Part shown: positions 1 to 64,000 of the stretch, in pieces | How the letters are laid out: every line of letters starts with the position of its first letter | Numbering within the stretch: position 1 is the first letter of the stretch | Assembly (NCBI GenBank): GCA_963743305.1 | Contig: CAVUPH010000016.1 | Span: forward strand, 53,461 to 117,460 | Origin: an uncultured delta proteobacterium | GTDB taxonomy: Bacteria > Desulfobacterota > RBG-13-43-22 | Direction of reading: 5' to 3' | Length of the DNA: 64,000 bases | Notes under the pieces: model-generated | Told to the model about the DNA's origin: nothing | Databases searched by the model: none | The model's input: only the letters and a program-made list of their open reading frames with translations | Program-made: the position numbers and the translations under genes

Positions 1-131
1 CTTCTCGCAATGACAGTATGATTGCAGCAGGGGGTAGGTCAAGCGAAGCGGATCCACCAGCTACGCGTGTCAGGACCGAATAGCTTTATCGGTCTTATGG
101 AAAAACCTACCTAACAGGATCGGTCAAGAAT

Positions 132-1748
132 ATGGAAGTCATCGAAACCAGAATCGATAAGAATTCTGCCGAATTCCGGGGAAACGAGGAGCACAACCGG
201 AACTTGGTGGCCAGACTCCAGGAAGCCTTGCACCAGGCTCGGGAAGAGCGCTCGGAAAAGGCCCTGGTCCGAATGCGCGAGCAGGGAAAGCTTTCGGTCC
301 GGGAACGGCTGGATCTATTATTGGACAAGAATACCCCTTTTCTGGAGATCGCCCCCCTGGCCGCTTTTGATATGTATGATAAGAAAGTACACGCGGCCGG
401 GATCATCGCCGGGATCGGAGTGGTGGAAGGACGGGAAGTGCTGGTCCATGCCAATGATTCCCTGATCAAAGGCGGGACCATTTATCCCCTGGGGGTTAAG
501 AAGGGCCTGCGGATCCAGACCATCTGCATGGAAAACCGTTTGCCGGTGGTCAACCTGGTGGACTCCGGCGGGGCCTACCTGCCTCTGCAATCGGAAATTT
601 TTCCCGATGCCGACGACGGCGGCCGGATTTTTTACAACCAGGCGATCATCTCCAAGATGGGCATCCCCCAGATCTGCGGGGTCATGGGCCTGTGCACAGC
701 CGGAGCGGCTTACATTCCGGCTATGAGCGATGAGGTGGTCCAGGTCAAAGGAACCGGAGCCATTTTTTTGGGCGGCCCGCCGTTGGTGCTGGCCGCCACC
801 GGGGAGGAAGTAACGGCCGACGAACTGGGCGGTGCCAATGTGCATTGCCGCCAGTCCGGGGTCTCCGACTATTTTGCCGAGGACGACGCCCACTGCATCG
901 ATTTGATTCGACAGATCGTCAAGAACCTGCCTCCGGCACAAAAAGCCGAGGTCGGGCAGCGGGCGGCGCGGCCCCCGGTCTATGAGCCGAAAGAGTTGTA
1001 CGGGATCATTCCCCAGCGGATCAGCACCCCTTATGACGTCAGAGAGGTCATCGCCCGGATGGTGGACGGAAGCGAATTCCTGGAATTCAAGGCCTTATAC
1101 GGGCCGACCCTGGTCTGCGGCTGGGCCTACATCCATGGCTACCCCGTAGGCATCCTCGGCAATAACGGTATTCTTTTTTCCGACAGCGCCCTCAAGGCCA
1201 CCCAGTTCATCCAGCTTTGCGATAAAAGGGGAATTCCCTTGCTGTTTTTGCAGAACATCGCCGGGTATATCATCGGAAAAGAATACGAACGGATCGGCAT
1301 CACCAAGGACGGGCATAAGATGGTCAACGCCGTAGCCACGGCCACGGTGCCCAAGTTTACCGTAATCCTCGGGGCTTCCTTCGGGGCCGGCAATTACGGC
1401 ATGTGCGGCCGGGCCTATTCGCCGCGTTTTTTATGGATGTGGCCGAACGCCCAGATCGGGGTTATGGGCGGAGAACAGGCCGCCGATGTACTGATCACCG
1501 TTAAAAACGACCAGTTGGCCCGGGAAGGGCAACCGCCTCTGCCGAAGGAAATGGTGGAGCAGATCCGCGGGCCGATCATCGCCTCGGCCTTTCGGGAAGG
1601 CAACGCCTACTACTCCACGTCCAACCTTTGGGACGACGGAATCCTGGATCCGGCCAAGACCCGGGACGTGCTGGGGCTGGCCATCTCGGCCGCCCTGAAT
1701 GCGCCGATTCGCAGTGGGGCCTATGGATACGGCACGTTCAGGATGTAA
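132..1748 (+). CDS. Acyl-CoA carboxylase carboxyltransferase beta subunit, 3-methylcrotonyl-CoA/geranyl-CoA carboxylase (LiuB/AtuC) family
   Basis: 538 aa; DSGGAYLP, GLCTAGAAY, GASFGAGNYGMCGR and DDGILDP motifs typical of MCC beta. Confidence 0.9.
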   Translation: MEVIETRIDKNSAEFRGNEEHNRNLVARLQEALHQAREERSEKALVRMREQGKLSVRERLDLLLDKNTPFLEIAPLAAFDMYDKKVHAAGIIAGIGVVEGREVLVHANDSLIKGGTIYPLGVKKGLRIQTICMENRLPVVNLVDSGGAYLPLQSEIFPDADDGGRIFYNQAIISKMGIPQICGVMGLCTAGAAYIPAMSDEVVQVKGTGAIFLGGPPLVLAATGEEVTADELGGANVHCRQSGVSDYFAEDDAHCIDLIRQIVKNLPPAQKAEVGQRAARPPVYEPKELYGIIPQRISTPYDVREVIARMVDGSEFLEFKALYGPTLVCGWAYIHGYPVGILGNNGILFSDSALKATQFIQLCDKRGIPLLFLQNIAGYIIGKEYERIGITKDGHKMVNAVATATVPKFTVILGASFGAGNYGMCGRAYSPRFLWMWPNAQIGVMGGEQAADVLITVKNDQLAREGQPPLPKEMVEQIRGPIIASAFREGNAYYSTSNLWDDGILDPAKTRDVLGLAISAALNAPIRSGAYGYGTFRM

Positions 1749-1787
1749 CGCTGAAAGGCGTAATATTCCACTGCCCAGGAAAAGGTC

Positions 1788-1874
1788 GTCATCCCGGACA
1801 AGCGAAGCGGGATCCGGAATCCAGGGCCGTTGGGGCTTCAAATGCCCTAGATCCCGGATCAAGTCCGGGATGAC
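1788..1874. repeat. GTCAT...ATGAC palindromic REP-like element
   Basis: gtcatcccggac...ggaatccag...ctagatcccggatcaagtccgggatgac; intergenic, inverted ends. Confidence 0.8.
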
Positions 1875-1910
1875 GGTAAAGACAAATGCCTAAAAAAGGT
1901 TTTCGAGGTT

Positions 1911-3398
1911 ATGTTTAAAAAAGTTCTTATCGCCAATCGCGGGGAAATCGCCGTCCGGATCATCCGCACCTGCCGGGAAATGGGCATCCAAACCGTAGCG
2001 GTTTATTCCGAGGCGGATAAAACGGCCCTCCACGTCCTGGAGGCCGAAGAGGCCGTCGGTCTGGGCTCGGCCGAGCCGATCCAGAGCTACCTGAACATCG
2101 ATCGCCTGCTGGAGGCCGCCCGGCAAACGGGGGCCGAGGCGATTCATCCCGGATACGGCTTTCTGGCGGAAAACCCGGAATTTGCCGAACGCTGTCAGCA
2201 AGCGAACATCGTTTTTATCGGCCCTCCGGCCAGGGCCATCCGTGACTTGGGCAGCAAGACGACGGCCCGAACTATTATGCTTCAGACCGGGGTGCCGGTT
2301 ATACCCGGCCTGAACCAGACTTCCGTGGACCTGCGGGTCTTTTCCCGGGAGGCCGAGCGTTTGAAGTATCCGGTCATTATCAAGGCCGCCGCCGGAGGGG
2401 GAGGCAAGGGGATGCGGACCGTCTACGATCCGGGCGATTTGGCGGAGGCCTTTCAATCTTGCCAAAGCGAAGCGGAAAAGGCTTTCGGAGACGGGTCCCT
2501 TTATCTGGAGAAACATTTGGAAGGGCCGCGGCACGTGGAGTTTCAGGTCCTGGCCGACTCCTTCGGGAACGTAGTGCATCTTTTTGAGCGGGAATGTTCC
2601 ATCCAGCGGCGTCACCAGAAGATCATCGAAGAAACCCCCTCGCCGGCGTTGACGCCGGATCTCCGACGGCAAATGGGGCAGGCGGCGGTGGCTGCCGCCC
2701 GGGCCTCGGGATACGTCAATGCGGGCACCGTAGAATTCTTACTGGACCGGGAGGGGCGTTTCTACTTTCTGGAAGTGAACACCCGGTTGCAGGTGGAGCA
2801 CCCCATTACCGAGGTCACGACCGGCCTCGATCTGGTCCGCTGCCAATTGGAAATCGCCGCCGGGCAGGCCCTGTCTTTCCGGCAGGAAGAGATCCAGCCC
2901 AGGGGCCATGCCATCGAATGCCGGATCTATGCCGAAGACCCGGAGGCCCAATTTTTCCCTTCTCCCGGGAAGATCCTCTATCTTCGGGAACCATCCGGAC
3001 CCGGAATCCGGATGGACAGCGGGATCCGGGCCGGGTTCGACGTGCCGATGGAATACGACCCCATATTAGCTAAACTGATCGTCTATGCCGAAAACCGGGA
3101 GGCGGCCCGGAAGCGGATGATCCGGGCGCTGGAAAATACCGTTATCTTGGGAATCCAGACCACGATTCCCTTTCTCCTGGAGGTATTTAAAACCACGGAA
3201 TTCAAGGAAGGGCGGACCCGGACCGATTTCATCGACCGTCATTTTGAGGGCTGGAAGCCGGATCGGGGGAAAGCCGACCTGGCCAGGATAGCCTTTGCGG
3301 TCCATGACCGGTCCCCGAGGGAAATCCCGGCCGGAGAAAAACCCTCGGCGCCGGACAGAAGGGGTCCCTGGCAAACTCTGGGGGGATGGAGACTCTAG
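1911..3398 (+). CDS. Biotin carboxylase subunit (MCC/GCC alpha, N-terminal part)
   Basis: KVLIANRGEIA, HPGYGFLAEN, GGGGKGMR, ERECSIQRRHQK, FLEVNTRLQVEH. Confidence 0.93.
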   Translation: MFKKVLIANRGEIAVRIIRTCREMGIQTVAVYSEADKTALHVLEAEEAVGLGSAEPIQSYLNIDRLLEAARQTGAEAIHPGYGFLAENPEFAERCQQANIVFIGPPARAIRDLGSKTTARTIMLQTGVPVIPGLNQTSVDLRVFSREAERLKYPVIIKAAAGGGGKGMRTVYDPGDLAEAFQSCQSEAEKAFGDGSLYLEKHLEGPRHVEFQVLADSFGNVVHLFERECSIQRRHQKIIEETPSPALTPDLRRQMGQAAVAAARASGYVNAGTVEFLLDREGRFYFLEVNTRLQVEHPITEVTTGLDLVRCQLEIAAGQALSFRQEEIQPRGHAIECRIYAEDPEAQFFPSPGKILYLREPSGPGIRMDSGIRAGFDVPMEYDPILAKLIVYAENREAARKRMIRALENTVILGIQTTIPFLLEVFKTTEFKEGRTRTDFIDRHFEGWKPDRGKADLARIAFAVHDRSPREIPAGEKPSAPDRRGPWQTLGGWRL

Positions 3399-3399
3399 A

Positions 3400-3912
3400 A
3401 TGTCCGGGCGCTGCGAATTAAAAATCGGAAATGAGACCAAAACGCTGGAGTGGCTGCCGGGAGAAGATCCGGACCGGGCTCGGATCCTTATTGGCGAAGC
3501 GGAATATATGGTTTTCTTTCAGGCCGTCGATGACCACCAGGTCCTGATGCAGGTGGACGGGCGGCCGATTCGGGCCTTCGTCGCCGGGGACGCGAACAGG
3601 AAATATGTGTTTATCGATGGCGAGGTCTTTGGGGTCGAGGAATTGGATCAGGCCCGGAAACGAAAAAAACGGGCGGGCCTGGATGAAAGTCCGGGAGAGG
3701 TGACCCCCCCCATGCCCGCCGTGGTGATCCGCATTCTGGTTCAAGAGGGGGAGGAGGTCGTCAAAGGACAGGGCTTGGTGGTGGTCTCGGCCATGAAGAT
3801 GGAAACGACCCTGAAGGCCCCTTTCGACGGCCTGGTGAAAAAGATAAATACCGCCTTGCAGGCCAAGGTCATGCCGGGAGACCGATTGATCGAGATCGAG
3901 GAAAGGAAGTAG
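3400..3912 (+). CDS. Biotin carboxyl carrier protein with BT-like N-terminal domain (split MCC/GCC alpha C-terminus)
   Basis: ATG at 3400 just after the previous stop; PPMPAVV...SAMKMET biotinylation motif. Confidence 0.85.
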   Translation: MSGRCELKIGNETKTLEWLPGEDPDRARILIGEAEYMVFFQAVDDHQVLMQVDGRPIRAFVAGDANRKYVFIDGEVFGVEELDQARKRKKRAGLDESPGEVTPPMPAVVIRILVQEGEEVVKGQGLVVVSAMKMETTLKAPFDGLVKKINTALQAKVMPGDRLIEIEERK

Positions 3913-3955
3913 CGACGGGCGCGTTTTAAGCCCGTCAGCGAGGTTATCAATAGTC

Positions 3956-4732
3956 ATGAGCGACGATCTCCTCTACGAAGTCAAAGATCAGACGGCCTTC
4001 CTGACCATTAACCGGGAAGACCGCCGCAACGCCATCAGCCAGGAAATGATCTCGACGTTTCATTCCTGCCTGGACCAGGCCGACCGGGATGAGACGGTTC
4101 GGGCCGTCTGTTTGACGGCTAAAGGGGACCGGGCCTTCTGTTCGGGGGCCGACTTGGGCCTCACCCTGGCCGGGGAAGGGGAAGACCGGTTGGCCGGGGC
4201 CAGGCATTATGCGGCTTTGATGAAAAAAATGTCCCGCTTCGGGAAGCCTACCGTGGCCCGGGTGAACGGTGCCTGTCTGGCCGGCGGATTGGGGCTGATG
4301 CTTTCCTGCGATATCGCCATCGCCCGCCAGGACGTCTCCTTCTGGACCCCGGAGGTCAACGTGGGGATATTCCCCATGATGGTGGGCGCTCTGCTGATCC
4401 GACAGGTGGGCTGGAAAAAGATGATGGATATGGTCTTGACCGGGAGGAAGGTTCCGGCTGCGGAAGCGGAGCGGATCGGCCTGATTTCCCGGGCGGTGGC
4501 GCCGGAGCGCCTGGAGGAAGAGGTACAGGAGGTATTAAGGGGTCTGACGGCCAAGAGCCCGATAGGGTTGCGGATCGGGAAAGAGGCCTTTCGGGAAATG
4601 GCCGATAAGCCCTTCGACGACGCGGTGGACTATCTCTGCGAAGCACTGGGCCGGGCCGTTTCCACGGAAGATGCGCTGGAAGGCATGATGGCCTTTATCG
4701 AAAAACGGGAACCGAATTTCAGGGGCCGCTGA
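3956..4732 (+). CDS. Enoyl-CoA hydratase (methylglutaconyl-/isohexenylglutaconyl-CoA hydratase-like)
   Basis: Crotonase motifs FCSGADL, GACLAGGLGL, PEVNVG; adjacent to the MCC-like genes. Confidence 0.85.
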   Translation: MSDDLLYEVKDQTAFLTINREDRRNAISQEMISTFHSCLDQADRDETVRAVCLTAKGDRAFCSGADLGLTLAGEGEDRLAGARHYAALMKKMSRFGKPTVARVNGACLAGGLGLMLSCDIAIARQDVSFWTPEVNVGIFPMMVGALLIRQVGWKKMMDMVLTGRKVPAAEAERIGLISRAVAPERLEEEVQEVLRGLTAKSPIGLRIGKEAFREMADKPFDDAVDYLCEALGRAVSTEDALEGMMAFIEKREPNFRGR

Positions 4733-5545
4733 ATGAATTTTGAATTAGGCCGAGATTATGATAGTCTCCGGATTGGTGACCGGGCTTCCTTTTCCAAAAC
4801 GATTACCGAGTCCGATGTCTATCTGTTTGCCGGGATCAGCGGGGATTTTAATCCGCTGCATGTGAATGAGGAATTTGCCAAATTGACCCCTTTCCGGACC
4901 CGGATCGCCCACGGCGCCCTGCCTCAAAGTCTGATAGCCCCGGTGCTGGGGACCCAACTCCCCGGTTTGGGGACGGTCGCCGTAGAAATCACCACCCGGT
5001 TCAAGCGGCCGACATTTTTTGGCGACACCATTACCGCCACGGCGGAAGTGGTGGAGAAAATCGAGGCCAGAAAGCGGGTCCGACTGGTCCTGACCTGGAC
5101 CAACCAAAAAGGAGAAGTGATTTCCGAGGGGGAGGCAGTGGTTATTCCACCTCCGCGGATGGAAGATTTGATGAGTAAACCTAATGAGTCAAAAACCAAG
5201 AAAGAGGAGGAAACAAAAATGGGTTTTACCAATGTGAAGGAAGTGTTTGCCAAAATGTCGGAGGCCTTTAACGCCAATGCCGCCCAGGGATTGAACGCGG
5301 TTTTTCAGTTCGATATCACCGGCGATGACGGTGGAAAGTGGAACGTGGCGGTCAAGGACGGGGCCTGCGCGGTCAACGAAGGGGCCAGCGATGCCCCCAC
5401 CGTCACCCTGACCATGGCGGCGGATACCTGGCTGGCAATGGTCAATAAGGAGTTGAACGGCATGCAGGCCTTTATGAGCGGCAAGCTGAAGGCTACCGGG
5501 GACATCATGCTGGCCCAGCGGTTTGCCACCATTTTCCCGGTTTAA
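4733..5545 (+). CDS. MaoC-type (R)-enoyl-CoA hydratase followed in frame by an SCP2 lipid-binding domain
   Basis: FAGISGDFNPLH...IAHG MaoC motif; C-terminal QAFMSGKLKATGD SCP2 motif; internal AGGAGG plus ATG at 5219. Confidence 0.8.
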   Translation: MNFELGRDYDSLRIGDRASFSKTITESDVYLFAGISGDFNPLHVNEEFAKLTPFRTRIAHGALPQSLIAPVLGTQLPGLGTVAVEITTRFKRPTFFGDTITATAEVVEKIEARKRVRLVLTWTNQKGEVISEGEAVVIPPPRMEDLMSKPNESKTKKEEETKMGFTNVKEVFAKMSEAFNANAAQGLNAVFQFDITGDDGGKWNVAVKDGACAVNEGASDAPTVTLTMAADTWLAMVNKELNGMQAFMSGKLKATGDIMLAQRFATIFPV

Positions 5546-5632
5546 GCAGTCGCCAAAGCAGGAACGGGTTCCCGATTAAACCCCCCAGCCCGGGACGGGT
5601 GCCCGCGAAGTGCTAAAATGACAGTTACCCTT

Positions 5633-5729
5633 GTCATTGCGAGAAGCGAAGCGACGAAGCAATCCCTCGGTTAGCGGGTAACATCTCCCAAGCTCGACTG
5701 AGAGATTGCTTCGCTTCGCTCGCAATGAC
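5633..5729. repeat. GTCATTGCGAG...CTCGCAATGAC palindromic REP-like element
   Basis: Long inverted repeat; related copy at 43914-44014 and a right half at positions 4-14. Confidence 0.85.
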
Positions 5730-5796
5730 GGTAGAGTTCGGTTTTATTTTCGTATTAAACCTCCATGCCCCGCGGGGCACCCGCGAAGCATGAAAA

Positions 5797-5890
5797 TGTC
5801 GAATAACGAATAACGAATTTCGAATGTTGAAGTAACTAAAAAAAGTCACATCGAAATTCGATATTCAGCGTTCGAAATTCGTTATTCGTA
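5797..5890. repeat. Heptamer-iterated palindrome (tcgaata/tattcga type)
   Basis: gtcgaataacgaataacgaattt...ttcgaaattcgttattcg; related copy at 17938-18025. Confidence 0.7.
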
Positions 5891-5925
5891 TTTTTTATTT
5901 AGATACTAAGGAAAGCCGCCTTCCC

Positions 5926-7065
5926 ATGTCCTATCAGGAATATTTCGGGGAAACCCACCGCTTAGTGCGGCAAACGGTCCGAAAGTTCGTTGAGAGGGAG
6001 ATTAACCCTTACGTCAACGAATGGGAAGAACAGGGGGAGTTTCCCCGGGAGTTGTACCGCCGGGCCGGAGAGGCCGGAATCTTAGGGATCGGCTATCCGG
6101 AAGCGTTCGGCGGGAGCGCAGGCGACTTATTTTTAAAGGTGGCGGCCATCGAGGAAATCGCCCGCTGCGGGTCCGGGGGGGTAGCGGCCGGTCTGGGGTC
6201 ATTGGATATCGGGCTTCCGCCGATACTCCGTTCCGGCCGGGAGAATCTGAAAAAACGTTTGATTCCGCCGATCCTGGCCGGAGAGAAAATTTGCGGCCTG
6301 GCCATCACCGAACCGAATGCCGGATCGGACGTGGGGGCCATCCGAACCCGGGCCGTTCAGGAAGGGAAGATGTACCGGGTGAACGGCCGGAAGACCTTTA
6401 TCACCAGCGGGGCTCGGGCCGATGTCTTGACCTGCGCGGTCCGGACCGGCGGTTCCGGACCCCATGGGGTCAGCCTCCTGGTGGTCGAAACCGACACCCC
6501 GGGGTTCGAGGTTACTCGGGTCTTGAAAAAGATGGGCTGGTGGGCCTCGGATACGGCCGAGCTGGTTTTTGAGGATTGCCTGGTACCGGTGGAAAACTTG
6601 CTGGGGGAGGAAGGCGAGGGCTTTTACGGGATCATGGCCAACTTTCAGATGGAACGCCTGCAATTGGCCCTCCTGGCCAACATGACCGCCCAACTGGCCC
6701 TGGAGGAATCGTTAAAGTATGTGAAACAGCGGGAGGCCTTCGGCCGGCCCCTGGAAGGCTTTCAGGTGACCCGCCACAAGCTGGTGGATATGGCCACCTT
6801 GATCGAGGCCAGCCGTGAATTCACCTACCGCGTGGCGGCTAAAATCGAGGCCGGGTTGAACCCGGTCAAGGAAATTTCCATGGCTAAAAATTTTTCCTGT
6901 CAGGTCAGCGACCGGGTCACCTATGACGCGGTTCAGATTCACGGGGGCTATGGCTATATGCGGGAATACCTGGTGGAGCGATTGTACCGGGATAACCGGA
7001 TCCTGTCCATCGGAGGCGGGACCCAGGAGATCATGAAGGAAATTATCGGCAAGCTGATGTTTTGA
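5926..7065 (+). CDS. Acyl-CoA dehydrogenase (AtuD/citronellyl-CoA dehydrogenase-like subgroup possible)
   Basis: AITEPNAGSD, GRKTFITSG, QIHGGYGY, IGGGTQEIM. Confidence 0.9.
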   Translation: MSYQEYFGETHRLVRQTVRKFVEREINPYVNEWEEQGEFPRELYRRAGEAGILGIGYPEAFGGSAGDLFLKVAAIEEIARCGSGGVAAGLGSLDIGLPPILRSGRENLKKRLIPPILAGEKICGLAITEPNAGSDVGAIRTRAVQEGKMYRVNGRKTFITSGARADVLTCAVRTGGSGPHGVSLLVVETDTPGFEVTRVLKKMGWWASDTAELVFEDCLVPVENLLGEEGEGFYGIMANFQMERLQLALLANMTAQLALEESLKYVKQREAFGRPLEGFQVTRHKLVDMATLIEASREFTYRVAAKIEAGLNPVKEISMAKNFSCQVSDRVTYDAVQIHGGYGYMREYLVERLYRDNRILSIGGGTQEIMKEIIGKLMF

Positions 7066-7284
7066 AACAGAGAGCAATCGGTCGGGGTTTGGCCCTGAGC
7101 AGGAGGCTGAGCCTTCCGGTCGTTGATTATATCAGGTAACGGGTGGAAGGGTGATGCAACAGGATTCACCCACCCCCCCGGCCCCCTCCCGTCAAGGGAG
7201 GGGGAGGAAAGCAGTTTTTGGTCAACTAAAAGGCTTATAGGAATCGAAAATTTTTAGATCCAAAAAAAAGAAGGAGATTAAACC

Positions 7285-9105
7285 ATGGGAGTAAATTATT
7301 TCAATCGGAATGAACGGGACACGAAGTTTGTATTGTTTGAACAGCTCAATATGGCGGACCTGCTGAAATATGATCGCTACAAGGATTTCAGCCTGGAAGA
7401 TTTCGAGATGATCATCCAGGAGGGGCTCAAGGTGGCCAAGGAAGTGTTGGGCCCGACCATGCAGGATGGCGATCGGGAGGGTTGCCAGTATGACGCCGGG
7501 CAGGTGAAGATACCGGCCTCCTTTCATCAGTGCTGGAAGGTAATGGCCGAAAACGGCTGGATTTCCATGTCCGGAAACCCGGAATTTGGTGGTCAGGGGC
7601 TGCCGGCCTGTTTGAGCGGTCTGGTCAGCGAGTTTTTTGTCGGTGGCAACATGGCCTTCATGACCTATCCGGGGCTAACTACCGCCAACGCCGAGGTTAT
7701 CGAACATTACGGGACTGACCTGGATCGCGCCATGTTCGTGGAAAAGCTGAACACCGGGGTCTGGGCCGGGACCATGTGTCTGACCGAGCCGGATGCCGGC
7801 TCGGACGTGGGGTATGCCCGGTCCAAGGCGGTACCCGATCCGGATTCCGGAGACCCACGGATCTATAAGATTGAGGGCAACAAGCGGTTCATCACCTGCG
7901 GGGACCAGAACCTGACCGAAAACATCATCCATCTGGTACTGGCCCGGATTGAAGGGGCCCCTTTAGGGACCAAGGGGATCAGCCTTTTTATCGTGCCCAA
8001 AGTCTGGGTTAATCCCGACGGTTCGCTGGGAGAACCCAACGATGTGTTTTGTACCGGCATCGAACACAAGATGGGGATTCACGGTTCCTCCACCGCTTCC
8101 CTGAGTTTCGGGGAAAGCGGGAAGTGCCGCGGGATACTGCTGGGGAAACCCCACAGCGGGATGGCTGAGATGTTTCAGATGATGAACGAGGCCCGCATGG
8201 GTTGCGGAGTCCAATCGCTGGGCCTGGCGGCCTCGGCCTATGATTCAGCCCTGCAGTACGCCAAGGAAAGGTTTCAGGGCCCGCCCTTCACCGACCGCAA
8301 AGCGGACCGGGTCCGGATCATCGAACACGAGGACGTCCGCCGCATGCTCATGAACCTGAAGGCCGGCACCGAAGCCATGCGGGCCATGATCGGGAAGCTT
8401 TTTTTCCAGATTGACGTGGCCTTGTCCGACCCCGACGAAGGCAAACGGAAGGCGGCCGGAAACCAGGTGGAACTGCTCACCCCGTTAGTCAAGGCCTATT
8501 GTTCCGACTTCGGCTATGACCTGACCCGGGACGCCATGCAGGTATTAGGAGGAGTCGGCTACTGCGCGGAGTTTCCGGTGGAACAGTACGCCCGGGACCT
8601 CAAGATCGTCTCCATTTGGGAGGGGACCAACTATATCCAATCCCTGGATCTGATCGGGCGTAAGCTTCCCCTGGAAGGGGGAGCGGTGTTCCAGTCCTGG
8701 ATTCAAAATATTTTCGACCTGACCAAGGAACACAAAGAAGATCCCGATTTCAGCGCCGACTTCAAACTCCTGTTCAAGGCGGCCCAAGCCACCGGCGATT
8801 ACACCATGCGCTTCATGCAATATTTCCAGGGTGGAAAACCCAAGCTAATCGCCTTGGCGGCCACCCGCTTTTTGGCCTGCTTTTCCGAGGTGCTCATGGG
8901 GCATATGCTCTTGGAGCAGGGGATGATCGCCCGGGAAAAGCTGAAGGGCGTGGAGGCCGATTCGGCCGACGGTTACTTCTATCGAGGAAAAATGGAAACG
9001 GCTAAATATTTCTGCCGGAATATCCTGACCAACGTCTTCTCCCGCTATACCAGCTTCCAGCAGGAGGATACCTCGGCGGTGGACATCCCGGAGGAAGGGT
9101 TTTAA
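7285..9105 (+). CDS. Long-type (about 600 aa) acyl-CoA dehydrogenase
   Basis: GTMCLTEPDAGSD, EHKMGIHGS, QVLGGVGY, IWEGTNYIQ; RBS aaggag. Confidence 0.92.
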   Translation: MGVNYFNRNERDTKFVLFEQLNMADLLKYDRYKDFSLEDFEMIIQEGLKVAKEVLGPTMQDGDREGCQYDAGQVKIPASFHQCWKVMAENGWISMSGNPEFGGQGLPACLSGLVSEFFVGGNMAFMTYPGLTTANAEVIEHYGTDLDRAMFVEKLNTGVWAGTMCLTEPDAGSDVGYARSKAVPDPDSGDPRIYKIEGNKRFITCGDQNLTENIIHLVLARIEGAPLGTKGISLFIVPKVWVNPDGSLGEPNDVFCTGIEHKMGIHGSSTASLSFGESGKCRGILLGKPHSGMAEMFQMMNEARMGCGVQSLGLAASAYDSALQYAKERFQGPPFTDRKADRVRIIEHEDVRRMLMNLKAGTEAMRAMIGKLFFQIDVALSDPDEGKRKAAGNQVELLTPLVKAYCSDFGYDLTRDAMQVLGGVGYCAEFPVEQYARDLKIVSIWEGTNYIQSLDLIGRKLPLEGGAVFQSWIQNIFDLTKEHKEDPDFSADFKLLFKAAQATGDYTMRFMQYFQGGKPKLIALAATRFLACFSEVLMGHMLLEQGMIAREKLKGVEADSADGYFYRGKMETAKYFCRNILTNVFSRYTSFQQEDTSAVDIPEEGF

Positions 9106-9130
9106 CTTTTTTGGAATTCGGTTATTCTCC

Positions 9131-9244
9131 GTATACCGGACTTGATCCGGCATCCAGGACGTTGGGGTCTTTAACCGCCCTGGATTCCGGCCATTCGACT
9201 GGCTCATGGCCCTGAGTTTATCGAAGGGCTTTCGCCGGAATGAC
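9131..9244. repeat. REP-like palindromic element
   Basis: ccggacttgatccggcatccag...ctggattccggcc...ttcgccggaatgac. Confidence 0.7.
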
Positions 9245-9317
9245 GGCCTGACCGGGTCAGCACCTTCGGGTGATTGACTATATTTTTACTCAGTACTATT
9301 AATTAGAGGAGGAATCA

Positions 9318-11736
9318 ATGGGTTTTCAAATAAAAAAAGCCATGGTCATCGGTTCCGGTGTCATGGGCGGGGGAATCGCCGGCCATCTGGCCAACGCGGG
9401 GATCCCCGTTTACCTGGTGGATATCGTCCCCTTCAAGCTGACTCCCGCGGAGGAGGCCAAGGGGCTGACTTTGAAGAGCCCGGTCGTTCGCAACCGGATC
9501 GTCAATCAGGGAATAGATTTTCTGAAGAAATCCAAACCACCGGGGTTGTTCAGCCCCACCCGGATGGAGCTGATCACCGTCGGCAATATGGAAGATAATT
9601 TCGACTGGATCAAAGAGGCGGACTGGATCATCGAGGTGGTGGTCGAAAACCTCAAGATCAAACACGAGGTGATGGCCAAAATCGAAGCGGCCCGCAAACC
9701 CGGGCAGCATCGTCTCCACCAATACCTCCGGTCTGCCCATCTATCAGATTGCCGAAGGACGGTCAGACGAGTTCAAGGCCCATTTTCTGGGGACCCACTT
9801 CTTCAACCCGGCCCGGTATCTGAAGCTGCTGGAGATCATTCCCACGCCGGAAACCGACCCGAAGCTATCGGCCTTCATGATGCAATTCGGGGAACGCCGG
9901 TTGGGCAAGACCATGGTCTTGTGCAAGGATACCCCGAATTTCATCGCCAACCGGGTGGCCGGCATTACCGGGACTTCGGCCATCAACTACGTGTTGCAGA
10001 ACGATCTGACGGTGGAAGAGGTGGACGCCGTCACCGGTCCGCTGATCGGGCACCCCAAGACCGCCACCTTCCGACTTCAGGACCTGGTCGGACTGGACAT
10101 CGCCAGCCACGTGGCCAACAACCTCTATCCCGCCATCCCGGATGATCCTTTCCGGGAAGTCATCCAGGGGCCGGTGAAGGAACTGACCGGGAAAATGGTG
10201 GAAAAAGGCTGGTTGGGCAACAAGGCCAAACAAGGATTTTACAAAAAAATCAAAACCCCGGAGGGGAAAAAGGACTATCTCATACTAGACCTCAAGACCC
10301 TGGAATACCGACCTCAACAGAAACCGAATATTCCCTGGGTGAAACAGGCCAAAGGCATCGAATCCCTGCCGGAGCGGATAAAATTCATCAGCCGGCAGGA
10401 TGACCGAGTGGCCAAGATGATCGCCTTCAACACCGCCCAGGCTTTATCCTATTGTGCCTGGCTGATCCCGGAAATAGCGGATGTCCTCTACGCGGTAGAT
10501 GATGCCGTCCGGGCCGGTTTCTTCCATGAACTGGGGCCCTTTGAGATCTGGGATATCCTGGGGGTCAAGGAAACCGTCGAGCGGATGGAAGCCGAGGGAT
10601 TTAAAGTCGCCGCTTGGGTCAAAGAGATGATCGCCGGCGGCGGCGAGACTTTTTATAAGAAGGACGGGATTCGGAAGCTGTTTTGGGACCTGTCGAGCCG
10701 TTCCTATCAGCCCATCCCGGTGGACCCCAATTTTATTGTGCTTAAAGACCTGAAGGAAACCAAGGGCGTCCTGAAAAAGAACTTCAGCGCTTCCCTGATC
10801 GATCTGGGGGACGACGTCCTCTGCCTGGAGTTCCATTCCAAGATGAACGCCTTGGATCCGGATATTTTTGCTATGGGCACCCTGGCCCTGGAAGAGTTGG
10901 AAAAAGGCTATGCCGGCTTGGTGATCGGGAACCAGGGAGAAAATTTTTCCGTCGGGGCCAATGTGTTCAATGTGGTCATGGCCGCCGAAAACAAGATGTG
11001 GGGTGAAATCGAGCAGGGCGTCAAATCCATGCAGGACCTGCTGGTTGGGTTTCGCTACTGCAACAAACCGGTGGTGGCGGCGCCCTTCGGTATGGCTTTG
11101 GGGGGCGGGGCCGAAGTGGCCATGGCCGCCGACCGGATCTGTGCCGCCGGAGAGTCGTATCTGGGGCTGGTGGAAGTGGGCGTTGGGTTGCTGCCGGCCG
11201 GGGGCGGCTGTCGGGAACTGCTCCGACGGGTGGTTACACCGGCCATGAAACGGGCCGATTCCGATCCCCTGCCGTTCCTCGGGAAGGTATTTGAAAACGT
11301 CGCCATGGCCAAGGTCAGCGCCAGCGCTTTGCAGGCGCAGGAAATGGGCTTCCTGACCGATTGCGACCGGATTATCATGAAAGGGGAGCATGTTTTGGCC
11401 GAGGCCAAGCGGGAAGTACTGGCCCTGGCCGCCGCCGGCTATGCCCCGCCTCCGCGAACCAAATCGATCTACGCCTTGGGCCAGCGCGGTATAGCCGCCT
11501 TGTCCATTATGGTCCAATCCCTGCGCTGGGGGGATTTCATCTCCGAGTACGATATGTTTATCGCCAAAAAGATCGCCTATGTGCTTTCCGGCGGCGATTT
11601 AAGCGCTCCCCAGTGGGTGGACGAACAATATATCCTGGACCTGGAACGGGAGGCCTTCCTTTCCCTCTTGGGACAGGAGAAAACCATTGAACGGATCAAG
11701 CATCTGCTGATGACCGGCAAACCTTTACGGAATTAA
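9318..11736 (+). CDS. fadN: 3-hydroxyacyl-CoA dehydrogenase/enoyl-CoA hydratase (FadN-type); one frameshift near 9700
   Basis: GSGVMGGGIA; the alternate frame carries SIVSTNTSG and GTHFFNP; C-terminal crotonase domain and TGKPLRN end. Confidence 0.88.
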
Positions 11737-11751
11737 CCAGGAGGAATTTCC

Positions 11752-12930
11752 ATGAAAGATATCGTGATTGTTGCGGCGGCCCGGACGGCCGTCGGCCGCG
11801 CCAAGAGAGGAATTTTAGTCAACGTCCGGCCTGACGATATGGCCGCGATGGTGTTGAATGAAGTAATCCAGCGCGCTCCCGGGGTAAAAAAAGAGGATGT
11901 GGAAGACGTGGTCATCGGCTGTGCCTTCCCGGAAAATACCCAGGGGTTGAATATGGGTCGTCTGGCGGTGATGAAAGCCGGGTTTCCCTATACCACCTCG
12001 GGCCAGACCGTAAACCGTTTTTGCTCTTCAGGACTCCAGGCTATCGCCATCGGAGCCCAGCAGATCATGGCCGGCATGTGCGAAATCGTTGCGGCCGGCG
12101 GGGCGGAGTCCATGAGTCAGGTTCCCATGACCGGCTTCTATTTTGCCCCCAATCCGGGTCTGGTGGAGGAATATCCGGAAGCGTATATCGGCATGGGCTT
12201 GACCGCCGAAGGCGTGGCCGAAAGGTACAAGGTCACCCGCGAAGATCAGGATCGGTTCGGACTGGCGAGCAACGAGAAGGCCCTGGCAGCCATTGCGGAT
12301 GGAAAGTTTCGGGAAGAAATCGTTCCGCTGGAAGTCAAGACCGTGGCGGTCGATGAAGCCGGAAAGCGCGTGGAAAAAGTGAAGAAATTCGACGTGGATG
12401 AAGGCCCGCGGAAGACTACGATAGAGCAGATGGCTTCTCTGAAGCCGCCCTTTAAGAAAGGCGGATCGGTTACGGCCGGCAACTCCTCCCAGATGAGTGA
12501 CGGCGCCGCCGCGGTGCTGCTGATGACCGCGGAGAAGGCCGCCGCCCTGCGGCTCAATCCGCTGGCCCGCTATGTGGGCTTTGCCGTAGCCGGCGTGCCG
12601 CCGGAAATCATGGGGGTCGGTCCCATGTATGCCATCCCTCAGCTCATGAAGGTGACCGGGAGGAAACTAAAGGAAATCGACCTGTTTGAAATAAACGAGG
12701 CCTTCGCTTCACAGGCGCTGGCCTCTGTCCGGGAACTGGGCATCGATCCGGAGAAGGTCAACGTCAACGGCGGAGCCATCGCCCTGGGGCATCCCTTGGG
12801 CTGCACCGGGGCCAAGTTGACCGTGCAGCTCATTCACGAAATGAAACGGCGTGGCTCCCGGTATGGCGTGGTCTCCATGTGCATCGGCGGCGGCATGGGT
12901 GCGGCCGGGATTTTTGAAAATCTGACCTGA
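11752..12930 (+). CDS. fadA: Acetyl-CoA C-acyltransferase (3-ketoacyl-CoA thiolase)
   Basis: [27 protein letters not shown]. Confidence 0.95.
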
Positions 12931-12967
12931 TCCAACTAATTCTAAATCCGATTTACCGTGTGTTTCT

Positions 12968-13002
12968 CCCCCTCACCCGAAGTGTGAAAACGGGTGAGGG
13001 GG
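12968..13002. terminator. GC-rich hairpin after the thiolase (terminator-like or repeat element)
   Basis: ccccctcacccg / cgggtgaggggg 12-bp inverted repeat. Confidence 0.5.
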
Positions 13003-13232
13003 GACCCGTTCCAACCCAATCCGTGTTTCCTTGGTGAGCGTTCAACCCTGGCCGGAGAAAGCTATGGAAGTTGAAGCAATCCTTTCTACCTCTCAAAATC
13101 GATTTCAATCCGTTCGGTTCCGCCTCAGCTTCGAAGACCCTGGTTGCCGGATCAAGTCCGGCATGACGAATGAAAACAAACGCCTAAAAGCGGTGTTCGA
13201 CTTTATATCCATTTCCAAGCAAGGAGAAAAGC

Positions 13233-14456
13233 ATGTTTGATTTTTTATTGAGCGAGGAAGAAAAGGCTTTCCGGGATGAAGTCCGGGATTTTGTAAAAAC
13301 CGTCCCCAGTCAACTCCTGCGGGATATGGATAACAGCAAAATAGAGACCGGTCGGCCGTTCATCGAAATGGCGGCGGCCCGGAATCTTCTGGGAGCCCGT
13401 TTCCCGAAGGAGTACGGCGGCCGGGGGCTCAACTGGACGGCCGAAGTAGCGGGCGTGGAAGAGGTGGGGGTTTTAGGCAATTCCTTGTCCTGCGCTTACG
13501 TCATGCCCGGTATCGTGGGAGAGGCGGTCAACCTCTTTGGAACGGAAGAGCAGAAACGAAAGTACCTGGCGCCGACTCTGGCCGGGAAACTCTACAGCGC
13601 GGAGGCCTTGACCGAACCTCGGGGGGGATCCGATTTTTTCGGGGCCACCACCACGGCGGTCGAGGACGGCGATTGCTTCATACTCAATGGGGAAAAGAGG
13701 TTTGTGGTGGGCGCCCAGGATGCGGACTGGTTCCTGGTGTATGCCAAATCGGCCCCCCAGGCCCCGCCCCATCAATCGATCAGTTGTTTTATCGTGGAGC
13801 GGTCCTTCGGAGTGGAGGTTCAGAATATCTACCAATTGTTGGGAACCCGGGGCGGCGGGACCGGCCGCCTGGTTTTCAAGGATGTGCGGGTCCCCCGGGA
13901 AAATGTGGTGGGCGAATTACATAATGCCTATGCCATTTTCAATCGCATGATGATTCCCGAACGGTTGTTGAGCGGGGCCGGTTGCATCGGGGCCGGCCGG
14001 GCGGCCCTGGAGGTGGCGGCCCGGTATTCAACGCGGCGCAAGGCCTTCGGCCAGACCATTGATAAATTTCAGGCCGTCAATTTTATGCTGGCCGATTCTG
14101 TAGCCGCACTGGACGCCGCCTGCTCCCTGGTCTATACCGCGGCCAGGTTGGTCGATTCCGGCGCGGACGGCCGACGTCTGGTTTCCGAGGCCAAGAAGGT
14201 GGGCACCGAAACGGCCTGGCAGGTGATCAACAACGCCATGCAAATCATGGGCGGAATCGGCTATACCACGGTCTATCCCATCGAGCGACTTTTGCGCGAC
14301 TGCCGACTGGCCATGATCTGGACCGGGACCAACCAGGTGATGAACATGCTGGTCCAGCATGAATACTACAAGGAGCTCAAGCGCCGGGAAGGACTGGCCC
14401 GGGACATCGAGGGCGACGCCCAGACCCCGGATGAAGTGGAGAAGCATTATGGATGA
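13233..14456 (+). CDS. Acyl-CoA dehydrogenase
   Basis: LTEPRGGSD, GEKRFV, QIMGGIGY, IWTGTNQV. Confidence 0.9.
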   Translation: MFDFLLSEEEKAFRDEVRDFVKTVPSQLLRDMDNSKIETGRPFIEMAAARNLLGARFPKEYGGRGLNWTAEVAGVEEVGVLGNSLSCAYVMPGIVGEAVNLFGTEEQKRKYLAPTLAGKLYSAEALTEPRGGSDFFGATTTAVEDGDCFILNGEKRFVVGAQDADWFLVYAKSAPQAPPHQSISCFIVERSFGVEVQNIYQLLGTRGGGTGRLVFKDVRVPRENVVGELHNAYAIFNRMMIPERLLSGAGCIGAGRAALEVAARYSTRRKAFGQTIDKFQAVNFMLADSVAALDAACSLVYTAARLVDSGADGRRLVSEAKKVGTETAWQVINNAMQIMGGIGYTTVYPIERLLRDCRLAMIWTGTNQVMNMLVQHEYYKELKRREGLARDIEGDAQTPDEVEKHYG

Positions 14457-14487
14457 ACATTGACAGGTTCGCAAAAAATCCCGAACT

Positions 14488-14689
14488 GTCATCCCGATCC
14501 CTTCGCTTACCGTCATCCTGAGCCCCGCACTGGTCATCCTGAGCGAAGCGAAGGATCTCGGTCTTCTGCGCGGGGTAGACTCCGCGAAGGATCTCGTCTT
14601 TCGGCTCAGGGTAAACTCCGTGAAGGATCTCGGAACTGGCTGAAAAAACAAAATTCTTCGTCCCGCGATAACGCAGGACGAAGAATGAC
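14488..14689. repeat. Compound GTCATCC...ATGAC REP-like element with internal iterations
   Basis: Three gtcatcc starts and three gaaggatctcg units. Confidence 0.75.
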
Positions 14690-14709
14690 AACCTCCTTGG
14701 AGAATTAGT

Positions 14710-16260
14710 ATGGGTCAATGGATGGACGGTTATCTGTCTCGCCTGGAGCGGGTTCGGCGGGAAAATCTGGAAGGCGGGGGAGAAAAGCGACTTCAGGAAT
14801 TGCGGGACCTGGGAAAACTCGGCGCCCGGGAGCGGATTGAAAAATTGTTGGACCCGGGAAGCTTCGAGGAGATCGGCTCCCTGGTTCGCGATGTCCGCCC
14901 CCCGTATGACGGACGGAAAAGACCCAGCCCGTCGGATGGAGTGGTGATGGGCTTGGGCAGCGTTCGCGGTCGAACGGCGGCCGTTTATGCCTTTGATTTT
15001 TCAGTGATGTCCGGTTCCCTGGGGGACCAGGCCGTCTGGAAACTGAACGATTTGACCAAGATGGCCGGACAGATGGGGATCCCGCTGTTCGGCCTGATCG
15101 ACTCGGCCGGGGAACGGATCAGCCTGAAGGGCGGGGATTCCGGATTGAACGGACTGGGCGAACTGCTCCGAAATACCTGCCTGTATTCCGGCATCATTCC
15201 CCGGGTCACCCTCCTCCTGGGACCCTGCACCGGGGTCATGGCCTCTCTGCCCGTGCTTTCCGATTTCCTGATCATGAATCGTCACACGGCTTTTCTCTGG
15301 CTGGGGGGTGAAAAGTCCACGAAAGAGGGGGGAAGCGCCGACTTCCACCAGGAGAAAAGCGGCCAGTGCGACCTGATCGCCGACAGCGACGACGAAGCCG
15401 TCGAGCAGGCCAGACTGCTGTTGGATTATGTTCCCCAGAACTGTTGGGATAAGCCTCCAGTGGTAGAGACGGGGGATGATCCCGACCGGCGGGAGGAAGA
15501 CCTGCTGGATATCATGCCCGACAACCCCAAGTTTACTTATGACATCCACGAGGTCATCGAGAAGATAGTGGACAACGGGGTGTTTTTGGAGCTCAAGGAA
15601 GATTTCGCTTCTCACCTGGTTATCGGTTTCGCCCGGTTCGGCGGGCTGGCGGCCGGCATCGTAGCCAACAACCCCGATGAATTGAGCGGAATCATGGAGC
15701 CGGATTCCTCGGACAAGTATGACCGCTTCATGAATTTCCTGGACGCCTTTAATATCCCCCTGGTGACCCTGGTGGATACCACGGCCTTTCCTCCCGGGGA
15801 CCGGTGGGAGCGGCTGGGGGTGATCCGTCACGGGGCCAAATTGCTCCATTCCTATGCCCACCTGACCTGCCCGAAGATCACCCTGGTCCTGCGGCGCTCC
15901 TACGGAGGGGCCAACATCGTCCTGGGCTGCTCCCGCATGTTCCCGGATTTTGTCTACACCTGGCCGACGGCCGAATTCGCTCCTACCGGCCCGGAAACCG
16001 TGGTTCATGCCGTGTTCCACAAAGAGCTGGCCAAGGCCAAGGAGCAGGGGAATTTTGATCAGGTGTTCAATCAATATCTCGGGATTCTCAAAGAGCAGTT
16101 CTCGGTGATGAATCTGGCCAAGGTTTGGACCTCCTATTATACGACCCATGAGGTGATCGACCCCAGGGACACCCGTCCGCGGATCATCCGGGCCCTTCAG
16201 GCCGTGAGCGGAAAGCGCGAGGAACTACCGGCCAAAAGGCGTTCCATCAAGCCGGCATAA
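14710..16260 (+). CDS. Divergent acyl-CoA carboxyltransferase subunit A
   Basis: ARERIEKLLDPGSF, DGVVMG, RRSYGGA, VIDPRDTR; N-domain loop GPCTGVMAS atypical. Confidence 0.88.
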   Translation: MGQWMDGYLSRLERVRRENLEGGGEKRLQELRDLGKLGARERIEKLLDPGSFEEIGSLVRDVRPPYDGRKRPSPSDGVVMGLGSVRGRTAAVYAFDFSVMSGSLGDQAVWKLNDLTKMAGQMGIPLFGLIDSAGERISLKGGDSGLNGLGELLRNTCLYSGIIPRVTLLLGPCTGVMASLPVLSDFLIMNRHTAFLWLGGEKSTKEGGSADFHQEKSGQCDLIADSDDEAVEQARLLLDYVPQNCWDKPPVVETGDDPDRREEDLLDIMPDNPKFTYDIHEVIEKIVDNGVFLELKEDFASHLVIGFARFGGLAAGIVANNPDELSGIMEPDSSDKYDRFMNFLDAFNIPLVTLVDTTAFPPGDRWERLGVIRHGAKLLHSYAHLTCPKITLVLRRSYGGANIVLGCSRMFPDFVYTWPTAEFAPTGPETVVHAVFHKELAKAKEQGNFDQVFNQYLGILKEQFSVMNLAKVWTSYYTTHEVIDPRDTRPRIIRALQAVSGKREELPAKRRSIKPA

Positions 16261-16371
16261 AGAATCGCACAAACAACGTGCGAGTCTTTATGGAAAAAAT
16301 GACCTTTGAAATGGGAGCCGAGCGGATGGGGCTGGGCAGAAAAATGAGTTGCTGAGACATAAGGTGATTCC

Positions 16372-17928
16372 ATGGGAGAAGGCTACGAGCAGGGGATTAA
16401 ACGGCTTAGGGAAATTCAGAAGAAAAACCTTACCGGGGGGGGCGAAGAGCATATCGAACGCCAGCACCGGAGGGGCAAGCTGACCGCCCGGGAACGGATC
16501 GAAACACTACTGGACCCAGGTACTTTCGGTGAACTGGGTTCGGTGGTGAATACCACCGGGTCCCGAATCGACGGGCGGGAATTCGATGCGCCCGGCGATG
16601 GGGCCGTGGTAGGAACGGGTCTGGTGGAGGGCCGCCGGATCGCGGTCTATGCCAGCGACTTCACCGTGTTGGGTGGCTCGATCGGAACCCAGCACGGGAT
16701 GAAGTTCGTTAAACTGATGGAGATGGCCGCCCGCTGGGGGATCCCCATGGTCTGGCTGTTGGACTCCTCGGGGGGGCGGTTGGGCTACCGGGATGTGCCC
16801 ATGGCCGGCATTGACTGGTGGTTCGCCCTCGAATCCCGGTTCTCCGGTTTAATACCGCAGATCAATGTTCTCCTGGGCCCCTGTATCGCCGGGCAAGCCT
16901 ATTGCCCGGTGCTCTGCGATTTTCTGCTGATGAGTCGGGGGTCGGCCCACCTCTGGCTGGGCGGGCCCCGGATGACCGAAGCCGCTACCTCGGAGAAAAT
17001 CGGCGAAGACGTGGGCGGCGCCGATTACCACATGGTCTACAGCGGCACCTGCGACCTGGTGGGGGATAATGATCGGGAAACGCTTTTGTTGACCCGGCGG
17101 TTGCTGGGTTATCTTCCTTCCAACTGGCGGGAGCGGCCGCCGGACCGGACGCCCTCCGATCCCCAGGACCGGAAAGTGGAGGAACTGCTGGCCATCGTCC
17201 CCGACAACTATGATCAACCCTATGATATGCACGAAGTGATCCGGGTTCTGGTGGATGACGGGGAAGTCCTGGAGATCAAGGACGAATACGCCAAAAACCT
17301 GATCACCTGTTTCTGCCGGTTTAACGGGCAGGTGGTGGGGTTGGTGGCCAACAACCCGAGGGAACCGGGCAGCATACTGGAGATCAATTCCTGTGATAAA
17401 TATTACCGTTTCCTCCAGGTCCTGGATGCCTATAACCTTCCGCTGGTCAATCTGGTGGATACGCCTCCGGTCGTACCCGGGGAAGAGCAGGAGGCCTTGG
17501 GGCTTTTGAGGCATGTCGGTAAAATCCTGGATGTCTATGCCACCTCGACTATTCCCAAGATCAGCGTCATCTTGAGGGAGGCCTACGCCGATGCCGGCAG
17601 CATCATCATGGGGGGCTCCAAGGGGCTGGGGGTCGATCTTTGCTACGCCTGGCCCATCGCCCGTTTGGCGGTAGAGGCCTCTACGGTTGATTACCAAAAG
17701 GTCTATGGGAAGGGGATCGAGGCGGATGCCTATGAAGGTTACCTGAACCGGTCCCGGGAAAAACTGGATATCTTTGAAGTGGCCCGGAGCTGGACGGCTC
17801 AGATCGTGGATGAGGTAATCGAGCCCCAAGACACCCGGAAGCGAATTATTGAGGCGTTGGACTTTACTCGAAACAAACAGGAAACGTTGCCGAAGCGGGC
17901 CAAGAGGCATGGGACGGGACCAACATAA
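16372..17928 (+). CDS. Divergent acyl-CoA carboxyltransferase subunit B
   Basis: GKLTARERIETLLDPG, DFTVLGGS, GPCIAGQAY; C-domain loop REAYADAGS atypical. Confidence 0.88.
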   Translation: MGEGYEQGIKRLREIQKKNLTGGGEEHIERQHRRGKLTARERIETLLDPGTFGELGSVVNTTGSRIDGREFDAPGDGAVVGTGLVEGRRIAVYASDFTVLGGSIGTQHGMKFVKLMEMAARWGIPMVWLLDSSGGRLGYRDVPMAGIDWWFALESRFSGLIPQINVLLGPCIAGQAYCPVLCDFLLMSRGSAHLWLGGPRMTEAATSEKIGEDVGGADYHMVYSGTCDLVGDNDRETLLLTRRLLGYLPSNWRERPPDRTPSDPQDRKVEELLAIVPDNYDQPYDMHEVIRVLVDDGEVLEIKDEYAKNLITCFCRFNGQVVGLVANNPREPGSILEINSCDKYYRFLQVLDAYNLPLVNLVDTPPVVPGEEQEALGLLRHVGKILDVYATSTIPKISVILREAYADAGSIIMGGSKGLGVDLCYAWPIARLAVEASTVDYQKVYGKGIEADAYEGYLNRSREKLDIFEVARSWTAQIVDEVIEPQDTRKRIIEALDFTRNKQETLPKRAKRHGTGPT

Positions 17929-17937
17929 GAGGTGACT

Positions 17938-18025
17938 ACGAATGTCGAATATCGAACAGGGAATGTCGAATGTTGAAGGAAAATACTAAGACCTTTGATT
18001 CAGTATTCGATATTCGACATTTGCA
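17938..18025. repeat. Heptamer-iterated palindrome (tcgaata type), second copy
   Basis: gaatgtcgaatatcgaa...cgaatgttgaag...attcgatattcgacatt. Confidence 0.7.
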
Positions 18026-18061
18026 TTCTAACGAACCACATCAACATTAAGGGAGAGAAAT

Positions 18062-18931
18062 ATGGGATCCAAGACCGTCATTACCTGCGCCTTGACCGGC
18101 GTTTTGACCAATCCGGCCGTTCACAACGTCCCGGTGACACCGGAGGAAATGGCCGAGCAGACCCAGCAGGCCTACGATGCCGGGGCCTCTACGGTACATG
18201 TTCATTTCCGGAATCAGGGTCCGGGGCTGGGGCATCTGCCCACCTGGGACCTGGAAACGGTTGGCGCCATCCTGGAGGCCGTCAAGACCCGGGTCCCGGA
18301 AATCATTATCTGTATGAGCACGGGGGTGATGGGGCCGGATATATCCGCTCCGGCGGCCTGCCTGGAAAAATTCAAACCGGAGATGGCCGCCTGTAACGCC
18401 GGATCGCTTAATTACCTGAAGTTGAAGAGCGACGGGAGGTGGGCCTGGCCGCCGACGCTGTTCGACAATCCGGTGGATAAGGTGGAAAGGTTTCTGCAGG
18501 TGATGAAGGCCAACGGCGTGGTTCCCGAATTTGAATGTTTCGACAGCGGGATCGTTCGAAGCGTCGGGCTGTACCAGCGTAACGGGATGTTCATCGGGCC
18601 GGCCCATATCTCCCTGGTCATGGGGGTGGCCAGCGGGATGCCGGCCAAGCCGGAATGGCTTCCGTTGTTGATGGAAGAGATGCCTGCGGGCGCCCTTTGG
18701 CAGGTGATCGCCATCGGGCGTCAGGATGTCTGGCCGCTCCACCGTCGATGTGTGGAATTGGGTGGAAACGTTCGAACCGGCCTGGAGGATACCTTCTATC
18801 TGCCCAACGGGGAAAAGGCCCCCCACAACGGGGCCTTGATCGAGGCCTTGGCCAAGGTGGTCCGGGAGGCGGGGAGAGAGATTGCCAGTCCGGCCGAGGC
18901 CCGGGAAATACTGGGGTTGCCTGTCCGGTGA
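18062..18931 (+). CDS. Beta-keto acid cleavage enzyme (BKACE/Kce, DUF849 family)
   Basis: ITCALTG, PVTPEE, HVHFR metal motif, STG, RTGLED. Confidence 0.9.
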   Translation: MGSKTVITCALTGVLTNPAVHNVPVTPEEMAEQTQQAYDAGASTVHVHFRNQGPGLGHLPTWDLETVGAILEAVKTRVPEIIICMSTGVMGPDISAPAACLEKFKPEMAACNAGSLNYLKLKSDGRWAWPPTLFDNPVDKVERFLQVMKANGVVPEFECFDSGIVRSVGLYQRNGMFIGPAHISLVMGVASGMPAKPEWLPLLMEEMPAGALWQVIAIGRQDVWPLHRRCVELGGNVRTGLEDTFYLPNGEKAPHNGALIEALAKVVREAGREIASPAEAREILGLPVR

Positions 18932-19041
18932 ATTTAATGGGTGTTCAGGTGGTTGGGGATCTCCCCCGCCCCCCGCCCCCCCCGCCAGGGGAGGGGGAAC
19001 AATGGACGATTTTTTTTACTTAAACGAAGGAGGTCAAGGCA

Positions 19042-19305
19042 ATGGACATAGAAACCAACCCCAACTTGATCGAAATCCGAGCGCCCATGTCCGGGGTCTT
19101 TTACCGCCGGCCGGCGCCGGAACAACCGCTTTATGTCCAAGAGGGCGATGAAGTTAAAAAGAAACAGGTAGTGGGTTTGCTGGAAACCATGAAAGTTTTC
19201 CAGAAAGTTAAATCCCCGGGGACCGGTAAGGTGGTCAAAATCGTGGCGGAGAATGAGACCGCTTTGAAAGACGGTGACCTGATCATGGTCATCGAGGGCT
19301 CCTGA
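19042..19305 (+). CDS. accB: Biotin carboxyl carrier protein
   Basis: APMSGVFYRRP, ETMK biotin lysine; RBS aggagg. Confidence 0.85.
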   Translation: MDIETNPNLIEIRAPMSGVFYRRPAPEQPLYVQEGDEVKKKQVVGLLETMKVFQKVKSPGTGKVVKIVAENETALKDGDLIMVIEGS

Positions 19306-19313
19306 GACGGGGC

Positions 19314-20684
19314 ATGTTTTCCAAGATCCTTATCGCCAACCGGGGGGAGATCGCCCTCCGGATCATTCGGACCTGCCGGGAATTGGGCCTGCAGACAGTG
19401 GCCGTCTACTCGGAGGCCGACGTCCATTCGTTGCACCTGCAATTGGCGGATGAAACGGTGTGCATCGGGCCGGCCCCGAGCACTAAAAGTTATCTGGACG
19501 GGGAGCGGATTATCTCGGTGGCCAAAGCCAAGGGGGTACAGGCCGTTCATCCCGGTTACGGCTATCTGGCGGAAAATGACTCCTTTGCCCGGTCGTGTGA
19601 AGCGGCCGGGCTCGTTTTTATCGGACCTTCCTCCGATAGTCTTCGGCTGGCCGGGGAAAAAATCGCCGCCAAGAGGGTCATGAAAGAGGTCGGAGTGCCG
19701 GTGATTCCCGGCAGTGACCAGGGGGTGGGGACGACGGAAGAGGCCCTCCGGATTGGCGAGGAGATCGGCTACCCTTTAATGGTTAAGGCCGCCGGGGGGG
19801 GAGGCGGACGGGGCATTCGAATCTGTCCGGACCCCAAGACCCTGCGGGAGGATTTTCCCGTGGCCCGGGGAGAAGCCCGGGCGGCTTTCGGGACCGACGA
19901 GGTCTATCTTGAGAAATACCTGGCCGAACCCCGGCATATCGAGTTCCAGATTCTGGCCGACTGCCGGGGAAGGATCGTCCATTTGGGTGAGCGGGAGTGC
20001 AGCATCCAGCGGAGGTACCAGAAACTCATTGAGGAATCACCTTCGCCCCGGCTGACACCGGAACTTCGTCGGGTCATGGGGGCCATGGCCCTCCGGGCGG
20101 CCGCGGCCGTCGGTTACCGCAATGCCGGCACAGTGGAATTTCTGTTGGACGGGAACGGCCAATTCTACTTTATGGAAATCAATGCCCGGATCCAGGTGGA
20201 GCATCCGGTTACGGAAATGACTACCGGCGTCGATCTCATCCGGGAACAGATCCGACTGGCGGCCGGTGAAAACCTGTCCTTTCTTCAGGAGGATATCCGG
20301 TCCAGGGGTTGGGCGATTGAATGCCGGATCAATGCCGAGGATGCGGAAAGGCATTTTCTGCCTTCTCCCGGGAAGATTGAGCTCTATCGTCCCCCTGGAG
20401 GCTTCGGCCTGCGGTTGGATAGCCATCTTTATCAGGGCTATGAACTGCCGATCTTCTACGACTCCCTGGTCGCCAAGCTCATCGCCTGGGATCTTACCCG
20501 GAACGGGGCCATCCGGATAATGAAAAGGGCCTTGGAAGAGTTCCGGATCGAGCCGATTAAAACCACCATCCCACTACATCTGAAGATTATGGATGATCCT
20601 CTTTTTAATCAAGGGGAATTCAACACCCATTTTATCCAGAGACTCCTCCCCCAGGATGCGGAGGAAGAAGACGAGGACGAATAA
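19314..20684 (+). CDS. accC: Biotin carboxylase
   Basis: KILIANRGEIA, HPGYGYLAEN, ERECSIQRRYQK, FMEINARIQVEH. Confidence 0.93.
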   Translation: MFSKILIANRGEIALRIIRTCRELGLQTVAVYSEADVHSLHLQLADETVCIGPAPSTKSYLDGERIISVAKAKGVQAVHPGYGYLAENDSFARSCEAAGLVFIGPSSDSLRLAGEKIAAKRVMKEVGVPVIPGSDQGVGTTEEALRIGEEIGYPLMVKAAGGGGGRGIRICPDPKTLREDFPVARGEARAAFGTDEVYLEKYLAEPRHIEFQILADCRGRIVHLGERECSIQRRYQKLIEESPSPRLTPELRRVMGAMALRAAAAVGYRNAGTVEFLLDGNGQFYFMEINARIQVEHPVTEMTTGVDLIREQIRLAAGENLSFLQEDIRSRGWAIECRINAEDAERHFLPSPGKIELYRPPGGFGLRLDSHLYQGYELPIFYDSLVAKLIAWDLTRNGAIRIMKRALEEFRIEPIKTTIPLHLKIMDDPLFNQGEFNTHFIQRLLPQDAEEEDEDE

Positions 20685-20686
20685 GC

Positions 20687-21832
20687 ATGGATTTCGAACT
20701 TACCGAAGAACAGCGAATGCTCAAGGAGCAAGTGGCCCGTTTCGTCGACCAGGATGTCATCCCCCGGGCCCCGATCATCGATGAGGAGGAACGTTTTCCT
20801 GAGGAGAATTTCCGGGCCATGGCGGATATGGGTCTGTTCGGGATCGCCCTCCCCGAAGAATACGGGGGAGCGGGATCGGATTTCCTGTCCTGTGTACTGG
20901 TTATGGAAGAGCTGATGCGGGGGTGCGTTTCCACTGGAAACACCTACGGGGCCCACGCCATCCTCTGCACGGAAAGCATATTCAGGAACGGGAATGAGGC
21001 GCAGCGCCGGCGTTTTCTGCCGGACCTCATCGCCGGAAAAACGATCGGGGCCCTGGCTTTGACCGAGCCGGGCGCGGGATCGGACGCCCTTTCCCTGCGC
21101 TGCCGGGCTGAAAAGAAAGGAGATCGCTATATCCTGAACGGGTCCAAGACGTTTATCACCAACGGGCCCATCGCCGACGTGGCCATCGTCTATGCCAAAA
21201 CCAACCCGGAGGCCGGGCCGAAAGGCATTTCCGCCTTCATCGTGGAAGCGGGATTCCCGGGGTTCATCAAGGGGAAGCCCATGAAAAAGATGGGGGTCAG
21301 GGGTTCGCCGACCGGAGAACTGTTCTTCGAGAACTGCGAAGTCCCCCTGGAGAACCTGCTGGGCGAGGAAAACCGGGGAATCAACGTCCTGATGAGCGGC
21401 CTGGACCGCGAGCGGATCCTCTGGTCCATTGCGCCCATCGGCGTGGCCCAGGGGGCTTTCGACCTGGCCTTTCGGTACGCCCGGGAAAGGATCCAGTTCG
21501 GCCAGCCCATCATCCAATTTCAGATGATCCAGGATATCCTGGCCGGCATGGCCACGGAAATCCAGGCCGGGCGGGTCCTTTCCTACTGGGCGGCCACACT
21601 GGCCGGCAGCGGAAAAAAAGTGAGGCTGGAGGCCTCCTATGCCAAATTATTCTGCGCCGAGGCCGGGGTTCGGGCCGTGGGCCAGGCCATGCAGGTTTTC
21701 GGTGGGTACGGCTTCATTCGGGAATACCCCATCGAGCGGATGTACCGGGACGTAAAGGGCATCGAGTTCGGGGCGGGAACCAACCAGATCCAGAAGCTGA
21801 TTATCATGGGAGAGTTGATGAAAAAATCATAA
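20687..21832 (+). CDS. Acyl-CoA dehydrogenase, isovaleryl-CoA dehydrogenase-like
   Basis: YGAHAILC, ALTEPGAGSD, FITNGP, LMSGLDRER, GAGTNQI. Confidence 0.88.
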   Translation: MDFELTEEQRMLKEQVARFVDQDVIPRAPIIDEEERFPEENFRAMADMGLFGIALPEEYGGAGSDFLSCVLVMEELMRGCVSTGNTYGAHAILCTESIFRNGNEAQRRRFLPDLIAGKTIGALALTEPGAGSDALSLRCRAEKKGDRYILNGSKTFITNGPIADVAIVYAKTNPEAGPKGISAFIVEAGFPGFIKGKPMKKMGVRGSPTGELFFENCEVPLENLLGEENRGINVLMSGLDRERILWSIAPIGVAQGAFDLAFRYARERIQFGQPIIQFQMIQDILAGMATEIQAGRVLSYWAATLAGSGKKVRLEASYAKLFCAEAGVRAVGQAMQVFGGYGFIREYPIERMYRDVKGIEFGAGTNQIQKLIIMGELMKKS

Positions 21833-21860
21833 AAGGAAACAAGGGACAAGAGGCAAGGAG

Positions 21861-23537
21861 ATGGAAGAGAGAGGATCTGGCACAAATCTTATGACCCCCA
21901 GGTACCCCCGGGCATCGACTACGAGCCGCTCACCCTGCCCGAGGCCCTGGATCGAAGCGCCAGAAATTACCCGCATCAGGCAGCCCTGCTGATGATGGGC
22001 AAGAAGATCACCTACCGGGAGTTGAATGCCCTGGTGAACCGGTTTGCCAATGCCCTGCGGGACCTGGGAGTAAAAAAAGGCGACAAGGTGGCCCTGCTGC
22101 TGCCCAACATTCCCCAGGGGTTCATCGCCTGCTTATGCGGTTTTCCGCTTGGGCGCCGTGGTGGTCATGAACAACCCCCTGTACACCGAATCGGAACTGG
22201 AATACCAGCTCAATGATTCGGATTCCACGGTGGCCATCTCGCTCGACCTGCTCATCCCCCGTATCCTCAAATTGAAAGAAAAGACCGGGATCCGGACGAT
22301 CATTTCCTGTCATATTCGGGACTACCTTCCTTTTCCGGCCAAGCAACTCTTCCCCCTGGTCAAAAAAAGCCTGCATCGTCAACCCGTTTCCGGGGAAGAG
22401 GTCTATGAGTTCCTGGACCTGGTCAACAAATTTCCGGATCAGCCCCCGGACGCCGAAGTAAACCTGGACGACCTGGGAGCTCTGCTCTATACCGGCGGTA
22501 CCACCGGCGTTTCCAAGGGCGTCATGCTGACCCATAGAAATTTAAGTGTCAACGTCCAGCAGCTTCGGGCCTGGACTTTCGATGCCGGGGAAGGCCGGGA
22601 AAGCCTTATGGGAATCTTCCCCATTTTTCACAGCGCCGGGTTTACAGCGGTCATGAACCACTGCCTCTATCGAGGGTTGAGCATCATCCTGGTCCCGAAA
22701 CCTGACCCGGAGGGCGTACTCAAAATGACCAAGAAATACCGCCCGGACTACTTCCCCTGCGTCCCCACGCTCTATGTGGGCCTGCTCAATCATCCGGAAT
22801 TTCCCAAAACCGATTTTTCCTTTATCAAGGGGTGTGTCTCCGGCGCCGCCCCCCTGCCTCTGGAGACGCTCAAACAATGGAAAGATGTGGTCGGCGCCCA
22901 GATCATGGAGGTCTACGGCCTGACCGAGACCTCACCCCTTTCCCACGCCAACCCCTGGAGAGGAAAGGCCAAGGCGGGGAGCGTGGGACTACCCGTACCG
23001 GACACGGACTGCAAGATCGTCGACTTGGTGGACGGCACCAAGGAAATGGGACTGGGTGAAAGCGGAGAGATCTTGCTGAAAGGCCCGCAGCTTACCCAGG
23101 GTTATTACAAGAAACCGGAGGAGACGGCCGAGGCCATCCGGGACGGCTGGTTCTATACCGGAGACATCGGTTACCTGGACGACGAAGGGTACCTCTACAT
23201 CGTGGACCGCAAGAAAGACATGATCATCGCCGGCGGATTTAATATCTATCCCCGGGACATCGACGAAGTTCTTTATGAGCATCCCAAGATCAAGGAGGCC
23301 TGTGCCGTGGGCATCCCCGACCCCTACCGGGGCGAAACGGTCAAGGCCTTTATCGTTCCCCGGGAGGGGGAGACCTTGACCGCCGAGGAGGTCATCTTGT
23401 TCTGCCGGGAGAAACTGGCCGCCTATAAGACGCCCAAGCAGGTTGAATTTGTGGAGGATCTTCCCAAAAGCACGGTGGGAAAGGTGTTACGAAGGAAGCT
23501 CAGGGAAATGGAGATGGAAAAAGCTAAAAAGCAATAG
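21861..23537 (+). CDS. Long-chain fatty acid-CoA ligase; frameshifts near 21868 and 22130
   Basis: RBS aaggag plus ATG, then IWHKSYDP in a shifted frame; [26 protein letters not shown]. Confidence 0.88.
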
Positions 23538-23664
23538 AGAGGGAAGAAGTAAGAAAAGAGATGGAAGAGGGGAGATGGAAGAGGGAAGCAAAGACCCCTA
23601 CCCCCTAAACCCTGTACCCGGCAATAATGGGAAGAAGACAGAAGAGGCAGATGGGAAAGTTTTT

Positions 23665-25528
23665 ATGAGCGGCAGTTGGAATAGGTTTCTGGAAGTAGAA
23701 CTGGGTTCCGGGAAAACGGGAATCCGGAGGATCGATCAAGCGGATTTAAGGTTCTTTGTTGGTGGGGCTTCACTGGCGGCTCGATTTTTTTGCGATACGC
23801 CCGGACCGGAAGTCGATCCGTTGTCCCCGGAGAATCCCTTGTTGATCATGGCCGGGCCCCTGGTCGGGACGACCTTTCCCGGCACTTCCCGTTTTGTCCT
23901 CTGCGCCCGCTCTCCGCTGACCGGAATCTGGGGGGAATCCAGCGCCGGGGGGGCCTTCGGGGCCGATCTCAAGAAAGCCGGATATGACGGCATCTTCATT
24001 TCCGGGCGGGCGGAACGACCTTCCTATATCCTGATAGAGGATAACCGAGTCTCCCTTCGTGAAGCCGGGGACCTTTGGGGGAAAGATACCTACGACACCA
24101 TTGATGCGTTAAGAGGGAGACATCCGGGAAAACATCCGGTCAAGGTCCTGGCCATCGGGCCGGCCGGTGAGCACTTGGTTAAGTATGCCTCGGTTTGCCA
24201 TGATAAGGCCCATCACCTGGGGCGGACCGGGATGGGAGCGGTTATGGGCAGCAAGCAGCTTAAGGCCGTGCTCGTCCGGGGTTCGGGAAAGGTGCCTATT
24301 GCCCGGGAAGATGCTTTTGGTGAGGCCCGAAAGGCGGCTCTGCAGGCGATCAAGGAGTCCATGATGGCGGATTCGTTTCAGCAGTTGGGAACGGCGGCCG
24401 CCATGGACCTGGGGATGATGACCGGGGACGTTCCCCTGAAAAACTGGTCGCTGGGCGTCAATTATGAAATGGCCGATGCCCTCGGCGGACCGGCCCTGGC
24501 GGATAAAATGCTCCAGGGTCGGACGGCCTGTTATGCCTGCCCCATCGGCTGCAAGCCGGTGGTGGAGTTCCATAGTTCCTCCTTACGAACTGCGGAAGGG
24601 CCCCGGCCCGGAGTATGAGACCTGCGCGGCTTTCGGCACGATGATCATGAATGACAACCTGTATGCCGTGGCCCGGGCCAATGAGCGCTGCAACCGGCTG
24701 GGGCTGGACACGATCAGCTGCGGGGCCACCATCGCCTTCATCATGGAGGCCTTCGAGAAGGGGTTGCTGACCGCAAGCGAACTGGACGGCCTGGAGCTGC
24801 ACTGGGGCGGAATCGATTCCGCGCTGACCTTGATCGAGCGGATTGCTTATCGAAAGGGATTTGGGGATCAGGCGGCTGAAGGAAGCCGGGCACTGGCCGC
24901 AGGTTGGGAAGAGGGGCTGAAGCGTTTGAAGTGACCATTAAAGGGTTGGAGCTGCCGATGCATGATCCGCGCGGATTTCACGGCATGGCCCTGGCTTATA
25001 TGAATTCCAACCGGGGGGCCTGCCATTTGCAGCACTCGGTCCAGGCCGTGGAACAGGGGGTCGTGGTCTGGCCCGAGGCCGGTCTGCAGGAAGACTATGC
25101 GGCCCAGGAAAGCGAAGGGAAAGCCGAAATGGTCGCTCTTTCCGAAAATCTGGGGCAGATGTCCAACGCGGTCTGTGTCTGTCATTTCGTCCAATGGACC
25201 ATGGGCTTGACCAACCTCCTGAACGGGTTTAACGCGGTTACCGGCTATGAATTCGATTTCCGGGAATTTATGGAGGCGGGCCGGAGGTCCTGGGTTTTGA
25301 AACGGGCGCTGAACAACACCATGGGCGTAACTGCCGCGGACGACCGGCTGCCGAAACGAATTCTCACCCCGCTGGCGGAGGGAGGGGCGGCCGGGAGTGT
25401 TCCGGATGAGAATCGGTTGAAAAGTGACTATTACCGGATCCGCGGTCTGGATGAAAAAGGATTTCCCACAGAGGAAACCCTGAACGAACTCGGACTTTCG
25501 TTTGTAAACACCAGGCGTCATCCGATAA
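23665..25528 (+). CDS. aor: Aldehyde:ferredoxin oxidoreductase (W/Mo-bisPGD AOR family); several frameshifts, 3' end approximate
   Basis: SPLTGIWGES, GRTGMGAVMGSK, CYACPIGC, EYET, GLDTIS, HDPRG, DRLPKR spread over ORFs 23443, 24464 and 24904. Confidence 0.85.
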
Positions 25529-25544
25529 GGAGGAAACCATACTC

Positions 25545-25967
25545 ATGGCGAAACTGGAAGTGTTCAGCCCGGCCTGGTGTCAGGCCTGGGAGGAGAAAGT
25601 CAGGGCCAGCAAGGATTTTGCTCTCTTCAATAAAGGCTGGGAAGGGGATATCGGCTGTTTCATCCTCAAAGACCCGGCGGCCAATCTTCCGGAGGACCTG
25701 TACCTCTACCTGGATTTCGAGGACGGTAAGGTCAACGGTATCACCATGGTGGGCAGGGATAAGGCGGAACAGGCCAAGTTCATTATAACCGGTGATTACG
25801 TCCGTTGGAAACAGGTGGCCAAAAAGGAACTGGACGCGGTAAAGGCCATGATGCAGGGCAAGCTGAAGCTAAAGGGCAATCTGCCTTATGTCGTCAAGTA
25901 CATCAAAGGGGTGCAGGAGTCCATACGTTGTCTCACTGAGCTGGATTCAAAATTTCCGGATGATTAA
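25545..25967 (+). CDS. SCP2 sterol/lipid-binding domain protein
   Basis: FSPAWC...AMMQGKLKLKGNL; RBS aggagg. Confidence 0.8.
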   Translation: MAKLEVFSPAWCQAWEEKVRASKDFALFNKGWEGDIGCFILKDPAANLPEDLYLYLDFEDGKVNGITMVGRDKAEQAKFIITGDYVRWKQVAKKELDAVKAMMQGKLKLKGNLPYVVKYIKGVQESIRCLTELDSKFPDD

Positions 25968-25981
25968 AAAAGGGTCTGAAC

Positions 25982-27147
25982 ATGTCCTACGATGCGGATT
26001 TCAATTTTAATTATTTTGCTCCCACCCGGGTTGTTTTCGGTGCAGGGTCTGTTAGCGAGCTTCCCATTGAAGTAAGCAAGCTGGGCCATAAAGCGATCCT
26101 GGTGACCGACGAGGGCCTGGTAGCCGCAGGGATGGTGGATCCGGTCAAGGATATTCTGGGGAAAGCCCTGGTCGGCATCTACGCTGAAATTCCCCAGGAC
26201 AGCGGCATGGAGGTGGTCGATCGGGCCGCGGCCTACGCGGTGTCCCTGGGCGCCGACGTGGTGGTGAGCCTCGGCGGGGGAAGTGTCATGGATACGGCCA
26301 AGGGGATGTGCATCCTGATGAAGGAAGGCGGCAGCCTCCGCGATTTTCAGGGGATGCAGATGCTCACCCGCCCCCAGACGCCCCACATTACCATCCCCAC
26401 CACGGCCGGCACGGGATCGGAGGTGACCAGCGCCGCGGTCGTCCTGGACCGGGAACAGGGTCAGAAGATCCTCATTTATGATTATTTCATCACTCCCCAA
26501 GTGGCGATCCTGGACCCGAGGATGACCGAAAAGCTTCCCCCGGGATTGACGGCCTCTACCGGGATGGATGCCATGACCCATGCTGTGGAGTGTTATCTCT
26601 CGCTGCAACGGAACCCCATCTCTGATGCCGCCGCCCTGCATGCCGTTCGTCTTATTACCCGCTTTTTACCGGCAGCGGTTAACGACGGGACCGATTTGGC
26701 GGCCCGCGGCCAGATGCAGGGTGCCGCCCTGCTGGCCGGGTGGGCCTTTTCCAACGCCCTGCTGGGCCTGACCCATGCCCTGGCCCACTCCCTGGGAGCG
26801 GTCACGGGTCTGCCCCACGGGCTGGCCAACGGGATCCTCCTGCCCCACGTCATGCGCTACAACCTGGAAGAAGTCCCCGACCTGCTGGCCGATATTGCCG
26901 AAGCCATGGGAGTGGCCGTCCGGGGCTATGGACAGTCGGGAAGCGGGGGAGGCGGCCGTTTACGGGATGGAGGATTTTTTGAAACGGATCGGACATCCCT
27001 CGCGGCCTGCGGGATGTCGGGGATAAAAGAAAATTCTTAAAACCCTGTGCCGAACTGGCCATTGAGCGACGGTTCCATCATCTATAATCCGAGAATGGTT
27101 GTGGATACGTGAAGAGGTGCTAACGGTGTTGAAGCAGGCTTTATTAA
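25982..27147 (+). CDS. Iron-containing alcohol dehydrogenase; C-terminal frameshifts, 3' end approximate
   Basis: GGGSVMDTAK, PTTAGTGSE, GMDAMTHAVE, HALAH, HGLAN. Confidence 0.88.
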
Positions 27148-27153
27148 TTGGCT

Positions 27154-27593
27154 ATGTTAAAAAAAGCTAACACCACGTGAAATACGCCTGGCTCCGGGCG
27201 CCGAAGAGATCGGATTGACGCACATGCTCCGGGATTTGTTGATTCAGAACCTTGAACAGCACCCGCAGAAGTTCAGGCGACTTCCGAAAACTCCGTCTCA
27301 AGGCCGGACTTACGGTTCCCGATGCCGAAGTGGCCTTGACCTTGGAATTCGATAGGGGGACCTTAACAATTTATCCCGGTATCCTGAACGATTCGCAACT
27401 CCGGATTACTTCCGAGGCTGATATGGTCATGGCCCTTTCCAACCTCCGGATCAAGTGGGGCCTACCCTATTACTTCGATGAACCGGGGAAAGAAGTCCTG
27501 GCCGCCATGCGATCCGGCAGGATCAAAATCAAGGGGTTGATCCGGCATTTCCCAGGTCTGGTGAGGCTCTCCAGGATCATGTCGGTACATTAG
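27154..27593 (+). CDS. SCP2-like small protein (frameshifted, start approximate)
   Basis: VALTLEFDRG...SGRIKIKGL resembles the SCP2 fold. Confidence 0.5.
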
Positions 27594-27595
27594 AA

Positions 27596-27680
27596 GCAAG
27601 GTAGAAGGTGCAAGGTGTACGGTATAAGGCGTGAATATTAAAAGTAGTGGGCGCAAGGCCCAAGGGGTAAGGCGCAAGGA
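27596..27680. repeat. Heptamer iterations (gcaaggt/taaggcg type)
   Basis: gcaaggtagaaggtgcaaggtgtacggtataaggcg...gcgcaaggcccaaggggtaaggcgcaagg. Confidence 0.55.
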
Positions 27681-27701
27681 AATATCAAGAAGGAGTTTTT
27701 T

Positions 27702-29203
27702 ATGGAATCTTTGACGTTGTCGTAATAGGTGCCGGAAACGGCGGTCTCACCGCCTCGACCACCCTGGCCCAGAAGGGGCTCAAGGTCCTGCTGCTGGAAC
27801 GGCACAATATCCCCGGCGGCTGCGCCACCAGCTTCTGCCGGGGGCGGTTTGAGTTCGAGGTGGCCCTGCACCAGCTCAGCGGGGTAGGGACCTCGGAAAA
27901 TCCGGGCCCGCTCCGGATGCTTCTATCTCAACTGGGGATCCTGGACGACCTGGAACTGGTGGAGATGAAAGATCTTTTCAATGTCAGCGGTCCGGGGGAT
28001 TTTCGGCTGTCCCTGAAGCCCGACCGGGGTCAGGTGGTCGCTGCGCTTCAGGAACGGTTTCCTAAAGAGCGGGAAGGAATCGATCGGTTTTTCGAGCTTT
28101 CCTATCAGTATGCCCAGCAGATGCTTTCGGCCTTTTATTTCAAGGACCCGGAGCCTTCCCGGGAAAAATATCCGGTTCTCTATCACTACGCCTATAAACC
28201 GGCGATAGAAGTACTGGATGAACTGTTCGCTGATCCACTGCTTAAGTCCGTGATTTCTTCCTACTGGGGATTTTTAGGCCTCCCCCCCAGCCGGTTGTCT
28301 TTCGCCTACCTGGCCATGCTGTTTTTCGTTTATATCGAATTCAAGCCGTTTCATCTCAAAGGCGGCTCTCAGGCCTTGTCCAACGCTTTGATCAACCGCT
28401 TTTTATCCCAGGGCGGGACGGTCCGTTTCAATTGCGGGGTTGATAAGATCCTGATGAAAGAGGGACGCATTGAAGGGGTGGTCGTCGAATCAGGGGAGAA
28501 GATTAAGACCCGCTACCTGGTTTCCAATGCCTCCCCGGTGACCACCTACACCCGGCTATTGGATCCGGAAAATGTCCCGGAGTTTGTGTTTCAAGAAATG
28601 CGGGGAAGATCACTCAGCCCTTCGGCCTTTGTTTTGTATATGGGATTTGATTGCGAACCTCAGGAGCTGGGTATCACCGGTTCCATGACTTTTTTGGCCA
28701 CCCATACGGATATTTCGGATAGAAATCTCCTGGATATGCAGCGGTTGGATTTGGGCGACCAATTTATGGCCCTGAGTTGTTACGATGTGGCGGACCCCGA
28801 CTTTTCTCCGCCGGGGACCTGCCAGGTGAGTGCCGTTACCCTGAAATACGGGGAACCCTGGCTGCGGGTTCCTCCGGGGGAATACCATCGGGTGAAATTC
28901 CGCTGTGCCGAATCCATGCTGCGGCGGGTGGAGGCAGCTTTCCCGGGGGCGCGGAATCATATCGAGGAAATCGAGGCGGCCACCCCCCTGACCCACATGC
29001 GTTACCTGGGGCATCCCAACGGGTCCATTTACGGCTTCGAGCAATACACCAAGGACTCCATGTTCTTCCAACCCGGCCGGACTTCCCCCGTCTCGGGACT
29101 GTTTTTTGCCAGCGGCTGGACCGGGGACTGTGGGTTCCAGCCGACACTTGAGGCCGGGGCGGCGGCCGCCAGATCCATTATTCGGGAACTTGAAGGGAAG
29201 TAG
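27702..29203 (+). CDS. Phytoene dehydrogenase-like FAD-dependent oxidoreductase (COG1233); indel just after the start
   Basis: aaggag plus ATG; DVVVIGAGNGG, LLERHNIPGGCATSF upstream of ORF 27860; ATPLT, GSIYG. Confidence 0.85.
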
Positions 29204-29212
29204 GAGGGGACG

Positions 29213-30372
29213 ATGGGAAAGGATATATTCAAGGAATTTGACGGGTATGAACAGATAGTGGCTGAGCGGGAGGTGGTCCGGAAATACGGGCTGGATTATT
29301 CGCCGGATAAAGACGATTCCGAACAATACATCCGGCGTCTCCATCCCCAACGGACTGGGGCTTCGGGTTTCCGATATCATCACCGAGACACCTTCTACGA
29401 AGACTTTCCGGCTGGTAAGTCCAAGACGACACCCTCCCGCCCTTTCTGGCGGGCCAATACCTGGCATTATTTTTGGATATCGGAGGAATCCGGACGGGAC
29501 GTCCGTACAGCATTTCCTCCGCCCCCAATCAAACCGGATACTACGATCTTACCGTCAGGCGGGTGGCAAACGGTCTGGTTTCCAACTATCTTCATGAGGC
29601 GGTTAAAACGGGGGATCATCTTCAAAGCTCGGGGCCGGAAGGCCATTTTTACCATAACCCCTTGTTCCACGATCGCACCATGGTCTGCCTGGCCGGCGGG
29701 AGCGGGATTACTCCTTTTATGAGCATGGTGCGGGAAATAGCGGAGCGCGGTCTCGACCGGGAGGTGTTTCTCTTTTACGGAAGCCGGACCCTGGAAGAAA
29801 CCGTTTTTCATGAGCAACTGATCTACTATGCTGAGCGGTTTCCCCTTATTCACTATTTTCCGGTCATCGAAGCCCCCTCGGAAGGCTACGGCGGCCTGAC
29901 CGGTCTGCTGACCGGGGAACTTATAAAAACCACGGTGGGGGAACTAGGAAACAAGACCTTCTATCTGTGCGGCCCCCAGGCCATGTACGACTTCTGTATC
30001 CCCCAACTGGAAGGATTGGGCATCTCCAGGCGGAAAATCCGGAAGGAGGTTTACGGACCGCCGGCGGACATTACCCGATCCCCAAATTGGCCGGCGGAGG
30101 TGAAGGCGGATCAGGTTTTCACGATAAAAATTGACGGCGGTCCGACTATAGAAGCCCTGGCGGGGGAACCCCTGGTTTCGGCCCTGGAAAGGCAGGGAAT
30201 CCTGGTCCGGAGCCTTTGCCGTTCGGGCGAGTGCAGCATGTGCCGGGTGAAAATAGTATCGGGAAAAGTGTTCGAACCGGCAGGGACCCCGGTCCGGCGA
30301 TCTGACCGGCGCTACGGTTATACTCATGCTTGCGTCACCTATCCGCTGGGAGATCTGGAAATTTTGTTGTAA
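29213..30372 (+). CDS. FAD/NAD(P)-binding oxidoreductase (FNR-like) with C-terminal plant-type [2Fe-2S] domain; frameshifted
   Basis: RPYSIS, GLVSNYL, AGGSGITP, YLCGP, CRSGECSMC...C. Confidence 0.85.
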
Positions 30373-30429
30373 ATTAAAACGAATTGCTCCGCCTCTCACC
30401 GGAGGAGGAGGGTTATATGTGGGGAGGAA

Positions 30430-30538
30430 TATCGGAAGGATGGAATGATGGAACGATAAGAAAAGGGCTGGTCAACGCTGACTGGACTGGTGGATTTCGC
30501 GGATTTGATTCCATTATTCCAATATTCCATCCTTCCTT
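30430..30538. repeat. Octamer-iterated palindrome (ggaatgat / attcc type)
   Basis: ggaaggatggaatgatggaa...ttccattattccaatattccatccttcc. Confidence 0.6.
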
Positions 30539-30570
30539 TGAAAATAAAAAAAATATCCGGAGGGATTACT

Positions 30571-31398
30571 ATGAGCGAAGAGCGTAATCAGGAATTGGTC
30601 ACCTACCATCGGGAGGGGCACTTGGGTTTTATCACCCTGAACCGGCCGGAGAAGCGCAACGCCATGAACTGGGCCTTGTGGCTGGCGTTGGAACAGGCCG
30701 TTCTACAAGCCGAAGCGGATAAGGAAGCCCGGGTGGTCATCGTGAAAGGGGAGGGGAAAACGTTTTGTGCGGGGTTGGATCTCGGACCGGAAAACGAACT
30801 CCTCCAGGCCATCGGGGCCACGCCCGGCGCTACTCAGAAACTGGATTTCTACCGGCTGGCCCGGAGGGGGCAGGATATCTTTACCAGGCTGGAACGCCTC
30901 CCCCAGCCGACGATCGCCGTCATTCAGGCCCACTGCCTGGGAGCGGGGCTGGAAATGGTCCTCTGCTGTGATATGCGTTTCTGCTCGGCCGAGACCCTGT
31001 TTGGCCTTCCCGAGCCGACGCTGGCCATCATCACCGATGCCGGCGGCCTGCAGCGCCTGCCCCGGGTGGTGGGGAGAGGGCACGCCCGGGAGATCGCCTT
31101 CCGTGGCCACCGTTTTAATGCCGAGCGGGCCCGGGCCATCGATCTGGTCAACGACGTATTCCCGGACAAAGAAAGTCTGGATTCTAAAGTAATGGAAATC
31201 GCCGCGGAAATCGCTTCCAACCCTCCCCTGGCCGTCCAGGGGGCCAAGGAAGCCCTGCTGTTTAATGAAGAGGCCGATCTGCAGGAGTCGTTGGAATACA
31301 CGGCCGCCCGCTCCAGCATGATCCTGCCTTCGGAAGATCTTTACGAAGCCATCGCGGCCTATATGGAAAAGAAGAAAGGGAAGTTCAAAGGGGCTTAA
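30571..31398 (+). CDS. Enoyl-CoA hydratase/isomerase
   Basis: LNRPEKRNA, FCAGLDL, GAGLE, PEPTLAIITDAGG. Confidence 0.9.
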   Translation: MSEERNQELVTYHREGHLGFITLNRPEKRNAMNWALWLALEQAVLQAEADKEARVVIVKGEGKTFCAGLDLGPENELLQAIGATPGATQKLDFYRLARRGQDIFTRLERLPQPTIAVIQAHCLGAGLEMVLCCDMRFCSAETLFGLPEPTLAIITDAGGLQRLPRVVGRGHAREIAFRGHRFNAERARAIDLVNDVFPDKESLDSKVMEIAAEIASNPPLAVQGAKEALLFNEEADLQESLEYTAARSSMILPSEDLYEAIAAYMEKKKGKFKGA

Positions 31399-31467
31399 CC
31401 CTGGCCAAAAATATAAGGAACCAGGCCGGCCCGGTAGCAGTACAGGGCCGGCCCGGGTAAGGAATGA

Positions 31468-31887
31468 TTAAATGGATTTTTCCCAGCCCTGCCCGAAGTC
31501 AGCCAGCGGCCTTATCTCCAGCACCTCAAAGGTAACGGCCGCCTGGATCATCTTGGCGGCGTTTTCTCCGGCTTTTTCGGCAATGGCTTTGCGGATCTGT
31601 TCCAGCTTGTTCCCTTCCATGTCGATTTCGGTGGCCTTCAAATAGAGGCGAACCCCTTTCCATTCCGGCAGGGTGTTGCCCGGTTCCATAATCATGTAGG
31701 CGGCCCAGGGGTTTTCCTTCAGATTGGCCAGGGTCCGGTTGTTTCCCAAGCCCATAAAAACGGTCTTGGGATCGGTCATCCGAGGGGAGCCGAAATAGGC
31801 CACGTTGACTTTCCCGTCTTTGCCGGCCGTGCTCAAGGTGCCGAGGCGGGGTTGCTTGTTGAAGTATTCCATCAGTTTTTCGCTCAT
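31468..31887 (-). CDS. Pyridoxamine 5'-phosphate oxidase-like FMN-binding protein
   Basis: LSTAGKDGKVNVA, RTLANLKENP split-barrel signature. Confidence 0.8.
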   Translation of the reverse strand: MSEKLMEYFNKQPRLGTLSTAGKDGKVNVAYFGSPRMTDPKTVFMGLGNNRTLANLKENPWAAYMIMEPGNTLPEWKGVRLYLKATEIDMEGNKLEQIRKAIAEKAGENAAKMIQAAVTFEVLEIRPLADFGQGWEKSI

Positions 31888-31905
31888 ACCTTCTCCTTTC
31901 TCGTT

Positions 31906-32373
31906 TTAAGTTAATCCGGGAATCAAATCCGGGTGTAGAACCCAATGAATTACCCAAAACCTTCCCGGCGTCGGCCCCAGGCAAAATATGGCCCCGTAGC
32001 GAAAGGCCACCAGGGGGATTTCTTCATCTCCCGAGACCAACCGCATGGCTACTTTGTGCAAAAAAGGCAAATGGCCGACGAGCATCAACTCTTTGTTATC
32101 CGTAGTGATTCGATCGATCCAGGGTTGGACTTCATCGTTGGGTTTAAGGCCGGCCGCCGCTTCCAACGGGCAACCCAAGGCCTCCGCTAGAATTTCGGCC
32201 GTCTGCTGCGCCCGGCGCTTTTCGCTGTGGAAAATCTGAGCCGGTTTTAATCCGGCCCGCCTGGCGGATTCGGCCACGGCCCGGATTTCGGCTGTGCCCC
32301 GGTCGGTCAAGGACCGATCGGGATCTTCCTTTTCCGCTTTGGCTTCACCGTGCTGGACGAGGTAGAGTTTCAT
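31906..32373 (-). CDS. sixA: Phosphohistidine phosphatase SixA
   Basis: LYLVQHGEA, RAQQTA, LVGHLP. Confidence 0.85.
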   Translation of the reverse strand: MKLYLVQHGEAKAEKEDPDRSLTDRGTAEIRAVAESARRAGLKPAQIFHSEKRRAQQTAEILAEALGCPLEAAAGLKPNDEVQPWIDRITTDNKELMLVGHLPFLHKVAMRLVSGDEEIPLVAFRYGAIFCLGPTPGRFWVIHWVLHPDLIPGLT

Positions 32374-32484
32374 TCTTGGATTTCTACTTTTAGATAATCG
32401 TAGACGAAAAAGACCGTTCTGTCAACGAAGGTTCTGTTTCAGGGAGATTTGGAAGAGGAGGAGAGAATTATTTTGGGCGGTCTT

Positions 32485-33059
32485 TCAGCGGGATTGTACC
32501 CTTACCGACAGCTCTTTCCCGGGTTCGTCTGAGAGAGCGGTTAGCAAATTCCGGTATGGTATTTCAATTCCGTCTCCATCCTGGATTCGGCATTCATCCG
32601 CCAGCTTGGATTCGTTCCACTTCAAGAAGTCCAACAGTTTCGATTCCTCGATCAGAAATCCATTCTCCAAGATTCGTGGCCCGAAGTCCTTGAGCAGGAT
32701 GTTGAAAAGTTTGATGACGATCGAACCTTTTTGAGACTCCTTGAAAAATCCGGACCACCTTGGAAGGTAATCGAGTTGCGGAGAGTAGAATAAAACCCCC
32801 CGCGTCGCATGGTGGCGCCCACCAATCCCGGCAAGGCCCCGGAAAGGGCCAGGGAGGCCCCATCCGTCAAAACGGCCGTGGAGGGATCATCCACCGCTTT
32901 ACCGTTAAAAAAAATGGTCTGTATTTTTTCGTCGATAATTTCCGGATTCAGTCCCAATTGCCGGACCAGAAAATCCTGGATGCTGCCTCCCAGCGGGGTT
33001 TCTATTCGCAGTCCCTGCTGAAGGAGAAAATGGAAGGTCCTCAACTTCGAGGGGGCCAC
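32485..33059 (-). CDS. Conserved hypothetical protein downstream of AOR (ubiquitin/ThiS-like N-terminal part); frameshift near 32700
   Basis: IQTIFFNGKAVDD, ALSGALPGLVGATMRRGG; continues in a second frame. Confidence 0.55.
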
Positions 33060-33118
33060 GTTAAAGAGGATAATCGGGTTTCATGGGTCTGGTTTCGGAT
33101 TTTGTGCGTCGAATTAAA

Positions 33119-33147
33119 GGGGGGGCCAAAAGCCCCCCCGAAAAAAG
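33119..33147 (-). terminator. Rho-independent terminator-like hairpin after aor
   Basis: G-run / gccaaaagc / C-run hairpin next to an A-tract. Confidence 0.5.
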
Positions 33148-33168
33148 GTTGTCAGAAAAGTGGACAAG

Positions 33169-34905
33169 TTACCAGTTAAAGACTTTGTCCAAATCCTCAT
33201 CCTTAACCTGGAAGGTTACGTTATGGGGCGGGAAGGCTTCTTTCTTGAAGTAATCCGGCAGGCGATCCTGTTTGGAGGTGAAGCCGGCCCGGGCGTTGAA
33301 GTCCCGTTCATTTTTTAAGACGGATTTTCCCAGGGCCGCCACGTCATCGGCGGTGAGATTCAAGCCGTAGAAGGCGTTAATGGAATCGATCAAGGCCTGG
33401 AATGTCTCCGGTTGGTCCAACACGGCGAAGGCCACGAAGAGGCACATGCCGGTGGAATCCACAGCGGCTGTGGCGATCTGCAGGTTTCGGGAAAGTTCGA
33501 TCTGGCCTTCGGGTTTGAGGGGATCCACGGTTCCGCCCACATTCAGGATGTTGGCCGTCACCGCGTAACCGGCGGTGTGATCCGCCCCCATCGGGGTGGT
33601 GGCGTAGGTCACCCCCATGCCCTGTACGGCCCGGGGATCATAGGCCGGCATGGCCTGGCCCTTGACCACCGGGACCCGTTCCACGCCGAAGACTTTACCG
33701 GTTACGGCGGCGCCGTTACCGAGGATCCGCCCCAGGTGCGACCCTTTGCCTACCTCTTTGACCAAGTTGATGGCCCCTTGGCCATCCCCAAACTTAATCA
33801 GGCCGGCATCCATGGCTACGGCTACGGTGGCACCCATCTCGATGGTGTCCACGCCGTAGTTGTCATCCAGGAAATCCAGCATGGCGATGGTGTCCAGGTC
33901 GTCGATGCCGCAGTTCCCGCCGTGGGCCCAGACCGTTTCGTATTCGGGTTGCTTGGTCAGGAAATGGCCATCCTTATCGTTGTAAGTGCCTGAACAACGG
34001 ATGACGCAGCCCCGGTGACAGCCGTGGGTAGCCAACCCACCCCGGCTGGTCTCCAGTTCGGCCTGGGCCTCGCCGCTGATCTTGGCCGCTCCGTCGAACC
34101 GGCCCTGCTTGAAGTTGTAAGTCGGATAGCCGCCGGCCTCGTTGAGAACGTTGGTCAAGACATTGGTCCCGTAGGCCGGGAGCCCCTGGCCGGTGACCGG
34201 GTGTTTCTTCAGGCCATCGACCCATATCCGGGTTGCCTCCTTGAATTTTTCCGGATCCTTCGGCGAGCGCATGGCCTTGCCGGTGTCGTCGAGGATGATC
34301 ACCTTGACCCCTTTGGAGCCCATGACGGCGCCGACGCCGCCGCGACCGGCGTGTCGGGTAGGGCGCTGCTCCATGTCGGTGAAGGCGATGGAAGCGGCCG
34401 AGAGCTTCATCTCCCCGGCCGGACCGATGGATATAAAGGCGGCTTTTTCCCCGTATTCCTGTTTCATTTTTTCAATCAAGTCGTAATTGGGGAGGAGCTT
34501 CAGGCTGTTATCGGCCCAGATCTTGACCCCGTCCTTATTGATCAGAATCCGGTAAAGGGTGTCGTCTTTCGGTCTTCCTTCCAGGACGATGGCCGCATAG
34601 CCCAGCCGGGCCAAAACCTGGGAGGCCTGACCGCCGGCATTGGCCTCTTTAATTCCACCGGTTAAGGGACTCTTACAGCCCACCGAGATCCTGCCGGACA
34701 TGGCCGCGGTAGTCCCACTCAATAATCCCGGCGCGATCACCAGTTTGTTATCTTCGCTCAGAGGATGACAAAGAGGCGGCACTTCCTTCGAGACCAAGGC
34801 TGAGGTAAACGCCCGCCCGCCCAGACCGGCATAGTCTCCCACCGGGACTTCCTGAAAAGTGGGGCCGCCCTCGGCCCCCATATTCACGCGCAAGATTTTA
34901 TCCAT
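33169..34905 (-). CDS. aor: Aldehyde:ferredoxin oxidoreductase
   Basis: KSPLTGGIKE, GRGGVGAVMGSK, CHRGCVIRC, EYET, YDPRA, GADH. Confidence 0.93.
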   Translation of the reverse strand: MDKILRVNMGAEGGPTFQEVPVGDYAGLGGRAFTSALVSKEVPPLCHPLSEDNKLVIAPGLLSGTTAAMSGRISVGCKSPLTGGIKEANAGGQASQVLARLGYAAIVLEGRPKDDTLYRILINKDGVKIWADNSLKLLPNYDLIEKMKQEYGEKAAFISIGPAGEMKLSAASIAFTDMEQRPTRHAGRGGVGAVMGSKGVKVIILDDTGKAMRSPKDPEKFKEATRIWVDGLKKHPVTGQGLPAYGTNVLTNVLNEAGGYPTYNFKQGRFDGAAKISGEAQAELETSRGGLATHGCHRGCVIRCSGTYNDKDGHFLTKQPEYETVWAHGGNCGIDDLDTIAMLDFLDDNYGVDTIEMGATVAVAMDAGLIKFGDGQGAINLVKEVGKGSHLGRILGNGAAVTGKVFGVERVPVVKGQAMPAYDPRAVQGMGVTYATTPMGADHTAGYAVTANILNVGGTVDPLKPEGQIELSRNLQIATAAVDSTGMCLFVAFAVLDQPETFQALIDSINAFYGLNLTADDVAALGKSVLKNERDFNARAGFTSKQDRLPDYFKKEAFPPHNVTFQVKDEDLDKVFNW

Positions 34906-35026
34906 CGGATTCTCCTTTCTGTATGAATGTTCTTTTTAAGAAAGAATTGAGATTGAGATCAAGTCCTGATGGATATTTTCGCTCATTGGGTTGGAAAGTC
35001 AAGAAAAATTCTGTAAAATTAATTAG

Positions 35027-35046
35027 TTATGTCATTTATGACATAA
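35027..35046. promoter_or_regulatory. Perfect palindrome upstream of aor (candidate operator)
   Basis: ttatgtcat-tt-atgacataa. Confidence 0.45.
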
Positions 35047-35049
35047 TGC

Positions 35050-35289
35050 CTATCCCCCGGCTAAAGGGGGGAACATACCCAGTCGGTCACCCTCATTCAG
35101 TATGGCTTCCAGCGGGGCATGTGAACCGTTTATAAAAATAATCCGGGGAGTGTCGAGAGGGATGTGGAGTTGTTCGATCAATTGCTTAATGGTTGTTCCC
35201 TCAGGGAGCTCGATGGGATTGGGATTACCCCGGGCTCTATCGGGCAGGTACTCGGCCAAAGAGGCATAAAGATTTAAATTGATTTTCAT
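35050..35289 (-). CDS. MoaD/ThiS family sulfur carrier
   Basis: Ubiquitin-like, ends FPPLAGG; adjacent to AOR. Confidence 0.88.
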   Translation of the reverse strand: MKINLNLYASLAEYLPDRARGNPNPIELPEGTTIKQLIEQLHIPLDTPRIIFINGSHAPLEAILNEGDRLGMFPPLAGG

Positions 35290-35693
35290 GAGTCTTCACT
35301 CCTCCAACCTCTTCAATTTAAAGTTATTGTCTCACTTCCCGCGCGAATTTTCAATGTCGCCGGGAAATTTACCCAGGGAGAAGTTTCCAATTGTAGGCCG
35401 GGGTTGTATGAATAATCAAAAGGACTTTCAATTTCAACGATTTCCGCCTTGGAATAATCAATCCAATCTTCTCCTGGAGAGTTATTCGAAAAAATTCCGT
35501 TTCATGGCTAAAAATATTGCTTTCACCTACAAATGTTTCATCGGGATGGTCCCAAGATTTAACGATTACGGATGGAACTTCGCAGGAAAGGCGAAACCCT
35601 TATTGACCCTGCTATAGTTCAGCCCGCAGGGTTGCTCGTCTCCTTGTCGGAAAGTATATTATTGAAATTCTCCAAATCTGATGGATATACCTA

Positions 35694-36659
35694 TCACCGT
35701 AATATTAGGGGAAGGTAGAGGTAACTCAGCGGGGTTTTAAAAGCTTGATCCTCTCCATTGGACGTCCCGACCGAGTTTACGCCAACTACCCGATAATGAT
35801 AGGTCGTATCAGGAGACAGCCCCCTTATGGCCTTGTTCACCGCAGTATCGCTTGTGCCCGTTACCGGGCTCTGATCCGCCGTCACAGTGCTGCCATAAGA
35901 CGCGGTCAGCCCGTACTCGAAGGTCACCACGGTATTGTCATCATTAGCGTTCACCATCCCATTCAAGGTCGCCTCCGAGGTCGTTATCCCGCTGGCCGGA
36001 TTGGTCGTGACGGTGGGAGCCACTGCTGGGCAGACGGTAGAAGCCGAAACCGTACCCGAGGAACCGCCGCCTGAGGCAGATAGCACCAGTGCCCCTAAGA
36101 CCCCGCTGGTATTAACGTTCGTGGACTGCCCTGTAGTCAGTTGGAAGGTATTGGACGCGATGGGCGCCCCGTTCAAGGTCAGGGTCCAGGTGCCACTGCT
36201 AGTCATACTCGCACCAATGTCCGTGATTACGAAGGTTCCATTCCCCGTGGCGTCGCACTTTGCTGCAACTGCCAAGGTTGGTGGATTGCAAAACATTGAA
36301 GCGATTGCTGTGCCAGAACTTCCTCCTCCTGATGCGGATAGTACCAGTGTCCCAAAGAGCCCGCTGGTATTAACGCTCGTGGATGCCCCTGAAGTTAGCT
36401 GGAAGGAATTGGACGCGATGGACGTCCCGTTCAAGGTCAGGGTCCAGGTGCCAGGGCCAGTCATGCTTGCACCAATGTCCGTTATTACGAAGGTTCCGTT
36501 CGCTGCTTGATTGCATGCCCCCGTTACGGACAAAACAGGAATCAAGGGCTGAGCAAACACTGTCCCTGTATTGGGTATACCAAAAACGGCAAGGCCGAAT
36601 AGAAACAAGGCTACCAGCATAACGACGCCATATCGCTTTTTGGTCATCTTGGGTCCCAT
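35694..36659 (-). CDS. Secreted Ser/Thr/Gly-rich protein with two tandem beta-rich repeats, an FN3-like domain and a C-terminal YLPLILR motif
   Basis: AGGAGG plus ATG at 36659; signal peptide; duplicated GTFVITDIGASMT...SASGGGSSGT unit; LSPDTTYHYRVVGVN. Confidence 0.75.
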   Translation of the reverse strand: MGPKMTKKRYGVVMLVALFLFGLAVFGIPNTGTVFAQPLIPVLSVTGACNQAANGTFVITDIGASMTGPGTWTLTLNGTSIASNSFQLTSGASTSVNTSGLFGTLVLSASGGGSSGTAIASMFCNPPTLAVAAKCDATGNGTFVITDIGASMTSSGTWTLTLNGAPIASNTFQLTTGQSTNVNTSGVLGALVLSASGGGSSGTVSASTVCPAVAPTVTTNPASGITTSEATLNGMVNANDDNTVVTFEYGLTASYGSTVTADQSPVTGTSDTAVNKAIRGLSPDTTYHYRVVGVNSVGTSNGEDQAFKTPLSYLYLPLILR

Positions 36660-37144
36660 CTTTTTTTCCTCCTGGCTAAAATTGAAGCCCGGCCTCGATT
36701 GCTCGAAGGCCGGGCTTTTCGGCTCTTTTTTCACCGCACACCTCCAGCAGGGTGGTTGCCGGCTGGATAATTATAAACCTGAAAGGGTCAGTTAATGAAA
36801 CTTTTTGATTCTTGTCTGAAAAGAATTGTTGATAGGTTAATGGAAATCCAGGGTTTGTCAAGATCTTTCAAAAGCCTCAGGACCCTTGTTGGGGGTAGTT
36901 CTCTCCATGCCTATTTGGAGGATGGGAGGGGTTCAAATGGAACATCGCCTGGTTACCAATTTTCGTTTGAATTCACCGACATCCCTTTAAAAATGACTCC
37001 TCACCTCAAATTTCTCTCCTCCACCTACAAGTCCTTTGTGACGAGTTATCTCCTACCCATTGATTACCGAAGGAAATAAACAAAAAAGACAGAACCAAAT
37101 AACCAAAATGGTCCCGCCTTTTATCTTTGACAGCCAGGAGAATT

Positions 37145-37430
37145 TTACATCTTAAACTTTCTCTTCAGCCCAAAAAGTCCAAGCAGGCCAGAGCCGAGAA
37201 AGAGCATGGGTAGGTAGGTTCTGTTATTGTTAAATGATAGTCCGTTACACCAATTGGAAAACGCTTTTTCCCGTGTTCCCTTTTGCTTCGGCTCTTCTTG
37301 CAAGTAGTCTCTAAGCCTGCATATCGCCACGACTGGCTTCCTGAGCAGTTTGAGCGGCTGTCTCATTCGCTTCCGCCAATACTGCCTTAGCGAAACTGCT
37401 TAACGTAATGGTTGATGTGGTCCCCAGAAA
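37145..37430 (-). pseudogene. Two gene remnants: a PEP-CTERM-like tail and a small Ala-rich protein with an in-frame TAG
   Basis: MLFLGSGLLGLFGLKRKF tail; ITLSSFAKAVLAEANETAAQTAQEASRGDMQA*RLLARR. Confidence 0.45.
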
Positions 37431-37536
37431 TCGGACAATGTGATAAGCTCTGAGTTAGCCCAAAGAATGGAGGTAACCATGAGCAATAAAAAACGACAAC
37501 ATCTCCTATGTTCTTCGCAAGAATCCTGATGAGCTA

Positions 37537-38082
37537 TTACTCCATTACCTGAATAAATGATTTCACGGCCTTCACACCCTTCGTAGCGTGAGCGATGGCG
37601 ATGATCTTGTTGATCTTGGCGCTCGAACTGACCACCCCGATCAGCACCACGTGTCCATCGATCACCGTCATGTCCACCTGATCTGCCTTCAGGTCCGAAT
37701 CGCCAACCATCTTATAGTGAATCTTCTCCTTGATCTCGAAGTCACTGATTTGGGACTGCTGGCTCGGCAGGAAGTACGTTTCCACTTTCTTCACCCCCTG
37801 AACCTGACGGGCAATCCTCACGGCTTCCGTGCCGACGCCTGAGCCATTCACCACGACACCCGTGAGTACCACAATGCCATTACGGCAGAATACGCTTATT
37901 TTGTCAATTCCCTCCACCCTGGACTGCTCAAGGTCCTTCTCGATTTGCCCCCTGACCCCGGCGTCATCTATCTGTTTTCCCACCGAGCGCTGGTCGGTTG
38001 CCACGTCATACCCCCCCGTTGCGGCTATCCCGAAGCAGCCGGTAAGAAGCACGGGCAGGATCAAGAAATAAAAAAGTTTCAT
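37537..38082 (-). CDS. Dual BON-domain (OsmY/DolP-like) lipoprotein
   Basis: LTGC lipobox; two BON repeats (GIVVLTG..GVKKV; GHVVLIG..GVKAV). Confidence 0.88.
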   Translation of the reverse strand: MKLFYFLILPVLLTGCFGIAATGGYDVATDQRSVGKQIDDAGVRGQIEKDLEQSRVEGIDKISVFCRNGIVVLTGVVVNGSGVGTEAVRIARQVQGVKKVETYFLPSQQSQISDFEIKEKIHYKMVGDSDLKADQVDMTVIDGHVVLIGVVSSSAKINKIIAIAHATKGVKAVKSFIQVME

Positions 38083-38510
38083 AACGATTCTCCTTTGAGA
38101 ACTGTTTTTTTGTTCTCTCCCGGGTTATTCTTCTCTTCTTTGAGAAGCAATAGCCATGCATTGAGGTTACGGGCTCAATGCTCGGAGTTTAACGCAGAGA
38201 CGCTTGGCCTAACTTCTTAGTTTCTTTATAGATTGTAATGTTTTGAGGCGTCAATAGAAAAACAACAATTATCAAATGGACTTTCTTTCTTATCAAGAAA
38301 TAGAAGTTTGAGGATACCAGGAAGCACTAAATTTTCAAGCTCAAAAGATTCTTCCCTTCCGAATTCAGCGATTATACTTGATCGGTATTACTCCTATCGC
38401 CTAAGACGCCGTGAAGTTTCAATGGATAGCCTGCCTGCTATAAGGTCTTTTCCTGGCCCTCCCATGAGTCTTGGAAATAGCGAATCGGAGTCCTTCTCAA
38501 AGTTTGAGGT

Positions 38511-40082
38511 TTAGAGAGGAATATTTCCATGCCGCCGAAAGGGGGCCGGTCTTTTTTTGTTCCGCAGCATACGCAGGGCCTTGATCAACTGAGGCCGGGT
38601 TTCGCTCGGCTTGATGACCTGGTCTACCAGCATGTTGGAAGCCGCATGAAAGGGATTTGAAAACTTGTAGTCGTATTGATCGATCTTTTCCTGCCGGAAG
38701 GCCGGGGCATCCTCGGCCTTGGCGATCTCCTGGCGGAAGATCAGGTCCACCGCCGTGGCCGTATCCAGCACCACCAGTTGGGCAATGGGCCAGGCCAGCA
38801 TGAGATCCACTCCCATGCCGACGCAGCACATGGCCATGACGGCGCCCCCGTACTCTTTTCTCAGGGCCAGGGTGATTTTGGGGACCGTGGCTTCGGCATA
38901 GGCATAGAGCATCTTGGCCCCGTGGCGGATGATGCCCGAGTGTTCCTGCTTAACCCCGGGGAGGTAGCCGGGAACATCCACAAAATTGAGGAGAGGAATA
39001 TTGAAGGAATCGCAGAAGCGAATAAAACGGGCCGCCTTGTCGGCCGAGTCCGAGTCCAGGCTTCCGGCCCAGATCTTGGGCTGGTTGGCCACGATGCCTA
39101 CCGTCCGACCTTCCATTCGCCCGAAGCCGACGATAATATTTTTGGCGAATTTGGGTAGGATCTCGAAGAAATCGTTGTGGTCCACTATCCGGAGAACCAC
39201 CTCCCGCATGTCGTAAGCCTTTCGAAAGTCGGCCGGGACGATTTGTTCCAGGGTCTCATCGGTTCTTTCCGGGTCATCCGTGCATTCCCGCACCGGGGCT
39301 TCCGTTTCATGGCTGGATGGAAGATAGCCCAGTAATTTTTTTATCAGTTGGAGGCAATCTTCATCGTTCTTGGCCACAAAATGGGCGGTACCGGTGACCT
39401 GGCTGTGCACCTTGGATCCCCCTAATTCCTCCATGGATACTTCCTCTCCGGTCACCGATTTGATCACCGCCGGCCCGGTGATGATCATGTGGCCGGTCTT
39501 CTCGACCATGATGATGAAATCCGTGATGGCCGGGGAATAGACGGCCACACCGGCGCAGCTCCCCATGATGGCGGAGATCTGGGGAATAACTCCCGAGGCG
39601 GCGGTGTTGCGAAAAAACATGCCCGCCACGCTTTTGGAGGCAAAAAAACCTTCGTTCAATCGACCCCCGCCGGAATCGTTCAAACCCACCAGGGGGGCTT
39701 TGACTTTCAGGGCCTCCTCCATGATGCGGCAGATCTTTTCGCCGTGGATGGCGCCCACCGACCCGCCCAAGACCGTGGCGTCCTGGGCATAGGCAAAGGT
39801 CAGACGTCCGTCGACGTTACCGTAACCGATGACCACGCCGTCGCCCGGGACTTTCTTTTCCTGCATGCCGAAATCGCGCGACTGGGTTTCCGCCAGCCCG
39901 TTCATCTCCACGAAGCTTCCCGGATCGAACAGGAGTTCCAATCGTTCCCGGGCCGTCAATTTGCCCTGGGCGTGACGTTTTTCTATGGCCTTGTTCCCGC
40001 CGCCCAGGCGGGCTTTTTCCTGTAGCCGCTCCAGTCGTTCCAGTTCGCTCCGGTGTGATTTCTCCACGTGGTATCTCCTCAT
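38511..40082 (-). CDS. Acyl-CoA carboxyltransferase (PccB/MmdA family)
   Basis: GKLTARERL, DSGGGRLNEG, GSCAGVAVYSPA, DVPGYLPG, RKEYGGA, HGNIPL. Confidence 0.92.
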   Translation of the reverse strand: MRRYHVEKSHRSELERLERLQEKARLGGGNKAIEKRHAQGKLTARERLELLFDPGSFVEMNGLAETQSRDFGMQEKKVPGDGVVIGYGNVDGRLTFAYAQDATVLGGSVGAIHGEKICRIMEEALKVKAPLVGLNDSGGGRLNEGFFASKSVAGMFFRNTAASGVIPQISAIMGSCAGVAVYSPAITDFIIMVEKTGHMIITGPAVIKSVTGEEVSMEELGGSKVHSQVTGTAHFVAKNDEDCLQLIKKLLGYLPSSHETEAPVRECTDDPERTDETLEQIVPADFRKAYDMREVVLRIVDHNDFFEILPKFAKNIIVGFGRMEGRTVGIVANQPKIWAGSLDSDSADKAARFIRFCDSFNIPLLNFVDVPGYLPGVKQEHSGIIRHGAKMLYAYAEATVPKITLALRKEYGGAVMAMCCVGMGVDLMLAWPIAQLVVLDTATAVDLIFRQEIAKAEDAPAFRQEKIDQYDYKFSNPFHAASNMLVDQVIKPSETRPQLIKALRMLRNKKRPAPFRRHGNIPL

Positions 40083-40187
40083 TTTTACTTGGAATATGCT
40101 TCCATAAGGCCAGAGTATAGAGAAAGGGGCGAAGAGGAGTCAAGGGCAAAATGGGAGAGGGAGGCTGGAGGTAGTCCGTCTTCCGTC

Positions 40188-40204
40188 TAAACAACGCTTG
40201 TTTA
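40188..40204. promoter_or_regulatory. Palindromic operator candidate in a divergent promoter
   Basis: taaacaa-cgc-ttgttta, just upstream of TTGACT (40210). Confidence 0.45.
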
Positions 40205-40282
40205 TGCGATTGACTTTCTCCCTCTATTTTTACTATCTTAGAATTTTAAACTATTCTCTGAAAAAAAGGAAAGGGTACGGTT

Positions 40283-41428
40283 ATGGATTTTGAATTTACG
40301 GAAGAGCAGAACGAATTCCGGAGACAGATCGCCCGGTTTGTCGATGAACGGGTGATTCCGCGAGCGGAAGCCTATGACCAAAGCGGGGAATTCCCTCGAG
40401 ACATTATGCTGGAATTAGGTGAATTGGGCTATCTGGGGATCAAATATCCGGAAGCCTATGGCGGCTCCGGCCTGGAGGAACCCCATGTTTATCATACCAT
40501 ATTCTGTGAAGAGCTGGCCCGGGGGTCACTGGGCATCGCGGCCGGCATCGCCATGCAAACCTCCACCGCCACCTACGGGGTCAATAAATGGGGGACCGAA
40601 GAACTGAAACAGAAATACCTGGTCCCCGCCCTGCAGGGGAAAATGATCGCCGCCTTCGGTCTGACCGAACCCAACGCCGGTTCGGATGCGGCCGCGATCC
40701 GAACCAAAGCCGAACGCGACGGCGATCACTACATTCTCAATGGGACCAAAATATTCACCACCAATGGAACGGTGGCCTCCTTCATAACCATTGCGGCCCG
40801 GACCACTCCGGGAAAGGGCTTTAAAGGAATCTCCCTTTTTTTGTTGGATACGAGCACTCCGGGGTTTTCCGTGGGCCGAAAATTGGAAAAATTCACTATT
40901 CATTGTTCCGATACCGCGGAGCTGGTGCTGGACAACGTGCGCATTCCGGCGGAGTGCCTGTTGGGCGAAGAGGATATGGGTTTGCTTAATATCAACCAAT
41001 CCTTGGTGGACGATCGGGTCATGACCGCCGGCCTGTCTTTGGGGGTGGCCCGGGCCGCCTACCAGGCGGCGCTCAAATACGCTCAGGAACGGGAACAATT
41101 CGGTAAAACCATCGGTAGTTTTCAAGCCGTTCGCTTTCGTCTGGTGGATATGCTGGCCCGTTTGAAGACGGCTGAATTGATTACCTACTATGCGGCCTGG
41201 AAGGCGGATCGAGGCGACAAAATTATCCAAGAGGCCGCCCTGGCCAAACTGATAGCCTCGGAAGCGGCCAACTATATCTGCCGAAAAGCCCTCTCCGTCT
41301 TCGGGGGGTATGGGCTGATGATGGAATACCCGGCGCAGCGTTTTCTGCGGGATTCTTTTTTCCCGCTGGTAGGCGGAGGCACCTCCGATATCATGAAGGT
41401 GGTGATTTCGAAGGAAATGGGGCTATAA
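40283..41428 (+). CDS. Acyl-CoA dehydrogenase
   Basis: FGLTEPNAGSD, GTKIFTTNG, FGGYG, GGGTSDI. Confidence 0.92.
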   Translation: MDFEFTEEQNEFRRQIARFVDERVIPRAEAYDQSGEFPRDIMLELGELGYLGIKYPEAYGGSGLEEPHVYHTIFCEELARGSLGIAAGIAMQTSTATYGVNKWGTEELKQKYLVPALQGKMIAAFGLTEPNAGSDAAAIRTKAERDGDHYILNGTKIFTTNGTVASFITIAARTTPGKGFKGISLFLLDTSTPGFSVGRKLEKFTIHCSDTAELVLDNVRIPAECLLGEEDMGLLNINQSLVDDRVMTAGLSLGVARAAYQAALKYAQEREQFGKTIGSFQAVRFRLVDMLARLKTAELITYYAAWKADRGDKIIQEAALAKLIASEAANYICRKALSVFGGYGLMMEYPAQRFLRDSFFPLVGGGTSDIMKVVISKEMGL

Positions 41429-41448
41429 TCCTCAAAGGAGGGCGTTCC

Positions 41449-42189
41449 ATTAAAACGATTCTGACGGCCGCCCTGTTGGTCGGTCTTTTTCTATTGACTC
41501 CAGGGGGCGGTTTGTCCTCGCTCTGGGCTATGGGCGGTAAACCACAGGCCCCTCCGGTTCCGGTCTCCAGGAAAAAGGAGGTCAGCGCGCCCGCACCCTC
41601 CGTTCCGGAAACCATCCTAGTCAGCCTTCCGGTGGGGACCCCGCTTCGAGTCCAGCTTAATCAGACCCTCCGGGTCTCCCTCCTCCGGGTCGGATCTGCG
41701 TTTTCCGGCACGCTCAAGGAACCCCTGGCGGTGGGCGGACAGGTGATCGTCCCCCGAGGATCGTTTCTGGAGGGCTTCGTTTCCAAGGCGGTCCCGAAGA
41801 ACCGCTTCTGGGGAGGAGGTTTATTGGAACTGAAACTGACTCGACTGGTTCTGCCGGACCGAAAGGGTTATTTCATTAGCACGGAACCGTTCATCAAGGC
41901 CGGGAAATCCAGCCTCTTTCGAAACCTCAGCCTGATCGCCGGAGGCGGGATTGTGGGGGTTGGACTGGGTTCCCTTCTGGGACAAACGGCCGGGACTCTG
42001 ATCGGAATGGGGATCGGGGGCGGTACCGGAGGGATTTTAGCCTGGGTCACCGGCCAATCCGATATTACCTTGCCCGCCGAGTCGGAGGCGGTGTTTATCT
42101 TATCAATCCCCGTACCCATCGGTAAGGGTGCCATCGGGAGTTTTTTTAGGCTACCACGTTATACTTCTTCATTTTTTTCCAGAGGGTGA
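41449..42189 (+). CDS. Secreted/membrane hypothetical protein with a glycine-zipper; 3' end uncertain
   Basis: AGGAGG followed by in-frame ATT gives a signal peptide; LPVGTPLRVQL; GGGIVGVGLGSLLG..GIGGGTG. Confidence 0.6.
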   Translation: MKTILTAALLVGLFLLTPGGGLSSLWAMGGKPQAPPVPVSRKKEVSAPAPSVPETILVSLPVGTPLRVQLNQTLRVSLLRVGSAFSGTLKEPLAVGGQVIVPRGSFLEGFVSKAVPKNRFWGGGLLELKLTRLVLPDRKGYFISTEPFIKAGKSSLFRNLSLIAGGGIVGVGLGSLLGQTAGTLIGMGIGGGTGGILAWVTGQSDITLPAESEAVFILSIPVPIGKGAIGSFFRLPRYTSSFFSRG

Positions 42190-43534
42190 CCCGGCTCAGG
42201 CCCAGTCGCCGGGCGGCCTCGGCTTTTTTCCCCTGGGACTGTTCCAGGGCCAGCAGGATTTTTTCCAGCTCTCCCGGGCCCCGTGGTCTTTCCCCCTTCG
42301 GCTTTTCGCCTTGGTATTTTCGGGGTCGTTCATGGATCATGTACCCGGGCAGGTGTTCGCTGCGAATCCATTTTTCCTTGCAGACCACAAAGGCATACTC
42401 CAGCACGTTGATCAGTTCCCGGATATTCCCGGGCCAGTGATAATTCATCAAGTGGTCCATGGCCTCCGGGCTTAACCCCTGTATATTTTTCAATCCCCGG
42501 AGGCGGATTTTAACCATAACCGATTCGGTCAAGAGGGGGATATCCTCTTTTCGCTCCCGAAGGGGAGGGATGCGGATGGGGATGACGTTCAAGCGGTAAA
42601 ACAGGTCTTCCCGAAAAGCCCCACGGTCGACCAGGTCCTTTAATTCCCGGTTGGTGGCCGAGATAAGCCGAACGTCGGTGGCGATGGGGTTTTGACTACC
42701 CACCCGCTCAATCTCCTTTTCTTGGACCACCCGCAGCAGTTTTACCTGGACCGAAGGAGGGATGTCCCCGATTTCATCCAAAAAAAGGCTTCCCCGGTTG
42801 GCGGCCTCGAAACGGCCCACGCGCAGGCGATCGGCTCCGGTAAAAGCCCCTTTCACATGGCCGAAGAGTTCACTTTCCAGCAAGGATTCATTCAGGGAAG
42901 CGCAGTTTACCTTGATGAACGGACCTTCAGCCCGCTGACTAAGGCGGTGGATGGCGGAAGCGACCAATTCCTTTCCGGTGCCACTTTCCCCCAGGATGAC
43001 CACCGGAGCTTCGGATTCGGCGGCGTTCTTAACCAGGTCATAAACCGCCTGCATCACCGGCGTGGCGCCGATTAGCCCGTGAAAACCGTGTTCGTGGGTC
43101 AGTTCTTTCTTCAGGTATTCGATTTCCTGGTCCTTTTTTAATTGCTCGGAGATGTCGGTCAGGGTCTCCACTCCGCCGATGGCTTCACCCCGGGAGTCTT
43201 TTAAGACCGTCGCGTTTTTCAGCAGGTAGGCGGAGGATCCGTCCTTTCGTTTAATAACACACCGTCGGCGGGATACTTTTCCCATTTTGAAGAGATTGCA
43301 TTGTTTGACTTTTCCCTCGGCGGTTTGCTGCATGCAGGTGTCGCCCTCAAAGACGGTACACGGCATTCCAACCACTTCCTCCCTTTTATAGCCGGTGATT
43401 GCCTCGGCCGCCGGGTTAATGAAAACGATCGTTCCCTCGGTGTTGACGATCAGCAATCCATCCACCATGGTGTCCACCACCGATTCCCAATACAGGGAGC
43501 GGTCCTCCGGTTTCATGCGGGGTAACTCGCCCAT
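42146..43534 (-). CDS. PAS-domain sigma54-dependent transcriptional activator (NtrC/Fis family)
   Basis: PAS domain, GESGTGKE, ESELFGHVKGAFTGA, WPGNIREL, C-terminal HTH. Confidence 0.95.
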   Translation of the reverse strand: MGELPRMKPEDRSLYWESVVDTMVDGLLIVNTEGTIVFINPAAEAITGYKREEVVGMPCTVFEGDTCMQQTAEGKVKQCNLFKMGKVSRRRCVIKRKDGSSAYLLKNATVLKDSRGEAIGGVETLTDISEQLKKDQEIEYLKKELTHEHGFHGLIGATPVMQAVYDLVKNAAESEAPVVILGESGTGKELVASAIHRLSQRAEGPFIKVNCASLNESLLESELFGHVKGAFTGADRLRVGRFEAANRGSLFLDEIGDIPPSVQVKLLRVVQEKEIERVGSQNPIATDVRLISATNRELKDLVDRGAFREDLFYRLNVIPIRIPPLRERKEDIPLLTESVMVKIRLRGLKNIQGLSPEAMDHLMNYHWPGNIRELINVLEYAFVVCKEKWIRSEHLPGYMIHERPRKYQGEKPKGERPRGPGELEKILLALEQSQGKKAEAARRLGLSRVTLWKKMKKYNVVA

Positions 43535-43892
43535 TTATTCTATTATCCCTTCTTATTCCGTTAACCAAATTACGTTAATAAAAGTTAACTTATGTTAATC
43601 ACGTTAATGTTTCCACGCAACCCCCCTAATCTCGTTAACCGAAGTAGGATGTTCAAGCGGTCTTCGCCAAATTTCCGTCAGAGAGTGCCGGGCACTTCTG
43701 GAATTTGATAATAACCCATTCATTTTCAATAAGTTGTAATGCAGTCCGCGGAGCTGACCTTTAACCAGATACGGAGAACCTTCCTTTTGCTTAGGATGAC
43801 AGAACGAAGGGCTGAGGAGAACAATCTTTGATTTTTTCGAAGTCCCCATTCAAAAAAACCTTTGTTTGTTGGGGTGTTCCCATTTGATGGTT

Positions 43893-44035
43893 TCGCAAAA
43901 AGTCCCCAGCGCTGTCATTGCGAGGAGTGAAGCGACGAAGCAATCCCCAAGAATCAGCTAGTTACCATGGTGGGGGATTAGCTTCCCCCGGATCAAGTCC
44001 GGGGTCGCAATGACAGGTTTTTGGACTTTTTGCGA
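43893..44035. mobile_element. MITE-like element: 13-bp terminal inverted repeats enclosing a GTCAT/ATGAC palindrome
   Basis: tcgcaaaaagtcc (43893-43905) / ggactttttgcga (44023-44035). Confidence 0.6.
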
Positions 44036-44065
44036 GGTTGTCACATTTATTCTCCCTGGAATTCC

Positions 44066-44081
44066 TGGCATGATAATTGCT
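44066..44081 (+). promoter_or_regulatory. Sigma54 (-24/-12) promoter
   Basis: TGGCATG-ataa-TTGCT with canonical spacing; divergent enhancer-binding-protein gene. Confidence 0.8.
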
Positions 44082-44189
44082 TGATAAAACCGGATACCTG
44101 GAAACGCCAATAATGATATCCAACAGTTTGAGGGGTATTAGGGACGCGAATTGTCCCGTAATTTATTCAAAAAGAGTAGAGGAAAAAGC

Positions 44190-45557
44190 ATGAAAAAAAA
44201 CCGTTTTAATTTATCGATCGGGTTGGGGCTGGTTGCCGCCGTCCTGCTTGGGGTCAATGGCGTCGCCGGGGCCGTGGAAAACGGCAAGGCCCTCTGGGGG
44301 CCCAATTGTCTGAATTGCCACAAATACGACCCCAGCGCCAAATTGATCATGGGAGATTTTCAATCCTATTCCCGGCAGGCCAATCTGTTGACCGTCAAGA
44401 TCGGACCGAAGCCTCAATTGGTCAAAGTAACGGACCAGACCCAACTGGAAAACGCCGCTTCTTACCGGGACCTGACCGGGGACAATGCCCTGAAGATCCT
44501 GATTGAGGAAAAACCCGATGGTTATTATGCGCAGAAGGTCACCGTCAAGCCTAAACTAAAGGTGCCGGACAAGCAGTTGATGTCCACTCCAGAAATGGAA
44601 AAACTGGTCGCCCAAGGTCCGGAGGCAGGGAAATTCGTACTTCTTGACTCTCGCCCGGCCTACCGTTTCCAGGAAGAGCGCATACCGGGAGCCCAGAATA
44701 TGCCCCTCCCCAACTTTGATAAGCTGACCAACCTCCTGCCTCAGGACAAGGCCAAAATGGTAATTTTTTACTGCCAGGGCTCCACCTGAGCCCTCAGCCC
44801 CATGGCCGCCCGGAGGGCGGAAAAATTAGGCTATACCAATATCAGAGTCTATCACGACGGGATTCCGGCTTGGTCCGAGGCCGGAAATGTGCTTTTTACC
44901 GACGGGGCGTTTGTAGAGCAGATGATGGGCTTCCTGGTCTTGCTGGACCTGAGGGGGGTGGACGCGGCCAAGAAGGCCCACATCCAAGGAGCGGTTGCCC
45001 TGGATCAGAAGAACCTGGAAAAAGAAAAAGGCCAGTTTCCGGTGGATCACAAGGCCCCTATTATTCTCTATACCGATAAATCCGACTGGAAGGAACTGCA
45101 GACCGCAGTCAAGACAATTTCTTCCTGGGGTTATTCCCGGATTCGTGTTTTAGAGGGAGGATTTGATGGCTGGCTGGCCAAGAATCGGCCGACCCAGAAG
45201 GGGGAGGTCCGGACCACAATTTTTTACATCCCCCGTCCCCATCCCGGAGAGATTTCGGGGGACGAGTTCATGAATATTGTAAAAAACAAACCGGCCGATA
45301 AGTTAATTTTGGACGTTCGGAATAAGGAAGAGGCCGCTGAAGGGGTCCTGGAAGGGGCGGTAAATATCCCCTTGGATTCACTTCAGGGTCGTTTGAATGA
45401 ATTGCCCAAGGACAAGGAGATTATCCTCCATTGCCGGACGGGACTCCGGGCGGAAATGGGCTACCACATCCTGCGAAACGCCGGCGGATACAACGCTCGG
45501 TTCTTGAACGATAAGATCGCCATCAAAGGCCAGGATTTATTCTGTTGCTATAAATAA
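44190..45557 (+). CDS. Secreted CXXCH plus triple-rhodanese selenoprotein (Sec at TGA 44787-44789)
   Basis: ORFs 44151 and 44802 are in frame across a single TGA: FYCQGST-U-ALSPMAARRAEKLGY; signal peptide; CLNCH; third domain HCRTGLR. Confidence 0.85.
44806..44820 (+). promoter_or_regulatory. Putative bacterial SECIS hairpin
   Basis: ccgccc-gga-gggcgg stem-loop starting 17 nt after the UGA, with a G-first loop. Confidence 0.65.
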
Positions 45558-45585
45558 TTCCCTCCCTCGCAGTAAACCCCCTAAA

Positions 45586-45614
45586 CCCCCGGACCGCTTT
45601 CTCAGGGTCCGGGG
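45586..45614. terminator. Hairpin between convergent genes
   Basis: ccccggacc...ggtccgggg. Confidence 0.55.
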
Positions 45615-45624
45615 TCCCTCCGAA

Positions 45625-47640
45625 CTATCCCTGCTTATAGAGAACGCCGATGACCTCTTCGAGTCCCAGTCGAGTCAACCGTTCCCGGTCAGGTTTGCCG
45701 GTTTCCCGATTCCAGCCCAGTGCCTGGTAAAAACCGTCGGTCAAGGCCTCCACCTCCAGAGTAACCCCCTTGTCCGCCCCCCGGGAAGCGGGCTGTTCGC
45801 TAAAAAGGCGGGGGTGAGGCCGAAAATCTTTTTTGGGATTCAGGCCTTCCCGGAGGTTAAAGGCCTGCCGGAGCTGTTCGATCCGTTCGCCGATGACCAG
45901 ATACTCTTCCGGAGAATTTTCCCAGCCGGTGGCCGCGTTCAGCCAGTCGCAAAGCGGAAAATCTCCTCCTATCTGGGTGCCGAACAGACAGGCCCCGGCC
46001 CCGTCGATGAGCATTTTGTAAAAACTGTCCACAGCCTGGGCCTCCCCCTTGTTGTCGGTCCGATATTTTTGCCTGCGGGTGGTGAAAAAAGGGACTTTTT
46101 TTGCCCGGGGGAATTTTTTTTCCAAAAATTGCAGGTCCAGATAGGTGTAGGAGGAAACGGTGTGGCGGCCCGGCGCCGGTTCGCAGGCATAGGCCATTCC
46201 GAACCCGGGGTCGAATTTGGGGTCATGCATGGGAGGTTCTACCCCGCCGCAATGTACGGCAAATTGTTCCGAACCGCGCCCCAGCTTTTCCGCCGCCCTT
46301 TTCACTCCGTCGGCCAGGAGATCCCCCAGCCCTTCGCGCCGGATGATTTTTTCGGTCAAGGCCAGAATGGCTGAGGCGTTGCCCCAGCGTAATTCCAGCC
46401 CTTCCGTGTCTTCCGGTTTCAGTATTCCCTTTTCATAACATTCGATGGCGAAAGCGACGGTTCCGCCGCAGGAGATGGAGTCCATTCCGGCCCGGTTCAG
46501 CAGGTCGTTGATTTTGAAAATGGTAAAGAGGTCATCGTTGAGCAGCAGGCTCCCGAAGGCGCAGAGCGTTTCATATTCAATTTTATGCATTTCCGGGATA
46601 GGGAAAGGGCCGTCTTCGATTTTCATCAATCCGCCGCAATGAAGCGGACAGGAAAAACAGCCGTATTTTTTGGTCTCGTAACGGCGCACGGCTTCGGCCC
46701 CGATCTTCTGGGACCGGGAAAGAGGGAAATCGCGGGTTCCCACTCCGCTCCAGTTTTTGATCGGGCTATCCCCGTTCTCAGCGCTCATGGCGGTCAGGGC
46801 CGTGGTACCGAATTTTTTCAGCAGGAGACGCCAGAGGTCGGCCGGTTGGCGGGGATAGATCCGGCTGCGGCGGGTGATTTTCCCCATTGTTCCCAGAAGT
46901 CCGTCGGTCAAAAACGGTTCCAGCCACTTCTTGGCGGAAAGCTGTTTCTGAAAGTCCCGGCTGAGGCGGTTGATCCGGGGGCGGTCAAAAACCGCCACTC
47001 GCCGGGTCCCGGCGGCGACGACGGCCTTCAGCTTTTTGGAGCCCATGACCGCCCCCAGTCCGCTCCGGGCCGCTATTCTTCCCCGATCGGTTACGATTCC
47101 GGAAATGAGACTCACTTTTTCCCCGGCCGGCCCGATGCAGGCCACCTGAGCCCGGCTTCCGTGCCGCTCCTGCAAGCGGGTTTCCGTTTCGATGGCGTCC
47201 AGGCCCCAGAGGTCCGCGGCGTCTTTCAGCTCGGCGGTTTGGTCATCCAGATAAAGGTACTGGGGCCGTTCGCCGACACCGGTAAAAAAGAGGGCATCCA
47301 GGCCGCAGCGTTTCAGCCAGGGTGAAAAATAGCCGCCGCAATTGGCATCTCCCCAACCCCCGGAAAGAGGGGATTTCCCCACTACGGTGAACCGTCCGGT
47401 AAAAAGGCTTCCCGTGTCGGTCAACAGTCCGGTGGTGAATCCCAGGATATTTTCGGGACCCAGCGGATCACTCCCGGCCGGCATTCGGTCCCAGAGGACC
47501 TTGGCCCCCAGCCCGACCCCGCCCAGGAATTTCTGATAGTGGGCATCCGCCAATTCCTCAACAGCCGTTTTCCCGGCGGATAGGTCCACCCAAAGTATCC
47601 GTCCCCAGTATCCTTTTCCTGCCTCATCTGATCCAAGCAT
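45625..47640 (-). CDS. aor: Aldehyde:ferredoxin oxidoreductase family protein
   Basis: KSPLSGGWGDAN, ARSGLGAVMGSK, CFSCPLHC, EYET, MHDPK. Confidence 0.92.
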   Translation of the reverse strand: MLGSDEAGKGYWGRILWVDLSAGKTAVEELADAHYQKFLGGVGLGAKVLWDRMPAGSDPLGPENILGFTTGLLTDTGSLFTGRFTVVGKSPLSGGWGDANCGGYFSPWLKRCGLDALFFTGVGERPQYLYLDDQTAELKDAADLWGLDAIETETRLQERHGSRAQVACIGPAGEKVSLISGIVTDRGRIAARSGLGAVMGSKKLKAVVAAGTRRVAVFDRPRINRLSRDFQKQLSAKKWLEPFLTDGLLGTMGKITRRSRIYPRQPADLWRLLLKKFGTTALTAMSAENGDSPIKNWSGVGTRDFPLSRSQKIGAEAVRRYETKKYGCFSCPLHCGGLMKIEDGPFPIPEMHKIEYETLCAFGSLLLNDDLFTIFKINDLLNRAGMDSISCGGTVAFAIECYEKGILKPEDTEGLELRWGNASAILALTEKIIRREGLGDLLADGVKRAAEKLGRGSEQFAVHCGGVEPPMHDPKFDPGFGMAYACEPAPGRHTVSSYTYLDLQFLEKKFPRAKKVPFFTTRRQKYRTDNKGEAQAVDSFYKMLIDGAGACLFGTQIGGDFPLCDWLNAATGWENSPEEYLVIGERIEQLRQAFNLREGLNPKKDFRPHPRLFSEQPASRGADKGVTLEVEALTDGFYQALGWNRETGKPDRERLTRLGLEEVIGVLYKQG

Positions 47641-47719
47641 CTGGTTCCTCCTGCTACGGGAGACATTCTATTTTGGTACTTCGCGGGTGCCCGTCCGCGG
47701 GTATGGGGGTTTGGTAGGC

Positions 47720-48227
47720 AACTCAGGACCACTCTTTTAAACTTTCCCGGAATGGCCCCGCAAACCGGGCAGCTTTCAGGAACGCGACTTTCACTGATAT
47801 ACCCGCAGATCTGGCAGACATAGAAATCTTCATCCGGGGCGGTGAGATTTTCCAGCAAGGCTCTTTCCAGGAGAGCGGCCTGATGCGGCTCCACTTCCCG
47901 GCTTTGGGAAAAGGCCATCCGGGCGCTTTTCAGCCCTTCCTCTTCCGCTTCCCGAATCATGGAGGGATATTCCCGTTCATAGGCCCGCTGGTTGCGGTTG
48001 AGAGCGGATTTCAAGTTTTCCCGACTGCCGCCGATTTTTCCCCGCAGCAAGAGCAGAAAGCGGTGGGCCTGAACGGACTCGGATTCGGCCAGTGCCCGGA
48101 AAAGGCGGGCCAGCGAGGGATTGGCTTCATGGTCGGCTTTCTGGGCAAAGGCCGAATCGCGGGCCGAAGCTTGCGATTCGGCGGCCAAAGCCCGGGACAA
48201 ATTCCTCTCTGTTTTTTCGGACATCAA
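47720..48227 (-). CDS. Rubrerythrin family protein; true stop probably near 47720
   Basis: ALAAESQA, ESESVQA, EREYP, C-terminal rubredoxin-like CQICG...CPVCG. Confidence 0.8.
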
Positions 48228-48351
48228 TGCGCTCCCTTTTTCCGCTGATTATGGTATACTGCAACGTATTATGCCCATGGGGCCGGGGCGCTGTCAAGCA
48301 AAGCTGAACCGGCCCAAAGCCTTTCCGACTCCTTCGGCTGGGAGGATGAAA

Positions 48352-49113
48352 ATGAATAGCGGCAGGACGGTTTTTTGTTTCTTAATCGGATTCGTGATCC
48401 TGGCCTGCGGGTGGCTGGTCCCGGGAGACGGGCAGGCTTCACTGTGGAAAAACCTGTCTGCCGACGGCCGGACGAATACGATGCCGGTACTCTGGGATCA
48501 GGTTTCCCGGAAAATCATCCCCCGTCTCGACCTGAAAAGGCTGGAACGGGGGGAGGTGATCTCCGAAATTAAGAAACTAGATTCCCAGACCGTGGAGGCC
48601 GAGAGTGTGGGACTGATCAAGGCCACTCCCGAGGCCTGTTTTAAGGTGGTTCGTTCCTATAATCGGTATACGCAGATCATGCCCTGCACGGTGGAAAACC
48701 GGGTGATTCGGGCTTTTAAACTGGAGGGGGCCTATGCCGGGGCTGAAGCGGTTGACTTTTGGACCCGGGTGAGCGTTCTGGGGTTTGACACCCGGTATCT
48801 GCTCCGTATCGCCCATCTCTCCGACCTGCAAAACCGGCGGTTTCGCAGCTTCTGGACCCTGGTAGGTAACCCTTCCCAGGTGGCCGGGGTTTGCGATTCG
48901 GGAAAAACGCCCTGCGAGAATGATTTGGCCCTCAATCTGGGGTCACACCAATTTGAGCCCTATCCTGGAAATCCGAACTATACCCTGCATACCTACACCT
49001 TAACCCTCGAAGGGAAAAACTGGCTTCAGCAGACGGCCATTCGGCTGGGTGGCCTGAAAACCATGGAAGAGGTCACTGAGGGTATCCGCAAGGCCCTGAA
49101 GGTCAGGGAGTAA
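48352..49113 (+). CDS. Secreted protein, possibly SRPBCC/START-like
   Basis: GGAGG RBS, signal peptide, IKATPEACFKVVRSYNRYTQIMP resembles an SRPBCC N-terminus. Confidence 0.55.
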   Translation: MNSGRTVFCFLIGFVILACGWLVPGDGQASLWKNLSADGRTNTMPVLWDQVSRKIIPRLDLKRLERGEVISEIKKLDSQTVEAESVGLIKATPEACFKVVRSYNRYTQIMPCTVENRVIRAFKLEGAYAGAEAVDFWTRVSVLGFDTRYLLRIAHLSDLQNRRFRSFWTLVGNPSQVAGVCDSGKTPCENDLALNLGSHQFEPYPGNPNYTLHTYTLTLEGKNWLQQTAIRLGGLKTMEEVTEGIRKALKVRE

Positions 49114-49155
49114 AAAGAGGGGAAGAAGTCTCCCGCTCACCATTTGGCCAGGTCT

Positions 49156-49923
49156 TCACCGCAGAAAATCGTTCGCTGCGAGGGAGGGGCTTCCCTGCCA
49201 CCGTAAGAAGCACCGGGTTTCGTTCGGGGGTATAAAGGCCCGCACTTCCACCATCCGCGTAACCGTATCAATGGAAACATAGCGCAGGGAATCCGGGGCA
49301 CAAGCCCCCGAGTTCACGTAGACTCCCTGGCCTATGGGAATACAGGCCATCTGATGGGAGTGTCCCATGACAATCACATCGTTTTTCCCGAGATGGAGGG
49401 CCTTGATGGCGGCCATTTCCAGGGCTTTGAAAAACCGCTGGCCCCAGTCATAGAAGGGGCCCTCGAGAAAATCCGCCAGACGGCTGAAGCCCAAACGGCG
49501 CAGTCCGCCGATCAGCCAGGTGACAAAAAAGGGCAGTCGCCCGTGATCGCCGATAAAGGGGTCAAATTGATGCCCATGGGTCAACCAGATACGCCAATTA
49601 TCCTTTTTTAAGCGAATCTGGTTTAACGTTCCCAAAAATTTTTGAGTGATCAGGTCGTGATTTCCAAAAATAGAAGAATAGTGACTTTCCCGCCAGCGAC
49701 TGACAATCCGGGAATAGCGTTTCAGAATGGCTTCCAAAACGTCGGATCGGGAACCGGGATAGCTCCCGTAGTCCGTCTGATAGATATCCCCCATCAGTAT
49801 AATCCGCTCATGGGTCCGGTGAAGATGATCATCCAATCGTAGCAAGCGGCCTTCTTCCCCTAAAAATTTGTCCAAAAGCGGGGTATGACCCAGGTGAAGA
49901 TCCCCAAAAGTGGCAATGCGCAT
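49156..49923 (-). CDS. Calcineurin-like metallophosphoesterase (LpxH-like)
   Basis: GDLH, MGDI, GNHD, HGH, GHSH, NSG. Confidence 0.85.
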   Translation of the reverse strand: MRIATFGDLHLGHTPLLDKFLGEEGRLLRLDDHLHRTHERIILMGDIYQTDYGSYPGSRSDVLEAILKRYSRIVSRWRESHYSSIFGNHDLITQKFLGTLNQIRLKKDNWRIWLTHGHQFDPFIGDHGRLPFFVTWLIGGLRRLGFSRLADFLEGPFYDWGQRFFKALEMAAIKALHLGKNDVIVMGHSHQMACIPIGQGVYVNSGACAPDSLRYVSIDTVTRMVEVRAFIPPNETRCFLRWQGSPSLAANDFLR

Positions 49924-49973
49924 CAGTAGCCTTTCTGGTCTTATTATCGTTTCGAGGGCAAAAGAACTTTAAC

Positions 49974-50753
49974 TTACTCCCAGCCCCGCCGTTGTAAAAT
50001 AGCCTGACCCGCCTCGCTCTGCAAAAATAATATAAAGGCCAGGGCCAAGTCTTTCTTTTTTGTCCAGGCCGTAATGGCCATGGGCGTCGGTCGCAAGGAA
50101 CCGCTGATTGAGGACAAAGGAATAAATTCCGTCTCCGGCCGCAAAACAAAATGCCAGGATTTGTAGGTGATCCAGGCATCCAGTTCCGGAAAAGAACGCC
50201 AGGCTTCTTTCCCTTGCTCCCCGGTCGTCACCGATCGATAGATATGTTCGGCCGAGTTAGGCACTTTGTTTTGAAATTCTCGCATGGTTTCCAGTTTCAC
50301 GTCTAATAGCTTAACGGTTTCACGCCCCAAATCCGAAAGATCGGCAATCCCTTTGGGGTTTCCCTGGCGGACGATAATGCCGACCTGCCGGCTGCCAATC
50401 AGGCGGATGCTGCCCGGTTCGATGGCCAGGGGGTGGCGAGCCGTAAAATCCTCCATCATATCCGGCGCACCGCCATAAATCAGATCGGCTTCTTGCTTGA
50501 ACCATTTTTCTGGCGGTCCCTTGACAACCTCAATCACAATCCCTTTCAAAAGAAAATAGGCTTCAGCCGCTTCTTTCATGGCCTCATAAGGGCCGCCGGG
50601 CCCGACGATCAATAATTTCTCCTTATCCTTTTCGTTAGTTAAAGTTCCGCTGCCTGAAAATTTCAGGGTTTCAGCAAAAACCGATTGGCTGAATACCATT
50701 AAATGCAGCAGGATGGTGATGGAAACCAAACTGGCGATTTTTGAATAAGACAT
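49974..50753 (-). CDS. Periplasmic substrate-binding protein (AcfC/molybdate-binding-like)
   Basis: Signal peptide; GPGGP, GIIVRQGNPKGI, DAWITYKSW. Confidence 0.7.
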   Translation of the reverse strand: MSYSKIASLVSITILLHLMVFSQSVFAETLKFSGSGTLTNEKDKEKLLIVGPGGPYEAMKEAAEAYFLLKGIVIEVVKGPPEKWFKQEADLIYGGAPDMMEDFTARHPLAIEPGSIRLIGSRQVGIIVRQGNPKGIADLSDLGRETVKLLDVKLETMREFQNKVPNSAEHIYRSVTTGEQGKEAWRSFPELDAWITYKSWHFVLRPETEFIPLSSISGSLRPTPMAITAWTKKKDLALAFILFLQSEAGQAILQRRGWE

Positions 50754-50829
50754 CGAACAACCTCCCTAATCAGAATTTTTTGCGTCTGCTGTCCGCCGGG
50801 CGGGGTCCGTGGCCCTAAAATGACGGATG

Positions 50830-51065
50830 AGATCCAGGCCATTTCGTAAAGGCCGACGAGTTCAGGTGGATAAAAAAGAAAGGCTCCGGCCGAGAAATCG
50901 ACATGAACGTTGGGTTTCAGGAGCAGCGCTGCGGATTGCTCGGTGAAAGGCCAGCTTCGGTGAAGCATGAGAAATTTGGTCAGGTGACCCGGTGGTTCGT
51001 TGAAAACCGACTCCAGCGATCGGAGATTCGAGCCGTCTGCGTTGAAATATCTGCCGATGCCCAAA
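50830..51065 (-). pseudogene. Internal fragment of an amidohydrolase-family gene
   Basis: GSNLRSLESVFNEP..KFLMLHRSWPFT..LLLKPNVHVDFS; no intact start or end. Confidence 0.45.
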
Positions 51066-51471
51066 TCCGAATAGGGCGTAAGGCTCCGACAGGGCCGGCA
51101 GCTTTTTCACTTATTCAGTCTCCGGTAGGGCTTTTAAAGGGATCAAAGCGCGCCGATTATCATCAAGGCAAAACTCTTAATTTAGAATAAGTCGGTATCA
51201 TCTCCAATTAAGCAGTCTTCTGGTAAATATCATATAGTTCCCGCCGAGTCAAAAAAGAAATAATTAGCTCTGATTCGATTTTATACGTCTGCCGGAGACA
51301 AAAAATATAATAAAAAAAGTAAGTTAGGTAAAGTGAAGGTTGAACGAAGAACCCACAGAAGAAGTCGGATTGTTTTTCCTTAAGTTTTGTTCTTCTCCAA
51401 ACGATAAGAACCCTGAAAGCAAATTGTAATGGGTCCGAACAAGGTCAAAGCTTAAATGGAGATATAATACA

Positions 51472-53040
51472 ATGAGAAATATTATAGCTAACTTAAAAAT
51501 GTTTTACAAAATGCTGATTTCGCCCCTACTGGTGGTCCTTTTTTTACTGGTCTTGGTGGTTTTAGCGTACAGCGGCTTTTCCAATCAAAAGAGTTTGATT
51601 CATGACATCTTTAACAACCGCTTCAAAAATTACCAGGAAAGCGCCACGGTGGTAGTGGATTTAACCAGCGTTCATGCCAATCTGTATAAGATAATGGGTT
51701 GGACCAACGCGAATTATGAGAAGAAAAGGGTTGAAACCCTGGCTGAGGAACAAAAAGGGGTATTGGAGAAGACGATCAAGTTTATGACCGGTGTCGTGAA
51801 TTCGCCCGGCCTGAGCGAAAAAGAAAAAGGATTTTACAAACAAGCCTTGGCTCAGGGAATCAAATACAAGGATGCCGCCAAAACCGTTATGGAGACCATC
51901 GCCGGCGGCGATACGGCCACAGCCGCCATCCTGATGGGGGCGGCCGATGACAGCTATCAGGTATTAAACAAGAGTTTGTATGGCTTGATGGATCTGGAGA
52001 AAAAACTGAGCAAAGAGAAATATGATCAATCGCTGTCAGCCATCGATTCGGTTTTGAACCTCTTCGTGGGGGTGGCGGCCATCGCCGTGATTTTTTCCCT
52101 TCTGCTGAATATCATCATGGCCCGATTGGTTACCGCACCCTTGAAGGAGGCGGTTTCGGTTATCGGCCAAATTGCCGAGGGAGATTTGACCCAGGAAATA
52201 ACGGGGCGCTCCAGGGATGAGATCGGGATGTTAAGTGAAGCGGTCAACCAGATGCGGGAGAAGATGGGTGATGCGGTGGGCCAATCCGTGGCCACCTCTC
52301 AGACCTTGTCGGAATCTTCTTCCGAGCAGGCAGCGGCCATCGAAGAGACCTCGGCTTCGCTCGAAGAGATATCGGCTATGACCCGCCAAAATGCAGAAAA
52401 TACGAACCAGGCCAACGTACTAATGGCTCAGACCAAAGAGATAACGGAAAAGGCGAACGGGTCGATGGCCGAGTTGACCCAATCGATGAAGGATATCGCC
52501 CAATCCAGTGAAAAGACACAAAAAATTGTCAAGACGATTGATGAAATAGCCTTTCAGACGAATTTATTAGCCTTGAATGCGGCGGTGGAGGCGGCCCGGG
52601 CCGGCGAAGCCGGGGCCGGATTTGCGGTGGTGGCCGATGAAGTGAGAAACCTGGCCTTGCGAGCGGCCGAGGCGGCCAAAAATACCTCGGGATTAATGGA
52701 GGATATCGTCCTCAAAGTTAAAGGTGGAGAGCGGCTCGTGGACGTGACCAATAGCGCTTTCAAACAGGTGGACATCGGTTCCGGCAAAGTTATGGAATTG
52801 GTGGCCGAGATCGCCGCCGCCTCCCGAGAACAGTCACAAGGTATCGATCAGGTGAGCCAGGCCGTGTCCGAAATGAACCGCGGAACCCAACAAAATGCGG
52901 CCAGCGCCGAGGAATTAGCCGCTATTATGGCCATGTTCCGAACAGCGCGGTCGGGGAACGGAAGTTCGTCCAGGTCAGCGGCGCGAGTAGCGGCCCGGCT
53001 CCCCGGGAACAAGAGGAGACTCGCCTTGCCGCAACATTAA
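51472..53040 (+). CDS. Methyl-accepting chemotaxis protein
   Basis: Two TM segments, [38 protein letters not shown]. Confidence 0.95.
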
Positions 53041-53136
53041 ATAAGGCTTAACGGGTGGGAGTAGCCTAGAAGGGCTAAGTGATCCACAGGCGTCGTCCTC
53101 TCAGGGACGGCAGCATAAATAAAAAGGAGGAGTACA

Positions 53137-53595
53137 ATGAAGAAAGTGGTACGAAGTTTGGCATTGTTGTCCGTGGTAATTTTTGGACTGGTTTGCGTGT
53201 CGCAGGCCGCAACCCTGGATGAAGCCAAGGCTTTAGCCGAAAAGGCGGCCGCCTTTATGAAGGCCAATGGAAAAGATAAGGCGATCGCGGAATTCAACAA
53301 TCCCCATGGCCAGTTTACTAAGGGCGATTTGTATGTCTTTGCCCAGGGATTTGATGGTCTGATGTTGGCCAACGGTGGAAACCCCAAGCTGGCGGGGCAG
53401 AATCACCTGGAATTAAAGGATCCCACCGGAAAGCCGTTTGTTAAGGAAATGGTGGAAATAGCCAAAACCAAAGGAGGCGGCTGGGTAAACTATAGTTGGA
53501 CCAATCCGGCGACCAAGAAAGTGCAACCCAAAAAGACCTGGGTACAGCGGGTCGAAGGCATGGACATTTATGTCGGTTGCGGGATCTTCCAATAA
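53137..53595 (+). CDS. Secreted single Cache domain protein
   Basis: Signal peptide; DLYVF, LKDPTGK, GGWVNYSW, KKTWV. Confidence 0.88.
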   Translation: MKKVVRSLALLSVVIFGLVCVSQAATLDEAKALAEKAAAFMKANGKDKAIAEFNNPHGQFTKGDLYVFAQGFDGLMLANGGNPKLAGQNHLELKDPTGKPFVKEMVEIAKTKGGGWVNYSWTNPATKKVQPKKTWVQRVEGMDIYVGCGIFQ

Positions 53596-53653
53596 AAGTA
53601 TTCGGAATAGCCGCCGGAACTATTCGGAGACGGTTTAATCTGTTCTAGTAGCA

Positions 53654-53704
53654 ACCACCAGAGGAGCGACCGTTGTCGGTCGCCCCTCTGGTGGTTTTTC
53701 TTCT
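53654..53704 (+). terminator. Rho-independent terminator
   Basis: aaccaccagagg-agcgaccg...cggtcgcc-cctctggtggtt followed by a T-tract. Confidence 0.75.
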
Positions 53705-53722
53705 TTCCCCATAAGTTGACTG

Positions 53723-53897
53723 TAAAGTTCTCGATCTTACGCCAGTAGCCCATCATCCGTCTTCCGACCACTAATGTTGGAGGCGGTGACGATGGCCAAA
53801 TCGCTGGTCCGGTCGATCACGATTCGAAGGCCATTCATTTCATTTATAACTCCATCAGTCCCGGCCGGCGATGATCCGGCCGCTGAAATGCTTCCGC
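53723..53897. repeat. About 175-bp direct repeat, copy 1
   Basis: Aligns by eye to 56500-56674 with scattered substitutions. Confidence 0.85.
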
Positions 53898-54059
53898 GCC
53901 CCTTCGATCCACATCTCACCCGTATCCCAGTTTTGCGCGCGATGGCTTCATTAGCAACGAGATTATCTTCAATACTCCAATACAGATGATTCAAGGCGAT
54001 TAAAGATTCTCTTAAAGATACCGACAATCTATTTAGTTCACCCGCGGAGGACAATACCC

Positions 54060-56435
54060 GTGGGTTTTGTTAAAAAAATTTCAAGAATTAGGAAATTTCA
54101 TCTCCAGATTTTCCCCCCGGAAATCGCCCAAAGTTGGAAAATGGCCCAGCCCCTTATGATGAAATCTCCTAACCGAATTCAGAGGGTCGCCCATTGTTTT
54201 AAGTCCCTTGGTTATTCCTTCCCGGAACATTTGGAAACACAAGATCCCCTGCGCTACTGGCAGGCACGGGTCCTCCATACACTTTTTCTAACCTCCGTCA
54301 TCCTCGGTTTTCTTGCCCTGGTCCCCAGTGTCTGGCTTTCGATCAGAGAAAAGCTCTATGCGGTGGCCCTTTTCGATATTGTCGTATATGGTTTCCTATT
54401 TGTTCTGTTTCTCAGAAAAACGTTTGATTATACTTTGCGGGCCACGGCCATAAGCGTCATCGTCTACCTGGTAGGACTCCTGCTTTTTGTTACACTCGGG
54501 CCTTCAGGGACCGGACCGATCTGGTTATTCGCTTTTCCGGTGATTACCGGTGTTCTGCTGGGATTCAATGCGGCCATCATTGCTCTTTCATTAAATGGAT
54601 TTACCCTCTCCATCGTTGGAATACTTCTTTTTCAAGGATACTTGGCCTGGGAGTATCCCGTCGTCAATCCCATAGGAAAATGGGTCGTCATTTTCTTTAA
54701 TTTTATGCTGCTCAATACCTTGGCCACTGTCTCCCTTACTTCCATTCTGAAAGGATTACAGGCGGCCCTGGGACAGGAGAAGATACTAAGCAGTTCATTG
54801 AAACAAAAACATACCGAACTAATGAACTCCCATCAAGAACTACAGAAAGAGATCTTGAAAAAAGAATTGGTTCTGAAAGAATTAAAGGAGAGTGATCGCA
54901 AGGTTCTTCTGTTGGCCGAGAATGCCCTGGACTGCATCTGGCGGATGGACCCTGATCTGCGGTTTACCTATGTCAATCCCATTGTCAAGACTCTCTTTGG
55001 ATTCGCCCCTGACGAATGTCTGGGAACCCGGCTGACAGACCACAGCCCGCCCGAGGAAAAGGAAAACATCCTAAAAAGAATAAACGAAGAACTTCATCGA
55101 CCCAGTGACGGTCCTGGAATTCTCTTCGAAACTCGGGTGCGTCATAGAAACGGCCACTTTATTCCGGTGGAGATATTGATGAAACAACTAACTGAAGGAG
55201 ACGGCGGAATCATCGGGCTGCAAGGCACGACGCGAGACATCCGTGAACGCAAATCCCAGGAAGATCGACGCCTGGAACTCGAAAACCAAGTCCAACGAGC
55301 CCAGAAACTTGAATCCATCGGCACCCTGGCGGGCGGGATAGCCCACGACTTCAACAACATCCTGACGGCGGTCATCGGCTATACCGAACTGGCCTTGCTT
55401 AAAGTGAAAAAACAAATCTCTGCGGAGGATGAACTCAATGATGTCTATCGCGCTGGGATTCGCGCCAAAGAACTTGTCAAGCAGATACTGGCCTTCAGCC
55501 GAAAGGGTTTACAGGAGAAAAAACCGGTTCAGGTTGGTTTTCTCGCTAAAGAAGTGGTGAAACTGATTCGATCGACCATTCCAACTACCATCGAGATCAA
55601 GAGCTCGATCACGAGCACTTCCCTGGTCATGGCCGATCCGACTCAAATTCATCAGGTGTTGATGAACCTTTGTACTAACGCAGCCCAGGCCATGGAAGAA
55701 AAGGAGGGAACCTTGGCTGTTGAAATGACTGAAGTCGAGCCGGAAAGATCTTTAAGGGAACAGTATCCCGACCTCAAAGACTCGAAATACTTGAAAGTCA
55801 GGGTTTCAGACACCGGGGCAGGCATAGATCCGAGTGTGGTCGGGTCCATTTTCGAGCCCTATTTCACCACCAAGGAACCGGGAAGTGGGACCGGACTTGG
55901 CTTATCGGTGGCCCATGGCATCATCAAGGCCCATGGCGGAGAAATCACCGTTGAAAGCGAATTGGGGAAGGGGTCTACCTTTACTGTCTATCTCCCAGCA
56001 CTGAAGAGGCAAATCGAAGAAGCGTCGGTGGTTGTCGAACAAATCTCCACCGGCCGGGAAAGAATTCTGCTGGTCGACGACGAAGGACCCATCGTTGAAA
56101 TGGGAATAAAAATGCTTTCATCCCTGGGATATAATGTGACCGGCGCCGCCAGCAGTTCAACAGCCTTGGATCTTCTTAGGAACAGCCCCGCCGGCTTTGA
56201 CTTGGTCATCACCGATATGAATATGCCCAAGATGGCCGGAGACCGACTGTCAACGGAGCTTTTAAAAATCCGTCCCAACATTCCGATCATTCTTTGTACC
56301 GGCTACAGTAGTAAAATGTCCCGGGAGAGGGCTTTAAACCTCGGAATCCGAGGATTCATTATGAAGCCCTATATTACAAATCAACTGGCCCGAACAGTCC
56401 GCTCGGTGTTGGACGAAGTGAGTGAGTCGGAATAA
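54060..56435 (+). CDS. Membrane-bound hybrid sensor histidine kinase (TM-PAS-HisKA-HATPase-REC); start may be about 54141-54160
   Basis: LAGGIAHDFNNIL, NLCTNA, DTGAG, FTTK, GTGLGL, receiver domain DDE..TD..K. Confidence 0.93.
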   Translation: MGFVKKISRIRKFHLQIFPPEIAQSWKMAQPLMMKSPNRIQRVAHCFKSLGYSFPEHLETQDPLRYWQARVLHTLFLTSVILGFLALVPSVWLSIREKLYAVALFDIVVYGFLFVLFLRKTFDYTLRATAISVIVYLVGLLLFVTLGPSGTGPIWLFAFPVITGVLLGFNAAIIALSLNGFTLSIVGILLFQGYLAWEYPVVNPIGKWVVIFFNFMLLNTLATVSLTSILKGLQAALGQEKILSSSLKQKHTELMNSHQELQKEILKKELVLKELKESDRKVLLLAENALDCIWRMDPDLRFTYVNPIVKTLFGFAPDECLGTRLTDHSPPEEKENILKRINEELHRPSDGPGILFETRVRHRNGHFIPVEILMKQLTEGDGGIIGLQGTTRDIRERKSQEDRRLELENQVQRAQKLESIGTLAGGIAHDFNNILTAVIGYTELALLKVKKQISAEDELNDVYRAGIRAKELVKQILAFSRKGLQEKKPVQVGFLAKEVVKLIRSTIPTTIEIKSSITSTSLVMADPTQIHQVLMNLCTNAAQAMEEKEGTLAVEMTEVEPERSLREQYPDLKDSKYLKVRVSDTGAGIDPSVVGSIFEPYFTTKEPGSGTGLGLSVAHGIIKAHGGEITVESELGKGSTFTVYLPALKRQIEEASVVVEQISTGRERILLVDDEGPIVEMGIKMLSSLGYNVTGAASSSTALDLLRNSPAGFDLVITDMNMPKMAGDRLSTELLKIRPNIPIILCTGYSSKMSRERALNLGIRGFIMKPYITNQLARTVRSVLDEVSESE

Positions 56436-56499
56436 TCTCCCATTCACAACGGGTGGGCGCCTTTGTCTTATTTTTTCCTCTATCACCGTAAATTGGATT

Positions 56500-56674
56500 T
56501 AAAGTTCTCGATCTAAAGCTCGCAGCCCACCATCCGCCTTCCGACCGCTAATGTTGGAGGCGGCGACGATGGCCAAATCGAGGGTCCGGTCGATCACGAT
56601 TCGAAGGCCATTCCTTCATCTATAACTCCATCAGCGTCCGGCCGGCGATGATCCGGCCGCTGAAATGCTTCCGC
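56500..56674. repeat. About 175-bp direct repeat, copy 2
   Basis: See copy 1. Confidence 0.85.
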
Positions 56675-56854
56675 TATGTTGGCGAAGAACCCTGATCCTC
56701 TCTTATTATGGGTCTGGCGGGGATAATTTTGCCGTCTTTAAATACCGCCGGTTCCCAGCCAAACCGTCTCGCCCGTTCCCTGGCCTTCTGAGCCGCGCGC
56801 CGCAGGGCTATTTCACTGTTAATTACGTCCGGGTCATCTTCCCCGAATCCTCGT

Positions 56855-57776
56855 TTACTTCAAGAATCCCTGAATAATTCTGTTGACCGCCTCATCGTAG
56901 TTTAGCCCCAGGCTCATCAACTTCATCAACTGATCGTTGGCGATCTTTCCGATGGAGGCCTCGTGGGTCAGCTCGGCGTCGGGATGGTAGGCTTTCAATG
57001 AGGGGGTGGTTTCGTTCTTCCCGTTATCCATAATCATGGCGTCACACTCGATATGCCCGAAACACGAAGCCCGGGCCTCCATGATGGCATAAAAATTCTG
57101 TACCGAATCCCCTTTGATCACCGAGCGGGATATCATATTGGCCCGGCTGTTCGTGCCGGATAAAAGGATATTATTTCTTGATTCGGCTGTCTGGTTTCCT
57201 TCGGTCAGGACACGTTCCGTGATCTGGGCCAGACTGTTAGGTCCCAGGGTCACCGTATTCAATCGACGGGCCTCATCGACGCCGCCGATCTGCGTCAATT
57301 CCATCCCCATTTGGGCGCCGTCTTCCAGGAAAACCTTCGTCGTAGGGTTCAAAGTTCGTTTCCCCGAAACCCGGCCCGGTGGCGTAATGCTTCTCCACAT
57401 AGGTTACCCGGGCATTTTTCCCCACCCGGAAATCATGGATGCCGGCGTGCCCCTCGGGGTCGGGGCCGCCGCAATGAATGCCGCAGCCGGCGATGATGGT
57501 CACCTCAGAACCCTCCCCGATCAAAAAGCGGTTATGGACCACGTCATAAAGCCCGGCTTGACTCAGGATCACAGGGATATGGACGGACTCGTTCACTGTC
57601 CCCGGCTTGATCGTCACGATAATCCCCCGGCCGCCTTCAAAAGTCTCAATTTGGATGTTCGCCGAGGTCTTTCGGTCCAAGAGCTTTCCATCCTTCCGGA
57701 TATTATATGCCCCTTGGGGTAGTTCCTCCAGTCCGGCAACTTTTTTCAGTAAGTCTTTATCGATAGCATTCAACAT
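56855..57776 (-). CDS. sufB: SufB/SufD-family Fe-S scaffold (SmsB-like); frameshift near 57380
   Basis: GCGIHC, YVEKH, GHIECD, LTHEASIGKIA, IIQGFLK. Confidence 0.85.
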
Positions 57777-58503
57777 CGTTTTGTCCGAGGCATTGCCTGT
57801 AATTACAAACACTGGAATCGTTCAAGAGCGGCAGGGCGCCAGCCAACTTGCCGGTATAGACTAAGTTTCCCTGATTGATCATCAGAACGATGTCCGCCGC
57901 TTCGAGAAAAGCCCGGTTGTGGCTGACGACGACCGTAGTGGTTTTATGCTCCGTCTGCTCCCGCTTTAATAACCGGACCATGGGGTCAATGGTCCACAGG
58001 TCGATACCCGTATCCGGCTCATCGTAGATGGCGAGTTTCGGTTTCCGAGCAATGGTGGTGGCCAGTTCGATCTTTTTGATCTCCCCGCCGGAGAGTTTGG
58101 CGTCCACCGGCAGGTCCATAAAGGACAGGGAACAAATCCCCACCTGTCGAACGATGTCCAACAGCTTCGCTTCGTCATCAGTGCCGGCGGCCACGGCCAG
58201 GAGATCCCGAAAGGTGATGCCCTTGAAACGAGCCGGATGTTGGAAACTGTAGGCAATCCCGGATCTGGCCCGCTCCGTGATCGAAAGCTGGGTGATATCG
58301 TTTCCTTCGAAGAAAATGGCGCCGGAGGTTGCAGGATTGATCCCCATAATCAGCTTGGCCAGGGTGGTCTTGCCGCTTCCGTTGGGTCCGGTGATGACAT
58401 AAAAGTTCCCTTTTTCAAATAAGAAATTTACGCCAGCGATGATATGGCGCTGTTTTCCTTCTTCAACGGGTACTGAAAAAAAAAGATCCTTTAGCTCCAG
58501 CAT
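57757..58503 (-). CDS. sufC: SufC-like ABC ATPase (SmsC-like)
   Basis: GPNGSGKT, LSGGEIKKIE, DEPDTGID, Cys-rich C-terminal tail. Confidence 0.85.
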   Translation of the reverse strand: MLELKDLFFSVPVEEGKQRHIIAGVNFLFEKGNFYVITGPNGSGKTTLAKLIMGINPATSGAIFFEGNDITQLSITERARSGIAYSFQHPARFKGITFRDLLAVAAGTDDEAKLLDIVRQVGICSLSFMDLPVDAKLSGGEIKKIELATTIARKPKLAIYDEPDTGIDLWTIDPMVRLLKREQTEHKTTTVVVSHNRAFLEAADIVLMINQGNLVYTGKLAGALPLLNDSSVCNYRQCLGQNDVECYR

Positions 58504-58657
58504 GGTATGCCTCGCTTAAAAGTCGTGGTTTGGAAAAGCGCCGGGGACGTAAATCCAAGTACTCGTCTCCCCAGCCGAAGTCCATAGAACCCGAAACCCT
58601 TAAAGATAGCAAAAACAGGCTGATTCTGCTAAGTTAACGGCATTGGGTCCGACCCTC

Positions 58658-58806
58658 ATGCCGTTGATTTAAGGGTAATTCCCTTGCCCACACGGCACCT
58701 CGGCGAAAGTCGGGGTCCAGAAAGCCTGAGAAACCTGGATTCCGGCTTCCGCCGGAATGACGGCAAAGACCTAATTTTTGGACTAAATCTGTTAAGTTAA
58801 CGGCAT
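58658..58806. mobile_element. MITE-like element with terminal inverted repeats and an internal REP-like palindrome
   Basis: atgccgttgatttaa / ttaagttaacggcat; internal ctggattccggcttccgccggaatgac; extra end copy at 58630-58643. Confidence 0.55.
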
Positions 58807-58831
58807 TAGGACTGATCCGGTTTCGATCTGG

Positions 58832-60877
58832 TTAGGGGATACCAATTAATTCTCGGAATTTGGGTATGTTTCCGAGCGGCTCTAGAAGATCATCGGTCTG
58901 AGCATAGTCTCGCGCTGATGAATCTCGTTCGATGGCCTCCTTCAGTAATCCAACGGCTTCATCAGTTCGACCGCTCAACGCACAAACTACCGCTTTGTTA
59001 TAGAAATTATGCGCTCCTTCAGACGGGGACTGACTGACAAGGGCTATATCCGCATTTGCCGCAACGATATTGCCACGAGCCTGATAAACTGCCGCACGTC
59101 TTGAGTGATTGAAACTTTCGCTCTCCGGATCAAGTTGAATTGCCAGAGATAGGTCTCTAATCGCATCATCATAGCTACCCAATCGTCTATGCATCTCGCC
59201 TCGCCATGCCAGGGCGGTGTATGATTTCTCATCAAGAGCAACGGCCCGGTCGAAGTCAACCAGCGCCTCGGGATACTTACCCATGAGACGATAGGTCATC
59301 CCACGGCTGACAATTACCGACGCATCTTTCTCATCAAGCGGATCGCCCGATCGAAGTCAGCCAGTGCCTCGGGGTACTTACCCATCATCGAATCGAAGTG
59401 GCCAGTGCCTCGGGGTACTTTCCCAACAGTATAGGTCCTCCTCGGCGGAAATTGCCTCGCATCTTTCTCATCGAGCGTTATGGCCGGGTCGAAGTCGCCA
59501 CACCTCGGGGTACTTATCCAACAGCTAATAGGTCCTCCTCGGCCGGATATTACCGACGCATCTTTCTCATCGAGCGTTATGGCCCGGTCGAAGTCGGCCC
59601 ACGCCTCGGGATACTTATCCATCTGCTGATAGGTCCTCCCTCGGCTGGCTATTACCGACGCATCTTTCTCATCGAGCGTTATGGCCCGGTCGAAGTCAGC
59701 CAGCGCCTCGGGATAATTATGCATCTGCTGATAGGTCCTCCCTCGGCTGGCAATTGCCGACGTATCTTTCTCATCGAGCGTTATGGCCCGGTCGAAGTCA
59801 GCCAGCGCCTCGGGATACTTATCCATCAGCAAAACTGATAGGTCTCCTCGGCTGGCAATTACTGACGCATTTTTCTCATCGAGCGTTATGGCCCGATCGA
59901 AGTCGGCCCGTGCCTCGGGATAATTACCCATCATCAGATAGGTCCTCCCTCGGCTAGCGATTGCCGACGTATCTTTCTCATCGAGCGTTATAGCCCGGTC
60001 GAAGTCGGCCACTCCTCGGGATACCTACCCATCCGCCGATAGGTCAACCCTCGGCCCACGATTGTCGCCGCATCTTTCTCATCGAGCGCTATGGCCCGGT
60101 CGAAGTCGGCCAGCACCTCGGGATACTTACCCATCAGGTGATAGGTCCTTCCTCGGCCGGCAATGGCCCCGTATTTTTCTCATCGAGCGCTACGGCCCGG
60201 TCGAAGTCGGCCAGCACCTCGGGATACTTACCCATCAGGTTATAGGTGATGCCGCGGTCTACGATTGCCCACGTATTTTTCTCATCAAGCGTTATAGCCC
60301 GGTCGAAGTCGGCCAGTACCTCGGGATACTTACCTATCAGCCGATAGGTCACTCCGCGGCTGGCAAAAAGAGCTGATTCTGCTATCGAATCAAGATCATT
60401 TTGCCGGGAAAGCGAGTTCGCAAGACGTATAAGCGCCTCATGGTCGTCTTTATCGTAGGCTCGGTAAAAACCAATTAAGGTTTGCGCGCATTCTCGCGCC
60501 TCTTGGGAGGCCATCTCCCGTCCCGCTTGCTGACATGCTAGTGCAACGATTTCGCTGAATCTCCAGCGCCAGTGAAATGCTCTGAGAAATGTATTCACGG
60601 CTCTCCCGATATCGCGTGTGGGTTGTTCGCTCAATAGGTGGTAAACCCTTTCGGCCTCCAACCCGCGCCAGGTTTCACTATCGTATCCTGACCTACCATC
60701 GAGACCTAACTGGTTTTGACGGGCTTCGAAGAAGTCTACCAGTTGTTTATGCGCGATTGCCAAGTCGCCGGGAATCGTGCTGCGCAAATATCGCAGCATC
60801 AGTTCGCGCACCTTTTCATGGTAGAACCATCCCCGTGTAATACTTGTGCGAATATAGCTTTGCTTGGAGAGCCAACT
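58832..60877 (-). CDS. TPR-array protein, 5'-truncated and frameshifted in the read
   Basis: 34-aa repeats YPEALADFDRAITLDEKDASxIASRGRTY across ORFs 60134, 59314 and 58832; C-terminal FYNKAVVCAL capping motif. Confidence 0.8.
59190..60365. repeat. Roughly 11-12 tandem 102-bp TPR-coding repeats
   Basis: Recurrent gcatctttctcatcgagcgttatggcccggtcgaagtc. Confidence 0.85.
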
Positions 60878-60925
60878 AGCAATACGTTGTTATGTCTACG
60901 TACTTCAACCGTCCACCGTATTGCT
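60878..60925. other. Oxford Nanopore ligation-adapter remnant (chimeric junction)
   Basis: AGCAATACGT followed by gtacttc...cgtattgct, matching both orientations of the adapter AATGTACTTCGTTCAGTTACGTATTGCT. Confidence 0.85.
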
Positions 60926-63808
<2,883 letters not shown>

Positions 63809-63891
63809 AATACAAATCCTAATTGCTCTATTCAATCTTCTGTGACAGTTTTGAGGGAGCATATCCTTAGAGGATGCACACTCACTTTATA

Positions 63892-64000
63892 TCCTGTGAC
63901 GATAGCTGTGTGGTTCCACCCGTTCCCATTCCGAACACGGCAGTTAAGCACACATACGCCGAAAGTACTTGGGTGGTGACGCCCTGGGAGGATAGGTAGT
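63892..64000 (+). rRNA. rrf: 5S rRNA (3' end cut by the window edge)
   Basis: ccacccgttcccattccgaacacggcagttaagc. Confidence 0.95.

Follow-up and report, generated by a model that had tools for sequence, protein, structure and literature searches.

A tandem pair of carboxyltransferase paralogues with complementary active-site halves, predicted to function as an obligate heteromer

In a stretch of 64,000 nucleotides from an uncultured delta proteobacterium (contig CAVUPH010000016.1), hereafter called the window, two neighboring genes encode carboxyltransferases (CTs):

14710..16260, + strand: carboxyltransferase subunit A, 516 amino acids, with a degenerate acyl-CoA (N) half and a conserved biotin (C) half
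16372..17928, + strand: carboxyltransferase subunit B, 518 amino acids, with a conserved acyl-CoA (N) half and a degenerate biotin (C) half

Both open reading frames occupy these coordinates and carry the motifs that a preliminary description had assigned to them, namely GPCTGVMAS and RRSYGGA in A and GPCIAGQAY and REAYADAGS in B. The two proteins share 42% identity, and since each matches the Pfam family PF01039 (carboxyl transferase) over almost its full length and equals the majority of its homologues in size, we do not regard them as frameshift artefacts. Apparent frameshifts do split other genes of the window. A and B are full-length two-domain CTs of the PCC-type fold, whose best matches in sequence and fold are PccB, MmdA and the transcarboxylase 12S subunit (e.g. 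PDB 1vrg, 1x0u, 1xny and 1on3), and every match listed by Foldseek belongs to the PCC lineage (TM about 0.74–0.77 for A and 0.81–0.86 for B). Their scores for the curated family TIGR01117 (454 bits for A and 465 bits for B) are both under the cut-off of 998.8, and in a profile search the models of AccA and AccD reach only 26–44 bits. The N-terminal extension or insertion of MCC/GCC-type proteins is absent from A and B, which start near the PccB-type start, 22 columns after the MCC-type CT of the window, to which they are only about 29–30% identical. Each family encompasses at least 120 clusters at ≥69% identity, and its named homologues are mostly annotated as propionyl-CoA or acetyl-CoA carboxylase.

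In this family, each active site is built by two subunits related as two-fold partners. One provides the N domain, in which acyl-CoA binds and oxyanion hole 1 is found, and the other the C domain, which accommodates carboxybiotin and contains oxyanion hole 2. In A, the two positions providing oxyanion NH groups are occupied by E135 and V176, and a helix of 10 residues is deleted after the sequence LWLGG. Among 46 A proteins from the window and the listed genome loci, the equivalent of Gly 183 is Pro in 26, Leu in 13, Val in 5 and Thr in 2 cases and never Gly (0/46), the equivalent of A148 is S, E, L, A or Q, and the N loop varies downstream of GPCTG in the best 120 A homologues. A proline at position 183 has no NH to donate. 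The biotin half of A is kept (G399-G400-A401-N402, F360 and G427). In all 46 proteins the biotin loop reads G-G-[S/A/G/T]-N, the biotin-side loop has F or Y at its aromatic position, the AVMG-type Gly is present and position 421 is Asn, as it is in MCC and GCC, with the extended motif being RRSYGG[A/G]NI in 117 and RRAYGGANI in 3 of the best 120 homologues. We did not accept a Val in position 183 as demonstrating inactivity, since residues other than Gly are also found there in CTs without an adjacent partner, such as the PccB-type gene at 38511-40082 of the window and several unrelated representatives (P0248, P0253, P0263 and P0309). Stronger evidence comes from the Pro in 26 of 46 A proteins, the deleted helix and a domain-wide asymmetry in conservation.

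In the 48 B proteins from the window and the listed genome loci, G135 and A173-G174 are invariant, Gly is found at position 183 and at the equivalent of A148 (both 48/48), and GPCIAGQAY is present in 119 of the best 120 homologues. The description of this N loop as MCC-like holds at the level of residues, where its Ala-Gly corresponds to A218-G219 of MCC, but not as a mark of MCC, both proteins being of PCC lineage. The biotin loop of B is altered as proposed, although REAYADAGS does not plainly replace the GGA loop but contains a two-residue Asp-Ala insertion (D407-A408 in the window) ahead of a retained G-S. The inserted Asp is found in 48/48 B proteins, and oxyanion hole 2 of B, whose G-S is kept, may survive. 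The AVMG-type Gly is found in 0/48 B proteins, the aromatic position of the loop holds ten different residues, and the lid at the C-terminus is shortened by an eight-residue deletion. With B as query, no close orthologue was detected in 418 matched plasmid records (all <60% identical, best about 41%). In reference proteins, G182/G183 and G419/A420 of ScPccB correspond to A218/G219 and A447/G448 of MCC (10.1101/2024.04.30.591959), and A148 and G187 of AccD5 were reported to bond the acyl carbonyl (10.64898/2026.02.06.704326). Alignment to reference CTs reveals a reciprocal loss at documented catalytic positions and confirms the preliminary observation, which is stronger than previously described.

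The asymmetry extends to entire domains. The fraction of columns conserved at ≥95% among the best 120 homologues is 0.32 in the N and 0.54 in the C domain of A, and 0.56 and 0.37 in the respective domains of B. In the set of 46 A and 48 B proteins, the mean conservation of the two B domains is equal (0.793 vs 0.790) and it is only their invariant fraction that differs (0.41 vs 0.32). Alternatively, A and B could be complete enzymes of different specificity that tolerate their substitutions and act as catalytic AA and BB dimers, separately or within one ring, as in AccD4/AccD5, a real two-paralogue hexamer with sites reported at D4-D4 and D5-D5 interfaces, where oxyanion holes built from backbone NH groups accept some side chains (G169-A170 in AccD4; 10.64898/2026.02.06.704326). 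We consider this very unlikely, in view of conservation that is reciprocal instead of uniform, the Pro 183 in 26 of 46 A proteins, the missing helix after LWLGG in A and, in B, the lack of the AVMG-type Gly and a lid that is partly missing, and in view of both holes being reportedly retained in each of AccD4 and AccD5 (10.64898/2026.02.06.704326).

The expectation that homologues occur as pairs was borne out in a scan of GTDB genomes, where, among the matches listed, 46 of 53 flanked contigs contain A followed by B in tandem. The exceptions comprise six cases at contig ends and one (L045) where a full-length B is preceded by A only as a 40-residue relic. Unflanked pairs on the same contig show the order A then B in 22/22 of the matches listed; the scan detects proteins by the motif they share, and a further 23 single hits without flanks stand outside this tally. 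One of the loci (L010) belongs to a cultured organism, Desulfallas sp. Bu1-1. The trees of A and B are mirrored (Mantel r 0.92, 0/2000 permutations), which we rejected as evidence for binding because adjacent genes are co-inherited and tandem inheritance alone would suffice. The frameshifts in several window genes would be in line with the decay of one copy or of both after a recent tandem duplication, or with an assembly artefact. That explanation has virtually no chance of being correct given the full-length reading frames, the number of clusters in each family, the recurrence of the pair with fixed order in several phyla and the reciprocal monophyly of two proteins that have diverged to 42% identity.

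Phylogenetic trees calculated with IQ-TREE on 43 of the 123 rows and with FastTree on all 123 agree on the A, B and A+B clades. In the former, supports are 100/100 for A, 100/100 for B and 100/99 for A+B, with the single-gene proteins L020_X and P0244 as sister (96/91), whereas a grouping of A with this single-gene lineage was rejected (p-AU 0.027). Both single-gene relatives keep both active-site halves, and profiles built from the loci detected neither biotin carboxylase (BC) nor carrier within about 9 kb of the two. Sister clades of A and B beside intact single-gene relatives fit a duplication that was followed by complementary loss.

A model of the AB dimer passes with a score of 0.86 compared to 0.00 for the best of three controls, against a threshold that 116 of 157 solved pairs and 2 of 215 mismatched pairs attain. 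Its runs share ≥94% of contacts, with a partner pLDDT of ≥88. Since the pass may reflect likeness to solved PccB dimers, this single model does not show obligacy. Models of the monomers have low confidence in the conserved halves and were not used, as low sequence variation lowers the pLDDT. Interface residues of the AB model are more conserved at B(N)+A(C) (0.84, n=94) than at A(N)+B(C) (0.76, n=123; p=8e-4, with columns that are not independent). Tandem pairing, reciprocal loss, the intact single-gene sister, interface conservation and the predicted dimer agree in supporting an obligate heteromer with B(N)+A(C) as its putative catalytic interface, as initially proposed. We thus consider it quite probable that A and B originate from one duplication in the PccB lineage and work only together, with the AB architecture proposed here. 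Of the two clefts in the AB dimer, B(N)+A(C) would be complete and catalytic, while A(N)+B(C) would lack the acyl-CoA NH donor and helix on the A side and both biotin loop and lid on the B side, and would probably be plugged by D407 and the C-terminal helix of B. An AA dimer would bind biotin without acyl-CoA and a BB dimer acyl-CoA without biotin. The core would likely assemble from three AB dimers, have three functional sites and be supplied by the stand-alone BC and carrier encoded downstream. Sequence, conservation, pairing, tree and gene neighborhood are observations and the AB dimer is a model, from which we infer that AA, BB and the second cleft are inactive, and likewise the hexamer, the D407 plug and the substrate.

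The second cleft is under selection, with D407 of B and R136 of A being invariant (both 1.0) and Y457 of B (0.98) as well as A453 of B and S101 of A (both 0.96) nearly so. The same AB heteromer might therefore have this cleft repurposed as allosteric site, for carrier docking or for a second reaction, which we regard as improbable. Apart from the newly invariant or near-invariant lining, this is suggested by residues 449-460 of B, whose contacts to A100-103 and A136 have the lowest expected error in the model, and by the allosteric roles that obligate heteromers are reported to acquire (PMC9548406). The same residues would, however, also suit a structural plug, where D407, which in the B model directly precedes helix 408-412, could cap its NH groups, and the A loop past GPCTG is highly variable.

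The substrate of the predicted B(N)+A(C) site was approached by gene context, which in the window comprises:

13233..14456, + strand: acyl-CoA dehydrogenase directly upstream of A, ≤34% identical to dehydrogenases of other loci and not conserved beside other pairs
18062..18931, + strand: beta-keto acid cleavage family enzyme (BKACE/DUF849, Pfam PF05853)
19042..19306, + strand: stand-alone biotin carboxyl carrier protein, 87 amino acids, ETMKV motif
19314..20684, + strand: stand-alone biotin carboxylase of the AccC type, 456 amino acids (TIGR00514, 680 bits vs a cut-off of 626.5)
20687..21832, + strand: acyl-CoA dehydrogenase, candidate source of the enoyl-CoA, 77–80% identical to the post-BC dehydrogenases of L025, L042, L044 and L071
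21992..23537, + strand: acyl-CoA ligase in two overlapping reading frames (AMP-binding positions 19-64 and 69-384)
27860..31398, + strand: CrtI/CrtISO-like FAD enzyme, FNR-2Fe2S reductase and enoyl-CoA hydratase, all encoded distally in this operon of the subclade

In the 19 listed contigs with ≥4 kb on each side of the pair, carrier and carboxylase are each found in 17 and co-occur in 17/19, with a hydratase in 15, BKACE in 12, AtuA in 6, either BKACE or AtuA in 16 and acyl-CoA ligase in 10 of them. The BKACE of the window is 64–80% identical to 17 of 18 BKACEs beside other pairs, defining an orthologous clade linked to the pair, its hydratase shares 66% identity with the L025 and L071 hydratases, and the CrtI-like and FNR genes recur in L018, L025, L047, L064 and L071. 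A scan of 56 window proteins detected neither AtuA nor HMG-CoA lyase. The nearest plasmid BKACE (55%) is encoded in one operon with a related hydratase (41%) and a CT that, among solved structures, best matches geranyl-CoA carboxylase, and another related hydratase accompanies AtuA and an MCC-type CT. Searches of NCBIfam and PDB provided no named activity for the linked hydratases, dehydrogenases and BKACE. One BKACE group may act on 7-methyl-3-oxooct-6-enoate, an activity not confirmed in the literature searched. A role in steroid catabolism was considered and rejected, as heteromeric dehydrogenase pairs (5/19 contigs) and TIGR03084 (3/19) are sporadic.

As linked hydratase, BKACE and AtuA have relatives that accompany carboxylases of the geranyl- or methylcrotonyl-CoA type, our best guess, which we hold somewhat more probable than its alternatives combined, is the ATP-dependent gamma-carboxylation of a beta-methyl-branched 2-enoyl-CoA on a PCC scaffold, as in these two carboxylases. 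The product would then be hydrated and cleaved, with removal of the branch, and the cleavage that is missing so far might fall to the linked BKACE clade. By gene context only, the unusual acyl-CoA of the preliminary description can thus be narrowed to a beta-branched enoyl-CoA. AtuA is not specific to terpenes, given AtuA-like genes in anaerobic naphthalene degradation, where the available part of the account mentions no carboxyltransferase (PMC12016498). At the sequence level, the PCC lineage of A and B and an Ala-Gly at 182-183 that is not MCC-specific speak against gamma-carboxylation, as do, at the level of context, the lack of AtuA and HMG-CoA lyase among the scanned window proteins and of BC and carrier hits near the two single-gene relatives. 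The same heteromer could instead be an alpha-carboxylase, decarboxylase or transcarboxylase of saturated or alkylmalonyl acyl-CoA, an appreciable though rather unlikely alternative. It would conform to the PccB, MmdA and 12S matches, the lack of an MCC/GCC-type extension or insertion, and the association of the PCC lineage with alpha-carboxylation, known gamma-carboxylases forming a separate lineage (PMC4673880). Conversely, BC and carrier beside the pair in 17/19 contigs argue for ATP-driven carboxylation, neither methylmalonyl-CoA mutase nor epimerase was found among the annotated recurrent neighbors, where hydratase, AtuA and BKACE recur, and Asn 421 is shared by A (46/46) with MCC and GCC. 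A full scenario, in which a carboxylase family distributed mostly over uncultured Desulfobacterota and other anaerobes independently turned a PCC scaffold into a gamma-carboxylase of branched enoyl-CoAs and after duplication formed an obligate A3B3 core, three of whose clefts are catalytic and the other three sealed or regulatory, is proposed tentatively and might well be wrong.

The pair would likely help bacteria living without oxygen to degrade branched fatty molecules. With homologues mostly named propionyl- or acetyl-CoA carboxylase, this step has probably been misassigned in metabolic reconstructions of these anaerobes, and if the pair is obligate, A or B expressed singly would look dead. 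The surviving single-gene sister lineage makes duplication with complementary loss directly testable in a bacterial enzyme. Should the substrate be as guessed, the pair would define a way in which isoprenoid-type chains lose their methyl branches under anaerobic conditions, and reveal how the gamma carbon becomes accessible to a PCC scaffold; a gamma-carboxylating A3B3 core would break the rule of two lineages for alpha- and gamma-carboxylases and constitute a second independent route to the division of labor in AccA/AccD. No description of an A/B pair was found in the literature searched, which consisted mostly of open papers.

Known CT cores are homohexamers, split single-domain pairs (AccA/AccD) or rings of mixed homodimers (AccD4/AccD5), and full-length chains with reciprocal half-sites would, if correct, add a fourth arrangement. 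PccB, MmdA and 12S resemble A and B as two-domain crotonase-fold CTs of PCC architecture with a site at the junction of N domain and C domain from two-fold partners, but are homo-oligomers whose chains contain both half-sites, whereas A and B have each kept one. AccA/AccD and MdcD/MdcE share with the pair one half-site per polypeptide and the stand-alone BC and carrier. MdcD/MdcE of malonate decarboxylase is, like AccA/AccD, a single-domain split of one CT. The single-domain subunits AccA and AccD are reported to derive from one CT that was split (PMC3199775), whereas A and B are full-length, each with a degenerate extra domain; judged by sequence, the pair would work like AccA/AccD without being a member of that family. 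AccD4/AccD5 similarly combines two full-length paralogues in one complex, as predicted for A/B, but was described as a 2:4 heterohexamer of homodimers that requires an epsilon subunit and has both holes in each paralogue (10.64898/2026.02.06.704326; PMC13612425), whereas the predicted A/B site requires both paralogues. With AtuC/AtuF and LiuB/LiuD, the pair shares the dehydrogenase, hydratase and AtuA context, the Ala-Gly acyl loop (in B) and the Asn after the biotin loop (in A). Compared to the Ala-Gly acyl loop and G-A-G-N biotin loop of MCC/GCC, B has A173-G174 (48/48) and A has G-G-[S/A/G/T]-N, residues that are spread over two chains and not MCC-specific. The beta core of GCC/MCC is, however, homohexameric, with an N-terminal extension of about 30 residues and a fused alpha subunit (PMC4673880), and unlike this BC-BT-BCCP fusion the pair has a separate BC of 456 and carrier of 87 residues. 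Finally, yeast PFK1/2 and LCB1/LCB2 were described as duplicated homomers that became obligate heteromers with a shared catalytic site, as proposed for A/B, but these are eukaryotic proteins of other folds, and retention of the homomer is reported as the dominant fate in bacteria (PMC9548406).

The two carboxyltransferase (CT) subunits of the window, A and B, are encoded in tandem and followed by a gene for a biotin carrier:

14710-16260, forward strand: CT subunit A, full-length reading frame of 516 amino acids
16372-17928, forward strand: CT subunit B, full-length reading frame of 518 amino acids
19042-19306, downstream of A and B: biotin carrier of 87 amino acids

Both subunits share 42% identity, find their best solved matches in chains of the PccB/MmdA type (1vrg, 1x0u) and score far under the TIGR01117 cut-off. 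The four motifs from which the preliminary description had deduced a heteromer are all present, GPCTGVMAS and RRSYGGA in A and GPCIAGQAY and REAYADAGS in B. On the 3' side, genes for a BKACE protein (beta-keto acid cleavage family, DUF849), the carrier, a stand-alone biotin carboxylase (BC), an acyl-CoA dehydrogenase and a ligase are found, and the operon further contains an alcohol dehydrogenase, an aldehyde oxidoreductase, a CrtI-like enzyme and genes of beta-oxidation. FadN-like (9318-11736), ligase (21992-23537), aldehyde oxidoreductase (23443-25788) and FNR-2Fe2S (29213-30372) genes are each split into two or three overlapping reading frames, which either match successive segments of one Pfam family or include a start with homology, with sequencing indels as likeliest cause. 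Upstream of A (14488-14686), repeats at 36-nt spacing, three copies of 12 nt and a 15-bp hairpin, together with a 31-nt inverted repeat between B and the BKACE gene (17934-18028) look like intergenic palindromic elements.

In CTs, the N domain provides the acyl-CoA half of a shared active site and the C domain of the two-fold partner the biotin half. In S. coelicolor PccB, the acyl carbonyl is described as held by G182/G183 of one subunit and biotin by G419/A420 of the other, with A218/G219 and A447/G448 as equivalents in methylcrotonyl-CoA carboxylase (MCC) (10.1101/2024.04.30.591959), and in AccD5 as bonded by A148 and G187 (10.64898/2026.02.06.704326). When these residues are placed via motifs and by their spacing of 39 residues in the alignment with 1vrg, the acyl side maps to E135/V176 in A and G135/G174 in B, and the biotin side of A to G400-A401. 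Across 46 A and 48 B proteins, taken from the window and from the loci in genomes, position 183 (PccB numbering), the acyl-side oxyanion glycine, is Gly in all 48 B and Pro (26), Leu (13), Val (5) or Thr (2) in A; proline has no NH to donate. The proposed alteration of the N loop of A is seen in all 46. Val at this position is not diagnostic, since other CTs also carry non-Gly residues there. A moreover lacks ten residues after LWLGG that are kept in B, PccB, MCC and single-gene relatives. On the biotin side, G-G-x-N, an aromatic residue at 360 and G427 are found in 46 of 46 A proteins. The corresponding loop of B is interrupted by an insertion of two residues, which includes Asp in 48 of 48. 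At the aromatic position, B proteins show ten different residues; the Gly at the 427 position is absent and eight residues of the lid are deleted. The loop is changed but not fully replaced, since G-S is kept after the insertion. At least 120 homologous clusters of at least 69% identity were found for either subunit, and in the best 120 each, the fraction of columns conserved to at least 95% is 0.32 (N) and 0.54 (C) for A and 0.56 (N) and 0.37 (C) for B. In the 46 A and 48 B proteins, these values are 0.28 and 0.40 for A and 0.41 and 0.32 for B, with the mean conservation of B being level between its domains.

A DKYxRF motif, whose counterpart in PccB is DKAARF, is common to A and B, and within the window a degenerate pattern for it matches these two only. 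Its use in a scan of GTDB genomes returned at least 161 stretches, with 149 loci stored, 72 of them with flanks. Among the matches listed, flanked loci fall on 58 contigs, comprising 53 with A/B, three with single-gene relatives (L017, L020 and the distant L035), one chimera and one chance match. A precedes B, adjacent and on one strand, in 46 of these 53 contigs, a few being cut by contig ends or frameshifted. Of the remaining seven, L013 ends with the start of B, and five more are likewise located at the ends of their contigs. In L045 (8786-10534), a full B lies behind the last 40 codons of A, which are fused to the beginning of another gene. Among the 77 unflanked loci listed, 44 make 22 same-contig pairs, all with A before B, 23 are single matches to A or B without flanks to show a partner and 10 are of other types. 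Among the flanked contigs listed, L045 is the one real exception to pairing. Most hosts belong to Desulfobacterota or are unclassified deltaproteobacterial MAGs; Bacillota, Gammaproteobacteria, Chloroflexota and others are represented as well. Some genomes contain two separate pairs (L055 and L060; L002 and L118/L119; L037 and L050), which suggests different substrates among subclades. At position 184, 27 of the 48 B proteins have Gly and 18 have Gln. Two chimeric CTs, one joining the N domain of A to the C domain of B next to a scaffold gap where sequence is duplicated (L031:4878-6019) and one whose start resembles A and whose acyl site resembles B (protein P0321), reflect either misassembly or recombination between tandem copies.

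A profile searched against representatives clustered at 50% identity identified three full-length A- or B-type clusters and, as next protein, P0244, a single chain with a B-like acyl and an A-like biotin side. The same type is found in L020 as sole CT of its 20-kb locus, with an AtuA gene just before. In an IQ-TREE phylogeny of 43 rows picked from 123, A (100/100), B (100/100) and A+B (100/99) are each supported, with the P0244/L020 lineage as sister (96/91), and FastTree on all 123 rows concurs on A, B and A+B. The tree and the intact sister, whose single-gene form would be active, agree with what a single duplication and subsequent loss of complementary halves should leave behind. Another single-gene lineage with a DKYTRF-type motif (L084, L095, L112, L114, L149; protein P0246) has two members in genomes also carrying an AB pair.

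Models of both monomers match folds of the PCC (propionyl-CoA carboxylase) lineage. The AB model scores 0.86 compared to 0.00 for the best control, with contacts agreeing to at least 94% and a partner pLDDT of at least 88; it passes a mark that 116 of 157 solved pairs attain, compared to 2 of 215 mismatched ones, although this pass may reflect its resemblance to solved PccB dimers. Residue conservation by its contact lists is 0.84 for the B(N)+A(C) site, combining the N domain of B with the C domain of A, versus 0.76 for A(N)+B(C). Among the best-defined contacts are those of B449-460 with A100-103 and A136, and a short helix follows D407 in the model of B; a plug would close the second cleft, A(N)+B(C), which may alternatively have a regulatory role. 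The reciprocal degeneration is real and conserved, and together with the pairing, the single-gene sister and the better conserved interface it supports the B(N)+A(C) site of the preliminary description, with A and B quite probably forming an obligate heteromer.

Neighbours were counted on the 19 contigs that extend 4 kb or more to either side of the pair, using profiles built from those loci. Carrier and BC are found on 17 each, a hydratase on 15, BKACE on 12, AtuA on 6 and either of the latter two on 16. Pair-linked BKACEs form one clade and coincide with AtuA on only 2 of the 19 contigs; this clade might replace AtuA as cleavage enzyme, but with 3.8 coincidences expected by chance this is no more than a lead. 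The recurrent hydratases carry Gly in place of the first Glu of crotonases (e.g. 5zai) while keeping the second, a trait that LiuC and AtuE may share. One plasmid operon combines the closest BKACE and a related hydratase with a CT best matching geranyl-CoA carboxylase (GCC), and another related hydratase, also on a plasmid, lies beside AtuA and an MCC-type CT. Because of these neighbours and plasmid relatives, the window operon genes and the Atu route, described as proceeding via dehydrogenase, carboxylase, hydratase and AtuA lyase (PMC4847356), we slightly favour gamma-carboxylation of a beta-branched enoyl-CoA as predicted reaction. Against it, gamma-carboxylation is assigned to a separate lineage in the GCC study (PMC4673880), BKACE substrates vary (PMC4922564; 10.1101/2023.02.15.528638), AtuA-like genes also serve naphthalene degradation (PMC12016498) and no lyase was found among 56 window proteins scanned. 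In one subclade (L044, L061, L064, L071), genes upstream of A encode SDR fusion proteins (SDR-MaoC and HMG-CoA-synthase-like/SDR/SCP2 in L061), an SCP-x-type thiolase and an OYE flavoenzyme.

Further CTs of the window are:

132-4732, forward strand: second carboxylase module, in which a CT of the MCC type (best match 3u9r) is followed by BC and carrier as separate reading frames and by a hydratase
38511-40082, reverse strand: lone CT of the PccB type, in which position 183 is Val and the AVMG-type motif is altered

In the CT of the former, Gly occupies the selectivity position Phe191, which suggests that the substrate is larger, and the hydratase of this module shares 52-56% identity with hydratases next to four AB pairs. 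The gene of the latter diverges from that of an acyl-CoA dehydrogenase (40283-41428); in the 43-row IQ-TREE the protein groups with P0248, and it is possibly a decarboxylase or another degenerate form.

In the mostly open-access main texts searched, we found no description of the A/B pair. AccD4/AccD5 is the only two-paralogue CT core found in print in this mostly open-access literature; it is described as a core of homodimers in which both paralogues keep both holes (10.64898/2026.02.06.704326; PMC13612425), whereas A and B keep a half-site each. Paralogue heteromers with shared sites are known in other folds (PMC9548406), and in AccA/AccD the halves were divided by gene splitting (PMC3199775). 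The A/B pair would function in the manner of AccA/AccD, has the architecture of PccB and occupies the gene context of GCC and MCC, but differs from each in a defining property.
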